From Thermodesulfobium acidiphilum (GTDB lineage Bacteria > Thermodesulfobiota > Thermodesulfobiia > Thermodesulfobiales > Thermodesulfobiaceae): a stretch of DNA of 64,000 bases. Both the position numbers and the translations under genes were made by a program. The stretch is taken from assembly GCF_003057965.1 (NCBI RefSeq), contig NZ_CP020921.1:394100-458099 (forward strand), written 5' to 3'. Positions 1 through 64,000 of this stretch are shown piece after piece (position 1 is the first letter of the stretch; the number at the start of each line of letters is the position of its first letter). A model generated the notes under the pieces. It did no database searches, was not told the DNA's origin, and saw only the letters and a program-made list of their open reading frames with translations.

Positions 1-1392
1 AAATTCTTGTGGATCAATTAATATTAGCGCTCCAATTTGATCTTCGTATTTTACTGTTTGACAAAATTTTTCTATTTCTTTAATAAAATAATTAGTATTT
101 GGTAAATTTGTTATGGGATCGTAGAAAAGCGCCTTTTCAAGACTTTTTAAGAGTTCATCCTCCCTTTCCAATATTTTGCCGATAACAATATAATTGGTAA
201 CTTTTTCCCCTTTAAAATAAGGCATAATATTTACAAGAAAATCTTTAGGAGAGTTATCCTTGAGCCTATAACTTATTACTCCAGTATATTGCCTGTCTGA
301 AGAAAGCCTCTTGTAAATATCCTTTTTAAAGTCTTCTGATTGTTCAAAAAAACAAAAATCAATAAGATCTTTCCCGATAATTTCATTAGTTTGATATCCA
401 GAAAGTTTTTTGGCTTTATCGTTTGCATATAATATTTTAAAGTTATCGTCTACTATACATACAAATTCGAAGCTTTTGTTTACTGCAGAAAGAATAAGTT
501 GATACCACTTTTCATTTTCAACTTTTTCCAGGGCAAAAGATATGTCTAATTTTATCTGTTCCAGGAGGTGCAGGTGATCACTGTCAAACGTATTCGCAAT
601 AGTGTCGTGCAGGAGCAAAATATATTTTACCTCTCCTCTCTTTAATATTGGGATTGAACAGGCTGAAGATATGTTGAATTTGTTGAAAAAGTCATGCCAG
701 TAGTGACCTGATTCAAGTTTTGAAATCTGAGAAATCAGGCTTATCTCTTTTGTGTGATAGGCTTTTGAAACCGTGCCTGTGCCATATGGGGTGTTTGGGT
801 CTGCGCCAATCGTTAAAGATTTAAGGGCATCTTCTATCTCTTTTGTTTTGGCTTTTGTATAAATTTGTCTAAACAGCTTATTCTCATCTATATAGCCTAT
901 GGCACAATCCAGGTAACCAACCTCATCAATAGCTATTTCACAAATTTTTTCAAGAATTTCTTCCTCATCTTCAATCCTTACTATTAACTGATTTATCTGG
1001 CTTAAGGTGAGAAATAGCTTTTCAAATGACTTTTCTTTTGTTCTGTCAAGGATTAAAACCAGTCCAGAGTATTTGTTGTTATATTCTATTGTATAGGCAA
1101 AGAGAGATACAGGAATTATCGCATTAGTTCTGGATTTAAGATAGTGTTCTATATATTCAGCTGCAAAAATCTCTCCCTGGGCTTTTCTTTTTATATGCGA
1201 TTTAACTTCATCAACATCTGAAGCTACCAGCTCTATTGCACTTTTCCCAATTAGCTCTTCTTTGCTGTCATACTTTAAAATTTGTGCTATCTTGTCGTTT
1301 GCAAAAACAATTTTAGCCTCTTCTCCTTGATATATGTATACTCCAAATACAGATGAATTTAATAGGAATTGGAACGTTTGCAGGTTAGACAT
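1..1392 (-). CDS. PAS-GAF-PAS-GGDEF signalling protein (runs off the window edge)
   Basis: Not in the ORF track. ATG at 1392 behind a GGGAGGAGGA SD. Hand translation starts MSNLQTFQFLLNSSVFGVYIYQ..IVFAND (PAS-like), has a GAF-like middle, and ends FYDPITNLPN..GALILIDPQEF (start of a GGDEF domain). Confidence 0.85.
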   Translation of the reverse strand, partial: MSNLQTFQFLLNSSVFGVYIYQGEEAKIVFANDKIAQILKYDSKEELIGKSAIELVASDVDEVKSHIKRKAQGEIFAAEYIEHYLKSRTNAIIPVSLFAYTIEYNNKYSGLVLILDRTKEKSFEKLFLTLSQINQLIVRIEDEEEILEKICEIAIDEVGYLDCAIGYIDENKLFRQIYTKAKTKEIEDALKSLTIGADPNTPYGTGTVSKAYHTKEISLISQISKLESGHYWHDFFNKFNISSACSIPILKRGEVKYILLLHDTIANTFDSDHLHLLEQIKLDISFALEKVENEKWYQLILSAVNKSFEFVCIVDDNFKILYANDKAKKLSGYQTNEIIGKDLIDFCFFEQSEDFKKDIYKRLSSDRQYTGVISYRLKDNSPKDFLVNIMPYFKGEKVTNYIVIGKILEREDELLKSLEKALFYDPITNLPNTNYFIKEIEKFCQTVKYEDQIGALILIDPQEF

Positions 1393-1596
1393 GATATCCT
1401 CCTCCCTTTAAATATCTTTATACCTTAATTATCAAATTATTAACATCTACTCCCTGAAAAAAAATAATTTTTTATTATTATATTTCTTCTCTTGCTAAAT
1501 ATAAATAATGATAACTTATAAAATTTTAGCTTTAAAAAGCTTAATATATTTTGCAAATGCTATTTTTGAGGAGATTAGAGTATAAAATCTCTAAAA

Positions 1597-1638
1597 TTAT
1601 TCACAGGATATCCACAACTTATTAACAACTTATCCACA
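1597..1638 (+). promoter_or_regulatory. Cluster of four tandem DnaA boxes at 11-bp period
   Basis: TTATTCACA (1597), ATATCCACA (1608), TTATTAACA (1619), TTATCCACA (1630) versus the consensus TTWTNCACA: two perfect matches and two with one mismatch. Confidence 0.8.
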
Positions 1639-1682
1639 AAGTTTATTAGATTTAAGCCTGTTTGTAGATGAGATTAAGGAGA

Positions 1683-2099
1683 TTAGGATGATAATATTTC
1701 AATAGATTTTAGTAGCTCATCTTTTTTCTTATACACATCCCCCAGATATGACTCTTCGTGTGGAAGTTCTAATCTTAAAAGATCGTCTTTGGTTAAATTC
1801 TTTTCAAATATATATCTGTTATTCTTGAAGTCATAATAGCACAGACTGGTTTTACTCTTTAAGACTATATCTCTCATGGTGCTTTTACCTGATATATAGT
1901 TCAGTATTACTGTTTGGTTTTCACACAGAAACCACTTTTCGTATTCTTCGTCATCATCATGCCAGATTAGTGCAATAGTTGCAGTTTTGTTTACCATAAC
2001 CCTTGGTCCATAGTACCAGACCAGGATTTCAAAGTTATTCTCTAAAAGGACATCCCCTTCTTTATTTTCTATTTTTATTTTATAATCAAACACCAGCAT
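1683..2099 (-). CDS. Hypothetical protein (138 aa)
   Basis: ORF with GAGGG directly upstream; no recognised motif. Confidence 0.6.
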   Translation of the reverse strand: MLVFDYKIKIENKEGDVLLENNFEILVWYYGPRVMVNKTATIALIWHDDDEEYEKWFLCENQTVILNYISGKSTMRDIVLKSKTSLCYYDFKNNRYIFEKNLTKDDLLRLELPHEESYLGDVYKKKDELLKSIEILSS

Positions 2100-2190
2100 C
2101 CCTCTTTAATTTAATTAGTTTATTTAATAAAATTTAAAAATTTGAGTTTGGGTTTTCTTGTAGAGCAAAGCCTGTAAAATTATTTATTAT

Positions 2191-2712
2191 TTAGAACATA
2201 CCCCTTATTTCATTTAAGCTTTGAACCTTTATAGTCGCTTTAAGTATGTTTCTTAACTTCTCCCTATCTTTTGTTTTTTTCACCATTAATTTATATCTCT
2301 TGGGACTTTATCGAATTTGGCTTCAATGGCATCTAAAAGTAAATCCTGGGCGTCAATAATCATACCCTCTTCTCTTCCCTTTTCTATCCACTTCTCAATT
2401 ACAGGTGCCATCTTATCACCTCCTACAGTAGAGTCTAATATAGCTTTCATTTCCTCTTCTTCTAGATCATTTACATTTTATCCCAATTCGTTTTTCCATG
2501 ATAGAAAACTACTGGAATAAACTGAACTTGTCTAAATTAAACCCCTTATACTTCTTTGAAATCTTTTCTGTGTTTATAGGTTTTATTGTATCAAAGTCCA
2601 GTTGTTTTAAAATCTCTTTTGGCAAAGAGAATTCTACAAAGCCCTTTGAATTCTCAATATTTGAGGTTATCTGTTTAAAGAATTTATCGTGTATTTGTTG
2701 TATGTCTTCCAT
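2191..2712 (-). pseudogene. Rpn/YhgA-like (Transposase_31, PD-(D/E)xK) pseudogene with internal deletions and frameshifts
   Basis: Fragments in family order but different frames: MEDIQQIHDKFFKQ..LPKEILKQLDFDT; VIPVVFYHGKTNW; GGDKMAPVIEKWIEKGREEG..EAKFDKVP; KLRNILKATIKVQSLNEIRGMF*. Confidence 0.8.
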
Positions 2713-2767
2713 AAATTGATTTAAACACAAGAATAGGGAAGTGTCAAATAGGGGAGTTCTTTAGTTT

Positions 2768-2872
2768 TAATTGTCTGACAATTATTAAAATTACTTAATT
2801 TAAGCGATAATTTTAATTATGTCAGAAGTGCTTGACAAGTCTGACAATTATATGTATTATTGTCAGACATAC
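2768..2872 (+). promoter_or_regulatory. Sigma70 promoter of the cbb operon with repeated TGTC-W-GACA operators
   Basis: TTGACA (2832-2837), 17-bp spacer, TATTAT (2855-2860). Perfect palindrome TAATTGTCTGACAATTA at 2768-2784; further copies AGTCTGACAATTA (2838-2850) and TATTGTCAGACATA (about 2858-2871). Confidence 0.8.
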
Positions 2873-2891
2873 TTATGAAAGGAGGTTGGCA

Positions 2892-3035
2892 ATGGCGGAT
2901 GGGATTAGTTTTCTTTTCCTGGGTTTAGAGGCTTTTTTGTTTTTTGAGTTTAATCTCAGGTTGTATGACATTGTCAACCTGGATTACTCCCCTAAAAAAT
3001 CTTTGGAGGTGAAAGAGCTATGCAAATTTTTTTAG
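2892..3035 (+). CDS. Putative 47-aa Phe-rich small protein or leader peptide overlapping the tal start
   Basis: AAAGGAGG SD just upstream of ATG 2892; [47 protein letters not shown]. Confidence 0.4.
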
Positions 3036-3673
3036 ATACTGCGAAAATTGACGAAATTAGAAAATTAGTTCCTACTGGTGTGGTAGATGGTGTTACCACG
3101 AATCCATCACTGCTTGCAAAGGCTGGTTGTAAAGACATTAAAGGTGCAATAAAGGAAATTTGTGCTCTGGTAAAAGAGCCTGTTAGCGTAGAGGTTATAG
3201 GGACTCAAGCAGATCAGATGATAAAAGAAGCAAGAGAATATTCATCCTGGAAGCTAAATACTGCTGTAAAGATCCCTATGACGGAAGAAGGCTTAAAGGC
3301 TGTAAGCGTTTTGTCAAAAGAAGGCATTAAGACGAACGTTACGCTCATTTTTTCAACTAGCCAGGGACTTCTTGCAGCTAAAGCAGGTGCGACCTTTGTG
3401 AGCCCATTTGTTGGCAGGTTGGATGACATATCCCATAACGGTCTGGAAGTGGTAAGAGACCTGGCACATATATTTAAGATTTATGGGATAAATACAAGAA
3501 TTATTGCAGCCAGCATCAGACATCCTATTCACGTAGTAGAATCTGCGAAAGCGGGAGCTCACATCGCCACAATCCCCACTAAGGTTTTAGAGGCTATGTT
3601 TAGACACCCGCTGACTGACATAGGGATTGAGAAATTTTTAAGCGATTGGAAAGGGCTTCAGGAATCAAAATAG
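3020..3673 (+). CDS. tal: Transaldolase (short TalC/FSA family)
   Basis: [13 protein letters not shown] and VKIP (Schiff-base Lys). PVSVEV (Glu) and SPFVGR (Phe) are the transaldolase-type rather than FSA-type residues. Confidence 0.93.
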
Positions 3674-3707
3674 TTTAGAAGTAAAAAAATAATAATGAGG
3701 TGAAATT

Positions 3708-4997
3708 ATGAGCAATAAATTAAATATTAAATATACAAATTTTTTGGATTTTGACTACGTTCCGAAAAAAAATGATGTGCTGGCTGCCTTTTACGTGGAA
3801 CCTGCTCCAGGGACAGACATTAAAGAGGCTGCTGGAGCTGTGGCATCTGAGTCATCTATAGGTACATGGACAGATCTTGCTACTATGAAACAAAGTATTT
3901 GGGATGAATTGAGAGCAAGAGTTTATTCTATAGAAGGCGATGTTGTAAGGATAGCATATCCAGACGTGCTCTTTGAAGCAGCTAATCTTCCTCAGTTTTT
4001 AAGTAGCATTGCGGGAAACGTCTTTGGAATGAAAGCAGTAGAAAATTTAAGGTTGTTAGACATCGTTCTCACACAAAAATTTTTGGATGAGTTAAATGGA
4101 CCTGCTTTTGGAGTAGAGGGCGTAAGAGAGGTATTGAACGTCAAGGACAGACCCTTGGTTGGAACTATTGTTAAGCCAAAGTTAGGGCTTGATCCAAAGG
4201 AGCAGGCAAAGGTAGTATATGAATCTCTTGTTGGTGGTTTAGATCTGGTAAAGGATGATGAAAACCTCACTCATCAAGATTTTTCTAATTTTGATGAGAG
4301 GGTAAAATATTCGCTCGATGCGGTTAGGCGCGCTGAAAAAGAGACTGGTGAGAAAAAGGCATATCTGCCAAACGTTACAGCTCCCACAGAGGAGATGTTA
4401 AGAAGAGCTACTCTGGTTAAACAAGAAGGTGGAAAGTATGCGATGGTGGACGTAATAACCACAGGTTTCGCAGGGGTTCAAAGTCTCAGGAATGCAAATA
4501 CAGGGCTGATACTACATGCTCACAGGGCTATGTATGCAAGCTTTGCAAGAAGCAAAAAACACGGCATTCACATGTTAGTTCTCTCAAAGCTTTTGAGATT
4601 TGCAGGAGTGGACCAGCTTCATATTGGCACTGTAGTAGGAAAAATGGAAGGAGATAGGGATGACGTATTGGTGTGTCATGAAGCTTTGGGTTCTAGCAGT
4701 GAAATGAAAGTGAAAACATATTTGCCACATCAAGAATGGGGCAATATGAAGAGCGTTTTTTCTGTAGCATCTGGTGGGCTTCACCCAGGCCATACAGCTG
4801 ATCTTTATAAAATATTTGGGAAAAATGCTATTTTTCAATATGGCGGAGGAGTTCACGGACATCCAGAAGGAACCAGAATGGGTGCAAGGGCTGTAAGGGA
4901 TGCAGTTGAGTGTGCTGTTAAGGGAATAACTTTGAAAGAAGGGGCAAAGAGCAGCAAGGCGCTTGAAATTGCCCTATCAAAATGGGGAGGTGCATAA
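3708..4997 (+). CDS. rbcL: RubisCO large subunit, form III
   Basis: ESSIGTW, GNVFGMK, KPKLG, DLVKDDE, HAHRA, LHIGT, GKMEG, SGGLHPG, GGGVHGHP; 429 aa; no rbcS nearby. Confidence 0.95.
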   Translation: MSNKLNIKYTNFLDFDYVPKKNDVLAAFYVEPAPGTDIKEAAGAVASESSIGTWTDLATMKQSIWDELRARVYSIEGDVVRIAYPDVLFEAANLPQFLSSIAGNVFGMKAVENLRLLDIVLTQKFLDELNGPAFGVEGVREVLNVKDRPLVGTIVKPKLGLDPKEQAKVVYESLVGGLDLVKDDENLTHQDFSNFDERVKYSLDAVRRAEKETGEKKAYLPNVTAPTEEMLRRATLVKQEGGKYAMVDVITTGFAGVQSLRNANTGLILHAHRAMYASFARSKKHGIHMLVLSKLLRFAGVDQLHIGTVVGKMEGDRDDVLVCHEALGSSSEMKVKTYLPHQEWGNMKSVFSVASGGLHPGHTADLYKIFGKNAIFQYGGGVHGHPEGTRMGARAVRDAVECAVKGITLKEGAKSSKALEIALSKWGGA

Positions 4998-4998
4998 A

Positions 4999-5895
4999 AT
5001 GAGCGTCGATCCTGTATTTATAGGCATAGCTGGGGATAGCGGTGCTGGAAAGAGCACATTTGTAAAAGATATAGCCACTCTTTTGGGTAGAGATAAGGTA
5101 AGAACTATATCTTTTGACGATTATCACTCTCTTGATAGGGTTGAGAGAAAGGCTATAGGGATTACTCCTCTTCATCCCAGGGCAAACAATCTCGGCCTTG
5201 CAATCGAGCACCTCTTTTTGCTTAAACAAGGGAAAAAGGTCTTAAAGCCCGTTTACGATCACTCTACAGGCAGTTTTGGAGATCCTGAGTGGGTGGTTCC
5301 TGTGCCTTATATAATATGTGAAGGTCTGCATCCATTTTTCTTTAGGTCTCTTGCAGAACTCTATGATATGAAGGTTTACTACGATACCCAGATGGATTTG
5401 AAATTCAACTGGAAGGTAAAAAGGGATACAGCAGAAAGAGGATATACAGTAGAACAGGTAGCAAAAGAGATCAGGCTCAGACAAAGAGATATTAGGAACT
5501 TTGTAGAGCCACAATGTGCTCTTGCGGATATAATAATCAAATTAAAGATTTCAAAAACTAGCTCTTCTGCAATTGGAGTGGACTGGAAGGAACCAGTCGA
5601 TGATCCCTGGTTAAAGAAGTATTTGAAATCGTGTAATTTTGATGATTGGAAGTGTTTTAACGAGTGGTATGCGGGTAGAAAGATGAACGTTTTTGGAATA
5701 CAAAGCGATTTAACTCAGGATCAGTTGAAAGAATTAAGTTCTATATTCTCTATAAGTCAAGATGTTCTTTCTAAGGTTAAGGAAAAGGAAGTAGTACCAT
5801 ATCGAACTATGTTAGTTTTGTTTGCTACCAGAATCAAGCAAATTAGGGCATCAAAGGACAAAGAAGAAAAGGTGGTGTTCAAAGATGCCGTTTAG
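4999..5895 (+). CDS. prk: Phosphoribulokinase
   Basis: [14 protein letters not shown]-loop, [29 protein letters not shown]; start at ATG 4999, right after rbcL. Confidence 0.93.
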
Positions 5896-6766
5896 CAGGA
5901 TTGTATATAAGCCTGAATATGATGAGCTTGAGAAAAAGGCTTTGATTATCAGAAAAAATATAGTAAAAATGATTGGCAAAGCTGGATCAGGCCATCCAGG
6001 TGGTTCTCTTTCATGCGTAGATATATTAACTGCGCTATATTTCAGGATTTTGAGAATTAGTCCAAAATATCCGAAAGATCCTGAAAGGGATAGGTTTGTT
6101 CTGTCAAAGGGTCATGCTGCTCCGGCCTTGTATGCTACCCTTGCTGAAACAGGATTTATTCCATATGAATGGTTGGATGATTTAAGAGTGTTAGGGTCTC
6201 CTCTTCAAGGGCACCCTGATATGAAAAAAGTTCCCGGAGTTGAGATGTCTACAGGCTCTCTGGGACAGGGATTGAGCGTAGGAGTCGGCATGGCTCTTTC
6301 TGCAAAGATTTTAGAAAGTGGATATAGAGTTTTTGTGCTTCTTGGAGATGGAGAGTGTCAGGAAGGTCAGGTGTGGGAGGCCGCTATGGCTGCCTCTCAT
6401 TTCAAGCTTACAAATATTGTGGCAATTGTAGATAGAAATAGATTGCAAATTGATGGCTGCACAGAAGACGTTATGGGAGTTGAACCCTTAGGGGCAAAAT
6501 GGAAGGCTTTTGGTTGGACTGTGATAGAAGTAGACGGTCATGATTTTCTCGAATTAATACCTGCTCTTGAAGCTATATCTTACACTTCAAAGCCTACTGC
6601 AATAATTGCCAATACGGTAAAGGGCAAAGGTGTATGCTTTATGGAGAACAACGTAGATTGGCACGGAAAGGCTCCAAAACCAGATCAATTAGAAGAAGCT
6701 CTGAAGGGCTTTGAAGGGGTTGAGTTTATGGAATCTGAGGACGTAGAGATAGATTCCAAAAATTAA
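5885..6766 (+). CDS. Transketolase, N-terminal (TPP-binding) subunit
   Basis: [38 protein letters not shown]. Confidence 0.93.
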
Positions 6767-6797
6767 GGAATTAAGAAAATGAAAGGAGATGTTCTGT

Positions 6798-7850
6798 GTG
6801 GCCATTGTATCTGATAGGGAGATTGCTACAAGAGAGGCATATGGTAAGGCTTTGGTAGAACTTGGCAGACAAAATAACAATGTGGTGGTTCTTGACGCTG
6901 ATCTGGCTAAGTCTACCCAAACTATAAAGTTTGCAAAGGAATTTCCAGATAGATTTTTTGACGTTGGGATTGCGGAGGCAAATATGATAGGGATTGGAGC
7001 AGGATTAGCTGCTTGTGGAATGGTGGTTTTTTGTTCTTCCTTTGCAATATTTGCTACGCAAAGGGTATTGAATCAGATCTTTCAATCTGTGGCATACCCT
7101 GGTCTAAACGTAAAAATTGCTGCAAGCCATGCCGGAATCAGCGTTGGAGAGGATGGAGCTACCCATCAGTCGGTTGATGATATCTCAATTATGAGATCTA
7201 TACCAAATATGACAATTGTTGTTCCTGCTGACGCACATGAGGCTTATGAGGCTACCTTTGCAGCTGCAAACTTTGAAGGACCCGTTTATCTAAGGCTTAG
7301 CAGGATGGCAACCCCCGTAGTTACCCCTCCAGGAAAGCCGTTTGAAATTGGAAAGGCCATTGTGCTAAGAGAGGGAAAGGATATCACTATAGCAGCCTGT
7401 GGAATAATGGTTTATGAAGCTCTTGGCGCTGCAGAGAGACTTTCAGGACTTGGAGTAGAAGCTGAGGTAATCAATTACAATACAATTAAACCCTTTGACA
7501 AAGATACTCTTGTGGACTCGTTAATAAAGACTAGGGCTGTTTTAAGCGTTGAAGAGCATAGCATAATAGGTGGCTTGGGAAGCGCAATTGCAGAATGTGT
7601 GGCAGAAGAATTCCCTGTAGCTATGGCAAGAGTGGGTATAAGGGATCAATTTGGTCAATCTGGCAAAAGTTTAGATCTTTTAAAGCACTATCAGCTTACT
7701 TCAGAGGATATAGCAAAGGAAGCGCTGAAACTTTTGGAAACTAAAAGAAAGGCAAACGAGATATATGAGATTTCAGCTTCAACAAAAAGTAACTTTGAAC
7801 CCTTAGGCCCAGAAGTTGAGGGAGGGATGTCAGATGAAGGTAGCAATTAA
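6798..7850 (+). CDS. Transketolase, C-terminal subunit
   Basis: ATREAYG, DADL, GIAEANM, GEDGATHQ, VEEHSIIGGLG; GTG 6798 is better spaced from the AAGGAG SD than ATG 6789. Confidence 0.93.
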   Translation: MAIVSDREIATREAYGKALVELGRQNNNVVVLDADLAKSTQTIKFAKEFPDRFFDVGIAEANMIGIGAGLAACGMVVFCSSFAIFATQRVLNQIFQSVAYPGLNVKIAASHAGISVGEDGATHQSVDDISIMRSIPNMTIVVPADAHEAYEATFAAANFEGPVYLRLSRMATPVVTPPGKPFEIGKAIVLREGKDITIAACGIMVYEALGAAERLSGLGVEAEVINYNTIKPFDKDTLVDSLIKTRAVLSVEEHSIIGGLGSAIAECVAEEFPVAMARVGIRDQFGQSGKSLDLLKHYQLTSEDIAKEALKLLETKRKANEIYEISASTKSNFEPLGPEVEGGMSDEGSN

Positions 7851-8835
7851 CGGTTTTGGAAGAATTGGTCGTTTGGTGGCCAGAATTTCAAGTGATTATA
7901 AAGATATAGACATTGTTGCAATAAACAGTTCAAAAAATACTGCTATGCTGGCTAATTTGTTAAAACACGATTCTATATATAGAGACTTTGATAAGAAAGT
8001 AAGTTATGATAGCGATTCGCTTTATATCAACGATAAAAAAATTCTTGTCTTTGAAGAAAGAACTGATATCTCTAAACTTCCATGGAAAGATCTGGATATT
8101 GAGATAGTAGTAGAGTCTACTGGTAAATTTACAAAAAAAGAAGATGCGTACAAGCACATAATTGCAGGTTGTAAAAAGGTGCTTATTAGTGCGCCAAGTA
8201 AAGACGCTGATTGTATGGTTGTCTATGGCGTAAACCATAAAGACATACTGCCTTCCTTTGAAGTAATATCTGCAGCTTCGTGCACTACCAATTGTCTTGC
8301 TCCGGTTTGCAAGGTTTTAAACGATGAGTTTGGAATTGAAAAGGGTACTATGACTACAGTTCACGCATATACGTCGGATCAAAGACTATTAGACGGCACG
8401 CACAAAAAGGATCCAAGAAGGGCAAGAGCTGCAGCTATAAACATGGTACCAACTTCTACAGGGGCTGCAAGGGCTATTGGAAAGATATTCCCTGAGCTTG
8501 AAGGGAAGCTTGACGGAATATCTTTGAGAGTGCCAGTTCCTACGGCTTCTATAGTTGATTTGTCTGTGAATCTCAAAAAGAACCCTGAAATAGCGGATAT
8601 AAATGAAGCGTTTAAGGGCTATTCAAATGACTCAATGAAAGGCATTTTATACTATTCACAAGAGCCTCTAGTATCAAGTGACATTATAGGCAGCAGATAT
8701 TCTTCTATTGTGGATGGACTTTTAATATCAAAAATTCAAGACATTTATAAGGTATTTTCCTGGTATGACAACGAATTTGGTTATGCCAGTAGAATTGTTG
8801 ATTTGATCAGATTTTTGTCAGGGGGAGGGGACTGA
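7834..8835 (+). CDS. gap: Glyceraldehyde-3-phosphate dehydrogenase, type I
   Basis: INGFGRIGR, ASCTTNCL, WYDNEFGY. Confidence 0.95.
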   Translation: MKVAINGFGRIGRLVARISSDYKDIDIVAINSSKNTAMLANLLKHDSIYRDFDKKVSYDSDSLYINDKKILVFEERTDISKLPWKDLDIEIVVESTGKFTKKEDAYKHIIAGCKKVLISAPSKDADCMVVYGVNHKDILPSFEVISAASCTTNCLAPVCKVLNDEFGIEKGTMTTVHAYTSDQRLLDGTHKKDPRRARAAAINMVPTSTGAARAIGKIFPELEGKLDGISLRVPVPTASIVDLSVNLKKNPEIADINEAFKGYSNDSMKGILYYSQEPLVSSDIIGSRYSSIVDGLLISKIQDIYKVFSWYDNEFGYASRIVDLIRFLSGGGD

Positions 8836-8836
8836 A

Positions 8837-10042
8837 GTGAGTTTGTTTGATAGAGCCTCTCTACTTGATTATCCAATATACAGGCTTCAGGGCAAAAGAG
8901 TGTTTGTAAGAGCGGATCTAAACGATCCAGCCGACTCAGAAGGTAATTTGACTGGAGACATGAGGCTCAGGGCAGTGGCTCCCACACTGGCATATTTGTG
9001 TGCTGCAAGGGCAAAGGTGATTCTGGCTTCGCACTTTGGAAGGCCAAAGAACAGAGAAGCGAACTTTTCATTAAAGGGAGTAAGGAAAAGGCTTTCTGAG
9101 ATGCTTGGTTTTAACATAAACTTTATCCCGGAATGTACAGGGAGTGAGTTGGAGGAATTTGTTTTAAACGAATTAAAAGAAGGCGAGATTTTACTGATTG
9201 AAAATCTTAGATTTTGTCCGGGAGAGACAAAAAACGACATGCAATATGCGAGGTTTTTAGCCTCTTTGGGAGACATTTTTGTCCAGGAAGCTTTTGGTGC
9301 ATGCCATAGAGAACACGCTTCAATAGCCTCTTTGCCAAAACTCTTGCCTTCTTTTGCGGGATTTTTACTTGAAAAGGAGGTTATTGCCTTGAGCAAGATT
9401 TTAAAAAGTCCAAAGAGACCTTTTCTTTTAATCTTAGGCGGTAAAAAGGTTTCTGATAAGATAAAGCTTATAAACAATATGATTGAGAAGGTTGACTGTA
9501 TATGTATAGGTGGTGGCATGGCTTTTGCCTTTTTGAGGGCGAATGGATATGATGTGGGCAAGTCCTTTGTGGAAGAGTCTATTGATGACGTAGCGCGCCA
9601 AATACTTTATAAAGCTGGTGAAATGGGAAAGAAGATAGTCTTGCCAATAGACGTTTTGGTGGCAAAGGATATAATAAGTGGTAGTGAGTGTAGACTCGTC
9701 GATGCTCACAGAATACCTGCGGACTGGTATGGAGTTGATATTGGCCCTAAGACTTTGGAGCTTTTCAAGGAAGAAATATTGAAGGCAAAGACTATTTTGT
9801 GGAATGGTCCAATGGGAGTATTTGAGATCCCTGAGTTTTCGTGGGGTTCAAGAGCTATTGCTTTAGCAGTGGCTCTAAGCGAGGCGGTGAGCGTCTGTGG
9901 TGGCGGTGATACATCTGACGTACTTAGGCTAACTAATATGGTCAACTACTTTTCCCACGTTTCTACGGGCGGTGGAGCAGCTTTAAAGTTTTTGGAAGGT
10001 GAAAATTTGCCCGGAATTGACGTCCTCCCTAAAGTAATGTAG
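8837..10042 (+). CDS. pgk: Phosphoglycerate kinase
   Basis: RADLN, SHFGRP, ENLRF, WNGPMGVFE, STGGGA. Confidence 0.95.
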   Translation: MSLFDRASLLDYPIYRLQGKRVFVRADLNDPADSEGNLTGDMRLRAVAPTLAYLCAARAKVILASHFGRPKNREANFSLKGVRKRLSEMLGFNINFIPECTGSELEEFVLNELKEGEILLIENLRFCPGETKNDMQYARFLASLGDIFVQEAFGACHREHASIASLPKLLPSFAGFLLEKEVIALSKILKSPKRPFLLILGGKKVSDKIKLINNMIEKVDCICIGGGMAFAFLRANGYDVGKSFVEESIDDVARQILYKAGEMGKKIVLPIDVLVAKDIISGSECRLVDAHRIPADWYGVDIGPKTLELFKEEILKAKTILWNGPMGVFEIPEFSWGSRAIALAVALSEAVSVCGGGDTSDVLRLTNMVNYFSHVSTGGGAALKFLEGENLPGIDVLPKVM

Positions 10043-10089
10043 GGATTATTTAACTATGAAATAAAATATTTGGAAAGAGGGTAGATCCT

Positions 10090-11061
10090 ATGAAGATAGA
10101 AAAAGGAATAGATCTAAGCAGGTTTATTCTTGAGGAAGAAAGGAAATATCCTAAAGCCTCAGGAACTTTGTCTCGCATACTTATCTCAATAGAAAATGCT
10201 ACCAAGATAATTTCTTCCCATATTAGAAAAGCTGGTCTTGTAGACGTTCTTGGCAAGGTAGGTAGGATAAACGTCCAGGGAGAGGAAGTCCAAAAACTTG
10301 ATGAGTTGGCGAACAACTGGTTAGTTGAGCATCTTGCTTCTACGGGCGACTTCTTTGCTGTTGTATCGGAAGAGATGGAGAAGGCGTTTTTCCCTGAGGG
10401 GGGCAAAGACGGGAAGTATGTAATATGTCTTGATCCTTTGGATGGGTCTTCTAATGTAGATGTAAATATAAGCGTGGGAACGATATTTTCAATTTACAAA
10501 AGGATATCTGACGATGACACATCGTTTCTTCAAGAAGGAAGAAAACAGGTAGCTGCGGGTTATGTAATTTACGGTTCCTCTACAATGCTAGTGTATTCTA
10601 CAGGTAACGGAGTAAACGGTTTTACTCTGGATCCCGGGGTTGGATCGTTTATTTTGTCACACCCAAATATAAGGATACCAGAAAAAGGAAAGATATATGC
10701 TTTTAACGAATCAAATTATAAAAGATGGTCTGATGGTATAAAAAAATATGTCGATATTGTGAAGGAAAAAGGATACACGTTGAGATATGTGGCATCAATG
10801 ATTGCTGACGTTCACAGAACCCTTTTGAAGGGCGGAATATTTGCCTATCCAGCAGATAACGTGAATAAAAATGGAAAGATAAGACTCCTTTATGAAGCAA
10901 ATCCGTTGGGATTTCTGGTAACTCAGGCAGGAGGAATTGCAAGCAACGGTAACTCTAACATCCTTGATGTAAAGCCAGAATCCCTTCATCAGAGGACGCC
11001 TATCTTTATGGGTAGCAAAATGGATATGGAGGAATTTCTTTCTGTAACTAAAGAGAGTTAA
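10090..11061 (+). CDS. fbp: Fructose-1,6-bisphosphatase class I
   Basis: NVQGEEVQKLD, SEE, DPLDGSSN, KIRLLYEANP. Confidence 0.93.
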   Translation: MKIEKGIDLSRFILEEERKYPKASGTLSRILISIENATKIISSHIRKAGLVDVLGKVGRINVQGEEVQKLDELANNWLVEHLASTGDFFAVVSEEMEKAFFPEGGKDGKYVICLDPLDGSSNVDVNISVGTIFSIYKRISDDDTSFLQEGRKQVAAGYVIYGSSTMLVYSTGNGVNGFTLDPGVGSFILSHPNIRIPEKGKIYAFNESNYKRWSDGIKKYVDIVKEKGYTLRYVASMIADVHRTLLKGGIFAYPADNVNKNGKIRLLYEANPLGFLVTQAGGIASNGNSNILDVKPESLHQRTPIFMGSKMDMEEFLSVTKES

Positions 11062-11125
11062 AAAATTAAATTTTAATATTTTTTGATATTATTTATAATA
11101 TAAATTCTCTTTTAAGGAGTTTGAT

Positions 11126-11569
11126 ATGAAGATTTCTATTGCGACTGATCACGGTGCCTTTGAACTAAAAAATAAGATTAAAGATTATTTAATATCAAAA
11201 GGCTATGAAGTTACTGATTTTGGTTGTTTTAGCAACGAAAGTGTAGACTATCCGCCAATTATAGCTAAAGCTGCAAGAGCAGTTTCAATAGGAAAGTGTG
11301 AAAGGGGTATAGTGCTGTGTGGTTCTGGAATAGGTGCATCTATTGTTGCAAACAAGATTAAAGGTATTAGATGTGCCTTGGTTTATGCTCCAGAACTTGC
11401 AAGGCTTTCAAGAGAACACAACAATGCAAATATGATAGCTCTTGGTGGCAGGTTTACTGACTTCGACACTGCTAAAGAGCTTGTGGATATTTTCTTGACT
11501 ACCGAATTTCAGGGCGGAAGACACCTTAGGAGAGTAGAGCAAATTATGGATTTAGAAAAATTTTTATGA
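11126..11569 (+). CDS. rpiB: Ribose-5-phosphate isomerase B
   Basis: DHGA, DYP, CGSGIG, HNNAN, GGRH. Confidence 0.95.
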   Translation: MKISIATDHGAFELKNKIKDYLISKGYEVTDFGCFSNESVDYPPIIAKAARAVSIGKCERGIVLCGSGIGASIVANKIKGIRCALVYAPELARLSREHNNANMIALGGRFTDFDTAKELVDIFLTTEFQGGRHLRRVEQIMDLEKFL

Positions 11570-11584
11570 ATTTTGGAGGCTGCC

Positions 11585-12211
11585 ATGTTAATATCCGGTT
11601 CTATTCTGTCGGCTGATTTTTTAAATTTTGAAAGAAATATAAGAGAATTAGAGCCATATGCTGATGCCTGGCATGTAGACGTTATGGATGGGCACTATGT
11701 GCCCAACATATCTTTTGGACCGCAATTTGCAACTTATTTGGCAAAATGTTCTAAACTTCCCGTGTCCGTTCACCTTATGGTAAAGGAACCAGAAAAGTTT
11801 GTAAGTCTGGTTCCGAAAACCGTAAGAGAAGTAACCTTTCATCAGGAAGCTACCGTTGCACCTGTGAGATTTTGTGCAATGCTAAGGGAGATGAACTTCT
11901 TGCCTGGAATTAGTATTGGGCCAGGAGTGCACGAAAGCTCTATATTTGAGATATTGCCGTTTGTACATCACGTTTTGTTTATGAGTGTTGAGCCAGGATT
12001 CGGTGGACAGTCATTTATTGAACCAGTTTTTGAGAAAATAAATAGGTTAGTCAAACTTTATCCCAATAGAAATTTTGAGATCTGGGTTGATGGGGGCGTG
12101 GATATGTTTTGGGGTGAAAAACTAAAAGAGATTGGTACAGATCTGGTAGTTATGGGTAGTGCCTTTTTTAAGGCCAGGGACCCCGGTGAATTTGGAAAGC
12201 TTAGGGGGTAA
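11585..12211 (+). CDS. rpe: Ribulose-phosphate 3-epimerase
   Basis: SILSADF, HVDVMDGHYVPN, MSVEPGFGGQ, VDGG. Confidence 0.93.
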   Translation: MLISGSILSADFLNFERNIRELEPYADAWHVDVMDGHYVPNISFGPQFATYLAKCSKLPVSVHLMVKEPEKFVSLVPKTVREVTFHQEATVAPVRFCAMLREMNFLPGISIGPGVHESSIFEILPFVHHVLFMSVEPGFGGQSFIEPVFEKINRLVKLYPNRNFEIWVDGGVDMFWGEKLKEIGTDLVVMGSAFFKARDPGEFGKLRG

Positions 12212-12283
12212 GATTGAGTAAACAAAAACAAGGATAGTGTATAATGTAAGAGTTTAAATCCTACGTTAATAGGAGCAAGAAAG

Positions 12284-12367
12284 GTGGAAATATTTTTTAT
12301 ATCGCTCTTTATAGGTCTTATAATCGGTGTAGCGCTATATTTCGTTAGGAATAGAAAAAAGTCTTAG
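12284..12367 (+). CDS. Putative 27-aa single-pass membrane protein
   Basis: GTG start 8 nt after AGGAG, TATAAT at 12240; MEIFFISLFIGLIIGVALYFVRNRKKS (hydrophobic helix with basic tail). Confidence 0.6.
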   Translation: MEIFFISLFIGLIIGVALYFVRNRKKS

Positions 12368-12370
12368 TTA

Positions 12371-13942
12371 TTAGTTAAAGGTTTGGTTTTTCAGATCGAA
12401 AGCTACTTCCTCCTTTTCTATTGGATGATTTATCAAAACGTCCAGTGCCCTTAACACGCTTCCGCTATGAATTGGATTTTTGTCTGCTGAACCCATTAGC
12501 TTTCTAGCATATTCCTCAAGGAAGTATTCGTACTTTATCTCTTGTGGAAAATTTCTTAAGAGTTCCATCATGCTCATAAAGATATATGGTCCAGGTGCTG
12601 AAAGCGGCATATCGAGTAAATATTCTATCTGATCGTATAAACCACTTTCGCTTTCTACTTCAAAGAAACCACCTTTCCCTCTGTTCCAGAACCTATTTAG
12701 AGCCATATCTATTACATTCTTTGATGATTCAAGATATTTTTCTTCTTTAGTTATCTCAAACAATCTTAACAGGCTATATCCAAAATATGCATAATCAGAT
12801 AGTATGCCTGGTTTGGTCTTTGATCTCATGAGATGGGCATTTTGCAGTCTATTATCTAGAAGCATATTAGCAGTTTTCACAGCGCTTTCTAGAAAGTATT
12901 TATCTGACGTGGCAAGATAACTTTCACAGAAAGCCTCTATTACAAGCGAGTTTACATCAGTGTAAATTGATTTATCTACAAATCTTTTTCCCTTTATTTT
13001 AGCGTTGGACGTGTAAAATCCGCCTTCTTCTGATTCGTTTGCAGAAAAATATTTTTTAAATTGATTTATTATATCCTTTAAATCAGAAGCTACAAAGGTT
13101 CTAAAGGCTCTAGAATAAAGCCGTAGTAGTTCTGCATTGTCTGCAGTAGTTTTTTCTTCTCTTACACATTGCCATGCTTCATCGGCGGAGCATCTATAAA
13201 ATCCACCCTCTTCTTTATCGTGGATTTTACCCTTTGCCATATTCCTTAAAACGAGCAAAACTGCCTTTTTTATCTCTTCCTTTGTATCCGTTTGTGTTTC
13301 GTTAACGTATTGATTTACCATTACTTCAAAAAGAGAAGGAAAATAAAATTTCTGATCAAGAGCCAAACTGCCAGAGACATCGTCCCAGTTTTCTAACACT
13401 TCCATTACAGAAAAGTGTATTATGTTGTTATCAATGCCCATTGGTTCTGTGTGAAAGTGCTTTTGGATTAATTCTTCGTTGTTTTTTGAGAGTTCTTCTA
13501 TCTTTTTTCTTGCTTCCTTGAACATACCTAACACTCTTTCAAGGATATCTTTAAAACCTATTTCTTCGTTTGTTTTTCTATACACAAAACCGTAGAATGC
13601 TCTCGCTTCAGGAGTAAGGAATGCTATCAATGGCCATCCAGAGTCTTTCATAATTACCGATATACTTTCCTGGTATCGTCTGTCAACCTCAGGGTGTTCA
13701 TCTCGATCTAAGAGTACAGAAACGAAGTTTTTGTTCAAAAGGTCAGCTATCTGTGGATCTAGAAATATTTCATCAGTTATTTCATGACACTCCTGACACC
13801 ATAGAGCACACGAAACCAAAAAAATTGGTTTATCCTCACTTTTTGCCCTGTCCAGACACTCTTTTGACCATGGATACCAGTCTATAGGATCATCTTTATG
13901 TAATTTCAGGATTTCGCTATCCGTGTTGCCGAGCTTGTTCAT
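12371..13942 (-). CDS. YyaL/DUF255 thioredoxin-domain protein (divergent)
   Basis: PIDWYPW, WCQECH, DRDEHPEVD, GWPL, GGFYRCS..W, EKTTADNA. Confidence 0.8.
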   Translation of the reverse strand: MNKLGNTDSEILKLHKDDPIDWYPWSKECLDRAKSEDKPIFLVSCALWCQECHEITDEIFLDPQIADLLNKNFVSVLLDRDEHPEVDRRYQESISVIMKDSGWPLIAFLTPEARAFYGFVYRKTNEEIGFKDILERVLGMFKEARKKIEELSKNNEELIQKHFHTEPMGIDNNIIHFSVMEVLENWDDVSGSLALDQKFYFPSLFEVMVNQYVNETQTDTKEEIKKAVLLVLRNMAKGKIHDKEEGGFYRCSADEAWQCVREEKTTADNAELLRLYSRAFRTFVASDLKDIINQFKKYFSANESEEGGFYTSNAKIKGKRFVDKSIYTDVNSLVIEAFCESYLATSDKYFLESAVKTANMLLDNRLQNAHLMRSKTKPGILSDYAYFGYSLLRLFEITKEEKYLESSKNVIDMALNRFWNRGKGGFFEVESESGLYDQIEYLLDMPLSAPGPYIFMSMMELLRNFPQEIKYEYFLEEYARKLMGSADKNPIHSGSVLRALDVLINHPIEKEEVAFDLKNQTFN

Positions 13943-14069
13943 TAAATTAGACCTCCAATTATATGGAAAAAATTTTATACAAAATTACATTATACATTAT
14001 TAATAGGATTCTTTATTACGTTGAAAAAATAAAGTCATAATTGTGTCGAAAGACAGTTTGATGTGAAAT

Positions 14070-14363
14070 TTATTTGGTTTTTTCTATATATTTCATAATG
14101 TTTTGGAGTTCTGCGATCTTTTCGTCCACGTCTTTACTATTTACTGCGTTTCTTACGCATCTGTCAATGTGTTTATTTAAGACAGATGTATTAGCCTTTT
14201 TTAGTATAGCTATAATTGCCAGAATCTGGTTTGATATATCTATACAATATCTTTCATCTTCAATCATATTTATTACGCCATCAATGTGTCCTCTGGCAGT
14301 TTTTAGTAATTTGAGAGCATCTTTATGAAATGGTTCTTTTTTGTTAGTATTCGACTTTTTCAA
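14070..14363 (-). CDS. csoR: CsoR-family copper-sensing repressor
   Basis: ARGHIDG..RYCIDISNQ..HIDRC; last gene of the cop operon. Confidence 0.85.
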   Translation of the reverse strand: MKKSNTNKKEPFHKDALKLLKTARGHIDGVINMIEDERYCIDISNQILAIIAILKKANTSVLNKHIDRCVRNAVNSKDVDEKIAELQNIMKYIEKTK

Positions 14364-14550
14364 CCTTATATGCCGTGTCCTCTAAAGATTTTTCCAGCGC
14401 TTCTTTGCTAATATTTTTGGTACTTTTAATGTTTGCAATTTTTGTAGCCAGGTCTACTTCAACCTTTTCAACGCCATCAATTTGAGAAAATAACCTTTCA
14501 ACTGTCTTTTTACAGTGCATGCACGTCATTCCTGAAACGTATACCTTCAT
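14344..14550 (-). CDS. copZ: Copper chaperone (HMA domain)
   Basis: GMTCMHC motif, 68 aa. Confidence 0.88.
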   Translation of the reverse strand: MKVYVSGMTCMHCKKTVERLFSQIDGVEKVEVDLATKIANIKSTKNISKEALEKSLEDTAYKVEKVEY

Positions 14551-14559
14551 TTTTTCACC

Positions 14560-14805
14560 TCAAGACTTTTTAAAAATTTTTTCTAAGTTAGGTTTTTGGT
14601 CCTTGAACGTTCCATAAAAAAATTTATCATTTATAACAGTAATTGGAGCTATTCTGACGCCAAACTTTTTATAGGCTTCATCTGCATTTGAATTAGCTGT
14701 GATATCTATCTCAGTATATTGTATATTATTTTTTTTAAGCCAGTTTTTTACGGCTGCGCAGTCTGGGCATCCAGGCGATGTGTAGATAATAACGTCATCT
14801 TTCAT
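14560..14805 (-). CDS. Glutaredoxin/NrdH-like protein
   Basis: IYTSPGCPDC, APITVI. Confidence 0.85.
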   Translation of the reverse strand: MKDDVIIYTSPGCPDCAAVKNWLKKNNIQYTEIDITANSNADEAYKKFGVRIAPITVINDKFFYGTFKDQKPNLEKIFKKS

Positions 14806-14835
14806 TTTTTTTGCTCCTCTTAAATTTATTTAAAT

Positions 14836-15522
14836 CTACTTATCTAAGACTATAAACTTTCCATACATGCCATGTTGTGCATGTCCTGGTACCTGACATA
14901 TATAATAATATGTTCCGGGTGTATTTGCACTAAATTCTGTGGATCCAGTTGCCAAAAGTTTACTTTGTTTGTCTTCATAAGGTAATGGTCTGATTGCAGA
15001 ATATTGGAATGCTAAGGATATGTTCATCATCACCATATAAGGATATGAAGGTGCGGTGTTTGTAATTATTATCCCATGATACATATCATCATCATTGTTT
15101 ATTAGTTTCAGAGTTACATTGGCATTTTTTCTAACAATAATAGTTGGATTTATTAGATTTCCTACTCCGAACGAATACATTGCATTGTCATTTGGAGAAG
15201 CTATGATGGGTATAACAGGGTTTTGATCGTTAAAGGTGACCGAATTGTTCTTATCGTTAACTGCTACGTTGCCAGTGAGATCTGAAAAACTCTTTAACTG
15301 GTTTGTAGGTATGGTTTGATAGCTACTCTGACCATTGTTATAGCCATACATCATTCCAGGTCCATAACCGTTTCCCGAACCATTTCCTTTTCCATACATC
15401 ATTCCAGGTCCATAACCGTTTGTATATGTGCAAAATCCATTGCTATAAGCATATCCAAAAGCTAATATAAAGACTAAAACCAAAATAAAAATAATTGGCT
15501 TTACAAAACTCCTTTTAAACAT
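14836..15522 (-). CDS. Secreted rusticyanin-like blue copper protein
   Basis: Signal peptide; NPTIIV..INNDDDMYHG; C-terminal YYYICQVPGHAQHGMYG (type-1 Cu Cys/His/Met ligands). Confidence 0.85.
   Translation of the reverse strand: MFKRSFVKPIIFILVLVFILAFGYAYSNGFCTYTNGYGPGMMYGKGNGSGNGYGPGMMYGYNNGQSSYQTIPTNQLKSFSDLTGNVAVNDKNNSVTFNDQNPVIPIIASPNDNAMYSFGVGNLINPTIIVRKNANVTLKLINNDDDMYHGIIITNTAPSYPYMVMMNISLAFQYSAIRPLPYEDKQSKLLATGSTEFSANTPGTYYYICQVPGHAQHGMYGKFIVLDK
15344..15421. repeat. 30-bp direct repeat encoding NGYGPGMMYG twice
   Basis: ccatacatcattccaggtccataaccgttt at 15344-15373 and 15392-15421. Confidence 0.9.
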
Positions 15523-15543
15523 TTTTAACCTCCTAAATATAAT

Positions 15544-17754
15544 TTATATTTTAAAATTTCTAAGCCTAAGGGAGTTTGTAACTACAAAAACTGAGCTTGT
15601 AGCCATTGCTGCCTCGGCTATTACAGGATGAAGCATTCCAAGTGCTGCGAAGGGGATTGCAATAATGTTGTAGAAAAAAGCCCAAAACAGGTTTTGTTTA
15701 ATTTTTTTGAACGTTGCTATAGACAGTTTTATAGATTTAGCTACGCTTATAAGATCATCTGACATTAATGTAATGTTGCTTGCTTCTTTGGCTATATCAG
15801 TTCCAGTTCCTATGGATATTCCTACATCCGATTGTTTTAAAGACGGGGCGTCATTTATTCCATCTCCAACCATTGCCACAACATGGCCTTTCTCTTGAAG
15901 TCTTTTGATGTGTGCTATTTTGTCTTGAGGCAATAGGTTAGCAAAATATTCATCAATGCCAACTTGACCTGCAACATATCTTGCAGTTTCTTCGTTGTCA
16001 CCTGTGAGCATTATTGTTTTTATGCCCATCTTTTTGATTTGATCAATTGCTTCTCTTGCATTCTCTTTTATCTTAAAAGACAAAGCCATAATTCCCAGTA
16101 AACCCTTTTCATCTTCATATGCTATTGCCAGAGTTTTTCCTTCAAATTTTGACTTATCAATGTCTTTTATCCCTGCAATTTTTTCAATAAATTTTGGACT
16201 CCCTACGATGATCTTCTTGTTATTTAAATAGCCTTCTACTCCTAAACCTGGAACTACCTTTACGCTTTGAAAGTCTATTTTCGAAATGTTGTTGTCTTTT
16301 GCAAATTTATTAATTGCAATGCCGATAGGATGTTCGCTATAACTCTCAAGGGAGGCAACAATCTTTATAAATTCCTCTCTATCAATGTTTGACACAATAT
16401 CAGTAATATAGAGTTCTTTGTCTGTAATTGTCCCTGTTTTGTCAAATACTACTATATCTATATCCTTTGCTCTTTCCAAGGCTTCACCTGATCTAATTAG
16501 TATTCCTTTAGATGCTCCTAATCCTAATCCTACCATTAGTGCAGTTGGAGTAGCGAGTCCTAGTGCACAGGGACAGGCTATTACAAGCGTTGCGATTGAA
16601 GCATATAAGGCAGCTGAAATTGTGTTGAGATTAGGATTTACCCAGGGAAGAAAATTCTTTACCCAGAAATTTAATTTGTGTAAATCTGATGGGAACAAGA
16701 TCCAGGCTATAAATGTTAGAATAGCAATAATTATAATCGATGGAACGAAAATTGAAATAACCCTATCAGCAAATGCTTGTACAGGAACTTTAGTGCTCTG
16801 AGCGTCTTCTACTAATTTTGAAATTTTTGATAGGACTGTACTTTCTCCTATTTGTGTAACTCTGACTTTTATTGTGCCAAGTTGATTTATGGTGCCACCA
16901 ATTACTTTATCATTAATTGATTTGGTGACTGGTAGACTTTCTCCAGTTATCATTGACTCGTCTACTGATGTGGTACCCTCAATTATTACTGAATCTGTTG
17001 GAATTTGCTCAGATGGTTTTACCAAAAGAATATCTGAAACCTTCACAAAGTCTATATCTACTGTTTCTATGGAACCGTCTTGTTTTACCAGATTAGCTTT
17101 CTTGGGGCTAAGGTTTAGTAGCTTTTTTATCTCTTCCGATGCTCTCCCCTTTGCTTTGTTTTCCAGGTATTGTCCTATAAGATAAAAGCTGGTGATCATA
17201 GCTCCTACTCCAGAATAATCAGCTATTTTTTGACCAAGCAAATTTAATACTCCTGTTAAATACGAAGACGTTACTCCGAAAAATATTAAAACGTCCATAT
17301 TGGTATTTTTGTGAATCAATGCTTTTATTGCGCTTTTTATAGGATCTATACCTATTATGAAAATCACCGGGAAAGATAGAATAAGGTTTATTAGAATGTG
17401 ATATTTGAATTCAATATTAAAAAACATGTGTAAAAACATAATAAAGCTAAGAGGGATTGTAATAGCCCAGGCATATATCATCTTTAATTTAGCTTTTTTT
17501 ACCTTTTCCAAAAACTCATCGGACTCGTCTCTTTTATTAGCTTTTTCATAGAAGGCTTTGTATCCAGCTTTTTCTACGGCTTCAAAAACATCTTTTTCAT
17601 TAAAATTTTGTGGATCAAATGTTATCAAAGCCTTTTCGCTGGCAAGATTTACTACTGCGCTTTTGACGCCTTTGACTTTCTTAAGAGCCTTTTCCACGTT
17701 CATTGCACAAGAGGCGCAACTCATTCCCTCTATCTTTAAGATTAACTTCTCCAT
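15544..17754 (-). CDS. copA: Cu(I)-exporting P1B-type ATPase
   Basis: GMSCASC, TGES, IACPCALGLATP, DKTGT, SEHP, GDGIND, YN motif. Confidence 0.95.
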   Translation of the reverse strand: MEKLILKIEGMSCASCAMNVEKALKKVKGVKSAVVNLASEKALITFDPQNFNEKDVFEAVEKAGYKAFYEKANKRDESDEFLEKVKKAKLKMIYAWAITIPLSFIMFLHMFFNIEFKYHILINLILSFPVIFIIGIDPIKSAIKALIHKNTNMDVLIFFGVTSSYLTGVLNLLGQKIADYSGVGAMITSFYLIGQYLENKAKGRASEEIKKLLNLSPKKANLVKQDGSIETVDIDFVKVSDILLVKPSEQIPTDSVIIEGTTSVDESMITGESLPVTKSINDKVIGGTINQLGTIKVRVTQIGESTVLSKISKLVEDAQSTKVPVQAFADRVISIFVPSIIIIAILTFIAWILFPSDLHKLNFWVKNFLPWVNPNLNTISAALYASIATLVIACPCALGLATPTALMVGLGLGASKGILIRSGEALERAKDIDIVVFDKTGTITDKELYITDIVSNIDREEFIKIVASLESYSEHPIGIAINKFAKDNNISKIDFQSVKVVPGLGVEGYLNNKKIIVGSPKFIEKIAGIKDIDKSKFEGKTLAIAYEDEKGLLGIMALSFKIKENAREAIDQIKKMGIKTIMLTGDNEETARYVAGQVGIDEYFANLLPQDKIAHIKRLQEKGHVVAMVGDGINDAPSLKQSDVGISIGTGTDIAKEASNITLMSDDLISVAKSIKLSIATFKKIKQNLFWAFFYNIIAIPFAALGMLHPVIAEAAMATSSVFVVTNSLRLRNFKI

Positions 17755-17772
17755 CTGTTTTTGACCTCCTTT

Positions 17773-17829
17773 CCCACCCCATATGGGGTGGGTTATATTA
17801 CATTATAATACTGTATTATTTTTTGTCAA
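17773..17829 (-). promoter_or_regulatory. cop promoter with CsoR-type operator
   Basis: Perfect palindrome CCCACCCCATATGGGGTGGG (17773-17792); minus-strand TTGACA (17824-17829), 16-bp spacer, TATAAT (17802-17807). Confidence 0.85.
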
Positions 17830-18157
17830 ACATTTTAATGATTATTTGCAAAAACTTTGAAAGATTTCAGTTTACTAAAATAGATTGCCGTAAAAATTCT
17901 TGATTTATCAATATGTTGCAGTTATTTATATGGGTTAGCTAAAAAATATTCGTAACACCTCAGGAACAAGCCAGAATAGCAAGAAGAATTTGTATAGCTG
18001 GAATATATATAAGTATTAGTTATCTATCTATATGTAGCTTAATTATAAGCGCATTATTTATTTATTTTAATTTATAATAAGTTATAAGGATATTTAAGCG
18101 CAATTTTTAGACTGTAAATTATAATAAGATTGAGTTAATCAAATACGAGGAGGTTTT

Positions 18158-18379
18158 ATGGCTGAAATAAAGTTTGAAATCATAGAAACATTGGGAACCA
18201 TTTCAGAAAGTCCAAAAGGATGGAAGAAGGATTTAAAACTGGTTAGCTGGAACGATAAGACTGCTAAATATGATATTAGAGAGTGGTCATCCAATTATGA
18301 TAGAATGGGCAAAGGGTTGACTTTTACAAAAGAAGAGTTGATCTCTTTAAGAAATATTTTAAATACACTTGAACTTTAG
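18158..18379 (+). CDS. YdbC/PC4-family ssDNA-binding protein
   Basis: GWKKDLKLVSWN..KYDIREW..MGKGLT; GAGGAGG SD. Confidence 0.9.
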   Translation: MAEIKFEIIETLGTISESPKGWKKDLKLVSWNDKTAKYDIREWSSNYDRMGKGLTFTKEELISLRNILNTLEL

Positions 18380-18478
18380 AAAAGATTAAAATATTTGTGA
18401 GAAATTTTGATTTTTAAATTTAAGTTGACAGACTTTTTCTTTATAACAGGTTTTTGTTAATAATTTCGTAAATTAATT

Positions 18479-19876
18479 ATGATTTCTTTAAAGAATATAA
18501 TTTTGCTGTGTTGTTTATGTGTGGCTAGTTTTATGGTAAGCCTTGATGTTAGCATAGTAAACATCTCTTACCCTTACTTGAGCAAAGTTTTTAACGTCAA
18601 TACTGAAAGTGTATCAAATTTGGCAATATTTTATCTTTTGTCACTTTGTTCAATGCTTATTATTTTTGGAAAAATTTCTGATTCTATAGGAGCGTCAAGG
18701 GTATTTTTGTTTGGATCTCTTTTATTCTCTTTGACTTCGCTTTTTTGTGCTGTTTCAGGGAATTTTTATATCCTGTTGATAGGAAGGTTTTTACAGGGGG
18801 TATCATCAAGTATGATTTCTGCAACTACAGGAGCCTTGATTTTGCAACGTTTGCCCAAAGACTTGATAGGAAGGTCTTTTGCAGCAGTTACCGGGCTTGG
18901 AGGAATAGGATTTGCATTTGGTTCTCCAATTGGTTCGCTTTTGGTGGAAAATTTTGGATGGCACTCTATTTTTTTAATAAACGTACCCATAGGCATTCTG
19001 ACTTTTATTTTTGGGATTATTTCGTTATCAAAGACATATGAAACAAGGCTCAAAAATAAAATTGATTTTTTAAGCTCTCTTTTGATCTTTCTAATAATTT
19101 CTTTGTTAACCGTTATATTAAGTCTATATAGAATTATAATCGAAAAAAATTTGATTTTCTTGCTATGGGTTCTATGGTTTTTGCTTTTCTTCTTCTTTTT
19201 GTATTATGAAAAGAAAAACAAAAATGCGACTATAGACTTTTCAATCTTCAGGAACAAAAACATATTGTTTGCACTTATTTCGAGTTTTCTAATAGTTTGT
19301 TTGTTTGATGGTTTTAACTTCATAATACCCTTTTTTGCCATTGGCGCAATGGGTTTTAGCCAGGAACTGACAGGTTTTTTGATTGGTGTTGGAAGTACGA
19401 TAACTATCTTAACATCTCCATTGATTGGGTTTTTGTCTGATAGATTTGGTCACAGGAAAATGTGTATCCTTTCCTCGGTGAATGTTTTTTTGTCAAGCAT
19501 ATTGTTCTTTTTTATTCAAAATTTCGTTTCTATTTTTTATTTTGTAATTGCTATTGTATTTGCTGGTATTGGCTTAATTGGGTTTTTCGTTGCAAGTCCA
19601 TCTCTTATTTTAGGACAGGTAAAAAAAGCGCAAAGTGGTTTTGTTTCCTCATTCATCCAGGTGGTTCAAAATCTTGGAGCTATAATTGGCATATATATTT
19701 TTAGCAATTTTTATGGGAAAATAGATATATATGAATCGAGGAAACTTTTGGAAAGGGGTTTTCACGATGCGTGTTCTTTTGGGATATTCTTAAGCTTTAT
19801 TTCGATAATTTTTTCTTTTTTTGCATTTGAAAACAGGGCAAAAGGAGTTTTGGGTGCCGAGTATAAAGATAAATAA
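18479..19876 (+). CDS. MFS drug efflux transporter (DHA2/EmrB-like)
   Basis: LDVSIVN, GRFLQG, WHSIFLINVPIG; many transmembrane segments. Confidence 0.88.
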   Translation: MISLKNIILLCCLCVASFMVSLDVSIVNISYPYLSKVFNVNTESVSNLAIFYLLSLCSMLIIFGKISDSIGASRVFLFGSLLFSLTSLFCAVSGNFYILLIGRFLQGVSSSMISATTGALILQRLPKDLIGRSFAAVTGLGGIGFAFGSPIGSLLVENFGWHSIFLINVPIGILTFIFGIISLSKTYETRLKNKIDFLSSLLIFLIISLLTVILSLYRIIIEKNLIFLLWVLWFLLFFFFLYYEKKNKNATIDFSIFRNKNILFALISSFLIVCLFDGFNFIIPFFAIGAMGFSQELTGFLIGVGSTITILTSPLIGFLSDRFGHRKMCILSSVNVFLSSILFFFIQNFVSIFYFVIAIVFAGIGLIGFFVASPSLILGQVKKAQSGFVSSFIQVVQNLGAIIGIYIFSNFYGKIDIYESRKLLERGFHDACSFGIFLSFISIIFSFFAFENRAKGVLGAEYKDK

Positions 19877-20594
19877 CCTTGAAACGTATTATGAGATTTT
19901 TGGAGCAGGGACCGATTGTCTGATTTTGCACGGTGGCAGTGAAAACATTAGTACGATGCATAATCTGGCAGGTAGACTGTCTGAAAAGAATTATAAGATA
20001 TATTTGCCTGAACGAAGGGGACATGGCAGAAGCCTGGATACAGGCGATGAGTTTTCTTATGAACAGTTTGCATCAGACACATATCAGTTTATAAAAGCCT
20101 TTAAGCTGGAAGGGTGTTATGCAGTAGGTTATAGCGATGGGGCGATAATTCTTCTGCTTTTGTCGATAGAGAATCCAACACTTTTCAAGAAGATCGCTTT
20201 GTTGGGGGGACAATATCACTATGAGGGTCTTGAACCATATTTTGTAAAAGCTTTAAAGACAGATAACGTTTTAAAACTTTTTGAAAAAGAGAGAATAGAA
20301 TATGAAAGGATAAATAAATACGGCGTAAGTTTCGAAAAATTCCTGAAAAAAATAATTTTGCTGTGGCTGACATCTCCGAAAATTGATTATACAGAGCTCA
20401 AAAAGATAACCACTCCTACTTTGATAATTAGCGCTGACAGAGACATTATAAAGCTTGAACACACTATTTCTATGTTTAGGGCGATTGAAAGATCACATCT
20501 TGCAATTATACCCAATTCTAATCACAATTTCCCAATTTCTAGACCTAATTTTACAGCTAGTTTGATTTTGAACTTTTTTAACTCAAAGCCATGA
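19854..20594 (+). CDS. Alpha/beta hydrolase
   Basis: LHGG, RGHGRS, GYSDGA nucleophile elbow, C-terminal His; GTG 19854 after AAGGAG. Confidence 0.88.
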   Translation: MPSIKINNLETYYEIFGAGTDCLILHGGSENISTMHNLAGRLSEKNYKIYLPERRGHGRSLDTGDEFSYEQFASDTYQFIKAFKLEGCYAVGYSDGAIILLLLSIENPTLFKKIALLGGQYHYEGLEPYFVKALKTDNVLKLFEKERIEYERINKYGVSFEKFLKKIILLWLTSPKIDYTELKKITTPTLIISADRDIIKLEHTISMFRAIERSHLAIIPNSNHNFPISRPNFTASLILNFFNSKP

Positions 20595-22894
20595 AAATTA
20601 AAGTATGTCCTTTTCAGATTCTCGTATCAAAGGAAAACAGGAAGCCTTCAATATGTATAAATTGTTTAGATGAAAATGGCGAAAGGATAAAATTGTTTGA
20701 TGATAGTTTCAGACCAAGTTTTTACGTGCTTGTCGAAGAGAACAGTGAAAGGATAGAGTCTGTTATTAACTCTTCTCTTAATGAGGGAGTTAAGGAATTT
20801 AAAATAGAAAACAAGATATATATTGGTGAGAATAAGAGGTTTTATAGGATATATTTTGATTTCAATGAAGATAAGGACGTCCAAAGTGCTAAATTTTTTA
20901 AAAAATTTAGAGAGTTTATTTTATTTCATCACGATCTGAGGCCAACAGTTCAGTATATCTTAGAAAAGAACATAACCTTTTGCGCTTTCAATGAGATAGA
21001 AGTAAATAAATTTTCAGATGGTTATAGGGTAGAGGGTGATTTTTCTTTATATAGCTACGATTATCCTGACTTTAAATCTATGTCCTTTTACTTCTTGACA
21101 GATAGCAAGGTGTTAAATCCTGATCCAGAAATAAACAAAGTTACTTATATATCAATATTTTCCAATGAGGGGCCGATGACTTTTGAGGGGGACGAAAGGG
21201 GTATCTTTGAGAGTTTTTTAACATTTATCAAACGTTACAAGCCGAGCATCATATACGTTTTTAACGTCGGTCAAGATGATTTTGACTTCATGGCGAAAAG
21301 GGCAAAAAGCTTAGGCCTTGATCTAAAATTTGAGGATAGTCTTCCTGTTAAAGGCCAATTTGGTTCCATTCAAATAGATTCGATAGTAATATTCGATCTC
21401 TTCCAATATGCCCAGACTTTGTATGACCTTAAGCAAAAGGAATTAAAAAAGACTTTAGAGTTTTTGAATATAGCTTTTCAAAAGGATTACATTCTAGACC
21501 AGATCGAACTTGTAAAAGCTATTGAGTTTTTAGATGCTGAAAGGTTGTCAAAGCATTGTAAATATTCTGCCAAATCTATCTTTGATCTTGGAGAGCTAAC
21601 CCATCAGTTATACTTTTCTCTATCTCAGATTACGTTTATGCCGCTTGATGTTGTGATATTTGCTCCTACCGGGTTTAGGGTTGAAGGGCTTTTTATGAAA
21701 AAGAGTTATTTACAAAATATGATAATATTGCCGAAAAAACGACACGTTAGCGATTCTTATGAAGGGGGTATAGTTCTAAAGACATCTCCTGGAGTGTATA
21801 AGAACGTAGTAGTTTTAGACTTTAAGAGCATGCTTCCGTCTATTATGATAAGATATAACATTTCATTTGATACATTTGTTGAGGAAAGCTGTGATGAAGA
21901 ATGCTTTAAGTCTCCAAAGAATAAATATAAGTTTAGAAAGAGACCGGACGGATTCTATAAAAAAATCCTTCAAGAATTAATTTCTGAAAGGGATAGAATA
22001 AAAAAAAGTATGGATAATTTTCCAAAGTCTTCGAAAGAGTATATCTTCCTGAACGCTAAACAAAAGACCTTGAAGATAATTACAAATGCCTGTTATGGAT
22101 ATGCAGGGTGGCAAAGTGCCAGGTGGTTTAAGAAAGAAATTGCTGAGGCCACTTCCGAGTGGGGCAGGAAGACTCTAACAGATGCAATAGAACTGGCTGT
22201 AAGTTTAGGTCTTGAGATTATATATGGCGACACAGATAGCCTTTTTATAAAAGAAAGTGAAAATATAAGCAAATTTCTTTCAGAATTGAAACTTAGGGGC
22301 GAAATTATTAAAGTTGACGAAGTCTTTAGATCGGTTGTTTTTACTGAGGCTAAGAAAAAATATGCTGGAATTAACGATTCCGGGGAGCTAGTCCTGGTTG
22401 GTTTTGAAGGGGTCCACGGTGATGTTCCAGAAATTGTTAGGATTGTTCAGGAAAAAATTTTAAGATCTATTTTGAATTTTAAAGGATTTGATGCTGCTAT
22501 AGAAATTTTACAGGACGAAATAGAGAAGCTAAGAAATAATGAATATCCACTTTTGTCCTTTGTAATTTATAGGGCTGTTAATAAGAATATAAGTTCATAT
22601 GAAGTAAGAGCACCTCACGTTGAGGCTGCTAAAAAATACATTCAGATGGGATTCAAGTTGAGATCGGATAACATTATAGGATATGTGATTACAAAAGGTG
22701 CTGGAGCAATTAACTCAAGGGCTATGCCTTATATCTATTTGAAAGTCGAGGATGTAGATGTTGATTACTATATAAAAAATTTACTTGTTCCTTCTGTTTC
22801 AAGAATTCTATATAGCATTTTTGGAAAAAAAGTTGTCTTTAAAAACGACAAATTGATTGTGGATAATGATAAAAAGGATTATCTTTTCAATTGA
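20591..22894 (+). CDS. polB: Family B DNA polymerase, archaeal-like
   Basis: YEGGIV, DFKSMLPS, KIITNACYGY, YGDTDSLF, KKKYAG, YEVRAPHV. Confidence 0.9.
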   Translation: MKIKVCPFQILVSKENRKPSICINCLDENGERIKLFDDSFRPSFYVLVEENSERIESVINSSLNEGVKEFKIENKIYIGENKRFYRIYFDFNEDKDVQSAKFFKKFREFILFHHDLRPTVQYILEKNITFCAFNEIEVNKFSDGYRVEGDFSLYSYDYPDFKSMSFYFLTDSKVLNPDPEINKVTYISIFSNEGPMTFEGDERGIFESFLTFIKRYKPSIIYVFNVGQDDFDFMAKRAKSLGLDLKFEDSLPVKGQFGSIQIDSIVIFDLFQYAQTLYDLKQKELKKTLEFLNIAFQKDYILDQIELVKAIEFLDAERLSKHCKYSAKSIFDLGELTHQLYFSLSQITFMPLDVVIFAPTGFRVEGLFMKKSYLQNMIILPKKRHVSDSYEGGIVLKTSPGVYKNVVVLDFKSMLPSIMIRYNISFDTFVEESCDEECFKSPKNKYKFRKRPDGFYKKILQELISERDRIKKSMDNFPKSSKEYIFLNAKQKTLKIITNACYGYAGWQSARWFKKEIAEATSEWGRKTLTDAIELAVSLGLEIIYGDTDSLFIKESENISKFLSELKLRGEIIKVDEVFRSVVFTEAKKKYAGINDSGELVLVGFEGVHGDVPEIVRIVQEKILRSILNFKGFDAAIEILQDEIEKLRNNEYPLLSFVIYRAVNKNISSYEVRAPHVEAAKKYIQMGFKLRSDNIIGYVITKGAGAINSRAMPYIYLKVEDVDVDYYIKNLLVPSVSRILYSIFGKKVVFKNDKLIVDNDKKDYLFN

Positions 22895-22944
22895 TAATTT
22901 AGCTATAATTAGATTTAATTGAGATTGTTTTAAGAGGTGATTAG

Positions 22945-23292
22945 ATGTACATAAAGATGTTGAAATCAAAGATTCATAGAGCAAAGGTAACGGATACAAA
23001 CCTCAATTATGAAGGCAGTATAGGCATAGACAAAGCTTTACTTGAAGAGTCAGGAATAATGCCAGGTCAGGCGGTAAGCATATTTAACCTTAATAACGGA
23101 GAGCGTTTTGAAACTTATGTTATAGAGGCAGAAAAAAATTCTGGTAAGATAAGTTTGAACGGTGCTGCAGCAAGACTTGCTGAACCAGGTGATTTGGTTA
23201 TTATAGTGGCATACTGCTGGGTTGAGGATAAAGAACTAAAAGACTTTGTTGCAAAAATTGTTTACGTTGATGAAAAAAATAAAATAGTATGA
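22945..23292 (+). CDS. panD: Aspartate 1-decarboxylase
   Basis: KSKIHRA, YEG/SIGID self-cleavage site, NGERFETY, NGAAAR. Confidence 0.95.
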   Translation: MYIKMLKSKIHRAKVTDTNLNYEGSIGIDKALLEESGIMPGQAVSIFNLNNGERFETYVIEAEKNSGKISLNGAAARLAEPGDLVIIVAYCWVEDKELKDFVAKIVYVDEKNKIV

Positions 23293-23999
23293 GGGATATA
23301 GATCAGCAAGAATTAAGAAGATATATAAGAAAAAACTCGCTATTAATAGCGATTGTTTCAGTATTTTTTACCTTTATTCTCGTTTTGTCTGATTATCTAA
23401 ATCAAGGGCCGATGTTTAAGCTAATAATATTGTCCCTTTCAGTATTTGTAATACTGTTAATTCTTTCTAGAGCTTATAGAAATAGGAATATAAGTTTTAT
23501 TTCAGATAGCATGAAAATAAGGCCTTATAGGATTACTGAAGAACTTGGTAAAGAATTGGAAACGATACCAGAAAATTCTTTGGTATACACCCATTTTCCA
23601 GGAAGATATGGCGATATATTATATTTATTGGTGATTTTGGGCTCTGGTATTTTTATTATAAACGTGTGCTACACTAAGGGTTCTTTTTCAATAAAAAACA
23701 ATGAATTTTTTTTAGATAACGCTAAACCAAAAAGGGATATATTGACAGTAGCCTTGAAAAACAAAGTCTGGTTAGAAGAGGAAATTAGAAAAAATCTAAA
23801 AGTTGACGTAAACGTTTTTTCGCTAATTGTTTTTATTAACTCTGATATTAATGGTGTTTTTGAGTTAAATAATGTATATTTAATGAACAGAGAAAGTCTG
23901 GCAAACTTTTTGAAAGCTAAAAGGGATTTTCGGATAAACATGAAAGATATTTCAAATTTATTGAAGAAGATTATAGAAAAATATAGTTTTAAGGAGTAG
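23289..23999 (+). CDS. Membrane-anchored NERD-domain protein (divergent)
   Basis: Two N-terminal TM helices; GDILYLLVILGSGIFIINV resembles NERD GDIDH..GIFVIETK with the catalytic residues altered. Confidence 0.55.
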   Translation: MRDIDQQELRRYIRKNSLLIAIVSVFFTFILVLSDYLNQGPMFKLIILSLSVFVILLILSRAYRNRNISFISDSMKIRPYRITEELGKELETIPENSLVYTHFPGRYGDILYLLVILGSGIFIINVCYTKGSFSIKNNEFFLDNAKPKRDILTVALKNKVWLEEEIRKNLKVDVNVFSLIVFINSDINGVFELNNVYLMNRESLANFLKAKRDFRINMKDISNLLKKIIEKYSFKE

Positions 24000-24005
24000 G
24001 TAGAT

Positions 24006-24545
24006 ATGAAAAGCGATGAAAATGTTGAACAGGGCATAATTGATAAAATTGGCAATATTGACGCTGGAAGGCCAAATCTTGGACTATTGATGCCCGTATT
24101 TATGTACAGGTTTTTCTTTATCTCTGTGCAGGAGAAACTAAAAGAAAGATTTGGACAAAGCGAAGCTGACAGGGTTTTGTTCGATGCAGGATTTTTAGCT
24201 GGAAACGAATTTTGTGAAACATTTATTTCTGCCGAAGGTGACGTTAAAAAGTTTTTGGTATCCTTGCAAACAGCGTTCAAGGAACAAAGGCTTGGTGTAT
24301 TGCAATTAGAGGATATGGATTTGAATTCTTTATACTTTGAGATAAGTATTTTAGAGGATGTCTATTGCTCTGGGGTTGAACATTCTGATCGCTTTGTTTG
24401 TAGCATGTGCGAGGGATTTTTGGCTGGGATATTTAGTTTCTATTTCAAAAGAATCTTTGAAGCCAAAGAATTAGAGGCGTGGACTGGAACTAATCCAAAA
24501 AGCACTTTTGAATTAAAACCGAAGAAAATAAAAAAATCTTCTTAA
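24006..24545 (+). CDS. V4R (4-vinyl reductase) domain protein
   Basis: GRPNLG..PVFMYR, EDVYCSG, C..EGFLAG. Confidence 0.8.
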   Translation: MKSDENVEQGIIDKIGNIDAGRPNLGLLMPVFMYRFFFISVQEKLKERFGQSEADRVLFDAGFLAGNEFCETFISAEGDVKKFLVSLQTAFKEQRLGVLQLEDMDLNSLYFEISILEDVYCSGVEHSDRFVCSMCEGFLAGIFSFYFKRIFEAKELEAWTGTNPKSTFELKPKKIKKSS

Positions 24546-25453
24546 TGTTTGATACAGAACTTGAAGCTATAATAGAAAGGTTTAAGCTTTGTGGTTTTTT
24601 GATTAAAGATATTAAAGTAATTCAGTATGGAGTTCAGTTAAAAGTTTTGTTTGGAGAAGAAGAAGCAGTTGTAAGGTTTTATAAGAATAAAAAAAGTGGC
24701 CTAAAACTAGATACATCTCTAATAAAAAACACCGATTTAAAAAATGAAATTAGTTATTGCTTTAAAAATACATTTAAAAAATATTTGATATCTCAAGAAA
24801 TAGATGAGAAGTTCGACTTTTATATTGGCTCTGATGAAAGTGGAAAGGGAGATTACTTTGGACCTCTGGTAGTTGCGGGGGTAAAAATGACGGATGAAAA
24901 TCTGATATTTTTAGAAAGTTGTGGGATTAAAGATAGTAAAGTGTTAAGTGAGGATAGGATCTTTTGTCTTGAATCTGAAATTATTAATTCAAAAGTTTTA
25001 TACAAAAGAATAACTGTATTGCCCGAGAAGTATAATAATGTTTATGAATTTTACAGGTCAAAAAACGCTAATTTGAACGATATTCTTGCAAGGCTTCATT
25101 TTGAAACAATAAGTTATTTTCTGGATAAAGAAAGCAGTTTTAATGTAGTGGTGGACAAATTTTCTATCAATAGCGGTTTAAAAGAAAAGTTTTCAGGGTA
25201 TAAGAATGTAAAATTTTTTGAGGTAGAAAGAGCTGAAAGTAAATTTTTGTTTGTGGCTGCTGCCTCAATTCTGGCTCGTGCAGAATTTTTGAGACAGATG
25301 AAAAAGTTATCTGATGAAGTTGGGATCAAATTGAAAAGGGGGAGCGTGAGCGTTAGGGATGTTGCACAAAAAATCGTTGAACAATATGGTTTGGATGGCT
25401 TGAGAAAGGTTGCAAAATTGCACTTCAAGATTACAAAGGAACTGAAACTTTGA
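24545..25453 (+). CDS. rnhC: Ribonuclease HIII
   Basis: GSDESGKGDYFGPLVV, DSK, DKF, AAASILAR, AKLHF; N-terminal extension. Confidence 0.9.
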   Translation: MFDTELEAIIERFKLCGFLIKDIKVIQYGVQLKVLFGEEEAVVRFYKNKKSGLKLDTSLIKNTDLKNEISYCFKNTFKKYLISQEIDEKFDFYIGSDESGKGDYFGPLVVAGVKMTDENLIFLESCGIKDSKVLSEDRIFCLESEIINSKVLYKRITVLPEKYNNVYEFYRSKNANLNDILARLHFETISYFLDKESSFNVVVDKFSINSGLKEKFSGYKNVKFFEVERAESKFLFVAAASILARAEFLRQMKKLSDEVGIKLKRGSVSVRDVAQKIVEQYGLDGLRKVAKLHFKITKELKL

Positions 25454-26223
25454 AAAGCGTTGAATTAAGCGTCCTGGCAAGCTCTAGTAGTGGCAATTCT
25501 ACTTTATTAAGAATAGGTGGTTATAATTTTTTAATAGATGTTGGAGTTAGTTGCTTTTATCTTAAAAAGGCTTTAGAGAGCTTATATCTTAGGATTGGAG
25601 ATATTGATGCAGTATTTATTACTCACGAACACACTGATCACGTCAAAGGATTGGAAGTCTTTATGAAAAATTATAATATTCCTGTTTTTATCAGAGAAAA
25701 GTGTCTTTATGAAGTTTCAAGAAAGGTATCATGTAGGAATTGTTTTCAAATATTAAATGACGATATAAAGTTCAATGACGTAAAAGTCTCATTTTTTCCA
25801 ACATCTCACGACGCAATAGACCCAATTGGCTATGAGTTTTCTTATAAGGATTTTTGTTTTTCTTATATTACTGACCTTGGTGAAGTTACGTCTGACGTAA
25901 AGTATGCGATTGATAAATCTGATTTGTTAGTCCTTGAGTCAAATCATGATATTGAAATGTTGAAAAACGGATCTTACCCTTATTATCTAAAAAAAAGAAT
26001 TCTTTCTTCAAACGGGCACTTATCCAATAAGGATGCAGCGTTTGCTCTTTTAAATTCTAAGATAAAAAAGAGAAATATTGTGCTTGGTCACCTGAGTGAA
26101 AAGAATAACTGTATCGAACTTTTGAAAAAGACTTATAGAGAAATTTTTGGGAAGTCAAAATTGCCTTTTAAAATTAAAATTGCTAAACCCAGAGAAATAG
26201 TTGGATTAAAGATCAACATATAA
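25450..26223 (+). CDS. MBL-fold metallo-hydrolase (YycJ/WalJ-like)
   Basis: SSSSGN, THEHTDH, SHDA, LESNHD, GHLSN. Confidence 0.9.
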   Translation: MKSVELSVLASSSSGNSTLLRIGGYNFLIDVGVSCFYLKKALESLYLRIGDIDAVFITHEHTDHVKGLEVFMKNYNIPVFIREKCLYEVSRKVSCRNCFQILNDDIKFNDVKVSFFPTSHDAIDPIGYEFSYKDFCFSYITDLGEVTSDVKYAIDKSDLLVLESNHDIEMLKNGSYPYYLKKRILSSNGHLSNKDAAFALLNSKIKKRNIVLGHLSEKNNCIELLKKTYREIFGKSKLPFKIKIAKPREIVGLKINI

Positions 26224-26271
26224 CCTTAGTATTTATGGGTTTGAGGAATAAGTTACATTTGAATATTTTAA

Positions 26272-27555
26272 TTAGTTTATCTCTCTATTTTTTTCATAAG
26301 CACTTAAATCTAAATAACCGTGCCCTGACAAAAGAAACACAATGGTTCTTTCTTTTTTTTCTTCCTTTGCTATTAATGCCTCATCTATAGCCTTTTTTAT
26401 TGCATGGGCAGATTCTGGGGCAGGAGTTATCCCTTCTGTTTTAGCAAATATTCTTGCGGCTTCGAATATGCTCTTTTGATCGTAACTACATGCCTCAATT
26501 ATTTTGTTTTTGTAAAGATTGCTTATTATTGGAGCCATCCCATGATATCTTAGCCCTCCTGCATGAATTGGTGGTGGAACGAAATTGTGCCCCAACGTAT
26601 ACATAGCAAGCAGTGGAGTAAATCCCATGGTATCCCCATAATCGTATTCAAATATACCCTTTGTAAGCGATGCAGCGACAGATGGTTCGACTGCTATAAG
26701 CCTAATTTGATTGTTTTTAATTTTTTTCTTTACAAATGGTGCTATTAGGCCGCCAAAATTGGAGCCCCCACCTACACACCCGATTAATATTTCTGGGCTT
26801 TCATCTGCTAGCTTCAATTGCTTCTTTACTTCCAGACCGATTATTGATTGATGCAATAAAACGTGATTTAGTACAGATCCCAGAGCATAATTGGTATCTG
26901 GATTTTTTACTGCTTCTTCGACTGCTTCTGATATAGCAATTCCTAAACTGCCTGGAGAGTTCGGGTCAGTTTCAAGGGTTTTTCTTCCTGACTCTGTAGT
27001 GCTTGAGGGACTAGGTAAAACTTGTGCATCAAAAAGTTCCATTAATATTCTCCTGTATGGTTTTTGTTCAAAGCTTGCTTTAACCATAAAAACTTTGCAC
27101 TTGAGGTTAAAAAAGGAACATGCCATAGAAAGAGCGCTCCCCCATTGACCGGCACCTGTTTCTGTTGTAAGTGACCTTATTCCTTCTATCGAGTTAAAAT
27201 ATGCTTGTGGTATTGCAGTGTTTAACTTGTGACTTCCTGCTGGCGATATTCCTTCGTGTTTGTAATATATTCTTGCAGGGGTATTAAGATATTCTTCAAG
27301 AGCCAAAGCTCTTATTAGTGGAGTGGGGCGATAACTGAGATATTTATCTCTTACTTTTTTTGGGATTTCTATTTCTCTTTCATCGCTAGTCTCCTGTTTT
27401 ATTAGCGACTGTGGAAAAATTGGTTTCAGATCATCTGCCTTTATTGGTTCTCGGGTTACTGGATGTAGTGGTGGTAAAAGCGGTTCTGGTAAATCTACCT
27501 GAACGTTGTAATAAAAATCTGGCATGTCTTTCTCATTTAGAATAATTTTTCTCAA
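26272..27555 (-). CDS. trpB2: Tryptophan synthase beta chain 2 (TrpB2)
   Basis: [45 protein letters not shown] 27555 after AAAGGAGA. Confidence 0.92.
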
Positions 27556-27839
27556 GCTTATCTCTCCTTTTCTTAAATTAAATAAAATATTGTTTTTATT
27601 ATTATACTTTATCAGCATTTAATTTTATCTTGAAGACAACTTTATAAATTAACTTTGTGCTTGCCGAACGTAATATATCACATCCTGAGAAAGTTGGCAA
27701 ATTACAATTAAAATGGCTTTTTAGTTTGACCTTAATTGATATTCCAGATTTTGTATTATAATAATTTTAATAACATACATGAAACTTTCAAAAAGTTTAA
27801 AATAAATTTACGGGAGAATTAAATGATAGGGGTGTTCTG

Positions 27840-28274
27840 ATGAATGATGAAAATATGAAAGTAGAGTGGACCCCTGATTTTGAAACAGGCATTGAGATTA
27901 TTGACACCCAGCATAAGAAGTTATTTGAGAATATAAACGAGTTGCTAGATTCGTGTGAAAGGGGAGAGGCAAAGGAAGGAGTAGCTAAAATGTTTGACTT
28001 TTTAGAGCATTACATAATATTTCACTTCGGCACAGAGGAAGACTTTATGATTAAGTATCGATATCCAAATTATTACCAACACAGAATGTTTCACGATAGG
28101 TTTATTATTGATGTAAATGGTCTCAAGAGGGAATTTTTGAAAAATGGCATTAGTGAGAGCTTTCTTTTGTTAATAAAGCATTTTGTTATTGATTGGTTAA
28201 AGAATCATATAGGTGGTGAAGATAAGAGGTTAGGAATTTATTTGTTGAGGTTTCCAGAAATTGTACACAGTTAA
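27840..28274 (+). CDS. Bacteriohemerythrin
   Basis: IDTQHKKL, HFGTEE, HRMFH, WLKNHIGGED. Confidence 0.92.
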   Translation: MNDENMKVEWTPDFETGIEIIDTQHKKLFENINELLDSCERGEAKEGVAKMFDFLEHYIIFHFGTEEDFMIKYRYPNYYQHRMFHDRFIIDVNGLKREFLKNGISESFLLLIKHFVIDWLKNHIGGEDKRLGIYLLRFPEIVHS

Positions 28275-28289
28275 TTTACGTGATTAATT

Positions 28290-29573
28290 ATGTTATTGCC
28301 TTTAAAAGTTTTATATATTGATTTGACTAAAACTTTTAACGTTCAGATATCCAATCTGGTTGCAAACAACGTTGAGACTCTTGAAACGTGTACAAAATCG
28401 CAGGATATTTTCGTAAAAATAAACGAATTTAGACCAGATCTGGTAATATTTAGATCGAAAAACAATTCAGAAATTCCAATTATTATAAATAAAATTAAAA
28501 AAGATTTTCCAGATGTTTTTCTGCTGTTACTTCTTGGAAGAGGAATTAACTTAAAATCTAGCACTTCTATTAGTTTTTATTATGTGGATGAGAACTTCAA
28601 CCAATTGACCTTTTTAGACTTTTTCTTTAATCTTGCTAAAGAAATCAACCAGCAAAAAATGATAGCCTATGATTTAAAATTCTATAAAGACATTTGCTTT
28701 AATATCCAAAATATGGTTTTTGTGTGTCAATATGATGAAATTGTCTTTATGAACAAAAATCTACTGAATTATATTGGTCTTTCAAGCTTAAATGAGTTCA
28801 ACGAAAAGAATCTTGATATATATGACTTTTTATATCCAGATGAAAAAAGTTTATATAAAGGAGAGGGTTTGAAAGAATGGCTTTTAAGTATTAAAAATAA
28901 AGGTAATAAGAAAAACGAGAACGTTGTTTTTTTGAAAAATAGTGTTTTTTTAAAAGAATTTTCTATTGAACCTTTTTGGATAGATTATTCAGAGATAAAA
29001 GGTGCTGAGATTGTAATTATTTCTTTGTTTAGGATGTCAAATTTAGATAGGTACAAAAGCTATAGAATTATTAAGAGAGTTAGAAATCCTATCACTAACC
29101 TATATGACAAAAAGTTCTTTTTTGAAGAGTTAAAGAAGGAAACTCAAAGGTCAGTAAGATATAAAAGGCCGCTTAGTTTAATTTTTTTATCTAACGATAA
29201 TTATAATAGCATTTACTCTAAATTTGGCAAGGAAATAGCTCATAAAGTTTTGAGGGAATTCTGTAATAGAATAGATAATTCAATAAGGGGTCTTGATCTG
29301 TTTTGTAATTACTCAAAGAGTAAGTTCACCATTCTTTGCCCTGAAACTGATGTTTTTGGAGCGCTGTTCGTTGCTAAGAGAATAAAATCTATGATAACAT
29401 CTGAAATCTTTTCTCATGGAGAAAATCTTGAATGTACTATTGGCGTTACCCAATATCAGCCACAGGAAGATATTGATATGTTTGTAAACAGAGCAATAGA
29501 GGCATGGAATAAATCAAAGCAAACCAAAGGGAAAAATGTAGAAGCAATACTGGTTCCAATTAATTACTCATAA
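28290..29573 (+). CDS. Degenerate GGDEF-domain protein with REC-like and PAS-like N-terminus
   Basis: NPITNLYDK..RPLSLIF..; the GG(D/E)EF position reads SKSKF. Confidence 0.75.
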   Translation: MLLPLKVLYIDLTKTFNVQISNLVANNVETLETCTKSQDIFVKINEFRPDLVIFRSKNNSEIPIIINKIKKDFPDVFLLLLLGRGINLKSSTSISFYYVDENFNQLTFLDFFFNLAKEINQQKMIAYDLKFYKDICFNIQNMVFVCQYDEIVFMNKNLLNYIGLSSLNEFNEKNLDIYDFLYPDEKSLYKGEGLKEWLLSIKNKGNKKNENVVFLKNSVFLKEFSIEPFWIDYSEIKGAEIVIISLFRMSNLDRYKSYRIIKRVRNPITNLYDKKFFFEELKKETQRSVRYKRPLSLIFLSNDNYNSIYSKFGKEIAHKVLREFCNRIDNSIRGLDLFCNYSKSKFTILCPETDVFGALFVAKRIKSMITSEIFSHGENLECTIGVTQYQPQEDIDMFVNRAIEAWNKSKQTKGKNVEAILVPINYS

Positions 29574-29574
29574 A

Positions 29575-29602
29575 CCCTAAGGCATTTATAAGTGCCTTAG
29601 GG
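29575..29602. terminator. Hairpin terminator between convergent genes
   Basis: CCCTAAGGCA-tttataag-TGCCTTAGGG. Confidence 0.75.
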
Positions 29603-29618
29603 AAATTTTAGAGAGACA

Positions 29619-30191
29619 TTAATAGGGTTCTGAAAAGAGCTCGAAATACGCTTGAGGATGTAGACAGCTTGGACAGCTTTGTGGGGCTTCAATTCCTTCA
29701 TGGAGATAGCCACAATTTCTACATTTCCATACAGTTTTCACTGTCTTTTTAAAGACTTCATTATTTTGAACGTTTGTGTAAAGCTTTCTATATCTTCTTT
29801 CGTGTGCTGCTTCAACTTTAGCTATATTCCTGAATAACGTTGCAATTTCGGGGAAACCCTCTTTTTCCGCAACTTCTGCTGCCTGAGGGTACAGTATAGT
29901 ATGTTCTAGATGTTCCCCTTCTGCTGCGGCTTTAAGGTTTTCAAGTGTGTTGCCTATTACGCCAGCGGGGTATGAAGCTGTAATTTCAACATCACCGCCC
30001 TCAAGGAAACTAAAAAACCTTTTAGCATGCTCTTTCTCATTTTCTGCAGTTTCCAAAAATATTGCAGCAATCTGCTCGTATCCTTCCTTTTTTGCTTGTG
30101 ATGCAAAAAAGGTATACCTTGTCCTAGCCTGAGATTCGCCTGCAAACGAAGCAAGAAGATTTTTTTCTGTCTTAGTGCCCTTTACGCTCAT
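29619..30191 (-). CDS. rbr: Rubrerythrin
   Basis: FAGESQA, ENEKEHA, EAAHE, C-terminal CRNCG..CPSC. Confidence 0.95.
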   Translation of the reverse strand: MSVKGTKTEKNLLASFAGESQARTRYTFFASQAKKEGYEQIAAIFLETAENEKEHAKRFFSFLEGGDVEITASYPAGVIGNTLENLKAAAEGEHLEHTILYPQAAEVAEKEGFPEIATLFRNIAKVEAAHERRYRKLYTNVQNNEVFKKTVKTVWKCRNCGYLHEGIEAPQSCPSCLHPQAYFELFSEPY

Positions 30192-30203
30192 TTAGTTTAC
30201 CTC

Positions 30204-30365
30204 CTACTCCTGTTTTTTAAAATCAGATTTTGAAGCTCCACAAACAGGGCATTGCCAGTCATCAGGTATTTTCTCAAATGGAGTATTTGGAGCTATGCCA
30301 CCATCCGGATCGCCAACGGCTGGATCGTATACATAACCGCAAATTGTGCATACATATTTATCCAC
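30204..30365 (-). CDS. Rubredoxin (53 aa; below the ORF-track cutoff)
   Basis: Hand translation [61 protein letters not shown]. Confidence 0.95.
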
Positions 30366-30486
30366 TCTGGTATCCTCCTATAAGTAATATCTATTATTAT
30401 ATTATACTTTGGAATTTTTTTTCTTACTAAAGTTCTGAATTTTAATAAATAGATTTTATTGGCTTTCTTTTTGAATATAACTGTAT

Positions 30487-32046
30487 TTATTTCCCAATAT
30501 TTTCTGGGAAGGTATGGTGTACGGCTATTGGTAAATGTGGATTAAGATTGGATGATGAATTTTGACTTGAGTTCATTTGTGTGGTTTCTGATGATCCATA
30601 AAATTCTGTAATAGTATTTTGCCCGCTTATTACCCATATATTATTATATTTGTCAACAACTAAAGGTCCGGGAAATTTCCCAAGTGGGTAAACATGTTTT
30701 TCTTCTTTGGCTATTTCTTCTAGAAGGCCTCCACCATATTTTTTGTTTCCAGAAATCCATATATTTCCCATACTATCTATTGCTATTCCTGTTGGCTGAA
30801 TATCTAACTTATAGCTTTGATCTAAGATTTTACAGTTTAAATTTATATGTTCTAACATAACACTATTATCTAAAAGTTTGCCTGTGGTAATCCATGCTGT
30901 ATTATTGTCTGAAATAATATTATTTACACCATATTGTGGACATTCCTTGATATATCCATCAGAATAAAGTATTGTTAATGGCCCATAACTTGAAGTGACC
31001 CATAAATTATTGACTTTATCCATTGTTATCTGGTATACACCGCGGCTTGCCTGATAGGTGTTTATTATGCTGCCATTTTCGTTAAGTTTAAAGATTTTAC
31101 CACTTTTCCAGTCATCTACCCAGATATTATTTTTAGGATCTATGAAGATGTAGTTCATACCATCTGCTATTTCGTGGGTACCAAGTATTTTTCCTTCCTG
31201 ATTGAGTTTTATCAAGCTATTATTGTTAATAACAAAAATATTTCCATAGTTATCTGCTGCAATACCTATTGGATCGACCTTTATGTTGAAGTTAGTAACA
31301 TTCCCTTCCTGATTAATTTTTGATATACTTTGACTTTGATAATTTGTAACCCAAATATTGCCAAATTTATCTGTGGTTATTGCATTTGGTGCCTGTCCTA
31401 CATATATTGTGCGCTCTTTATTAACATCTGCTGATTTTTTAGACTCTGATTGAGAGTAGGGATTCGTTTTATGAATTTGTATTTTACCGTTTGAATTAAT
31501 TATTATGTCTGAAATTGCACTTTCTGAATTGCACGATTGTAAAATAGTTTTTGGCAAAATTGTACTATCACCTTTTTCTATTGCTACCCAGTGACTGCTA
31601 AAGGCACCGCATTGGCCCATAGGGTTAGGATTTCCAGCTATTGAACCTATAGTAATTTTATACGTTGAATCATTAATTTTACAGGACAAATTTAAAAGCT
31701 TTGTAGAAGTCACAAATCCATTGCTATTCCTTATTAATAGTTCATCTGGCCCGCCTAGATTTTTATAACCTGCTTGTTGAAGCGCTTCTATAGTACTAAC
31801 TTTACTATTTTGTGCACTCTGAGTATAAAAATATAAATTTTTAAGCTCTAGTTTTCCTTCTGGTTCACACTTATAAAAAAGATAACTATTTGAGTTATCA
31901 GAGCTGCTAGAACTATTAAAGCTCTTGGACAAAATCTCAGGATGTTTAAAATTAATCAGAAATATTGTAACAATAACAATAAAACTTGCTACAATAACCA
32001 AAATTTTCAACCAATATTTTCTCATCTTATTTTCTCCATAAAGCAT
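30487..32046 (-). CDS. Membrane-anchored protein with a C-terminal NHL/Vgb-like beta-propeller
   Basis: N-terminal TM; repeated P.gIa.D..gNIWV units. Confidence 0.75.
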   Translation of the reverse strand: MLYGENKMRKYWLKILVIVASFIVIVTIFLINFKHPEILSKSFNSSSSSDNSNSYLFYKCEPEGKLELKNLYFYTQSAQNSKVSTIEALQQAGYKNLGGPDELLIRNSNGFVTSTKLLNLSCKINDSTYKITIGSIAGNPNPMGQCGAFSSHWVAIEKGDSTILPKTILQSCNSESAISDIIINSNGKIQIHKTNPYSQSESKKSADVNKERTIYVGQAPNAITTDKFGNIWVTNYQSQSISKINQEGNVTNFNIKVDPIGIAADNYGNIFVINNNSLIKLNQEGKILGTHEIADGMNYIFIDPKNNIWVDDWKSGKIFKLNENGSIINTYQASRGVYQITMDKVNNLWVTSSYGPLTILYSDGYIKECPQYGVNNIISDNNTAWITTGKLLDNSVMLEHINLNCKILDQSYKLDIQPTGIAIDSMGNIWISGNKKYGGGLLEEIAKEEKHVYPLGKFPGPLVVDKYNNIWVISGQNTITEFYGSSETTQMNSSQNSSSNLNPHLPIAVHHTFPENIGK

Positions 32047-32050
32047 TAAT

Positions 32051-32084
32051 AAAAAAGCGGCTAAACCATCATAGGCTTAGCCGC
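32051..32084 (-). terminator. Rho-independent terminator
   Basis: GCGGCTAA..TTAGCCGC stem followed by a T6 run on the minus strand. Confidence 0.8.
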
Positions 32085-32092
32085 ATGCAACC

Positions 32093-32521
32093 TTATTCCA
32101 TAATCCAGGTTTGATACGTGCATTGTGGTCCCTGATAACCGTTGTGTACGAGTAGTTTTCCTGGATATTCGTTTGGAGCTCTCCAAACGTTAATAAATTC
32201 TCCATTGAGACAGGAACCGGGTGCATGAAGCTGGCATTGACCTACAAGTTGGGCATCTCTAAAACCTTCCACTGTTACATTTTGAATGTGTTGAAGGGGT
32301 ATTTCCTGACCATGCCATGTACATGTTGCAGCCGGTTCTTCAATACAACCTTTACATTGTCCGATAAGTAGTGGGTCATTAAAACTTTTAGCGGTAATAC
32401 TTTTGTAAATTTGAAATTCTGTCAGTTTTTCCTGCAGGAAGCAACTTTGAGCTTGAGCAAGGTTATAACTGAAGAGTATGAGAACTGAAATTACAAACAA
32501 GAGTATCAATTTGTATTTCAT
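32093..32521 (-). CDS. Secreted Cys-rich hypothetical protein
   Basis: Signal peptide ending AQA, 7 Cys, GGAGGG SD. Confidence 0.75.
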   Translation of the reverse strand: MKYKLILLFVISVLILFSYNLAQAQSCFLQEKLTEFQIYKSITAKSFNDPLLIGQCKGCIEEPAATCTWHGQEIPLQHIQNVTVEGFRDAQLVGQCQLHAPGSCLNGEFINVWRAPNEYPGKLLVHNGYQGPQCTYQTWIME

Positions 32522-32912
32522 CTTTCCCTCCTATAAAAAATTTCTCTGTTACATAAATCAAAACTGCTTAAGTGCTACATATTTTTTCTAATATTAAATT
32601 ATCATTTTCACCTCCCTTCCCGTTCACGAAAACAAAATCCAGTTACCCCTAAAAGTAATTAGAGTTTTGTAATTGTAATGTTTATAGATATTTTACTTTT
32701 GAATTGAGTTTTAGAAGCGTAAAGGTATTAGACAAAAGTTTAGTAAATATTTGGAATGAATATTAACCCATATAAAAATTTTATCATTTTTTTTAATTTT
32801 TTAAATTTAATTTATTAGACTTAATAACTAAATTTTATTATTTGATAAAGAAAATTTTTATTTTATAATAAATTTTCAACTTTATTGAATTTATCTTATA
32901 ATCATAGTTTAT

Positions 32913-34013
32913 ATGAACAATGAAATTTTAGAATTTGATGTAGTTGTTTGTGGTTCAGGACCTGCTGGGGCTACGGCTGCTGCTTTGTTAGCAAAAAATG
33001 GCTTAAAAGTAGCATTAATTGATAAAGAAGATTTTCCCAGGGATAAACTTTGCGGGGGGTTACTAACAAAAAAGTCTTATAACTTAATTGAATCTATATT
33101 TGGTAATAAATTTTTACAAAAGGAAATTGAATTTTTCTCAAATAGGTTTGAAGTTTATTATAGGAAAACAAAAATATTTTCAGCCCTTTCAAAAAAGTTA
33201 TTTATCTATGTCAATAGAAGAAAGTTTGACTATGCAATTTTAAAAAAGGCAATAGACTCAGGTGCATATTTTTTTGGTAAAACTAAGGTTGTAGGTATAG
33301 ATGTAAACAATATGCTGATATTCACAAGTAGCAATACTTTTAAGGGAAGATATATTGTTGCTGCTGATGGTGTAAATAGCGTTATTAGGAATTATTTGAT
33401 AAAAAATACTATTATAGATAGCAGTGATTATAAAGATAACTTAACCCTTGCTATAGAATTTTATGATTATAAGTTTACAACTGATCGAGCGTCTCTATTT
33501 TTTGGATTTACAAAATTTGGCTATGGATGGATTTTTCCTAATAAAGAGAGAACTGTTATTGGGATAGGAGCGCTAATAAGCAAAAATAAAGGTCTGATGC
33601 GAGAACAGTTCAATAATTTTCTAAATTCAATTGGATATGAAGAACCAATAAAAACTTTTGCTCATCTAATACCTACAGGTTGGATTCCAAATAGGACAGG
33701 TTTTAATAATATTTTATTAGTAGGCGATGCAGGTGGTTTTACAGATCCTATAACAGGCGAAGGTATATATTATGCTATTAAAACTGCTCAAATGGCTTCT
33801 GAGGCAATTTTATTTTCTGAAAAAAATAAACTTTTTGCTGAAATTAATTATAAACTATTCCTGGAAAAGATGCTTAAAGATTTAAAGAAAAGGAAAATGT
33901 ATAGAAACATTGTTTTTGGTACAAAATTTAGGTTTTTTATAAAAATTTTTCTCCTGGTTCAATTAATTTTGTTTAGAGATAAAGTACTTGATTTTATTCA
34001 TGAACCCTCTTGA
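32913..34013 (+). CDS. Geranylgeranyl reductase-family FAD oxidoreductase
   Basis: GSGPAG, FPRDKLCGG, ADGVNS, GYGWIFP, GDAGG..DPITGEGI. Confidence 0.88.
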   Translation: MNNEILEFDVVVCGSGPAGATAAALLAKNGLKVALIDKEDFPRDKLCGGLLTKKSYNLIESIFGNKFLQKEIEFFSNRFEVYYRKTKIFSALSKKLFIYVNRRKFDYAILKKAIDSGAYFFGKTKVVGIDVNNMLIFTSSNTFKGRYIVAADGVNSVIRNYLIKNTIIDSSDYKDNLTLAIEFYDYKFTTDRASLFFGFTKFGYGWIFPNKERTVIGIGALISKNKGLMREQFNNFLNSIGYEEPIKTFAHLIPTGWIPNRTGFNNILLVGDAGGFTDPITGEGIYYAIKTAQMASEAILFSEKNKLFAEINYKLFLEKMLKDLKKRKMYRNIVFGTKFRFFIKIFLLVQLILFRDKVLDFIHEPS

Positions 34014-34017
34014 GAAA

Positions 34018-34325
34018 TGGAGGATGAACAATTAAAAGGATTGGCCTATATGACAAGGTTTGTTAGGGTCTGAAATGAATTAAGTATGCTCCAATTGCAA
34101 TAAAAGAACCAACTAACTATCAGGTAAGAGCAAATCTGATGTGGACATCATCCTGGGCTTTAAATGGATTTTTGCAAACAGGCGGTGAGTTTCATGAGCG
34201 AGGTTGGCATTGATGATAAGAATTTCAAGATTATGGCACATAAGGCCTGTAGAGGGGGAATTTTGAACGGTTATAAGCCGTTGATTGAAGAAGACGTTGA
34301 AAAAATATATAGAATGTGCCTATAA
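34018..34325 (+). pseudogene. Remnant of an iron-containing (butanol-type) alcohol dehydrogenase
   Basis: Fragments GG*TIKRIGLYDKV; KYAPIAIKEPTNYQVRANLMWTSSWALNGF; MSEVGIDDKNFKIMAHKAC..KPLIEEDVEKIYRMCL*. Confidence 0.8.
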
Positions 34326-34337
34326 TATTTCTGAAAA

Positions 34338-34370
34338 GCCCCGTCTCCAACAATTTTTGGAGACGGGGGC
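34338..34370. terminator. GC-rich hairpin terminating the hdr-dsrE operon
   Basis: CCCCGTCTCCAA..TTGGAGACGGGG with a T run on the minus strand. Confidence 0.8.
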
Positions 34371-34383
34371 AGGGTTTAAAAGA

Positions 34384-34746
34384 TTAATAATTTAATACTG
34401 AGTTAGCCTCTAATATCTCTTTGATGGCTTTTCCGGCTTTTGTGAGCTCACAGCCATCAACTATCATTTCCTTTGTGATGCCTCTTTCTTCACAACAAGG
34501 AATGCATAGGAATATCTTTCCACCATTTGAAAGAAAATTCTCTACATGTTTTTTTATCGGATCATGTCCAGGTGCCTTTATGTGTTCGTAAACTCCCTTT
34601 GTTACTGTGTATACACCGTTTGCCTGCAAACAAACTATAACCTCAGCATCCATTGCAAGGGCTGCATTAGCCATTACGTATGCAAGGGTTGCCTTTTCAG
34701 GGTCTTCTGGTCCGATTGTCGACATAACTACAACTTTTTCGCTCAA
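34384..34746 (-). CDS. DsrE/DsrF-like sulfur relay protein (copy 3)
   Basis: GPEDPEKAT..ANAALAMD..LQANGV..GGKIFLCIPCC. Confidence 0.85.
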   Translation of the reverse strand: MSEKVVVMSTIGPEDPEKATLAYVMANAALAMDAEVIVCLQANGVYTVTKGVYEHIKAPGHDPIKKHVENFLSNGGKIFLCIPCCEERGITKEMIVDGCELTKAGKAIKEILEANSVLNY

Positions 34747-34795
34747 ATTAGAATTTCCTCCTTAGAATTTAGTTATAAAAATACACTTTAAAGAT

Positions 34796-35158
34796 TTAAT
34801 AGTTTAATGTGGTTTTGGCTTCCAGTATAGCTTTCATAGCCTTGCCAGACTTGGCCATTTCGCAGCCTTCCAGTATTTGGTCTTGAGAAATATCTCTTTC
34901 CTGACAACAGGGGATACAAACATAAAATTTTCCACCATTTGAAAGAAAATTCTCTACATGTTTTTTTATCGGATCATGTCCAGGTGCCTTTATGTGTTCG
35001 TAAACTCCCTTTGTTACTGTGTAAACGCCATTTGATTGGAGAACCATCAATACCTCAGCATCCATTGCAAGGGCTGCATTAGCCATTACGTATGCAAGGG
35101 CTGCCTTTTCTGGGTTTTCTGGCCCAGAAGATAAGGTAATTACAAGCTTTTCACTCAT
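34796..35158 (-). CDS. DsrE/DsrF-like sulfur relay protein (copy 2)
   Basis: Close paralog of 34384-34746; CIPCC. Confidence 0.85.
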   Translation of the reverse strand: MSEKLVITLSSGPENPEKAALAYVMANAALAMDAEVLMVLQSNGVYTVTKGVYEHIKAPGHDPIKKHVENFLSNGGKFYVCIPCCQERDISQDQILEGCEMAKSGKAMKAILEAKTTLNY

Positions 35159-35191
35159 TTTTTTCCTCCGATTAAGTTTTTAGATTGATAA

Positions 35192-35554
35192 TTAATAAAA
35201 CATTACTAAGTCTGATTCGGCCATGTCTAACATTGCTCTTCCGGCTCCAACTATTTGAGCATTTCTAACAAGATCTTTCTCAGTTATGTTTCTGGCTTTA
35301 CTTGCGCAAACGCATAAATAGAATTTACCGCCCTGTTCTATAAAGTTCTTTACGTAAATTTCCAGAGGATCATAATCTTTATACGTAATTCTCTCAAACA
35401 TTCCGTTAACTGCTGTAAAAACTCCTCCGCTTTGAAGCCACATAGTAACTTCATAGTCCATTGCAAAAGCAGCGTTTGCCATAATAAAGGCACCTATAAC
35501 TTTTTCAGGGTTATCAGGACCTGATGTGAGTGCAATAAAAGCCTTCTTTGCCAT
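35192..35554 (-). CDS. DsrE/DsrF-like sulfur relay protein (copy 1)
   Basis: GPDNPEK..ANAAFAMD..GGKFYLCVCA. Confidence 0.85.
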   Translation of the reverse strand: MAKKAFIALTSGPDNPEKVIGAFIMANAAFAMDYEVTMWLQSGGVFTAVNGMFERITYKDYDPLEIYVKNFIEQGGKFYLCVCASKARNITEKDLVRNAQIVGAGRAMLDMAESDLVMFY

Positions 35555-35573
35555 TCTCTCCTCCTAACACTAT

Positions 35574-36554
35574 TTATGAATTTTGTAAGTATGATTTAAC
35601 TAAGATTTCGGAAAGATCCAGGAAACTATCCTTTGAAGGAGAACTTTCTTTTAAGTTTAATAAGCAAATTGGACACATTGTAGTTACTATGTTTGAACAG
35701 GATAATAAATCGTTTGCTCTTTTTGAGGCAATTTCTTTTGCTTTTTTTGGGAAGAGTGACTCAATTGGACCACCGCAACAGTGAGTAAGCTTTCTTGAAA
35801 GTTCTGGTTCTACATAATTTATTCCGGCATTTTTTAAAAGAACTCTTGGCTCTTCTATTATCTCTTCATATCTTGCCAGGACACAGGAATCATGAATAGC
35901 GACTGTCATATCTAGCTTATTTTGAGGTTTGATTTTATTTTCATATAATACTTCAATATAATTTTTTACTTCGTAATTAAATTCTGGCAAAATCTTTTTA
36001 TAAACCCTTCTAAGCATGTGTGTAGTGTGTGGATCGACTGTAATAATATTTTTAACGTTATTGTCTTTAAGAATTTTGTTTAATGTCTTTGCTTGATTTA
36101 TTAGCGGTTCGTCTATACCGTTGTCGTACAAAAGAGTACCAACATAAAGTTCATCCTCATATAAGTATCCTGCCTCTACACCGGCGTACTTTAAAAGCTT
36201 ATAGATATTTTGCAGACATCTTTCTGACCTTTCTACCTCATTTCTCTCAGGTTTTGCAGCGTATTTGGACATTGAAGAAAGGTTGACAAACTTATTAACG
36301 ATTCTGCCTACTGGAGCTAGTTTCATAAGAGGGGAATCTTCGAGATTTTCGTAAAGAGTGGTTGCTGATTTTGTGATGGGCATAAGCTGGTACATGTGTC
36401 CCGTATAAATTATTGTTTCTGTACCTCTTTTTATGTCTAAATCTTTTGCCCATGATGTAAGGCTTTTTTCTGAAACGCTAAATACTGTTTTTCTCTTTTC
36501 AAAATTATCGTTTAATATTCCTAAAACCGCTCCCACTTTGCTCATTTTTTTCAC
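35574..36554 (-). CDS. CCG-domain Fe-S protein (HdrB/HdrD-like)
   Basis: HDSC..CCGG..CPIC intact; first CCG repeat degenerate (ELYVG, TVDPH). Confidence 0.85.
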   Translation of the reverse strand: MKKMSKVGAVLGILNDNFEKRKTVFSVSEKSLTSWAKDLDIKRGTETIIYTGHMYQLMPITKSATTLYENLEDSPLMKLAPVGRIVNKFVNLSSMSKYAAKPERNEVERSERCLQNIYKLLKYAGVEAGYLYEDELYVGTLLYDNGIDEPLINQAKTLNKILKDNNVKNIITVDPHTTHMLRRVYKKILPEFNYEVKNYIEVLYENKIKPQNKLDMTVAIHDSCVLARYEEIIEEPRVLLKNAGINYVEPELSRKLTHCCGGPIESLFPKKAKEIASKRANDLLSCSNIVTTMCPICLLNLKESSPSKDSFLDLSEILVKSYLQNS

Positions 36555-36853
36555 ACTCCAAGCTTGCTTTTGGCAAGATAATTTCTTATAAGCCTTATAT
36601 TTTCTGTAATATTAACTTCATGTGGGCATTGCTCTTCACACATTCTACACAAAAGGCATGAAAATACCTGATCGGTGCTCTCAAGAATTTTTTCTTCTTC
36701 ACCTAAGAGAACATATCTAAAGAGTTTTCTGGGTAAAATATCAAATCCTACTGGACACAGTGCTGAGCAAGTCCCACAATTAAAACATGCTGAAGCGTTG
36801 AAATCTTCGCTTATTTTAATCTTATCTATCAATCCAGAATTGACTTTTATCAT
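36551..36853 (-). CDS. HdrC-like 2x[4Fe-4S] protein
   Basis: CFNCGTCSALCP and CLLCRMCEEQCP; start at ATG 36853. Confidence 0.88.
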   Translation of the reverse strand: MIKVNSGLIDKIKISEDFNASACFNCGTCSALCPVGFDILPRKLFRYVLLGEEEKILESTDQVFSCLLCRMCEEQCPHEVNITENIRLIRNYLAKSKLGV

Positions 36854-36854
36854 C

Positions 36855-37097
36855 TTATTTCTCCTTGAGAGCGTATTTATAGTAATCATCTCGTCTCTTT
36901 TTTGGAAGTTCTTCGACAAGATTGTATCTGCGCATTGCCATTAGATGCATAGTAACCTCATAAGTTGGAATATTTAATTCCTTTGAAATTTCTGGTATTG
37001 TCTTTGGTTCACTTTTGAGCAAAGAAGCTATTTTTTCGTGGAAATACATCTCATTTTTTATAACGTGTAAAGGCGGCTTAATAAATTTTTTTATCAT
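36855..37097 (-). CDS. Small winged-helix hypothetical protein in the hdr cluster
   Basis: PKTIPEISKELNIPTYEVTMHLMAMRRYNLV; tightly coupled to both neighbours. Confidence 0.7.
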   Translation of the reverse strand: MIKKFIKPPLHVIKNEMYFHEKIASLLKSEPKTIPEISKELNIPTYEVTMHLMAMRRYNLVEELPKKRRDDYYKYALKEK

Positions 37098-38818
37098 TCT
37101 TTTGCCTCCAAGAGCATAGAATTTATCATAGAATTTATTTGAACATGAGTGTAACCAAGAACTTCCAGCGCATCTTCAGGGCAATCAGGTACACAGCCGC
37201 CACATCCTTTGCAAATTGCAGGGTTTATGTTTGCAATTATCTTGTCGTTTTTATTTATAAAGGATATTGCTTCGTAAGGGCATGAATTTTCACATAATTT
37301 GCAACCTGTACACTTTTCTTCTATTACGTGTGCAACAGTGGGTTCAATGTCTACATAGCCTTTTATAAGAAGAGATGCTGTTTTTGATGCTGCAGCCATT
37401 GAACTAGCTACGCTTTCTGAAATATTTTTTGGACCTTGTGACGTTCCTGCAATGAATATGCCGTCTATTACAGTTTCTACAGGCCTTAGTTTTGGATGAA
37501 TTTCGTTATAAAACTTATCTTTACCGATAGGAGTTTTTAAGATATCATTTAGCTCTGTATTTTCATTTGCTACCATACCGTTAACTAATACTAGCAGATC
37601 ACAGGGGATTAAGATATCTTCTTTGGCCAGCAATCTATCTTTTACTATAATTTTTATTCTTTCGCCTTTTAGACTAATATCTGGGGGGTTTTCTTCCTCG
37701 TATTTGAAGTATAAAGCTCCACGTCTGAGATTTTCTTCGTAATATTCCTCGTATTTTCCGTATGTTCTTATATCTCTATAAATATGATATTGCTTTAAAT
37801 TGTTATCGATATCAAATGCTAAAAGAGAAGCATAGTTAACAGCGCTGCAACAATATCTGGAACAGTATTTATTGCCGTTTTCTTTATTACTTTCTCGGGA
37901 ACCTACACAATAAATGTAGGCTATTTCTCTAATTCTTTGACCATTAAAGATTAGTTCACCTTTTTTAGTATTATTTGATAATAACTTCTTAAAATCTACC
38001 AAAGTTATTACATTGGGGTGCCCATAGCCAAACTCATTAGGTTCTGGAATATAGGGCTTGAATCCTGTTGCTAAAATTATTGAACCAACGCTTAAAGTTA
38101 GTTTTTCATTTCCAGACATTATATCGCATTCAAAATTTCCTACGCTGCCTTGTTTTTTCAATAATTTTGCGTTCGTATAAACTTTTATATTGTTTCTTCC
38201 CTTAATTTCTTTTTCAAGTTCTTCTATTAGTTCAGAACTATTTTTATGTTCAGGAAAGACTATACCTATGTCCTTTAAATTGCCACCTATTTTGGATTCT
38301 TTTTCTACTACGTGAGCAAAGATCCCCATATCGGATAATGCTAAAGCGCACCTTAAACCTGATATGCCTCCTCCTATTATTAAAGCCTGATTTACAGTGT
38401 TTACTCTTAATGGAGTGAGTGGAACAGAATTTCTAGTTTTTGCAATGCCAGCTCTTACTAAATCAATTGCTTTAGAAGTGGCTGCTTCTTTGTTGTGAGT
38501 ATGTGCCCATGAACACTGCTCTCTGATATTTACCTGAGTATACTGGTAGGGATTAAGTCCTGCCCTTTGTGCCATATTTTGAAAGGTCTTCAAATGAAGT
38601 TTTGGGGAGCAAGAAGCAATTACAATTCCGTCTAACTTCTTTTCTTTTATTGCATTTATCATTTCTGTTTGAGCGCTGTCAGAACATGTAAACATATTGG
38701 TCTTTGCATATACTACGCCTTCATCGTTTGCAACTGCATCCCTTACTCTTTCTACGTCTACATAGTCAGATATGTTTCCACCGCAATAACATATGAAAAC
38801 GCCAATTCTATCGCTCAT
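37094..38818 (-). CDS. hdrA: Heterodisulfide reductase subunit A family protein
   Basis: GVFICYCG, CSPKLH, NIREQCSW, GGGISG, CVGSR..YCSRYCC, HPKLRP, C-terminal ferredoxin. Confidence 0.92.
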   Translation of the reverse strand: MSDRIGVFICYCGGNISDYVDVERVRDAVANDEGVVYAKTNMFTCSDSAQTEMINAIKEKKLDGIVIASCSPKLHLKTFQNMAQRAGLNPYQYTQVNIREQCSWAHTHNKEAATSKAIDLVRAGIAKTRNSVPLTPLRVNTVNQALIIGGGISGLRCALALSDMGIFAHVVEKESKIGGNLKDIGIVFPEHKNSSELIEELEKEIKGRNNIKVYTNAKLLKKQGSVGNFECDIMSGNEKLTLSVGSIILATGFKPYIPEPNEFGYGHPNVITLVDFKKLLSNNTKKGELIFNGQRIREIAYIYCVGSRESNKENGNKYCSRYCCSAVNYASLLAFDIDNNLKQYHIYRDIRTYGKYEEYYEENLRRGALYFKYEEENPPDISLKGERIKIIVKDRLLAKEDILIPCDLLVLVNGMVANENTELNDILKTPIGKDKFYNEIHPKLRPVETVIDGIFIAGTSQGPKNISESVASSMAAASKTASLLIKGYVDIEPTVAHVIEEKCTGCKLCENSCPYEAISFINKNDKIIANINPAICKGCGGCVPDCPEDALEVLGYTHVQINSMINSMLLEAKE

Positions 38819-41400
38819 AGCCCCCTCCTCATCTTTGTAATGTATCCTGCTGCTTGAGCTGCAGCAGCTCCAGCGTGTACAACAGAATCGGGGATATCTT
38901 TTATAGAACTAGAAGTGCCAGCTACAAATATTCCTTCTATTGAGGTTTTTGCTGGCTCTATGTTTTCTTCTACTTCTCTTACGAACATATGATTGTCCGC
39001 ATCCAGTTTTATATCTTTGAAAGACTTAAATATAGATGTGTTCGACAGTAGGCCAACTGATAGTATTACCATATCGTGACTGGCAACCTTTATCTGCCCA
39101 TCTTCTTCTATATCTTCGTAAAATAGATTTAAATTGTTTTCTTCATCTTCTTCAATTCTTGCTACCTTCCCTTTTACGAATCTTATTCCCATTTCTTTGG
39201 CCTGGTGGTAAAACTCTTCATATCCTTTGCCGAATGCCCTTATATCAATGTAATAAATAGTCAAATCGGCGGTAGGTAGGGCTCCCATTATAAGTTGCGC
39301 CTGTTTTAGAGAATACATACAGCAAACTCTTGAACATATATTATTGTTTACCTTTCTGTCTCGTGAACCTACACACAATATCATTGCAATATTTGAGGGT
39401 ACTTTACCGTCAGATGGTCTTATTACAGCATTATATGGCCTGGTTGGTGCGAGTATTCTGTCCATTTGCATTGCGTCGATGACATTTGGAAATCTGCCAA
39501 AGCCGAATATTTCTTTTTTGCTGGCGTTAAACAAATTGAATCCTGTAGAGACAATTACAGTATCCACTTCTATTTCGTATCTTATATCTCTGATAGAAAA
39601 ATCTATTGCATTAGCCGGACAAATGTTTACACATTGGTGACATTCGCTACAACCACCACAATCCAGACAGCCTGTAGCATATTTCTTAACTTCTTCTTCT
39701 GAAATGGTTTGTTCTATTTCTTCAAAATTGAGTTCTTTTGTTTTGAGATGTGGCTCAAATTTTATATGTTTTGGAAAGTCTGAGTTATAACGTTCTTTTA
39801 TTTCATTAGGTTTTACGGCAGGAAGTCTGTTGTCAAATTTTTCTGAACTAAAATCTAAATTGTTTAAAAATAGATCAAGATAAAAAGCTGCCTTTTTTGC
39901 ACTGGAAATAGCCTTAAGAATATTTGAATGTCCGTGTACACTGTCACCACAACTAAATGCCCACGGAATTTGGGTCTGATAAAATTCGTTAACTTTTAGT
40001 TCGGATATATTCGAATCAGACTCGTCAAAAATTATTTGCTCAGGTTTTGGGTCCATTGCATAAACAATAATATCTGCTTTATCTATCTCATCTAATTTGG
40101 AATTAAGAATCAATCTGGCTCCCTCGTTTGTAGCATCGTCGATCTCTTTTTTTGTAGCACTCATACTTACCCTGTCCTTTTCAAAGTGTATTGAAACGTT
40201 TGCTTTATACCTTAGTGCCACTCTGGCACAGTGCATAGCAATGTTATTTCCACCTATTACAACAACGTTTTTAGAATTTAGGGTGGGGGGGATATCTTTG
40301 TTCTGCAAGAATTTAATTGCGTCTATGACATTTTTTTGTTTTAAGAATTCTGGTAAATCCTTTTCATTATAGCTGGTTCCAGTTGACAACAATACTGCGT
40401 CAAATCCATTTTCTTTTAAAGATTTTAAAGAAGAGATTTTGGTGTTAAGCTTTACTTCAATATTATTGAACGATGTTATTTCTTCAATATCTCTATCTAA
40501 TAAATTCTTTGGAAGCAAATAATCTGGAATTAATCTAAGTTTGCCTCCCAGTTTGTCTGATGATTCGAAAATAGTTACTCTGTAACCCTTTTTAGCTAGA
40601 TAATATGCTGCGCTGAGTCCAGATGGACCAGAGCCTATAATTGCAATTTTCTTATCTAATAGATTTTTTGGTTCTATTTTTTGTGGTATAGGGAAATTTT
40701 TAAAGTGTTTGTCAGCTATATATCTCTTTATGTTTCTAATAGGGATAGAACCTTCTAATTGGTTTCTGGTGCACCTTTTTTCGCAGGGAGCGGAGCATAT
40801 TCTACTAAGAGTTGAAACTAGAGGTGAGTCTTCAAGATGTAAACGATATGCCTCTTCAAATTTTCCAGATCTTGAGAGTGAAACCAGTCCGTGAGCTTTT
40901 ATGCCAATAGGGCACACAAAGGTACAGGGGGATGTACCAAATCTCTCTATTACGGCTTTTTTAGGAACGGCTTGTGGAAATGCAATATATGCCGCTCTTC
41001 TGGGAACCAGGTCACAATTGAACTGGTCAAGCAAGGGAACAGTGCAAGCAAGCTCACACTGTCCGCATCCAGTGCATTTAGCAGGATCTACAAAAGACGC
41101 TTTTTTAAGAATTTTAGCAGTAAACGAATCCTCTTTTTTCTTTATTTCCTCTACCTCACTATAATTTAACACGGTAATATTATTGTGAGCTGCTGTTGCA
41201 GCCATTTTAGGTGTAGATATACAGCTCGAACAATCAAGAGTGGGAAATACTTTACTAAGTAGTATCATTTTTCCGCCAATACTGGACTCTTTTTCTACAA
41301 GAAGCACTTTGAACCCCATATCACCAAGCAATATGGAAGATTCCATCCCAGCAATTCCGCCACCTATTACTAATGCATCAAATTTTTTAAAGTCGCTCAT
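38815..41400 (-). CDS. HdrL-type large HdrA with an inserted GltD/NfnB-like module
   Basis: HdrA N-terminus KVFPTLDCSSC; insert SPCTFVCP..RICSAPCEKRC..GSGPSG; HdrA C-terminus CVGSRD..CSRVCC..DIRAFGKG. Confidence 0.88.
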   Translation of the reverse strand: MSDFKKFDALVIGGGIAGMESSILLGDMGFKVLLVEKESSIGGKMILLSKVFPTLDCSSCISTPKMAATAAHNNITVLNYSEVEEIKKKEDSFTAKILKKASFVDPAKCTGCGQCELACTVPLLDQFNCDLVPRRAAYIAFPQAVPKKAVIERFGTSPCTFVCPIGIKAHGLVSLSRSGKFEEAYRLHLEDSPLVSTLSRICSAPCEKRCTRNQLEGSIPIRNIKRYIADKHFKNFPIPQKIEPKNLLDKKIAIIGSGPSGLSAAYYLAKKGYRVTIFESSDKLGGKLRLIPDYLLPKNLLDRDIEEITSFNNIEVKLNTKISSLKSLKENGFDAVLLSTGTSYNEKDLPEFLKQKNVIDAIKFLQNKDIPPTLNSKNVVVIGGNNIAMHCARVALRYKANVSIHFEKDRVSMSATKKEIDDATNEGARLILNSKLDEIDKADIIVYAMDPKPEQIIFDESDSNISELKVNEFYQTQIPWAFSCGDSVHGHSNILKAISSAKKAAFYLDLFLNNLDFSSEKFDNRLPAVKPNEIKERYNSDFPKHIKFEPHLKTKELNFEEIEQTISEEEVKKYATGCLDCGGCSECHQCVNICPANAIDFSIRDIRYEIEVDTVIVSTGFNLFNASKKEIFGFGRFPNVIDAMQMDRILAPTRPYNAVIRPSDGKVPSNIAMILCVGSRDRKVNNNICSRVCCMYSLKQAQLIMGALPTADLTIYYIDIRAFGKGYEEFYHQAKEMGIRFVKGKVARIEEDEENNLNLFYEDIEEDGQIKVASHDMVILSVGLLSNTSIFKSFKDIKLDADNHMFVREVEENIEPAKTSIEGIFVAGTSSSIKDIPDSVVHAGAAAAQAAGYITKMRRGL

Positions 41401-41415
41401 GCCTACTCCTTATAG

Positions 41416-41811
41416 TTAATTATTTAACTCACTTAATGCTTTATGAAACTTTTTAATATGTGATACAAATGACTCTGCACAAACTGAACATATTGCTGCC
41501 ATTTTTACTCTTCTCGGATCCAGATTGTTTGCTGTAAGGAGTTCTTGTGATTTTTCTACGACTTTTGCAGTTCTATCTGTGCAGTCAGTTAAATAAGGAC
41601 AGTCTGTTCCATCGGCAGCTATAAATACTCCATCAAAGCCATTTTTTATAGCATTTAAAATCCACTTTGGGCTTATACCACTAGAGCAAGGTACTGTTAT
41701 AACTTTAACCGATTCTGGATAGTCCATATGAGATGCCCCTGCAAGGTCAATACCCGGATCTGAGATGTTATTTGTTGAAAAAACCAATATTTTTGGATTA
41801 TTGGTAGACAT
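41416..41811 (-). CDS. mvhD: MvhD/FlpD-family Fe-S subunit (atypical Cys pattern)
   Basis: DLAG..YPESVKVITVPCSSG..GFDGVFIA..DCPY. Confidence 0.85.
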   Translation of the reverse strand: MSTNNPKILVFSTNNISDPGIDLAGASHMDYPESVKVITVPCSSGISPKWILNAIKNGFDGVFIAADGTDCPYLTDCTDRTAKVVEKSQELLTANNLDPRRVKMAAICSVCAESFVSHIKKFHKALSELNN

Positions 41812-41812
41812 T

Positions 41813-42064
41813 TTATTTTCCTCTTTTTACATAAAGTTTCCAATATCCAGCTTCTTCAACAGTTCCTAAAAATTCGTGTCCAACTTTTTCTGCCCATAAT
41901 GGGAGGTCTTCGTTTGTTCCTTCGTCAGAGGATAGAACTTCCATTATCCCGCCAATAGGTATCGAGACGATTTCTCTTTTGGCTGCGAGCAATGGGCCAG
42001 GACAGGCACTCCCTCTTGCATCTACTGTTTTGTCTACTTTCAAATTTTTCAAGTCTAAGCTCAT
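41813..42064 (-). CDS. tusA: TusA-family sulfurtransferase
   Basis: DARGSACPGP..DLPLWAEKVGH. Confidence 0.92.
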   Translation of the reverse strand: MSLDLKNLKVDKTVDARGSACPGPLLAAKREIVSIPIGGIMEVLSSDEGTNEDLPLWAEKVGHEFLGTVEEAGYWKLYVKRGK

Positions 42065-42080
42065 GACATCCTCCTAATAT

Positions 42081-42449
42081 TTATTTTTTTATTTTAAAGC
42101 AAAGAAAATTGCTTTCCAAACTCATTTCTTTTGCAAAATTGCCCTTTTTTTTCATTGTTTCATAAAGAATTTGTCTTATAAGATTACAGGCTTCACCTAA
42201 CCTTTTGTCTGAGAGTGAGTAGTAAATTGTTTTGCCCTCTTTTCTGGCTTCTACTAAATTGTGTGATCTAAGAATAGCTAGATGCTGGCTAACAGTTGAT
42301 GGTCTTGCGCCTATTGTTTTAGCAATTTCTGTTACGTTTGCCTCCCCTTCAGCAAGCATTGCTATTATCATAAGCCTTTTCGAACTGGAAAGGCTTTTGC
42401 AAAGCTCTGCATGGGCATCAAAGAGTTGCAGCAAATTAATTATAATCAC
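42081..42449 (-). CDS. ArsR/SmtB-family transcriptional regulator
   Basis: KRLMII..VSQHLAILR..RKEGKTIYYSL. Confidence 0.9.
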   Translation of the reverse strand: MIIINLLQLFDAHAELCKSLSSSKRLMIIAMLAEGEANVTEIAKTIGARPSTVSQHLAILRSHNLVEARKEGKTIYYSLSDKRLGEACNLIRQILYETMKKKGNFAKEMSLESNFLCFKIKK

Positions 42450-42464
42450 CTCTTTTTATACATA

Positions 42465-42513
42465 TATTCGAAAATTCGAAAATAAGTATATATAATTTTT
42501 TCAATTCTGTCAA
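42465..42513 (-). promoter_or_regulatory. Promoter of the arsR-hdr operon with a candidate ArsR operator
   Basis: Minus-strand TTGACA (42508-42513), 17-bp spacer, TATACT (42485-42490); dyad TTCGAA-aa-TTCGAA just downstream. Confidence 0.7.
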
Positions 42514-42804
42514 TAAGGCAATTTTATTCGTTTTTGTTTTCTAAGTTATCTTTATAATTTATTAATTTTTTTCTATATTTTTTTCTGAAAAGGATAATAT
42601 AAATAGTTTATATGACAAAAACATTTGACATATTCATTTTAAATAACTATACTTTTGGAGTTGTTTAAAAGTTGATTTTAATTTAAATTTAATGAAATTA
42701 ATTTATTTTTTTTAATGAGTTTTAAAAAGGGGTAAAGGGCAAGGATCTTTTCAGGAGGTACTAAGGTTATGATTTTATTTTTTAAGGTGATTAAAGGCTT
42801 TAAG

Positions 42805-42881
42805 TGGCGTGCCCGACAGGATTCGAACCTGTGACCTTTGGATTCGTAGTCCAACGCTCTATCCAACTGAGCTACGGGCAC
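42805..42881 (-). tRNA. tRNA-Arg(ACG)
   Basis: GTGCCCGTAGCTCAGTTGGATAGAGCGTTGGACTACGAATCCAAAGGTCACAGGTTCGAATCCTGTCGGGCACGCCA; cloverleaf, ACG anticodon, encoded CCA. Confidence 0.97.
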
Positions 42882-42937
42882 AACGTATTTGATTATATCA
42901 TAAATTTTTAATTGAGCTAAAAATTAGGCTATGAGAG

Positions 42938-43954
42938 GTGATTTTATTGGGTAATTTTTTTAAAAAATTTAAATTAGGTTCTATTAAAGAGTTTTTAACG
43001 AAATACAAAAAAGAAATTTATTACTTTTTTCCCATTATTCCTCTGATTGTAGGGGGGCTAATAATTACAAGTAGCGTTAATTTAAAACCAAAAATTTCTA
43101 ATTTTTCAAATCTTCCCGTTCAAAAAGTTTCAAAAGGAGACGTTAAAAAGGTTGAAAGCGAACCAAAGCTTCAGATTCAGGAGTATACTGTTCAGCCAGG
43201 AGACACGCTTGAAAGTATAGCTCAAAAATTCAGCATTAATTATCAAACTATTAAATTGCTGAACGACATTAGAGATGAAGGGTACCTTAAAGTTGGTCAA
43301 AAGTTAAAAATTCCTAACATGAACGGTGTAATTTATACTGTTCAGCCAGGAGATACGCTGGGTGAAATCTGTGATATATATGGGGTCAGTCAAGAAAGAA
43401 TTTTGAAATCCAACAATATACCAAACCCTCAAGAACTTCAAATAGGGCAGGATATATTCATACCAGGACTTGACGTTGTATCTGAGGTGGCAAACAAGTG
43501 GACATCTAATAATAGCAACAATGGGTATGAACGTATTGCTCTTGCTTATAGAGGTAGAGGATTTCCTGGCGACTTTATATGGCCTGTAGATGGACCTATT
43601 ACTTCTGGTTTTGGTTGGAGAATACATCCAATTTTCGGCACTCCAGAGTTTCATACAGGAATAGATATAGGAGTTCCTTATGGTACCCCAGTTAGGGCTG
43701 CTGATAGAGGGGTAGTTACTTATGCCGGTTGGGAGCATGGTTATGGAGAAATTGTTACTATTAATCATGGGGATGGCATTAGTACTTCATATTCTCATAA
43801 TAGTTCGATAGTTGTTTCGGTAGGACAAAGAGTTAGCCAGGGTCAGGTGATAGCCTATGCAGGTAGTACTGGTTGGTCTACGGGGCCACACGTGCTCTTT
43901 GAGATAAAGGTTGATGGAAGGTACGTAAATCCTTTAAATTATTTGCCTAGATAA
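42938..43954 (+). CDS. LysM x2 / M23 peptidase
   Basis: YTVQPGDTL twice; HTGID and STGPH motifs. Confidence 0.92.
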   Translation: MILLGNFFKKFKLGSIKEFLTKYKKEIYYFFPIIPLIVGGLIITSSVNLKPKISNFSNLPVQKVSKGDVKKVESEPKLQIQEYTVQPGDTLESIAQKFSINYQTIKLLNDIRDEGYLKVGQKLKIPNMNGVIYTVQPGDTLGEICDIYGVSQERILKSNNIPNPQELQIGQDIFIPGLDVVSEVANKWTSNNSNNGYERIALAYRGRGFPGDFIWPVDGPITSGFGWRIHPIFGTPEFHTGIDIGVPYGTPVRAADRGVVTYAGWEHGYGEIVTINHGDGISTSYSHNSSIVVSVGQRVSQGQVIAYAGSTGWSTGPHVLFEIKVDGRYVNPLNYLPR

Positions 43955-44030
43955 AACCTTTAATTGTATTATTTTATATGATCTGCAACAATGGTTTATA
44001 ATGGTTAAATCATTTTTGGAGGTATAAAGA

Positions 44031-44951
44031 TTGAGATATGATGTAATTATTTTGGGAGCAGGACCTGCTGGTTTATCTGCTGCTGTTTATTTAGCAAGAG
44101 CTAATGTTTCGTCTCTTGTAATAGGTTTGCCAGGCGGATCAAGGGCTTCGTGGGCCCATAACATTGAGAACTACCTTGGATTTCCTGAAGGAATTTCGGG
44201 TAAAGAATTTAAGGAGAGATCGGTAGCTCAAGCAAAAAAATTTGGCGCAGTAATTTTAGAAGAAGAAGTTATTGCAGCTAACTTTTCTGAAAATGGCGGT
44301 TACTACGTTGAAACAAATAAAGAAAATCGCTTTGAGGCTAATTTTTTGATTCTAGCACTGGGATTGAATGTAAAACCTTCTGGCGTAAAAAATGAAGTAG
44401 AATATGTTGGGAAGGGAGTCTCTTATTGCAGCACCTGTGATGGGTTTTTTTACAAAAATAGGCCTGTTGTGGTAATAGGTAATAAAGATCTGGCTGCAAG
44501 AGAAACTCTTGATCTGGTTGAATTTGCTTCGAAGATAAATTTGATTTCGCATGCAAAGAGTTTTGAAATCTCTGAAAACTTTCTGAATAAGTTAAAACAA
44601 AATAATGTTGAATTAACGACAGGAAAGGTAATTGAAGTGCTTGGTGATGGAGAAAAGGTTACTGGAGTTTTGCTGGATAACGAGAGCAAGATATCTGCGG
44701 ACGGCGTTTTCTTTGCTTTGGGAGATATGGGGCCGCTTGATATAGCCAGATTTTTAGGGTTAGAAATTGACGAAAAAACAAAATCAATTGTAGTAGATAG
44801 GAAAATGAGAACTAATATTCCTGGAATATATGCTGCGGGAGATTGTACTGGAGAACCTTATCAGATTTCCACTGCTGTAGGAGAGGGTGCAATTGCTGCC
44901 CTTGAAATTATACATGAACTAAGAAACAGAAAGGACAGAAAAGATGATTAA
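44031..44951 (+). CDS. trxB: Thioredoxin reductase family
   Basis: GAGPAG, ENYLGF, VSYCSTCDG, AAGD. Confidence 0.88.
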   Translation: MRYDVIILGAGPAGLSAAVYLARANVSSLVIGLPGGSRASWAHNIENYLGFPEGISGKEFKERSVAQAKKFGAVILEEEVIAANFSENGGYYVETNKENRFEANFLILALGLNVKPSGVKNEVEYVGKGVSYCSTCDGFFYKNRPVVVIGNKDLAARETLDLVEFASKINLISHAKSFEISENFLNKLKQNNVELTTGKVIEVLGDGEKVTGVLLDNESKISADGVFFALGDMGPLDIARFLGLEIDEKTKSIVVDRKMRTNIPGIYAAGDCTGEPYQISTAVGEGAIAALEIIHELRNRKDRKDD

Positions 44952-46290
44952 TATGATTAATATTAAAAGGTTTATTTTGCTTTTGGTATTGTGGGCATTT
45001 CTGGTTTCTAGTGCTTATGCAGCAGCCTTTACTCCTGATGGGAACCTGGTAGGAAATAATATACCAGTAAGAAGTGGCCCTGGTACAAGTTTTAAGATTA
45101 TCAAAATAATCAACCAGGTTACCCCCATACAATCGATTGAAAAGCAGGGAGATTGGTATAAAGTAAAGTTTCAGGATAATTCGGAAGGTTGGGTTATAGG
45201 TTATTTTGTTGCATTAACTAAGCAAGCGCCCGGTTCTATTATAACTTTTGATAAATTAAAGGATATCAAAGCTCTTGGTATTCAAAACGAAAACGACGTT
45301 TGGGCTGCTACAAGTTTTGGAATCTTTTTGATAGAATCTACTACGAAAGTCGTACCTTATAACGATGGATATCCTTTAGGATATGAGGTTGAAAAATTTT
45401 ATTTTGATAATAACAATGTTTATGCTCTCTTCAAAAAAGGTGATAATGATAGAAAAATTATGTATTTAAAAGGTAAAAAGTGGGTAGGTTTGGATACAAA
45501 ATTTGAGTACAATACTGTGTATTATCAAGGCGATTCTTATTTTTGGCTTGGTGGAAAAAATGGAATTGAACTCTGGGATCTTAAAGGCCCAAAGCTAGTT
45601 TCCTCCTTTCCGGAAAAGGAATATCACGCTTTTAGTTCTGTTCTCAGTATTTACAGAGATTCTAACGATCTTTGGGTCGGAACTGAAAAGGGATTGTATA
45701 TGTTAGATCTTAAGACAAATAAGATTACTACTTATTCTGAAAAGAATCATTTAATAATGGGTGCCTTTACTCTGATTCTTGGTGATAAGGATAGGATTTA
45801 TGCTGTGTCCAGAGAAACTAATATGCTGGGTTTAAACATTTCTTGTGCTTTGAATATTTATGATAAAAAAACTCATAAGTGGATAAATTATCTTCCTGCT
45901 GATTATCCACCAGGGATAACTTCTTATCCATGGATAGAAAAGGGTATCATAACCGATGATGGAGCCTGGTTTAGTGTGTTTCAGGAACAATCCACTCTTA
46001 TAACAGGATATGGCGTAGTTCATTACATCAGCAAAGACAATAAGTTTAAAGATTATTACGTGCCAAAAATTTATTCAGACTCAATAATGGGATTTGTTTA
46101 CCAAAAAGGCAAGCTGTATATGATGAGTCCTAAAGGTGTATTGACCTATAACGAAGCTACGGGCGATTTTGGAAAGATTACAAAAGCAGATGGTTTGTTA
46201 GACAACGATATCAAAGCTCTCGCAGTATATGGCAATACCCTTTGGATTGGTGGGCCTCAAGGCATAACTAGATATAATTTAGAAAAGTAA
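44944..46290 (+). CDS. Secreted SH3b plus beta-propeller protein
   Basis: Signal peptide; VRSGPGT..WYKV..GWV (SH3b); LWVGTEKGL propeller repeats. Confidence 0.78.
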   Translation: MINMINIKRFILLLVLWAFLVSSAYAAAFTPDGNLVGNNIPVRSGPGTSFKIIKIINQVTPIQSIEKQGDWYKVKFQDNSEGWVIGYFVALTKQAPGSIITFDKLKDIKALGIQNENDVWAATSFGIFLIESTTKVVPYNDGYPLGYEVEKFYFDNNNVYALFKKGDNDRKIMYLKGKKWVGLDTKFEYNTVYYQGDSYFWLGGKNGIELWDLKGPKLVSSFPEKEYHAFSSVLSIYRDSNDLWVGTEKGLYMLDLKTNKITTYSEKNHLIMGAFTLILGDKDRIYAVSRETNMLGLNISCALNIYDKKTHKWINYLPADYPPGITSYPWIEKGIITDDGAWFSVFQEQSTLITGYGVVHYISKDNKFKDYYVPKIYSDSIMGFVYQKGKLYMMSPKGVLTYNEATGDFGKITKADGLLDNDIKALAVYGNTLWIGGPQGITRYNLEK

Positions 46291-46351
46291 AAATTTGATT
46301 GTGAAAGTAGAATTAGAAATTTTGTTTAAAAAATTAAGATAGGAGTTTGCT

Positions 46352-47215
46352 TTGAAAATAAGATTGGATATGGCTAAGTTCGATGTATCTGGTTACGTGG
46401 ATAATATAAGCGTGCATCCTATAATAGTTGAAAAGCTAGAGTGTTTTTTCTCGAATCTAGTTAGTGAGAAAGAAATCCTTGACTATAATGTGTTGACTCT
46501 CTCAAATAGAGTTTTGGTAATTGTAGTATCAGAGGCCGAAAGATTCAAAGAAGCAAACGACATTGACAAGATTTTATATGGTGCACTAGGAAGCATAGAA
46601 AAGGCTGATTTTAATTTTACATTTGAAAATTCAAGTCTTAAACAATTTAAAAATTTTCTTTTTACTGAAAGAAGAAATGAAAGCATACTAATATTCTTTT
46701 CAACTAACGTTGAACTTGTAACATACAATATGGCAATTTTGAAGCTTTTATTTAATCCTTTTGCAAATTTTGATATTTTTAAAATTAATGTTTTTGAACT
46801 ATATACCATCAATTTGAAATTTAATGAGCGTTTGAAATCTTATACACAATTTAAAGATCTTTTTAAGTTACTAAAAGATATAAAGAAGTCAAGTTTAAAA
46901 TTTTTTGTTCAATCAATTGAAGGCCAAAATTCTGAGCCTGTGATGGTATCCCTGGAAGATAGTAGCGCTTCTATATGGAGGGTGTCTACCCCATATTTTT
47001 CTATAAACTTTATTCTAAACGCATTGGTAGAAAACATTTTGCCTGTAACCTTTTATGATTCATCTAACGCTTTAGCTTTTCCTAAATCACTGGCTGTAGG
47101 TTTTACCCTCCAAAATGGAAAACTTTTTGGACCCGTTGATCTCTTTGATGACTCGTTTTATGATTCTTTAAGAAGTAAATTTTATGAAAAAATTATTAAT
47201 AGGAGGTTTTCATAA
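46352..47215 (+). CDS. Degenerate homolog of FBP aldolase/phosphatase (class V FBPase)
   Basis: N-terminal KFDVSG..VHP, ERRNESI and C-terminal LPV..AVGFTLQNGKLFGPVDLFDD match the family scaffold; the GDD, DK and GKDD motifs are absent. Confidence 0.65.
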   Translation: MKIRLDMAKFDVSGYVDNISVHPIIVEKLECFFSNLVSEKEILDYNVLTLSNRVLVIVVSEAERFKEANDIDKILYGALGSIEKADFNFTFENSSLKQFKNFLFTERRNESILIFFSTNVELVTYNMAILKLLFNPFANFDIFKINVFELYTINLKFNERLKSYTQFKDLFKLLKDIKKSSLKFFVQSIEGQNSEPVMVSLEDSSASIWRVSTPYFSINFILNALVENILPVTFYDSSNALAFPKSLAVGFTLQNGKLFGPVDLFDDSFYDSLRSKFYEKIINRRFS

Positions 47216-47469
47216 TGCCTTTTTATGAATATAAGTGTTGTGATTGTAATAATGTGTTTACTCTATTAAGGAGTGTTGATAAAAAAGATGACGCAACAAA
47301 TTGTCCAAAGTGCGGTTCTCCAAACGTGAAGAGAGTAATTTCAAGACCTATGGTTTCAAGAGCGAAATCTCCCAGTAATAGCGATAGTTCGATTGATATT
47401 AGTTCAACTACTTCGAGTTCTTCTTGTGCAGGTTGTTCTGGAGGAGATTGCAGTTCTTGTGGCCTATAA
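47215..47469 (+). CDS. FmdB-family zinc ribbon protein
   Basis: MPFYEYKC..C..CPKCGS, Cys-rich tail. Confidence 0.88.
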   Translation: MPFYEYKCCDCNNVFTLLRSVDKKDDATNCPKCGSPNVKRVISRPMVSRAKSPSNSDSSIDISSTTSSSSCAGCSGGDCSSCGL

Positions 47470-48044
47470 ATAAAAATTTTGTTTTAATTTTAGCGCTTTT
47501 TTTTGTAACTTTTGCAGGTGTTTTTTATTTAAATAATCTTGAAGTTTCTAATAAGAGGTATTCTTTTGATCTAAAAAAGCAGCAACTAACGCCTAAAAGT
47601 ATTTTCAATTTTAATTTTGATGGTTTGAAAGTTGATAGTGGTGGAGGGGGGTTAGGGAAATTAACACTCAGCGATTTATTTTCTTTTAAAAATTCAAGCG
47701 TTATTTTAGACAATAATGTTCACATCAGCAATAAAGATTTTAATCTATATACAAAAGAAGTTGAATATAAACCCTTTGAAAAAACCGCTTATGCAAAGGG
47801 AGAGGTTCTTGTAGAGGGAAGAGACTTCTTCTTTTTTGGAAAGGACGCATATCTTGAAAAAACTTCTTCGGGAGTAGTTTTAAGTTTACAGAATATAGAT
47901 GGTGTGATATTTAAAGGTCCGTTTACTGCCAACAAGATTTCGTATAACATAAATACAAAACAATTGTCGGTTGAGAACTCAGTAATTCACATCTGGAAAA
48001 TTCCTGTTATGTGGCTGCCTACCATATCTATTGAGATTAATTAA
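47424..48044 (+). CDS. LptA/LptD-N (OstA)-like beta-jellyroll protein (start uncertain)
   Basis: N-terminal TM; AYAKGEV and IWKIPVMWLP resemble the LptD N-domain. Confidence 0.5.
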   Translation: MCRLFWRRLQFLWPINKNFVLILALFFVTFAGVFYLNNLEVSNKRYSFDLKKQQLTPKSIFNFNFDGLKVDSGGGGLGKLTLSDLFSFKNSSVILDNNVHISNKDFNLYTKEVEYKPFEKTAYAKGEVLVEGRDFFFFGKDAYLEKTSSGVVLSLQNIDGVIFKGPFTANKISYNINTKQLSVENSVIHIWKIPVMWLPTISIEIN

Positions 48045-48516
48045 CGTTTTTATTAATCCATATTCTTCCTGTAGCAGTTCCTATTATAATATCTATTTCT
48101 TTGTTAATCTGTTTACATATCAACGATATTTTTCCGCCGCCCTCATTAGGAACTCCATGTATACTAAAACTACATCTGTTAGATGAACCACAATAGGCAT
48201 TTTTAAAGGTTATTTTGTTTGCCAGATCGAATCTTGATGATTGTTTGCCATTGTTGGAAAAGATATAATATGCGTTTTGATTGATATCAAATAAAATTGA
48301 ATTATTAGTTTCTCCGTTGAAAGCTGAATTTCTTATAATTCTAAGATTTTCGGCAATTAAATCGGCCTGATTTTCTAATTGCCAATTTAAAATAATGTTT
48401 TCTAGGTATGCTGGTGCTATAGAAAATAGACAGATAGAAACAATTAATATAGAAAGGATAAGTTCAAGGAAGGTTATACCTGAGCTATTCTTTGTGTTTT
48501 TTGATTTGATTTTCAA
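48037..48516 (-). CDS. Type IV pilin-like / pseudopilin
   Basis: Prepilin motif G|ITFLELIL plus hydrophobic helix; TGRI near the C-terminus. Confidence 0.8.
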   Translation of the reverse strand: MKIKSKNTKNSSGITFLELILSILIVSICLFSIAPAYLENIILNWQLENQADLIAENLRIIRNSAFNGETNNSILFDINQNAYYIFSNNGKQSSRFDLANKITFKNAYCGSSNRCSFSIHGVPNEGGGKISLICKQINKEIDIIIGTATGRIWINKNVN

Positions 48517-49996
48517 TCTTTTTTGCTAATTCAATAGCTTTTTTTGTATACTCTTCTTTGTTCTCCCAGGAATTTATTGGATTTAGTATTTCTGGTGCGA
48601 TGCCCTCAAGATATTCTGGTATAGTAAGTCCAAAGTATTTGTCTTTTATAAATTTTGAGTTTTCAATTGTTCCTTCGATTATATGTTTTACTATAGTTCT
48701 TGTAGTTTTGATATCTATTCTTTTGCCAATGCCAAATGGCCCACCAATCCAGCCAGTATTTAAGAGGTATATTCTTACACTATGCTCCCTTATTTTCTTT
48801 TCAAGTAATGAGGCATACTCTATTGGTTTTCTTGGCATAAATGGAGCTCCAAAACAAAAAGAGAAGGTAGTCTGTGGTTCAATTATTCCTCTTTCTGTGC
48901 CTGCTAATTTGCTAGTATAACCGCATAAAAAGTAATCCCTGGCATCTTGAGGGCTTAGTTTTGCAACTGGTGGCATAACTCCGAAAGCATCTGCTGTGAG
49001 GAAAATAATGCATTTTGGATGTGGACCGTATAGTTTATCGTGGGCTATGCTAACTGCTTTCATGGGATATGCAGCTCTTGTATTTTCTGTGATAGATGAA
49101 TCTGTGTAATCTGGAGTTCTATCTTTAGTAAGGATTACATTTTCTAATAGACTACCAAATTTGATTGAATTATAGATTATGGGTTCGTTTTCACGAGATA
49201 GATTAATACACTTAGCATAACAGCCACCTTCAAAATTAAAAATTCCGTTTTCGGACCAGCCGTGTTCATCGTCGCCAATTAACTTTCTTTCTGGGTCGTT
49301 AGATAGGGTAGTTTTTCCTGTACCAGAAAGTCCAAAAAAAAGTGCTACATCGTTGTTTTTTCCAATATTTGCACTGCAATGCATTGGAAGGACTTCCTTT
49401 TCTGGTAGAAAATAATTCATACAGGTAAATATTGCTTTTTTTATTTCTCCGCAATACATACTTCCAGATATTATTATTGTTTTTTCTTTCAGATTAAGAA
49501 TTATTGCTGCATCAGAGTTAGTTTTGTCAGTTTCTGGATCAACAGAAAAACCTGGTAAAACAAACATTGTAAAAGAATTTTTTGCTATTTTGTTTTTGCT
49601 ATTTATAAACAAAAATTTTGAAAAAAGAGCTGAAAAGGCATATTCGCAAAAAATGTGAACGTTAAATTGATAATCTGGATCCGCTCCTACAGAGCCGCTA
49701 AATTCTAAAATATCTTTATTTTGCATATAAGCCGAAGCTTTTGATTTTATAATTTTGTAGTTCTCTTCTGGTAGAGGTAGGTTTATCTTTCCCCAATCAA
49801 CAGTATCTTTAGTTATATCGTCATAAACTATAAATCTATCGTTTGGGGATCTGCCTGTAAACTTGCCTGTTCTAACACAAAGAGAACCGTCGCTCGATAA
49901 TACCCCCTCGCCATTTTTTATGGCTAGTTCTATTAGTTCTGGGACGCTAAGGTTTTTTTTAATACTTCTAACATTTTTTGGAATAAAGTTTGACAT
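48485..49996 (-). CDS. pckA: Phosphoenolpyruvate carboxykinase (ATP)
   Basis: TGRSP, MHCSAN, FFGLSGTGKTTLS, IGDDEHGW, EGGCYAK. Confidence 0.95.
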   Translation of the reverse strand: MSNFIPKNVRSIKKNLSVPELIELAIKNGEGVLSSDGSLCVRTGKFTGRSPNDRFIVYDDITKDTVDWGKINLPLPEENYKIIKSKASAYMQNKDILEFSGSVGADPDYQFNVHIFCEYAFSALFSKFLFINSKNKIAKNSFTMFVLPGFSVDPETDKTNSDAAIILNLKEKTIIISGSMYCGEIKKAIFTCMNYFLPEKEVLPMHCSANIGKNNDVALFFGLSGTGKTTLSNDPERKLIGDDEHGWSENGIFNFEGGCYAKCINLSRENEPIIYNSIKFGSLLENVILTKDRTPDYTDSSITENTRAAYPMKAVSIAHDKLYGPHPKCIIFLTADAFGVMPPVAKLSPQDARDYFLCGYTSKLAGTERGIIEPQTTFSFCFGAPFMPRKPIEYASLLEKKIREHSVRIYLLNTGWIGGPFGIGKRIDIKTTRTIVKHIIEGTIENSKFIKDKYFGLTIPEYLEGIAPEILNPINSWENKEEYTKKAIELAKKIENQIKKHKE

Positions 49997-50088
49997 CGCT
50001 TTCAATTCGTCACCCCGCAATTATCTAAATGAACGATTTAATTTTAACACAATTGTTATAAAATTAATAAAAAAAGGTGAGGTTTTTA

Positions 50089-51468
50089 ATGAACAACAAT
50101 AAGCCCCTTACTTTATATGAACTTAATCTTATGATACAAAAGGTTATTAAAGACAATTTTGAAAGCGATATACCTTTAATTGCTGAGGTATCAAGAATAA
50201 TTCATAATCCTAGTGGTTTTGTTAGTATTGAACTGATCGAAAAGAAAGATAATCAGATAATTGCCAAAAATCGTGCTTTTATTTGGAGCGATAAGAAATT
50301 TATAATGGATGTTTTTGAAACGATAGTTGGCGAAAAGCTTTCAGAAGGGATGAAAATTCTTGCGAGGGTAAAGGTTACTTACCATCCATCTTATGGCTTG
50401 GCTTTGAACATTTTTAATATAGATCCATCTTATACTATTGGCGAAATGCAGTTGAAAAAGAACCAGATACTGGCAAAACTTGAGAACGAAGGTTTACTTG
50501 AATTAAACAAATCTCTTGAACTTCCACTTGTTCCTCAAAATATTGCGCTTATTTCATCTGAAAGTGCAGCTGGGTATGAGGACTTTATTAGACATCTTAT
50601 TTATAATGAAAAAGGATATAATTTTAATGTAAAACTATTTTCTTCTGTAATGCAGGGTAAAGACGTTGAAAATTCAATTATAAGCTCTTTGGACGCTATA
50701 GCTGAATACAGAAATTTTGAAGTGGTAGTTATTGTGAGGGGAGGGGGATCGGTAGGAGAGTTAGATTGTTTCAACAGTTATAATCTAGCAAAAAAGATCT
50801 CACAATTTCCGATCCCGGTTCTTGTAGGAATTGGGCACGATAGAGATAAAACAGTTTTAGATTACGTTGCTTATGAAGGATTTAAAAATCCTACTGCTGT
50901 AGCACATTTTTTGATAAACAGAGTAGAAGCCTTTGAAAACCAACTTAAAGATAAGTTATATAAAATATTTAGTTTAAGTTCTGAAAAAATAGACAGAGAA
51001 ATAAAAACTGTAGAAAGAGTATCTATCAGGATCAAAGAAAAAATACTTGAAAATTTGAACACCTCAAAATCAAATATTAACTATATAGGTAATAGGATCT
51101 TTCCTGATTTTTTAAGAAGAATTGATTTGGAAAAAAGAAAGTCTGACAAAATTCTTTTCAATATCTTTTCAAGACTAAAAGAAAGAGTAGGGGACGAGTA
51201 TTCATTTTTGCAAGGAAAGGAATACGAATTAAAAAGTAAAGTCATATCAGTATTTCAAGAAAATAAAAATTTTGTTGCAAATCTTGAAAGAGAAATAAGA
51301 TTAAAGGACCCCAGAGAAATCTTGAAAAGAGGTTTTTCTATTACAACTTTACAAGGAAAGGTAATTAAAAATTATGAAGATGTTGCAGAAGGCTCAAGTA
51401 TTTTGACACATTTTTTTAACTTTGATCTTTTTAGCGTAGTAGAAAGGAAGGTAAAAACTAATGAATGA
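50089..51468 (+). CDS. xseA: Exodeoxyribonuclease VII large subunit
   Basis: OB-fold N-terminus, RGGGS, GIGHDRD, PTAVA, LKRGFS. Confidence 0.92.
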   Translation: MNNNKPLTLYELNLMIQKVIKDNFESDIPLIAEVSRIIHNPSGFVSIELIEKKDNQIIAKNRAFIWSDKKFIMDVFETIVGEKLSEGMKILARVKVTYHPSYGLALNIFNIDPSYTIGEMQLKKNQILAKLENEGLLELNKSLELPLVPQNIALISSESAAGYEDFIRHLIYNEKGYNFNVKLFSSVMQGKDVENSIISSLDAIAEYRNFEVVVIVRGGGSVGELDCFNSYNLAKKISQFPIPVLVGIGHDRDKTVLDYVAYEGFKNPTAVAHFLINRVEAFENQLKDKLYKIFSLSSEKIDREIKTVERVSIRIKEKILENLNTSKSNINYIGNRIFPDFLRRIDLEKRKSDKILFNIFSRLKERVGDEYSFLQGKEYELKSKVISVFQENKNFVANLEREIRLKDPREILKRGFSITTLQGKVIKNYEDVAEGSSILTHFFNFDLFSVVERKVKTNE

Positions 51469-51658
51469 AGAAATAAGTTACAAAGAAGCTTTAGATGAAT
51501 TAAATTCTATTGTCCAAAAGATTGAATCCGACGAAATTGATATGGATGAGCTCTCTAATATTGTGAAAAGGGCATTGTTTTTAGTAAATCTTTGTAAAAG
51601 CAAGTTAAAGAAAACAGAAGATGAGCTACAAAGCATGTTCAATGAGCTAAACTCTTAA
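51461..51658 (+). CDS. xseB: Exodeoxyribonuclease VII small subunit
   Basis: YKEALDEL..IE..C..KL; follows xseA. Confidence 0.9.
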   Translation: MNEEISYKEALDELNSIVQKIESDEIDMDELSNIVKRALFLVNLCKSKLKKTEDELQSMFNELNS

Positions 51659-51838
51659 TGGTTATATAAAAAAAGTTTTTTAATATATAAATACTTATTA
51701 AATTCAATCCTGTTTTTTTGTGATAGTATCAATGATGACCTGGATTTAATCTTTAAGAAAGGGGGTTGTTGAATTTAGATATAAATTTTGTTATACTATC
51801 CATAAGTCAAAATTATATATTAAGGGGGTATTTTCTTA

Positions 51839-52741
51839 ATGTCAGATGTTTATGTAGTTGGTCACAAGGCACCAGACACCGACAGCGTTTGCTCTGCTAT
51901 TGTTTATGCTGAATTGAAAGGTTATAATAGCGCAAGAGCAGGCGAGCTAAACGATGAGACAAAGTTTGTTTTAAACAAGTTTGGATTTAAAGAACCCGAA
52001 TTACTTGAAAACGTTGAGGGGAAAAAGCTCGTACTGGTAGATCACAATGAAGCTTCACAAAGAGTTTGTGGCGAAGATTCATCGATGGTTATAGAAATAA
52101 TCGACCATCACAAGTTTAATTTTGTAAATAACACTCCAATTTACATTTTGAATGAACCCCTTGGTTCAACCTGTACAATTTTGGCCAAGCATTATATGGA
52201 CAAGATTAAGGATAAACCCAAATTGGCAGGTCTTTTGTTGAGTGCGCTTCTTTCTGACACCGTTATTTTTAAGTCTCCAACAACTACAGAAGAGGATAAA
52301 AAGATTGCTCAAGAGCTTGCAAAGATTGCAGGTATAGATGACATCAATGCTTTTGGTATAGAGATAAAGAAAGTACAAGGCAGCATTATTGGCAAGCCAA
52401 TTGATAGTGTAGTTAAGAAAGACTATAAAGACTTTGATTTTGGTGGCAAGAAGGTTGGTATTGGCCAAACTGAAATCCTTGATATTAATGAAGCTTATGA
52501 CAGAAAAAATGAGATAATCAAGTTTATAGAAGAATTAAAGAATTCTGGTGGATATGCAATGGTAGCCTTTGCCGCAACAGATATTATGAAAGAGGGATCA
52601 GAGTTATTCTTTGCTGGTGATCCTGGTATAATTGAAAAGGCCTTTGGGAAGAAACCAGAAGGAAATTCTTTGTGGCTTCCTGGAGTTATGTCGAGAAAGA
52701 AACAAATTGCACCGCCTCTGGAGAAGGCTTTTAAATCGTAA
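51839..52741 (+). CDS. ppaC: Mn-dependent (family II) inorganic pyrophosphatase
   Basis: GHKAPDTDS, LVDHNE, DHH, SDT, SRKKQ. Confidence 0.95.
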   Translation: MSDVYVVGHKAPDTDSVCSAIVYAELKGYNSARAGELNDETKFVLNKFGFKEPELLENVEGKKLVLVDHNEASQRVCGEDSSMVIEIIDHHKFNFVNNTPIYILNEPLGSTCTILAKHYMDKIKDKPKLAGLLLSALLSDTVIFKSPTTTEEDKKIAQELAKIAGIDDINAFGIEIKKVQGSIIGKPIDSVVKKDYKDFDFGGKKVGIGQTEILDINEAYDRKNEIIKFIEELKNSGGYAMVAFAATDIMKEGSELFFAGDPGIIEKAFGKKPEGNSLWLPGVMSRKKQIAPPLEKAFKS

Positions 52742-52763
52742 TTTAAGGATTATAAAAATATTT

Positions 52764-52800
52764 CCCCCTCACCTTTTTGAGGGGGTTTTATTTTTTTTTC
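52764..52800 (+). terminator. Rho-independent terminator
   Basis: CCCCCTCA..TGAGGGGG followed by a T-rich run. Confidence 0.85.
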
Positions 52801-52850
52801 TTATATTTTTGCTATAATTAATGCAAATTTTTGAGGAGGTAATAAATTAA

Positions 52851-54089
52851 TTGTTATCAATTAGAAAATTGTTTTCAATCAGAAAGAAGAAAGAAAGTAG
52901 CAATTTAGAACAAAAAAGCTTACAAAATGAGAAGAAGGACAAAAGGTTTAGGTTTGGGTTTGGTTTTCTAAAGAACATAAAATTTTGGTTGGGCGTGTTG
53001 GTTGTCGTTTTGGTTGTTTCAGGTGCATATACACTGTTTGAATTTCAACCTGTTGCAACTGTTAATGGTGAACCAATAAGAAGATATGAATATGAAAAGA
53101 CATTAGGTGATGCTGTTAGTTATTATGAGCAATATGGAATAAATCTTTATGATCCTAAGGAAGCTTCTTTTTTCCTCGAGTTAAAAAAACAAGTATTAAA
53201 TCACATGATAGATAATAAGATAATTACTCAAGAAGCCAAAAAAGAAAATATAAAAATTACTCCTTCTGAAGTGGATGCAAGAATTGATGAAATAAAGAAA
53301 AGCTTTCCATCAGAAAAGGATTTTTTTGAAGCTTTAGCTAAACAAAAGATATCAATGGGCGAGTTAAGAAATATTATTGAACAGCAACTGACAGCTGAAG
53401 CTCTATTTAAGAAATTAACTTCTAATGTAACTATATCAGAAGCTGAGGTGAAAGCCTATTATGAAGAACACAAAAAGGAGTTTGTACAGCCAGAACAAAT
53501 CCACTTGAGACATATTTTAGTCAAAACAGAGCAAGAAGCTAATTATATTTACGAACAGCTTAAGCAGGGAAAGGATTTTGCTACCCTTGCAAAAGAGTAT
53601 TCAATTGATACGCCTACAAAGGATAAGGGGGGAGATCTTGGTTGGATCTCAAAAGCAAGTCTGGTTCCTGATCTAGCTAAGGCAGCAGATGAACTAAAGG
53701 ATAACGAATTTTCTAAACCAATAAAAAGTCCTTTTGGATATCATATAATTGAAAAACTTGGCACCAGACCATCAAAAGAACTCTCGTTTGATGAGGTTAA
53801 AAATACTTTAACTGCTCAACTTCTCAGAAATAAACAGGCTCAGAGTTTGGAGAAGTGGTTTAAGGAGAAGAAAGAGCAATCAAAGATTACTCCTGATCCA
53901 ATTGTTGCGCCTATGGATAATCCAGTTATAACAGCCTGGGAGAGGTTTAAGTTTTGGTTAGTTTCTTTGTTAAATAAAACAAGAGAGGGTAAACCAATCC
54001 AGGGGCCACAACCAACTACGAATCCTAATACGAATTCTCAGGGTGAGAGTCAAGGTTCGCAAAGTCAACAAAACTCTCAGAGCAAATAA
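52851..54089 (+). CDS. PrsA/SurA-like parvulin peptidyl-prolyl isomerase
   Basis: VATVNG, HILV, FATLAKEYS, GGDLG, FGYHII. Confidence 0.88.
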   Translation: MLSIRKLFSIRKKKESSNLEQKSLQNEKKDKRFRFGFGFLKNIKFWLGVLVVVLVVSGAYTLFEFQPVATVNGEPIRRYEYEKTLGDAVSYYEQYGINLYDPKEASFFLELKKQVLNHMIDNKIITQEAKKENIKITPSEVDARIDEIKKSFPSEKDFFEALAKQKISMGELRNIIEQQLTAEALFKKLTSNVTISEAEVKAYYEEHKKEFVQPEQIHLRHILVKTEQEANYIYEQLKQGKDFATLAKEYSIDTPTKDKGGDLGWISKASLVPDLAKAADELKDNEFSKPIKSPFGYHIIEKLGTRPSKELSFDEVKNTLTAQLLRNKQAQSLEKWFKEKKEQSKITPDPIVAPMDNPVITAWERFKFWLVSLLNKTREGKPIQGPQPTTNPNTNSQGESQGSQSQQNSQSK

Positions 54090-54099
54090 AAGTAAAAAT

Positions 54100-54903
54100 A
54101 TGGACGATTTCTTGTCTAAAGATCGTTATAATTTTTCTGATTTAGTCGAAATAGTAAAAATTCTTCGATCAGAGAAGGGATGTCCTTGGGACAAAAAACA
54201 AACACACGAAAGTATAAAATCGAACTTAATTGAAGAAGCTTATGAAGTAATAGATGCAATTGATAAGAAGAATATCTCTTCTTTAAGAGAAGAGCTAGGA
54301 GATTTGCTTTTACAGGTGGTTTTTCATTCACAGATGGAAGCTGAGAAGAAGGCTTTTGACATCTATGACGTTATAGACTCTTTGGTAAAAAAATTAATTT
54401 ACAGACATCCACACGTTTTTGGAGATGTCTGTGTGAAAGATTCTGATGAAGTATTAAAAAGATGGGAAAATTTAAAACTAAAGTCTAATAATAACGCATT
54501 TGAAGAAAGTATTTTTTCTGGCTTTACCACAGCTCTTCCAGCTCTCATACTAGCTTACAAGGCTCAAAGGAGAGCTAAAAATGTTGGTTTCGATTGGGAT
54601 AATTATGATGATATTGTGGAAAAGATCAAAGAAGAAATTGATGAATTTAAAAGTACTGTGAATTCCAATAATAGAGATAAAATGATAGATGAAATGGGAG
54701 ATATTCTTTTTAGCGTGGTAAATTTGGCTAGGTTTTTTAATATATATCCAGAAGACGCATTGAGGCTTTCTACTTTGAAGTTTATAAAAAGGTTTGTCTT
54801 GATGGAAAGGATTATAAGAGATGATAATTTGAAGATTTCAGATCTTGATATTGAAAAGCTAGATTTTTATTGGGAAAAAGCAAAAGAATTTGAGACTGGA
54901 TAA
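54100..54903 (+). CDS. mazG: Nucleoside triphosphate pyrophosphohydrolase
   Basis: GCPWDKKQT, EEAYE, EELGDLL, RHPHVF. Confidence 0.93.
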   Translation: MDDFLSKDRYNFSDLVEIVKILRSEKGCPWDKKQTHESIKSNLIEEAYEVIDAIDKKNISSLREELGDLLLQVVFHSQMEAEKKAFDIYDVIDSLVKKLIYRHPHVFGDVCVKDSDEVLKRWENLKLKSNNNAFEESIFSGFTTALPALILAYKAQRRAKNVGFDWDNYDDIVEKIKEEIDEFKSTVNSNNRDKMIDEMGDILFSVVNLARFFNIYPEDALRLSTLKFIKRFVLMERIIRDDNLKISDLDIEKLDFYWEKAKEFETG

Positions 54904-55114
54904 GTGGCTTAAAATAACAGGTTTGATAAAGAGAAGAACAATAGCTAAAGAAATGTGTGAGTGTGGATTTGTTCTGGTTAATGGAAGGGTTGCGAAGCCA
55001 GATTATAGCGTAAAGGTAGGAGATAGAATTGAAATCGTTTCCCCAAAGTTAATAACTGTAATTGTTGAAGATGAATTACCAAAAAGAGGTATCGGATACA
55101 AGATTTCGACCTAG
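54890..55114 (+). CDS. S4 RNA-binding protein (YabO/Hsp15-like)
   Basis: MRLDKWL..KRRTIAKE. Confidence 0.9.
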   Translation: MRLDKWLKITGLIKRRTIAKEMCECGFVLVNGRVAKPDYSVKVGDRIEIVSPKLITVIVEDELPKRGIGYKIST

Positions 55115-55412
55115 ATCAAGGCCCAATAAATATGGGCCTATAAGGACTTTGTGGTTTTTTATATTAATAATTCTTTTGGTTATACTAACTTTGTGGGTTA
55201 TAGATGGATTAAATAAAGTTGCTATTTTAAACAAAGAAAAGGCATCTTTATTGGAGAAGAAGAAAAGACTAGAAAGTGAAATAAATGTTCTTAATAGAAG
55301 AAGTGAACTATTTAACGATCCGGTATGGTTGGATTTTTATTTGAGGAAGAACTATTCTTTTTTGCATAAAGACGAAAAACTTATAATTATAAAAAAAGAT
55401 GGAGGTAGTTAA
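55071..55412 (+). CDS. Septum formation initiator (DivIC/FtsB family)
   Basis: TM plus coiled coil; mazG-yabO-divIC-yabR synteny. Confidence 0.7.
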   Translation: MNYQKEVSDTRFRPRSRPNKYGPIRTLWFFILIILLVILTLWVIDGLNKVAILNKEKASLLEKKKRLESEINVLNRRSELFNDPVWLDFYLRKNYSFLHKDEKLIIIKKDGGS

Positions 55413-55418
55413 GACTTT

Positions 55419-55760
55419 ATGGTTCATATCATGCCCGGGGAATTTTATGAGGGTGTAGTAATTGGAACGGCAAAATTTGGAGCTTTTGTTGAACTTCCCT
55501 CAGGTGAGATAGGTCTTGTACACATTTCAGAGGTATCAGATGATTATGTAAAAGACGTTGATACGGTAATAAAAAAGGGTGACAAAATAAGAGTAAAGGT
55601 ATTATCTATTAAAAACGATGGTAAAATTGAACTTTCGATCAAACAAGCTACAATAAGTTTTGAAGACAAGATGAATATCTTTAAAAAACAAAGTGAAGAA
55701 AGACTTCTTGATTTAAAAAGAAGTTTGGAGCCAAAACGTAAGGGAAAAAGGCAAAAATAG
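55419..55760 (+). CDS. S1 RNA-binding protein (YabR-like)
   Basis: FGAFV..GLVHISEV..SFEDKM..SEERL. Confidence 0.9.
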   Translation: MVHIMPGEFYEGVVIGTAKFGAFVELPSGEIGLVHISEVSDDYVKDVDTVIKKGDKIRVKVLSIKNDGKIELSIKQATISFEDKMNIFKKQSEERLLDLKRSLEPKRKGKRQK

Positions 55761-55769
55761 GAGGTTATT

Positions 55770-56972
55770 GTGAAGAAAAAGGTAGTATTAGCTTATTCTG
55801 GCGGATTAGACACATCTGTAGCCATAAAGTGGCTACAGGAAAAATATGACTCTGAAGTTATAACCCTTACTGTAGATATTGGACAGGGAGAGGAAATTGA
55901 ACCAATTGTTGAGAAGGCAAGAAATGTTGGTGCAATAAAAGCAATTGCTTTAGATTTAAGGCGTGAATTTTTAACTGATTATGCATTTAAGGCGCTTAAA
56001 GCTAACTGTACTTATGAATACAATTATCATCTTTCTGCAGCTCTTTCCAGGCCGCTAATTGCATCTTATCTTGTAAAGCTTGCTAAGGAAAACAATGCTT
56101 CGGCAGTATCCCATGGTTGTACCGCAAAAGGAAACGATCAGGTAAGGTTTGATCTGACAATAAAGACTCTTAAAGAAGATCTTGCAATATGGGCACCAAT
56201 GAGAGAATGGGTTATGACAAGAGAAGAAGAGATTGATTATGCTCAAAAAAACAATATACCGGTCCCAGTTGGTAGAAAAAGCCCCTTTTCAATCGATTTG
56301 AATTTGTGGGGCAGGAGTATAGAGGCAGGTCCAATAGAAGATATTGAAAAGGAGCCACCTGAGGAAGCATTTCAACTTGTCGTGTCGCCTGAAAAGGCAC
56401 CTGACAAACCAGAATACGTTGAAATTGAGTTTGAAAATAATGTTCCAGTAGGACTTAACTCTAACAGGATGAATCCAGAAGATCTTGTGGAGAGACTGAA
56501 TAAAATTGCAGGTTCTCATGGGATTGGTCGTTCTGATATGGTTGAAAATAGATTGGTTGGCATAAAAACGAGAGAAGTTTATGAGGCTCCTGCTGCTACA
56601 GTTCTGGTAAAGGCACACAGAGATCTGGAATCTCTTGTTTTGCCAAGAGACCTGTTTCACTTTAAATCTTTAATAGACGAAAAGTATTCTTGTCTGATAT
56701 ATGATGGCCTCTGGTTTTCACCCTTGAAGAAAGCTCTTGATTCCTTTATAGACTCTTTTAGCGAAAGGATTACAGGAAAGATAAAGATAAAGCTCTTTAA
56801 AGGAAGTTTGACTGTGGTTAGCAGAAGTTCTCCTTTTAGCATGTATCAACAAGATCTGGCAACTTACGGTCAAAATGACTCCTTTTTGCACAACAGCGCA
56901 GTGGGCTTTATAGATATATTTAGTTTGCCAAATAGGGTTTATCATAGGGTAGGACATGGGAAAAAGTTTTAG
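55770..56972 (+). CDS. argG: Argininosuccinate synthase
   Basis: AYSGGLDTS, KGNDQVRF, ENRLVGIK. Confidence 0.96.
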   Translation: MKKKVVLAYSGGLDTSVAIKWLQEKYDSEVITLTVDIGQGEEIEPIVEKARNVGAIKAIALDLRREFLTDYAFKALKANCTYEYNYHLSAALSRPLIASYLVKLAKENNASAVSHGCTAKGNDQVRFDLTIKTLKEDLAIWAPMREWVMTREEEIDYAQKNNIPVPVGRKSPFSIDLNLWGRSIEAGPIEDIEKEPPEEAFQLVVSPEKAPDKPEYVEIEFENNVPVGLNSNRMNPEDLVERLNKIAGSHGIGRSDMVENRLVGIKTREVYEAPAATVLVKAHRDLESLVLPRDLFHFKSLIDEKYSCLIYDGLWFSPLKKALDSFIDSFSERITGKIKIKLFKGSLTVVSRSSPFSMYQQDLATYGQNDSFLHNSAVGFIDIFSLPNRVYHRVGHGKKF

Positions 56973-58416
56973 GGCCTGGCAGGGGAGACTCCCTGATACC
57001 AAGAGAGAACTTATAGAGTTTAGCTCTTCTTTAGATCTTGATAGGAGATTTTTTTTACAGGATTCTTGTTTGAACTCTGTATATGCTGAAGAGCTTTCTT
57101 TGATAGGACTTATCTCTAAAGAAGATTTTGAAGTTATAAAATCTGGCATTAAAGAGCTTGTCAAAGCATACTTGAATAACAATGTTGAGTTTTCCAATCA
57201 GGATGAAGACATTCACATGGCCATAGAAAGGCTACTTTCTGAGAAAATTGGCGAGACTGCTTTTAAGATGCATGCAGGAAAAAGTAGAAATGATCAGGTT
57301 ATAACAGACTTTAAGATGTTTTTAAGAATTGAAATATTAAATATATTAACGAAATTAAACAATTTCTTTGATTCTTTCCTTGAAATTTCTCAAAGATATG
57401 AAGATGTAATAATGCCAGCTTATACACACACTCAACAGGCCCAGCCAATTATTTTTTCTCATTGGGTTTTTGCTCACCTCTATAGTTTATTTGAGTGTGT
57501 GAAGAAATTAATAGAAGTCTATGAATCTTGTAGAATGTTACCACTTGGTTCGGCTGCTATTGCTGGAAGTGCATTCAACCTCGACAGGTTCAGACTTGCA
57601 AAAAAACTTGGCTTTGAAGCGCCAACGTTTAACAGTATTGAGACAATTTCATCCAGGGATTTTGCTCTTGACTTCCTTTATGCTTTAGCAACGATCTCAA
57701 TTAAGCTTTCGTGCCTTGCACAAGATCTTATTACTTTTTCTACCTCGGAATATGGATTTATAAACTTACCTGATGAATTCTGTACGGGCTCATCTATAAT
57801 GCCACAGAAAAAAAATCCTGATTTTCTTGAACTTATAAGGGGAAGGAGTTCAATAGTTATAGGAAATCTTATTTCGCTTTTAACGCTTATGAAGGGACTT
57901 TCAATAGGATACCATAGGGATCTTCAAGAAGATAAAACTGTCGTATTTAGTTCTCTTGATATAGTTTCTTCTATTCTTGTGCTTTTACCTGAGTTTATAT
58001 CAAAAATAAATTTGAACGTTGAAAAAATAAAACAAAGCCTTAATCAGGGGTTGCTTGCTACAGATATTGCAGATTATCTTGCTAAAAATGGCGTTCCATT
58101 CAGAGAGGCACATTCTAGAGTGGGGTCTCTTGTTAGGTTAGCTGAGGAAAAAGGGGTTAAAATTTTTGAGCTAGATTTCGAAGACGTCAGGAAAATTTTA
58201 AAAGATATTGACTTTAACTCATACAGAAACTTTGATTTCGTATCTTCAGTAAATGCAAGAAATATTTATGGAGGAACATCAAAAAGTTCTGTAAAGTGCC
58301 AGAGAGATCAATTTATTGAAATAAAGAAAGATTTTGTCTCTTTTATTGAGATCCAGAAGAAAAAAGAATCTTATATTTACATTCAAGCAATTGATGCGAA
58401 CCCTTTTGATCTCTGA
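56956..58416 (+). CDS. argH: Argininosuccinate lyase
   Basis: EDIH, SRNDQ, GSSIMPQKKNPD. Confidence 0.95.
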   Translation: MGKSFRAWQGRLPDTKRELIEFSSSLDLDRRFFLQDSCLNSVYAEELSLIGLISKEDFEVIKSGIKELVKAYLNNNVEFSNQDEDIHMAIERLLSEKIGETAFKMHAGKSRNDQVITDFKMFLRIEILNILTKLNNFFDSFLEISQRYEDVIMPAYTHTQQAQPIIFSHWVFAHLYSLFECVKKLIEVYESCRMLPLGSAAIAGSAFNLDRFRLAKKLGFEAPTFNSIETISSRDFALDFLYALATISIKLSCLAQDLITFSTSEYGFINLPDEFCTGSSIMPQKKNPDFLELIRGRSSIVIGNLISLLTLMKGLSIGYHRDLQEDKTVVFSSLDIVSSILVLLPEFISKINLNVEKIKQSLNQGLLATDIADYLAKNGVPFREAHSRVGSLVRLAEEKGVKIFELDFEDVRKILKDIDFNSYRNFDFVSSVNARNIYGGTSKSSVKCQRDQFIEIKKDFVSFIEIQKKKESYIYIQAIDANPFDL

Positions 58417-59521
58417 TTTAAGACCTGTTTACAAGAAGATTAATTTTGTTTCACATTTTGATACCATAGGCAGGCTTATATTATTCTTTAGGACTCACGG
58501 TTGTGAAATCTTTTTAACGCATACAGATGATGGTTATTGTGCAATTTCGAAAGATGATGTTATTGGGTTCGGATGGAATGATCTGGTAAGCGATCTTTTA
58601 ATGAACAAAAATTTATCACCTTTGATGTTTGTTTTTGAAAATGATTCTGTCGATAAATTTTTGCAACTTTCTTTAATATATAAAAAACCTGTTATTGTAC
58701 TAGGTCCAGGCAATATCCCGGTAGGGATTTTATATTATCCAGATGTAATAGCCTTTTTAAATGGTTATCCTATGCCTACAAGAGTATCAGGGGTATCTAC
58801 CCCATTTGGGATTTTTTTCACAAATTCTCTTGCAAGAGGTGGAGTAAACGATATAAAACTGTTTCTTACTGGAGGTCTCTTTTCTCTGTTTGCAATTATA
58901 CTGTTTATTACAGGCAGCTTTTTCTATGAAATATTAAAATATAATTTTGTAGATTTTGATCCCTACACACTTTCACTTTTTTCCATAATTTTACCTCTTG
59001 TAATTTTTTTGTTTTTAATAAAATTTAGTAAGCTATCAAAGTTACACGGTGCAGAACATAAAGTGGCACATGCTATTGAATCTGGAGATATTCTTTCTAA
59101 GAATTCAGTGAATTCTTATTCAAGAGTTCATAAAAGGTGTGGCACAAACTTGTTGATATTATTATTCCTTTTACAAATAATGGTTATTTATATTAATCCG
59201 ATTTTAGCTTGTGTTATTGCTCTTTTTACATGGAGGGCTTTGGGCAATAAGATACAGTTTTATATCACTACTTCAGAACCAGGCGAGAAAGAGATAAACA
59301 ATGCGCTTTTTGCCGGTAGAGATTTTATGAAAAATTACTTTAATACTATTATAAATAACGTTAAAATTAGTTCATTCAGAAAAGTATATAATTTAGGAAT
59401 ATTCCAAATATTGAGTGGATACTTTTTTGTGATCTTTGTAATTAATTTTCTTGCATGGAGTTTATTGTGGCTTGGTATATTACCAAAAGATTATTATCAG
59501 CTATTGCGCTTGTTTTTATAA
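58394..59521 (+). CDS. DUF1385-family membrane protein with an N-terminal extension
   Basis: HGAEHK..SRVHKRCGTN. Confidence 0.8.
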   Translation: MRTLLISDLRPVYKKINFVSHFDTIGRLILFFRTHGCEIFLTHTDDGYCAISKDDVIGFGWNDLVSDLLMNKNLSPLMFVFENDSVDKFLQLSLIYKKPVIVLGPGNIPVGILYYPDVIAFLNGYPMPTRVSGVSTPFGIFFTNSLARGGVNDIKLFLTGGLFSLFAIILFITGSFFYEILKYNFVDFDPYTLSLFSIILPLVIFLFLIKFSKLSKLHGAEHKVAHAIESGDILSKNSVNSYSRVHKRCGTNLLILLFLLQIMVIYINPILACVIALFTWRALGNKIQFYITTSEPGEKEINNALFAGRDFMKNYFNTIINNVKISSFRKVYNLGIFQILSGYFFVIFVINFLAWSLLWLGILPKDYYQLLRLFL

Positions 59522-60423
59522 TTTCTGCCGTAAGCTTTTTTATTATCCATCTTGCTCCTGGCGATCCTAGCACCCTCTTGATAGATCCAAGAGTAAAACC
59601 AGAAGATCTTGCAAGAATAAGAAACAATTTAGGTTTGAACCAAAGTATTTATGTGCAATTTTTAATCTGGTTTAAAAACGTTTTATTTCTAAATTTTGGT
59701 AGGTCATTTGTAGATTCAAGGCCTGTTTTGGATTTAATATTGGAGCGTTTGCCTGCAACGCTTGAATTAATGGGTTCTGCTTATCTGATCGGTTTTTCGA
59801 TCGGTATTTTGTGGGGGATCTTATCGGCGTTGTTTAGGGATAAGTTCGATATTGTTTCAAGTATAATTTCCTTTATTGGGCTTTCTGTTCCATCGTTTTT
59901 TCTTGCACTTATTTTAATTAGAGTTTTTGCTGTAAGTTTGAAATGGTTTCCTGTGAATGGCTATGTTTCTGTAGGTATTCCTTATCCTAGTTTAGAATTC
60001 TTTTCGAATCACATAGCTCATCTTGCTCTTCCAGTTTTTACTATCTCATTAGGCATTATATTTTCTGTGATGAGGTATCAAAGGAATGCAGCAATAGAAG
60101 TGTTTCAAGAAGAATATATCCAGTTTGCAATAGCAAAAGGTTTGTCAAAAAAAAGGATAACCTTTCATGTCTTAATAGTGGCTATAATACCAATAATTAC
60201 CTTGTTAGGATTGTCTCTTCCTGACATATTGGGCGGAGCTTTCATTATAGAGACAATTTTTGCCTGGCCTGGCATAGGAAGACTCGGGGTTAACGCTATA
60301 TTTTCTAGAGATTATCCTGTTATTATGGGTATAGTTGTTTTTTCTTCTGTTTTAGTAATTCTTTCTAATTTATTGGCTGACATTATAAATAAATTACTTG
60401 ATCCGAGAACCGCAGAAGATTAA
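59467..60423 (+). CDS. Peptide/nickel ABC transporter permease (DppB/OppB-like)
   Basis: APGDP, RLPATLEL, AKGL, ETIFAWPGIG, RDYP. Confidence 0.9.
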   Translation: MAWYITKRLLSAIALVFIISAVSFFIIHLAPGDPSTLLIDPRVKPEDLARIRNNLGLNQSIYVQFLIWFKNVLFLNFGRSFVDSRPVLDLILERLPATLELMGSAYLIGFSIGILWGILSALFRDKFDIVSSIISFIGLSVPSFFLALILIRVFAVSLKWFPVNGYVSVGIPYPSLEFFSNHIAHLALPVFTISLGIIFSVMRYQRNAAIEVFQEEYIQFAIAKGLSKKRITFHVLIVAIIPIITLLGLSLPDILGGAFIIETIFAWPGIGRLGVNAIFSRDYPVIMGIVVFSSVLVILSNLLADIINKLLDPRTAED

Positions 60424-60526
60424 AATTTTTTTACTTTTATTAAGAAAAATATGGTAAAATCATTTACAATAAATAGATAGTTAAGGTTTTTTGATTAAAC
60501 AATAAGTTGAAGGAGGATTTACTAAA

Positions 60527-61459
60527 GTGCATAAAGTTAAGGGATTTTTGATCCTGTTGTTTATTCTTTCCTTTACTTTACTTTCTACTAGTTTAGCAAG
60601 TGCTTCTATATTTTCTAAAATTTTTGGCTCTAAAGATTCAAAATCTAATGAGACACAAATGCAAAACGTTACATCTGCCGACAATACCAATTCTGACTTT
60701 CAAAAGTGGAATAGTGAGGTAGACAGTCTTTTGAACTCTCTTTCTTCCAATAATCAAACTTCTACAGGCAATTCTCTTAAAACAAGTTCCACAAACGTTA
60801 ACTCCAACGCATCTGCCTCAACATCAACAAATTCTTTAAAAACTAATGTTTCAAGCCAAAAAGAAGAGATTAAACAGGATACAACGGTTAAAAGTGTTAA
60901 TGATCTAACTTCTACAAGGACTGGAAATAATAGTTCGAACTCTGTTGGGGTTCCTTTGAACTCTGCTGGTTGTATTAAAATTACTGACGCAGAATATCCA
61001 CCAGTAAATTTAATGAAAAATCAATTTATTGATAATGTGAAGTTGTTTAACGATGGCACGAAGGTTGTACTCCTTTTAGAAAGTACAGTTCCTTTTGAAC
61101 AAGCTGATATTAAACAGTATGCATTCCCGGATCAAATTATTATAGATATTCCAAATATTTTTCTGGACAAATCTGTTAAAACGGGTCAATTTAGCCCTCA
61201 GGGTTTAAATTATGTAAATATGGTAAGAATCCAAAATTTTGATTCTGATATACTAAAATCTTCAAGAATTGTATTAACTTTCCCAGATACTCCAAAGTAT
61301 ACAATTTTGAAAACAGACGATCCCAAAAAGCTAGAAATAGCTTTTGAAGTTCCATCACTTGAAACTACCTTAAAAAAGAATGAGAATACCAGTCAGGATA
61401 CAGGTGCTAATAGTGTAAATACCACAGCTAAAGCTCCAGTTGATAGTGGCAAAAAATGA
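60527..61459 (+). CDS. Secreted Ser/Asn-rich protein with an AMIN-like domain
   Basis: Signal peptide, low-complexity linker, PDQIIIDIP..VRI..SRIVL. Confidence 0.65.
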   Translation: MHKVKGFLILLFILSFTLLSTSLASASIFSKIFGSKDSKSNETQMQNVTSADNTNSDFQKWNSEVDSLLNSLSSNNQTSTGNSLKTSSTNVNSNASASTSTNSLKTNVSSQKEEIKQDTTVKSVNDLTSTRTGNNSSNSVGVPLNSAGCIKITDAEYPPVNLMKNQFIDNVKLFNDGTKVVLLLESTVPFEQADIKQYAFPDQIIIDIPNIFLDKSVKTGQFSPQGLNYVNMVRIQNFDSDILKSSRIVLTFPDTPKYTILKTDDPKKLEIAFEVPSLETTLKKNENTSQDTGANSVNTTAKAPVDSGKK

Positions 61460-61510
61460 CATATTATATAATATAATTACTTTATAACAGTTTGGAGAGG
61501 TGAAATTAAA

Positions 61511-62521
61511 ACGAGTGTAAATGTTGCTGTAATTGGTGCAGGAGATTGGGGCGTAAACTTAATTAGAAATTTCTTCGAATTAGGTTATCTCCGTAGTGTG
61601 TGTGATCTGGATTCAGAAAAGTTGATAAAGGTGGAGAGCCAGTACAAAAGCGTTAATTGTGTTACAAATCCAGATGAAATATTTTCTTCTAAGGATATAG
61701 ATGCCGTTGTGATATCTACGCCGTCGTCTTTTCATTATTCTTTAGCAAAAAAAGCTCTTAATAGTGGAAAGCATGTCTTTGTAGAGAAGCCAATGGCCCT
61801 GAATGTAAAGGAAGGCGAAGAGCTGGTTGAACTGGCCAGGTCGAAGGATTTGAGGTTATTGGTGGGTCATGTTCTTTTATATCATCCTGCTGTTCAAACT
61901 CTTCACCAGTTAGTTATGGAAGGTGAACTTGGAGATATTCACTATATTCATTCAAGCAGGTTGAATTTAGGAAAGGTTTCTTTTGATGAATCAGTTCTAT
62001 GGAATTTGGCTCCGCATGATTTGTCAATATTTTTTTATCTGCTTGGACTTGAAGGAGATATTGTGGTATCTAGTACAGGGCATAGTTTTTTGAGCGAAGA
62101 TAGGGTAGATATTGCCCATGTAACGCTTGAATTTAAAGATATATTTGGAAATATCTTTGTTTCCTGGTTACATCCTCGTAAAATTCAGCAAACAGTAGTT
62201 ATAGGGACGAAGAAAATGGCTATATTTGATGATAGAGCTCCTCATAAGCTGATTCTTTACAATAAAGGAGCTAAGATTGTTAACGGAAAGCCATTTTTAA
62301 ATTCTGGTGGAGAAAAGATAGTTGACTTTGAACAAAGCGAACCGTTGAAAAATGAATGCAGATCTTTTATTGAGTCGATTATATATAAAAAGGATCCAAT
62401 AACTGAGGGTATGCAAGGTTTAAGAATCCTCGAAATTCTTGAGGCTGCAGAGGAATCTATACTAAAGAAGGGTGCTCCTGTTAAGTTGTCTTACAAATCT
62501 AAAAAGGGTGTCCTTATATAA
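61511..62521 (+). CDS. Gfo/Idh/MocA oxidoreductase (start appears to be ACG)
   Basis: In-frame VAVIGAGDWG upstream of the track start; HVFVEKP, VGH, LAPHD. Confidence 0.85.
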   Translation, partial: TSVNVAVIGAGDWGVNLIRNFFELGYLRSVCDLDSEKLIKVESQYKSVNCVTNPDEIFSSKDIDAVVISTPSSFHYSLAKKALNSGKHVFVEKPMALNVKEGEELVELARSKDLRLLVGHVLLYHPAVQTLHQLVMEGELGDIHYIHSSRLNLGKVSFDESVLWNLAPHDLSIFFYLLGLEGDIVVSSTGHSFLSEDRVDIAHVTLEFKDIFGNIFVSWLHPRKIQQTVVIGTKKMAIFDDRAPHKLILYNKGAKIVNGKPFLNSGGEKIVDFEQSEPLKNECRSFIESIIYKKDPITEGMQGLRILEILEAAEESILKKGAPVKLSYKSKKGVLI

Positions 62522-62522
62522 A

Positions 62523-63677
62523 GTGTTCTTTCATGCTTTTAGTTCTAGTGAAGCTATCTTAAAAAACATAAAAATTGTTGATTCTACTTTAAGGGATGGA
62601 GAACAAACAGCGGGGGTTATTTTTACTAAACAAGATAAAGTTAAAATTGCTAAAGAATTAAATGATTTAGGTATTTATCAAATTGAAGCTGGAATACCTG
62701 CCATGCTGGGGGAGGAGTTTGAAGCCATTTCGGCTATTGTTAAACTTGGTTTAAAATCAAAGATAATGTCCTGGAATAGGCCCGTTTTGTCCGATATTGA
62801 CATGTCTTTGAAATCAGGAGTAGATTCGGTTGGAATTTCCTGTCCAATTTCTCCAATTCATCTACACTTTAAATTGGGATTAGAATTTGATGAAGCTCTT
62901 AAATTAACTGATAAAGCAATAAATTATGCAAAAAAACATGGCCTTTATGTCTCTACTCATATGGAAGATGCAGGAAGGGCGCCAAGGAATTTTTTGGTTA
63001 GATTCGCTCTTATGGCAAAAGAATCTGGCTCTGATAGACTTAGAATTTGTGACACTTCAAGCGTAATGGATCCGTTTAAAGTTCATGAAACAGTAACCTA
63101 TTTGTCTGAGAGAGTGGGCATACCCTTAGAAGTTCACATGCATAACGATTTTGGTATGGCTACGGCAAACACCCTTGTTGGCATTGCCTCTGGCAGCGAG
63201 TTTGCAAGCGTTACTGTTTTAGGATTGGGGAAAATGGCAGGGAACGCTTCTTTGGAGGAGGTTATTGCTGCGCTAAAGTTTCTCTGGGGAGTAGACCTGG
63301 GGGTTGACCTCAAAGGAATGGCTTCTTTATCAAAGTATGTGAGCAAGAAATCAGGTATAGAAATACCTGATTTTAAACCTATAATTGGCAAGAAGCTCTT
63401 CAGTACTGAATCCGGAATCTCACTGGATGCAAGAAAGATGGGAGAAAAGATTTCGGCTTTTTCAGCTCAAGACCTTGGGATGGTAGAACAACTGGTAATT
63501 GGTAAGCATTCTGGTCCTAAAGCTATAAAAAACAAATTTGAAGAATTTGGTATCCAACTAAGTGACGAACAAATAAACGTTATATTGCCAAAAATTAAAG
63601 CAAAAGTTTTAGAATTATCAAGAACTCTTTTTGACAAAGAATTGATGTTGATCTATAAGGAAACTTTTAATAATTAA
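62523..63677 (+). CDS. Homocitrate synthase (NifV)-like DRE-TIM metallolyase (start uncertain)
   Basis: DSTLRDGEQTAG, IEAGIP, HMHNDFGMATAN, GKHSG; no LeuA regulatory domain. Confidence 0.8.
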   Translation: MFFHAFSSSEAILKNIKIVDSTLRDGEQTAGVIFTKQDKVKIAKELNDLGIYQIEAGIPAMLGEEFEAISAIVKLGLKSKIMSWNRPVLSDIDMSLKSGVDSVGISCPISPIHLHFKLGLEFDEALKLTDKAINYAKKHGLYVSTHMEDAGRAPRNFLVRFALMAKESGSDRLRICDTSSVMDPFKVHETVTYLSERVGIPLEVHMHNDFGMATANTLVGIASGSEFASVTVLGLGKMAGNASLEEVIAALKFLWGVDLGVDLKGMASLSKYVSKKSGIEIPDFKPIIGKKLFSTESGISLDARKMGEKISAFSAQDLGMVEQLVIGKHSGPKAIKNKFEEFGIQLSDEQINVILPKIKAKVLELSRTLFDKELMLIYKETFNN

Positions 63678-63868
63678 TAATTCTTCAATTTTTTATAAGT
63701 ACTTGAGTACTATATTAATTTAAATATTTGATTTATTCAGACATTTCAAAACATTTGGTATACTTTTTTTTTAAAAAAATGCATACTATACATTTATAAT
63801 GTTTATAGTTCATTCTTAAGTATTTAGCTTTTTTTAAGTTGCGTTCACATATAAAAGGAGGTCTGATA

Positions 63869-64000
63869 ATGAAAAGTTATTGGGAAATTCGTTGGCACGC
63901 AAGAGGAGGACAAGGGGCATGGACGGCCTCTCAATTTCTTGCATCAGCTGCACTGAGTGTTAATAAATACTTTCAATCCTTTCCTGAATTTGGAGCCGAA
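63869..64000 (+). CDS. Pyruvate/2-oxoacid:ferredoxin oxidoreductase gamma subunit (runs off the window edge)
   Basis: [38 protein letters not shown]. Confidence 0.88.

Follow-up and report, generated by a model that had tools for sequence, protein, structure and literature searches.

What is the function of an operon that pairs small sulfur-carrier proteins with a heterodisulfide-reductase-like iron-sulfur flavoenzyme? Such an operon lies in the window (the whole stretch of 64,000 nucleotides of Thermodesulfobium acidiphilum DNA that was analyzed). The initial annotation read it as an uncharacterized complex that couples NAD(P)H or ferredoxin to the reduction or oxidation of sulfane sulfur bound to proteins, controlled by a Cys-containing, possibly persulfide-sensing ArsR.

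An eleven-gene operon and its regulator

The ORF list of the window contains eleven co-oriented and tightly packed genes on the minus strand, from 42449 to 34384, which encode, in this order, an ArsR regulator, TusA, MvhD, HdrL, HdrA, a winged-helix (wHTH) protein, an HdrC-like protein, an HdrB-like protein with one CCG domain and three DsrE paralogues. Intergenic gaps range from -4 to +49 nt, with 4-nt overlaps at the HdrL/HdrA, HdrA/wHTH and HdrC/CCG junctions. The genes are preceded by a sigma-70-like promoter (42485..42513, minus strand; TTGACA-17 nt-TATACT, 11/12 matches) and followed by a strong intrinsic terminator (34333..34370, minus strand), in which a U-tract follows a G+C-rich stem-loop with about 12 base pairs. 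Hairpin (34370-34338) and U-tract together have a folding energy of -23.9 kcal/mol (z = -5.13), and none of 200 shuffles was equally stable. The promoter scan as a whole showed no enrichment (37 sites vs. 32.6 +/- 6.2 in shuffles); across four congeneric species, the -35 and -10 hexamers of the operon are kept and the sequence upstream of them is divergent. The ORFs, the promoter and the terminator confirm the earlier claim of a transcription unit running from one promoter to one terminator, and the set is a real operon. The earlier reading of the domains is likewise correct.

The first gene (42081..42449, minus strand; start codon uncertain by a few codons) encodes an ArsR/SmtB-family regulator of about 120 aa (Pfam HTH_5 49.7 bits, cut-off 22; NCBIfam NF033788 88.8 bits, cut-off 55) with cysteines at positions 17, 88 and 117. 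The proposed possibly persulfide-sensing ArsR fits the conserved cysteines and the nearest protein of solved structure, the persulfide sensor SqrR (6O8K, E 1.3e-16), but the regulator does not have the sensing cysteine that SqrR and BigR carry in helix alpha-2, where Ala30 is found. The regulator appears to use another conserved pair instead, Cys88 (kept in 26/29 orthologues) and Cys17 (kept in 18/29 and missing in 11/29). With the NCBIfam BigR equivalog model it scores 62.8 bits, under the cut-off of 155, and is not assigned to that equivalog. An imperfect palindrome (42457..42490; 16-nt arms, 2-nt spacer, 88% complementary) lies over the -10 hexamer and the leader and is a candidate operator of this putative repressor; its core is kept in loci L005-L008 and L019. 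Among the 80 best loci described below, an ArsR gene is upstream in 28 and a divergent CsoR-family gene is present in six of the Desulfotomaculum group; the module regulators across loci are ArsR, CsoR-like or sigma-54 activators. Both the ArsR and CsoR families include persulfide sensors.

Sulfur carriers and subunits of the flavoenzyme

The TusA-family sulfur carrier (41813..42064, minus strand; 83 aa; Pfam TusA 74.5 bits, cut-off 28.6) has a CPGP motif and the invariant residues D15, A16, R17, G18, C21, P22, G23 and P24. Its Cys21, invariant in 71/71 orthologues, is the predicted reactive cysteine. At the other end of the operon, the three DsrE paralogues of 120 aa each all exceed the Pfam cut-off of 22.7 bits. 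Paralogue 1 (35192..35554, minus strand; 54.5 bits; motif LCVCAS, with Cys81 in the active-site column) is 42% identical to paralogue 2 (34796..35158, minus strand; 66.7 bits; motif VCIPCC), of which paralogue 3 (34384..34746, minus strand; 65.2 bits) is a tandem duplicate with 74% identity. Orthologues of paralogue 1 occur in genomes G001 and G003 and are absent from G002, and the nearest solved relative of paralogue 2 is 3MC3 (E 2.5e-7). In the alignment, the active-site Cys column is common to all DsrE types found at module loci.

It is conceivable, if highly improbable, that the operon detoxifies chalcogens or metalloids by reducing Se or Te species on TusA/YedF-like carriers under a metalloregulator. 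The above-cut-off membership of the regulator in ArsR/SmtB is compatible with this, as are weak NCBIfam matches, namely of TusA to the YedF selenium-metabolism models, of HdrL to YgfK (223.5 vs. a cut-off of 835), and one to a dicluster family whose members occur near selenoprotein genes (157.5 vs. 530). However, every one of these selenium-related matches falls far under its cut-off, Pfam detects no transporter, efflux or arsenic genes in the operon, and the genomic enrichment reported below is with dsrA and not with metal-resistance genes.

The redox core begins with an MvhD-like [2Fe-2S] electron-transfer subunit (41416..41811, minus strand; 131 aa; FlpD 104.8 bits, cut-off 22.3), whose five cysteines are kept in 71-72 of 72 orthologues. 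HdrL (38815..41400, minus strand; 861 aa; Pyr_redox_2 118.7 and Fer4_20 53.6 bits in Pfam) combines the HdrA flavoprotein core with an inserted GltD/NfnB-type module for FAD, NAD(P)H and two [4Fe-4S] clusters (about residues 154-578), which sits inside, and splits, the inserted-ferredoxin domain of HdrA. It has neither the N-terminal nor the C-terminal domain of HdrA: residues 9-153 align with 146-290 of 5ODC HdrA and residues 579-853 with 288-564, and residues 157-430 match chains such as NfnA, NfnB and GltD. In the family consensus, the insert retains the GltD-type FAD and NAD(P)H motifs. The HdrL of the window departs from this consensus at the NAD(P)H site (GGNN for GGGN, H for D, HFEKDR for YRRsR), which makes nucleotide use less certain here than in the family. 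HdrA (37094..38818, minus strand; 574 aa; Pyr_redox_2 and a C-terminal Fer4 dicluster in Pfam) has an Fe-S domain at its N terminus, the FAD domain and a 2x[4Fe-4S] ferredoxin domain at its C terminus, with the inserted-ferredoxin domain missing; its residues 3-235 align with 4-236 of 5ODC_A and 238-569 with 315-650 (E 5.9e-114). The Cys sets of both HdrL and HdrA are conserved among orthologues. The domains of 5ODC HdrA are divided between the two proteins in a complementary fashion; in place of the methanogen HdrA homodimer, HdrL and HdrA would seem to pair as a heterodimer, each making up one half.

Translationally coupled between HdrA and HdrC lies the wHTH gene (36855..37097, minus strand), encoding a Cys-free protein of 80 aa. 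Its Pfam matches are all sub-threshold (PF21476 25.9 vs. 33; TrmB 23.6 vs. 25.6), as are the wHTH matches of its orthologues, which reach 24/46 for one family, PF21476. The AlphaFold model (pLDDT 85.3) matches the folds of Zalpha, CzrA/SmtB and ZitR, and no column of the orthologue alignment has cysteine in at least 30% of sequences. A structural or adaptor role is probable for this protein. The adjacent HdrC-like 2x[4Fe-4S] ferredoxin subunit (36551..36853, minus strand; 100 aa; Pfam Fer4_17 and Fer4_8) most likely starts at the ATG at 36853, 1 nt past the wHTH stop; it scores 56.9 with TIGR03290, below the cut-off of 160, and its eight cysteines are kept in 76/76 orthologues.

The next subunit (35574..36554, minus strand; start codon uncertain by a few codons) had been called HdrB-like. 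It does have the HdrB/HdrD fold, but where HdrB has two CCG motifs it contains a single C-terminal one (residues 218-302; Pfam CCG 34.5 bits, cut-off 20.6), as in DsrK/HdrD-type proteins; its NCBIfam single-CCG relatives are DsrK, TmcB and HmcF. The motif aligns with the C-terminal CCG domain of HdrB, and the ligands C224, C259, C260, C294 and C297 are kept in 81/81 orthologues, while the N-terminal half retains the fold and has no cysteines. Foldseek searches with the model (pLDDT 88.9) ranked EtfD (9OJN, its HdrD-like part; TMq 0.69) and LutA ahead of HdrB (8RVU_B and 5ODC_B, TMq about 0.5). The protein library also holds forms of about 400-440 aa in which the CCG-profile match starts near residue 90-150, e.g., P0101 (431 aa) with Fer4 and CCG Pfam domains in one protein, and these may be read as HdrC-CCG fusions of HdrD/DsrK-like architecture. 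The CCG protein is predicted to be the catalytic subunit, with a single non-cubane-type cluster site. CCG domains occur also in enzymes without a thiol substrate, an observation that, like the ranking of EtfD and LutA ahead of HdrB, weighs against a sulfane-sulfur reading of the operon.

Distribution of the module and association with sulfur metabolism

A search of species-representative genomes with a profile of the CCG protein yielded 408 loci, the best 80 of which were examined. The seven-gene core TusA-MvhD-HdrL-HdrA-wHTH-HdrC-CCG is collinear in 66 of these 80, all 66 including the wHTH gene, and a further seven are interrupted by a contig end. Carriers belong to many bacterial phyla and to Thermoplasmata archaea. 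In the 65 full loci from other genera, median identity to the window is 43-65% per protein, and the cofactor cysteines of CCG, HdrC, MvhD, HdrL and HdrA are all conserved. The module is therefore widespread and conserved, with the same order in hundreds of species, and its collinearity over such a phyletic span indicates selection for the unit. The layout had been described as unlike known systems; we found no description of the module in the literature searched, and the function of the core appears unstudied, but the arrangement is not a local oddity.

This conservation bears on the improbable alternative of an Hdr complex for general NAD(P)H/ferredoxin redox balancing with a non-sulfur acceptor (e.g., quinone-like or organic), in which TusA would only donate sulfur to cofactor assembly or act as a regulator. 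TusA proteins have roles in cofactor biosynthesis, and the top structural hits for the CCG subunit, EtfD and LutA, have no thiol substrates. Yet TusA, always present and with an invariant Cys, holds a fixed position in those 66 loci, translationally adjacent to MvhD; a DsrE-family gene also adjoins the module in 47 of the 80 best loci (none was found adjoining in the other 33), and the regulators belong to thiol-sensing families.

The oxidation of carrier-bound sulfane sulfur, with electrons leaving as NAD(P)H through HdrL, is a second reading, and a quite unlikely one. The shdr clusters contain the stretch hdrA-hyp-hdrC2-hdrB2, which the order HdrA, small protein, HdrC, HdrB-like resembles, and the module is also found in MAGs labelled Thiobacillaceae and Hyphomicrobiales. 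TusA and DsrE carriers that feed an Hdr-like complex are exactly the logic of sHdr (PMC11094781). However, Pfam detects no lipoate-binding protein gene in the operon, sHdr has two HdrC and two HdrB-type proteins but this operon a single protein each of the HdrC and CCG kinds, a single cluster site would have to perform a four-electron oxidation to sulfite, and many carriers are from anaerobic lineages, judged by record titles.

The nearest published precedent, which the initial annotation did not name, is the HdrL/HdrABC loci of sulfate reducers. HdrL/HdrA/HdrCB loci are described in Desulfobacterium autotrophicum (PMC2702500), and the HdrABC/HdrL proteins of Syntrophobacter fumaroxidans were detected only with sulfate and proposed to reduce DsrC (PMC5947623). 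This precedent, together with the DsrK-like single-CCG architecture, favors a reading that we nevertheless consider unlikely, i.e., a soluble recycling of DsrC in which NAD(P)H reduces the DsrC trisulfide or a derived TusA/DsrE intermediate, which would give dsrAB organisms a cytoplasmic counterpart of membrane-bound DsrMK(JOP). In its favor, dsrA scores above cut-off in 36/79 carrier genomes vs. 3/37 non-genus control genomes, a comparison with a small, non-random control set and with related, non-independent genomes. Enrichment is strongest for the DsrE type of the window (CxPC, directly downstream of CCG), with 19 of its 24 loci in dsrA genomes and 17 dsrA genomes among the other 56 loci. 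Against it, more than half of the carrier genomes (43/79, their completeness not being given) show no dsrA above cut-off, which makes the association with dissimilatory sulfur metabolism a partial one. Moreover, no dsrC is present in the operon, and the stress-type repressor at its head suits an inducible better than a central catabolic system. Two DsrK-like genes already exist in the genome G000, one of them an immediate neighbor of dsrC and dsrAB, a finding that speaks against this reading and also against the sulfane-sulfur one.

Proposed mechanism and biological role

The explanation that we prefer, tentatively and at somewhat less than even confidence, is that the gene products form a soluble, NAD(P)H-linked enzyme that reduces sulfane sulfur bound to TusA/DsrE carriers. 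The complex originally suggested appears to fit, given the invariant TusA cysteine, the preserved Fe-S ligands, the dsrA enrichment and the regulators from persulfide-sensor families. The detection of the related S. fumaroxidans proteins only with sulfate also speaks for our explanation. Counting against it are the missing alpha-2 cysteine and the incompletely kept Cys17 of the ArsR, the departures of HdrL at the NAD(P)H site, the 33 loci where no adjoining DsrE gene was found and the carrier genomes that show no dsrA above cut-off. The donor, substrate, direction and regulatory signal that we infer are as follows. The soluble, multi-subunit iron-sulfur flavoenzyme of heterodisulfide-reductase type would act on sulfane sulfur, in the form of a persulfide or possibly a thiosulfonate, on Cys21 of TusA rather than on a small heterodisulfide, and DsrE-family carriers would feed and buffer TusA. 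NAD(P)H would be oxidized at the GltD/NfnB-type module of HdrL, and electrons would reach the flavins of HdrL and HdrA by way of the two [4Fe-4S] clusters of this module and the ferredoxin-type clusters that flank it. From there, the MvhD [2Fe-2S] cluster and the C-terminal diclusters of HdrA would hand them on to the two HdrC clusters and then to the single non-cubane-type site of the CCG subunit, which would cleave the carrier-bound S-S bond to release H2S and reduced TusA. The Cys-free winged-helix protein would have its structural or adaptor role in this assembly. Simultaneous reduction of a second acceptor by flavin-based bifurcation, e.g., ferredoxin, may or may not occur; the S0/H2S couple is a thermodynamically weak partner for bifurcation with an NAD(P)H donor.

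ArsR, bound to the palindrome that overlaps the -10 hexamer, would repress expression of this reductase, and it would be released once Cys88 with Cys17 is modified by sulfane sulfur. The system would remove or use cytoplasmic sulfane sulfur, either to detoxify it or to dispose of electrons, and in dsrAB organisms, which include the host, it would tie into dissimilatory sulfur metabolism.

Layout of the operon and spread of its core

Eleven minus-strand ORFs called in the window, encoding in order ArsR, TusA, MvhD, HdrL, HdrA, an 80-aa winged-helix protein (wHTH), HdrC, a subunit of the HdrB/HdrD fold (CCG) and three DsrE proteins, span positions 42449 to 34384 and are closely packed. ArsR and TusA are separated by 16 nt, TusA and MvhD by 1 nt and MvhD and HdrL by 15 nt; HdrL and HdrA overlap by 4 nt, as do HdrA and wHTH, and HdrC and CCG; wHTH and HdrC lie 1 nt apart with the HdrC start at the ATG at 36853; and gaps of 19, 33 and 49 nt lead from CCG to the first DsrE gene and from there through the other two. 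A TTGACA-17-TATACT promoter at 42513-42485 on the minus strand was found by a promoter scan, which over the whole window was not enriched (37 sites versus 32.6 ± 6.2 in shuffles). Its -10 region is spanned by a 16-2-16 palindrome, and promoter and palindrome are kept in the four species of the genus, the DNA farther upstream having diverged. Beyond the last gene lies a hairpin of ~12 pairs and a U-tract (-23.9 kcal/mol, z = -5.13). The initial annotation had described these genes as one operon running from promoter to terminator, which is borne out by the ORFs, the short or negative gaps, the promoter and the hairpin, and every domain that it named was confirmed by Pfam and NCBIfam. Pfam cut-offs are passed by TusA (74.5 bits), MvhD (FlpD), CCG and all three DsrE proteins.

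The operon is genuine and belongs to a widespread, biochemically unstudied Hdr variant. At least 925 CCG relatives were found at E ≤ 1e-5 among 2350 candidates scored in a word-indexed search, and the CCG profile recovered 207 representatives at E ≤ 1e-30, 2569 at E ≤ 1e-10 and 5619 at E ≤ 0.001 from a 50%-clustered library. The closest CCG homologues, 85-88% identical, carry the NCBI name Thermodesulfobium sp. When one genome per species was scanned with the profile, 424 candidate stretches were obtained, of which 408 encode a CCG relative, and gene order was assessed on the best 80 of these 408 loci by tblastn with the eleven window proteins. In 66 of the 80, the complete core of seven genes (TusA-MvhD-HdrL-HdrA-wHTH-HdrC-CCG) lies collinear on a single strand in a stretch of at most 8 kb. 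For the 65 full loci that come from other genera, identity to the window has a median of 65% for TusA, 64.5% for MvhD, 48.7% for HdrL, 52.6% for HdrA, 42.6% for wHTH, 52% for HdrC and 45.6% for CCG. The contig start truncates the module in seven loci (L024, L028, L033, L038, L049, L058, L070), no winged-helix match is detectable in L021 and L050, HdrL is longer and split in L025, and the module is rearranged in L034; L096 holds the full set and a second HdrL upstream of it. L056 and L071 have a genuinely different gene order. There a related CCG gene is flanked by a short HdrA-like gene and HdrC on one side and by a full HdrA and MvhD on the other; TusA was not found, and the arrangement may represent a sister module.

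By record titles, with MAG taxon labels as deposited, the carriers comprise Thermoplasmata archaea, Zixibacteria, Ignavibacteria, Chloroflexota/Dehalococcoidia, Verrucomicrobiota, Lentisphaerae, Acidimicrobiia (Actinomycetota), Acidobacteriota, Nitrospirales, Alphaproteobacteria and Thiobacillaceae. Cultured carriers belong to Thermodesulfobium and to the Desulfotomaculum group (Desulfotruncus, Desulfofundulus, Desulfoscipio, Desulfallas and Desulfotomaculum copahuensis). One Acidimicrobiia MAG holds two full seven-gene copies on different contigs (L065 and L088).

Several neighbouring features of the window were also recorded. The only Rfam match in the window is a tRNA-Arg(ACG) at 42805-42881, on the minus strand like the operon and ~290 nt upstream of its promoter; the 67-aa ORF at 42678-42881 that overlaps this tRNA is spurious. 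The opposite strand encodes, ~1.5 kb upstream of the operon, a thioredoxin-reductase-like flavoprotein (44031-44951, plus strand; 252.6 bits versus a cut-off of 343), which is a possible thiol-redox neighbour. A contiguous plus-strand cluster at 3020-12211 encodes transaldolase/fructose-6-phosphate aldolase, type III RubisCO (544 bits versus a cut-off of 497), phosphoribulokinase, a split transketolase, GAPDH, PGK, FBPase, RpiB and Rpe, a gene set that matches the Calvin cycle in its transaldolase variant, as reported for Thermodesulfobium. At 14836-17754 (minus strand) a rusticyanin-like cupredoxin (105 bits, cut-off 146.7) lies directly downstream of a CopA-type copper P-type ATPase, an unusual partner of such an ATPase for a strict anaerobe. 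The plus strand at 20591-22894 encodes a family-B DNA polymerase of 767 aa in this bacterial genome (181 bits with TIGR00592 and ~169 bits with archaeal PolB models, none of which reaches its cut-off).

Subunits of the module

Two HdrA-type proteins form the flavoprotein part of the module. Both match the methanogen HdrA models strongly (HdrA 490.5 and HdrL 456.5 bits, NCBIfam) yet score well below their curated cut-off of 1100, and neither, as judged by these scores, belongs to a curated equivalog. In HdrA (574 aa), residues 3-235 correspond to residues 4-236 and residues 238-569 to residues 315-650 of the solved methanogen HdrA 5ODC_A (E 5.9e-114), so that only residues ~237-314 of the latter, i.e., the inserted ferredoxin domain, are missing. 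In HdrL (861 aa), residues 9-153 correspond to residues 146-290 and residues 579-853 to residues 288-564 of the 5ODC HdrA (E 1.3e-102), and the HdrA N-terminal domain and C-terminal ferredoxin domain are missing. From these alignments HdrL and HdrA appear as complementary proteins relative to the solved HdrA. The cysteine sets of both are conserved among orthologues. In HdrL the inserted ferredoxin domain is interrupted between its two cysteine motifs by a module of ~425 residues that resembles NfnA, NfnB, GltD, chains of the dihydropyrimidine dehydrogenase type and the N-terminal regions of large formate-dehydrogenase chains. A GltD-type FAD motif and the NAD(P)H motif GGGNvAiD...YRRsR.eMPA are kept in this insert across 72 orthologues. 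The HdrL of the window is off this family consensus (GGNNIAMH...HFEKDRVSMSA), and its nucleotide preference may therefore differ or its site be weaker.

The CCG subunit had been annotated initially as HdrB-like. HdrB of the methanogen type has two CCG motifs for two non-cubane clusters, whereas here a single C-terminal CCG motif (C224, C259, C260, C294, C297), invariant in 81 of 81 orthologues, was found. No conserved cysteine was detected in the N-terminal half across these 81 orthologues, where conserved residues of other kinds occur (e.g., VDPHTT). In profile searches the C-terminal half aligns with the C-terminal CCG domain of HdrB, and the AlphaFold model (pLDDT 88.9) matches M. smegmatis EtfD (TMq 0.69), LutA and, at TMq ~0.5, HdrB of three methanogen complexes. 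Eight cysteines are invariant in HdrC and five in MvhD. The CPxP motif of TusA (C21-P22-G23-P24) is invariant, with Cys21 present in 71 of 71 orthologues.

The wHTH protein has a predicted winged-helix fold, supported by its AlphaFold model and structure matches, no cysteine-rich alignment column and a signature that is strongly conserved (PKTIPEIA...W.M.MRRYG...YY.Y). In view of its translational coupling within structural genes in the 66 full loci, it is probably a subunit or adaptor and not a second regulator. A role like that of DsrD was considered and rejected, with no DsrD family match in 46 orthologues and DsrD absent among the fold matches listed.

Relation to known Hdr and sulfur-transfer systems

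To our knowledge, none of the published HdrL loci of sulfate reducers has been characterised biochemically. HdrL was defined in Desulfobacterium autotrophicum HRM2 as an HdrA with a glutamate-synthase-type NADH domain, and locus VIII of this bacterium contains tandem hdrL/hdrA together with hdrC- and hdrB-like genes (PMC2702500). In Syntrophobacter fumaroxidans, HdrABC/HdrL (Sfum_0819-0824) was detected only with sulfate and proposed to function in DsrC reduction (PMC5947623), and HdrA/HdrL adjoining fdhAB has been discussed in Desulfurivibrio dismutans (PMC12142623). The operon shares with such loci an HdrL beside MvhD, a second HdrA, HdrC/HdrB-like subunits, the absence of a hydrogenase and a soluble complex, this last being a prediction for the operon (PMC2702500; PMC5947623); the likeness is one to the published description (PMC2702500). 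It differs by TusA, DsrE, the winged-helix subunit and ArsR, which are unmentioned in the consulted parts of the main text of PMC2702500, PMC5947623 and PMC12142623, and the Sfum locus also has an extra Fe-S protein and another gene order (PMC5947623). In the main texts covered by a full-text literature search, no description of the seven-gene core as a unit was found.

The initial annotation held that the layout matches none of the sHdr, Flx-Hdr and Mvh-Hdr systems. This stands, and the layout is not that of Qmo either, but the operon does fit the published notion of an HdrL locus. With the Mvh-, Fdh- and Elp-Hdr complexes (PDB 5ODC, 7BKB and 8RVU) the operon has in common the HdrA flavoprotein core, MvhD, the HdrC dicluster subunit and the HdrB fold. 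These complexes have a hydrogenase or formate dehydrogenase as input, whereas neither an MvhAG hydrogenase nor an Fdh module was found among the eleven operon products and a predicted NAD(P)H input is built into HdrL. Further differences are the HdrA homodimer of methanogens versus a predicted HdrL/HdrA pair, the substrate CoM-S-S-CoB versus what would be protein sulfur carriers, and the extra winged-helix subunit of the operon. In FlxABCD-HdrABC, NADH is oxidised by FlxABC, whereas no Flx-type gene (FlxABC) was found among the operon products and NAD(P)H binding is predicted from the GltD-type insert of HdrL. QmoABC and QmoAB-HdrCB are recognised by adjacency to aprBA and a membrane or HdrC-like QmoC, an arrangement that the operon does not show.

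The complete, single-contig genome of the window (1.77 Mb) bears further on whether the operon is a copy of one of these systems. A separate, canonical-looking hdrA-hdrC-mvhD cluster lies at ~1.29 Mb, with neighbours that, from position and size, are putatively hdrB and mvhGA; at ~1.55 Mb two HdrA-like genes and an HdrC-like gene form a locus that, on sizes and BLAST matches only, is presumably Qmo/Apr. Since the genome has what look like separate loci for both, the reading of the operon as a copy of Qmo or Mvh-Hdr was rejected, and it is therefore an additional, fourth MvhD-linked system.

The sHdr system resembles the operon in that an Hdr-like complex is tied to TusA and DsrE-family sulfur transferases (PMC11094781) and is controlled by ArsR-type repressors that respond to sulfane sulfur (PMC11094781, PMC12423496, PMC10451225). 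Its gene set is hdrC1-hdrB1-hdrA-hyp-hdrC2-hdrB2, in contrast to one HdrC-like protein, one CCG subunit, two HdrA-type proteins and MvhD in the operon. HdrL with its NAD(P)H module and MvhD are absent from sHdr, which also has LbpA, and no lipoate-binding protein domain was found among the 11 operon products. Proteins of the DsrK/HdrD type (DsrMKJOP, Tmc, Hmc) likewise combine a ferredoxin-type dicluster with one complete CCG motif. NCBIfam local matches to DsrK, TmcB and HmcF cover this motif, far below the cut-offs (DsrK 25.1 versus 400). The operon, however, splits the two parts into separate proteins and is predicted to be soluble instead of membrane-linked. Longer forms of the CCG family we read as putative HdrC-CCG fusions.

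As for the sulfur transferases, DsrEFH of type I and TusBCD are heterotrimers of the E, F and H families, whereas the operon has only the DsrE type, the TusC/DsrF model giving 16.1 against a cut-off of 94 (NCBIfam). DsrEFH of type II, described in cable bacteria, consists of three genes beside yeeE and tusA that escape sequence annotation and has its active Cys67 in DsrE (PMC13293266). A type II identity was considered for the three DsrE proteins of the operon but not adopted, since all three are ordinary paralogues recognised by Pfam DsrE and no yeeE is present.

Accessory genes, regulation and proposed function

Flank ORF clustering combined with tblastn shows the module accompanied by an adjacent DsrE-family gene in 47 of the 80 loci. 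Three subtypes with one cysteine column common to all were distinguished: a protein of ~120 aa with a CxPC motif encoded immediately after CCG (the type found in the window; 24 loci), one of 155-190 aa of the DrsE_2 family (PF13686) and one of ~119 aa encoded upstream of TusA. All three DsrE products of the window are DsrE-type paralogues with the active-site cysteine column; paralogues 2 and 3 are 74% identical, and paralogues 1 and 2 42%. Three copies occur in three of the four species of the genus and two in the other. The triplicated DsrE set and the divergent NAD(P)H motif are particular to Thermodesulfobium. In 10 loci (L035, L046 and eight others) the strand of the module encodes, farther downstream and ~0.5 kb beyond the DsrE gene, a 273-aa cytidylate-kinase-like protein (PF13189), and a DUF2173 protein recurs nearby in 10 loci.

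A link to dissimilatory sulfur metabolism is seen in many carriers. The window's genome has a dsrA (541 bits, over the cut-off) adjoined by a dsrB-like gene, DsrC and a DsrK-like protein. One TAA lies within the dsrA match (1324260-1325438 of the contig) and within the same gene of the other three species, and it may be the terminal stop caught by the match. Over the curated cut-off, dsrA is present in 24 of 50 plus 12 of 30, i.e., 36 of the 79 distinct carrier genomes, with fragments or weaker matches in five more, compared with 3 of 37 relatives outside the genus, which were sampled as one genome per family and not at random. Loci with the window-type CxPC DsrE lie in dsrA genomes in 19 of 24 cases, and the remaining loci in 17 of 56; in these comparisons related genomes are not independent and MAG completeness is not given. 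The 43 carrier genomes without a dsrA over the cut-off show that the module also occurs outside Dsr organisms.

Regulatory genes near the module vary. ArsR is encoded upstream on the same strand in 28 of the 80 loci, a divergent CsoR-family gene occurs in six, all Bacillota of the Desulfotomaculum group, and a sigma-54 activator lies within 6 kb in 16. The operon ArsR passes the metalloregulator subfamily cut-off (88.8 bits versus 55) and fails the BigR equivalog (62.8 versus 155) in NCBIfam; its best solved relatives are SqrR 6O8K (E 1.3e-16) and BigR 3PQJ (E 5.7e-12), with which it shares the head position in a sulfur-handling operon. SqrR senses through a cysteine pair, C41/C107, on helices alpha-2 and alpha-5. 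The alpha-2 sensing cysteine of SqrR and BigR aligns with Ala30 of the operon ArsR, which rules out canonical sensing of this kind. Cys88 is kept in 26 of 29 orthologues and Cys17 in 18 of 29, and several orthologues without Cys17 carry a vicinal Cys87-Cys88, so that Cys88 would pair with Cys17 or with vicinal Cys87. A thiol-based switch of a geometry differing from that of SqrR/BigR is thus plausible from this cysteine pattern, any signal assigned to the regulator being presumptive.

Flavin-based electron bifurcation has its classical example in the Hdr-type flavoenzymes, and TusA/DsrE carriers are central to the traffic of sulfur in the cytoplasm. The proposed function builds on observed parts, ligands, conserved co-occurrence and phyletic and regulatory associations. 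The best-supported reading, to which we give slightly less than an even chance, is that of a soluble reductase, linked to NAD(P)H, that acts on carrier-bound sulfane sulfur. NAD(P)H would be the donor because of the GltD-type module in HdrL, sulfane sulfur on a carrier the substrate because TusA is invariant and DsrE genes are neighbours, and the direction reductive because there is only one cluster site, LbpA is absent and the module is prevalent in anaerobes. In the work on 5ODC, the inserted ferredoxin domain of methanogen HdrA is said to lead to ferredoxin. If so, the placing of the NAD(P)H module inside this domain suggests that pyridine nucleotide would sit on the branch used by ferredoxin in methanogens. 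The fuller proposal, which we consider less likely than not, is that the module constitutes a distinct, widespread Hdr class, a protein-persulfide reductase that would use NAD(P)H to cleave sulfane sulfur from TusA/DsrE carriers, possibly with flavin-based bifurcation to ferredoxin in an HdrL/HdrA heterodimer.

In all, a conserved operon that unites Hdr with TusA/DsrE and has an NAD(P)H entry point of its own would represent a new enzyme where the sulfur cycle meets cellular redox balance. The module is a testable candidate for the role of HdrL complexes in sulfate reducers, for sulfane-sulfur handling in strict anaerobes, where persulfide dioxygenase is unusable, and for the chemistry of a one-cluster HdrB. 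If it is indeed a protein-persulfide reductase, it would supply a missing cytoplasmic route for the use or disposal of zero-valent sulfur in many anaerobes, both bacterial and archaeal, and in organisms with dsrAB it would tie the reduction or disproportionation of sulfur to the pyridine-nucleotide pool.
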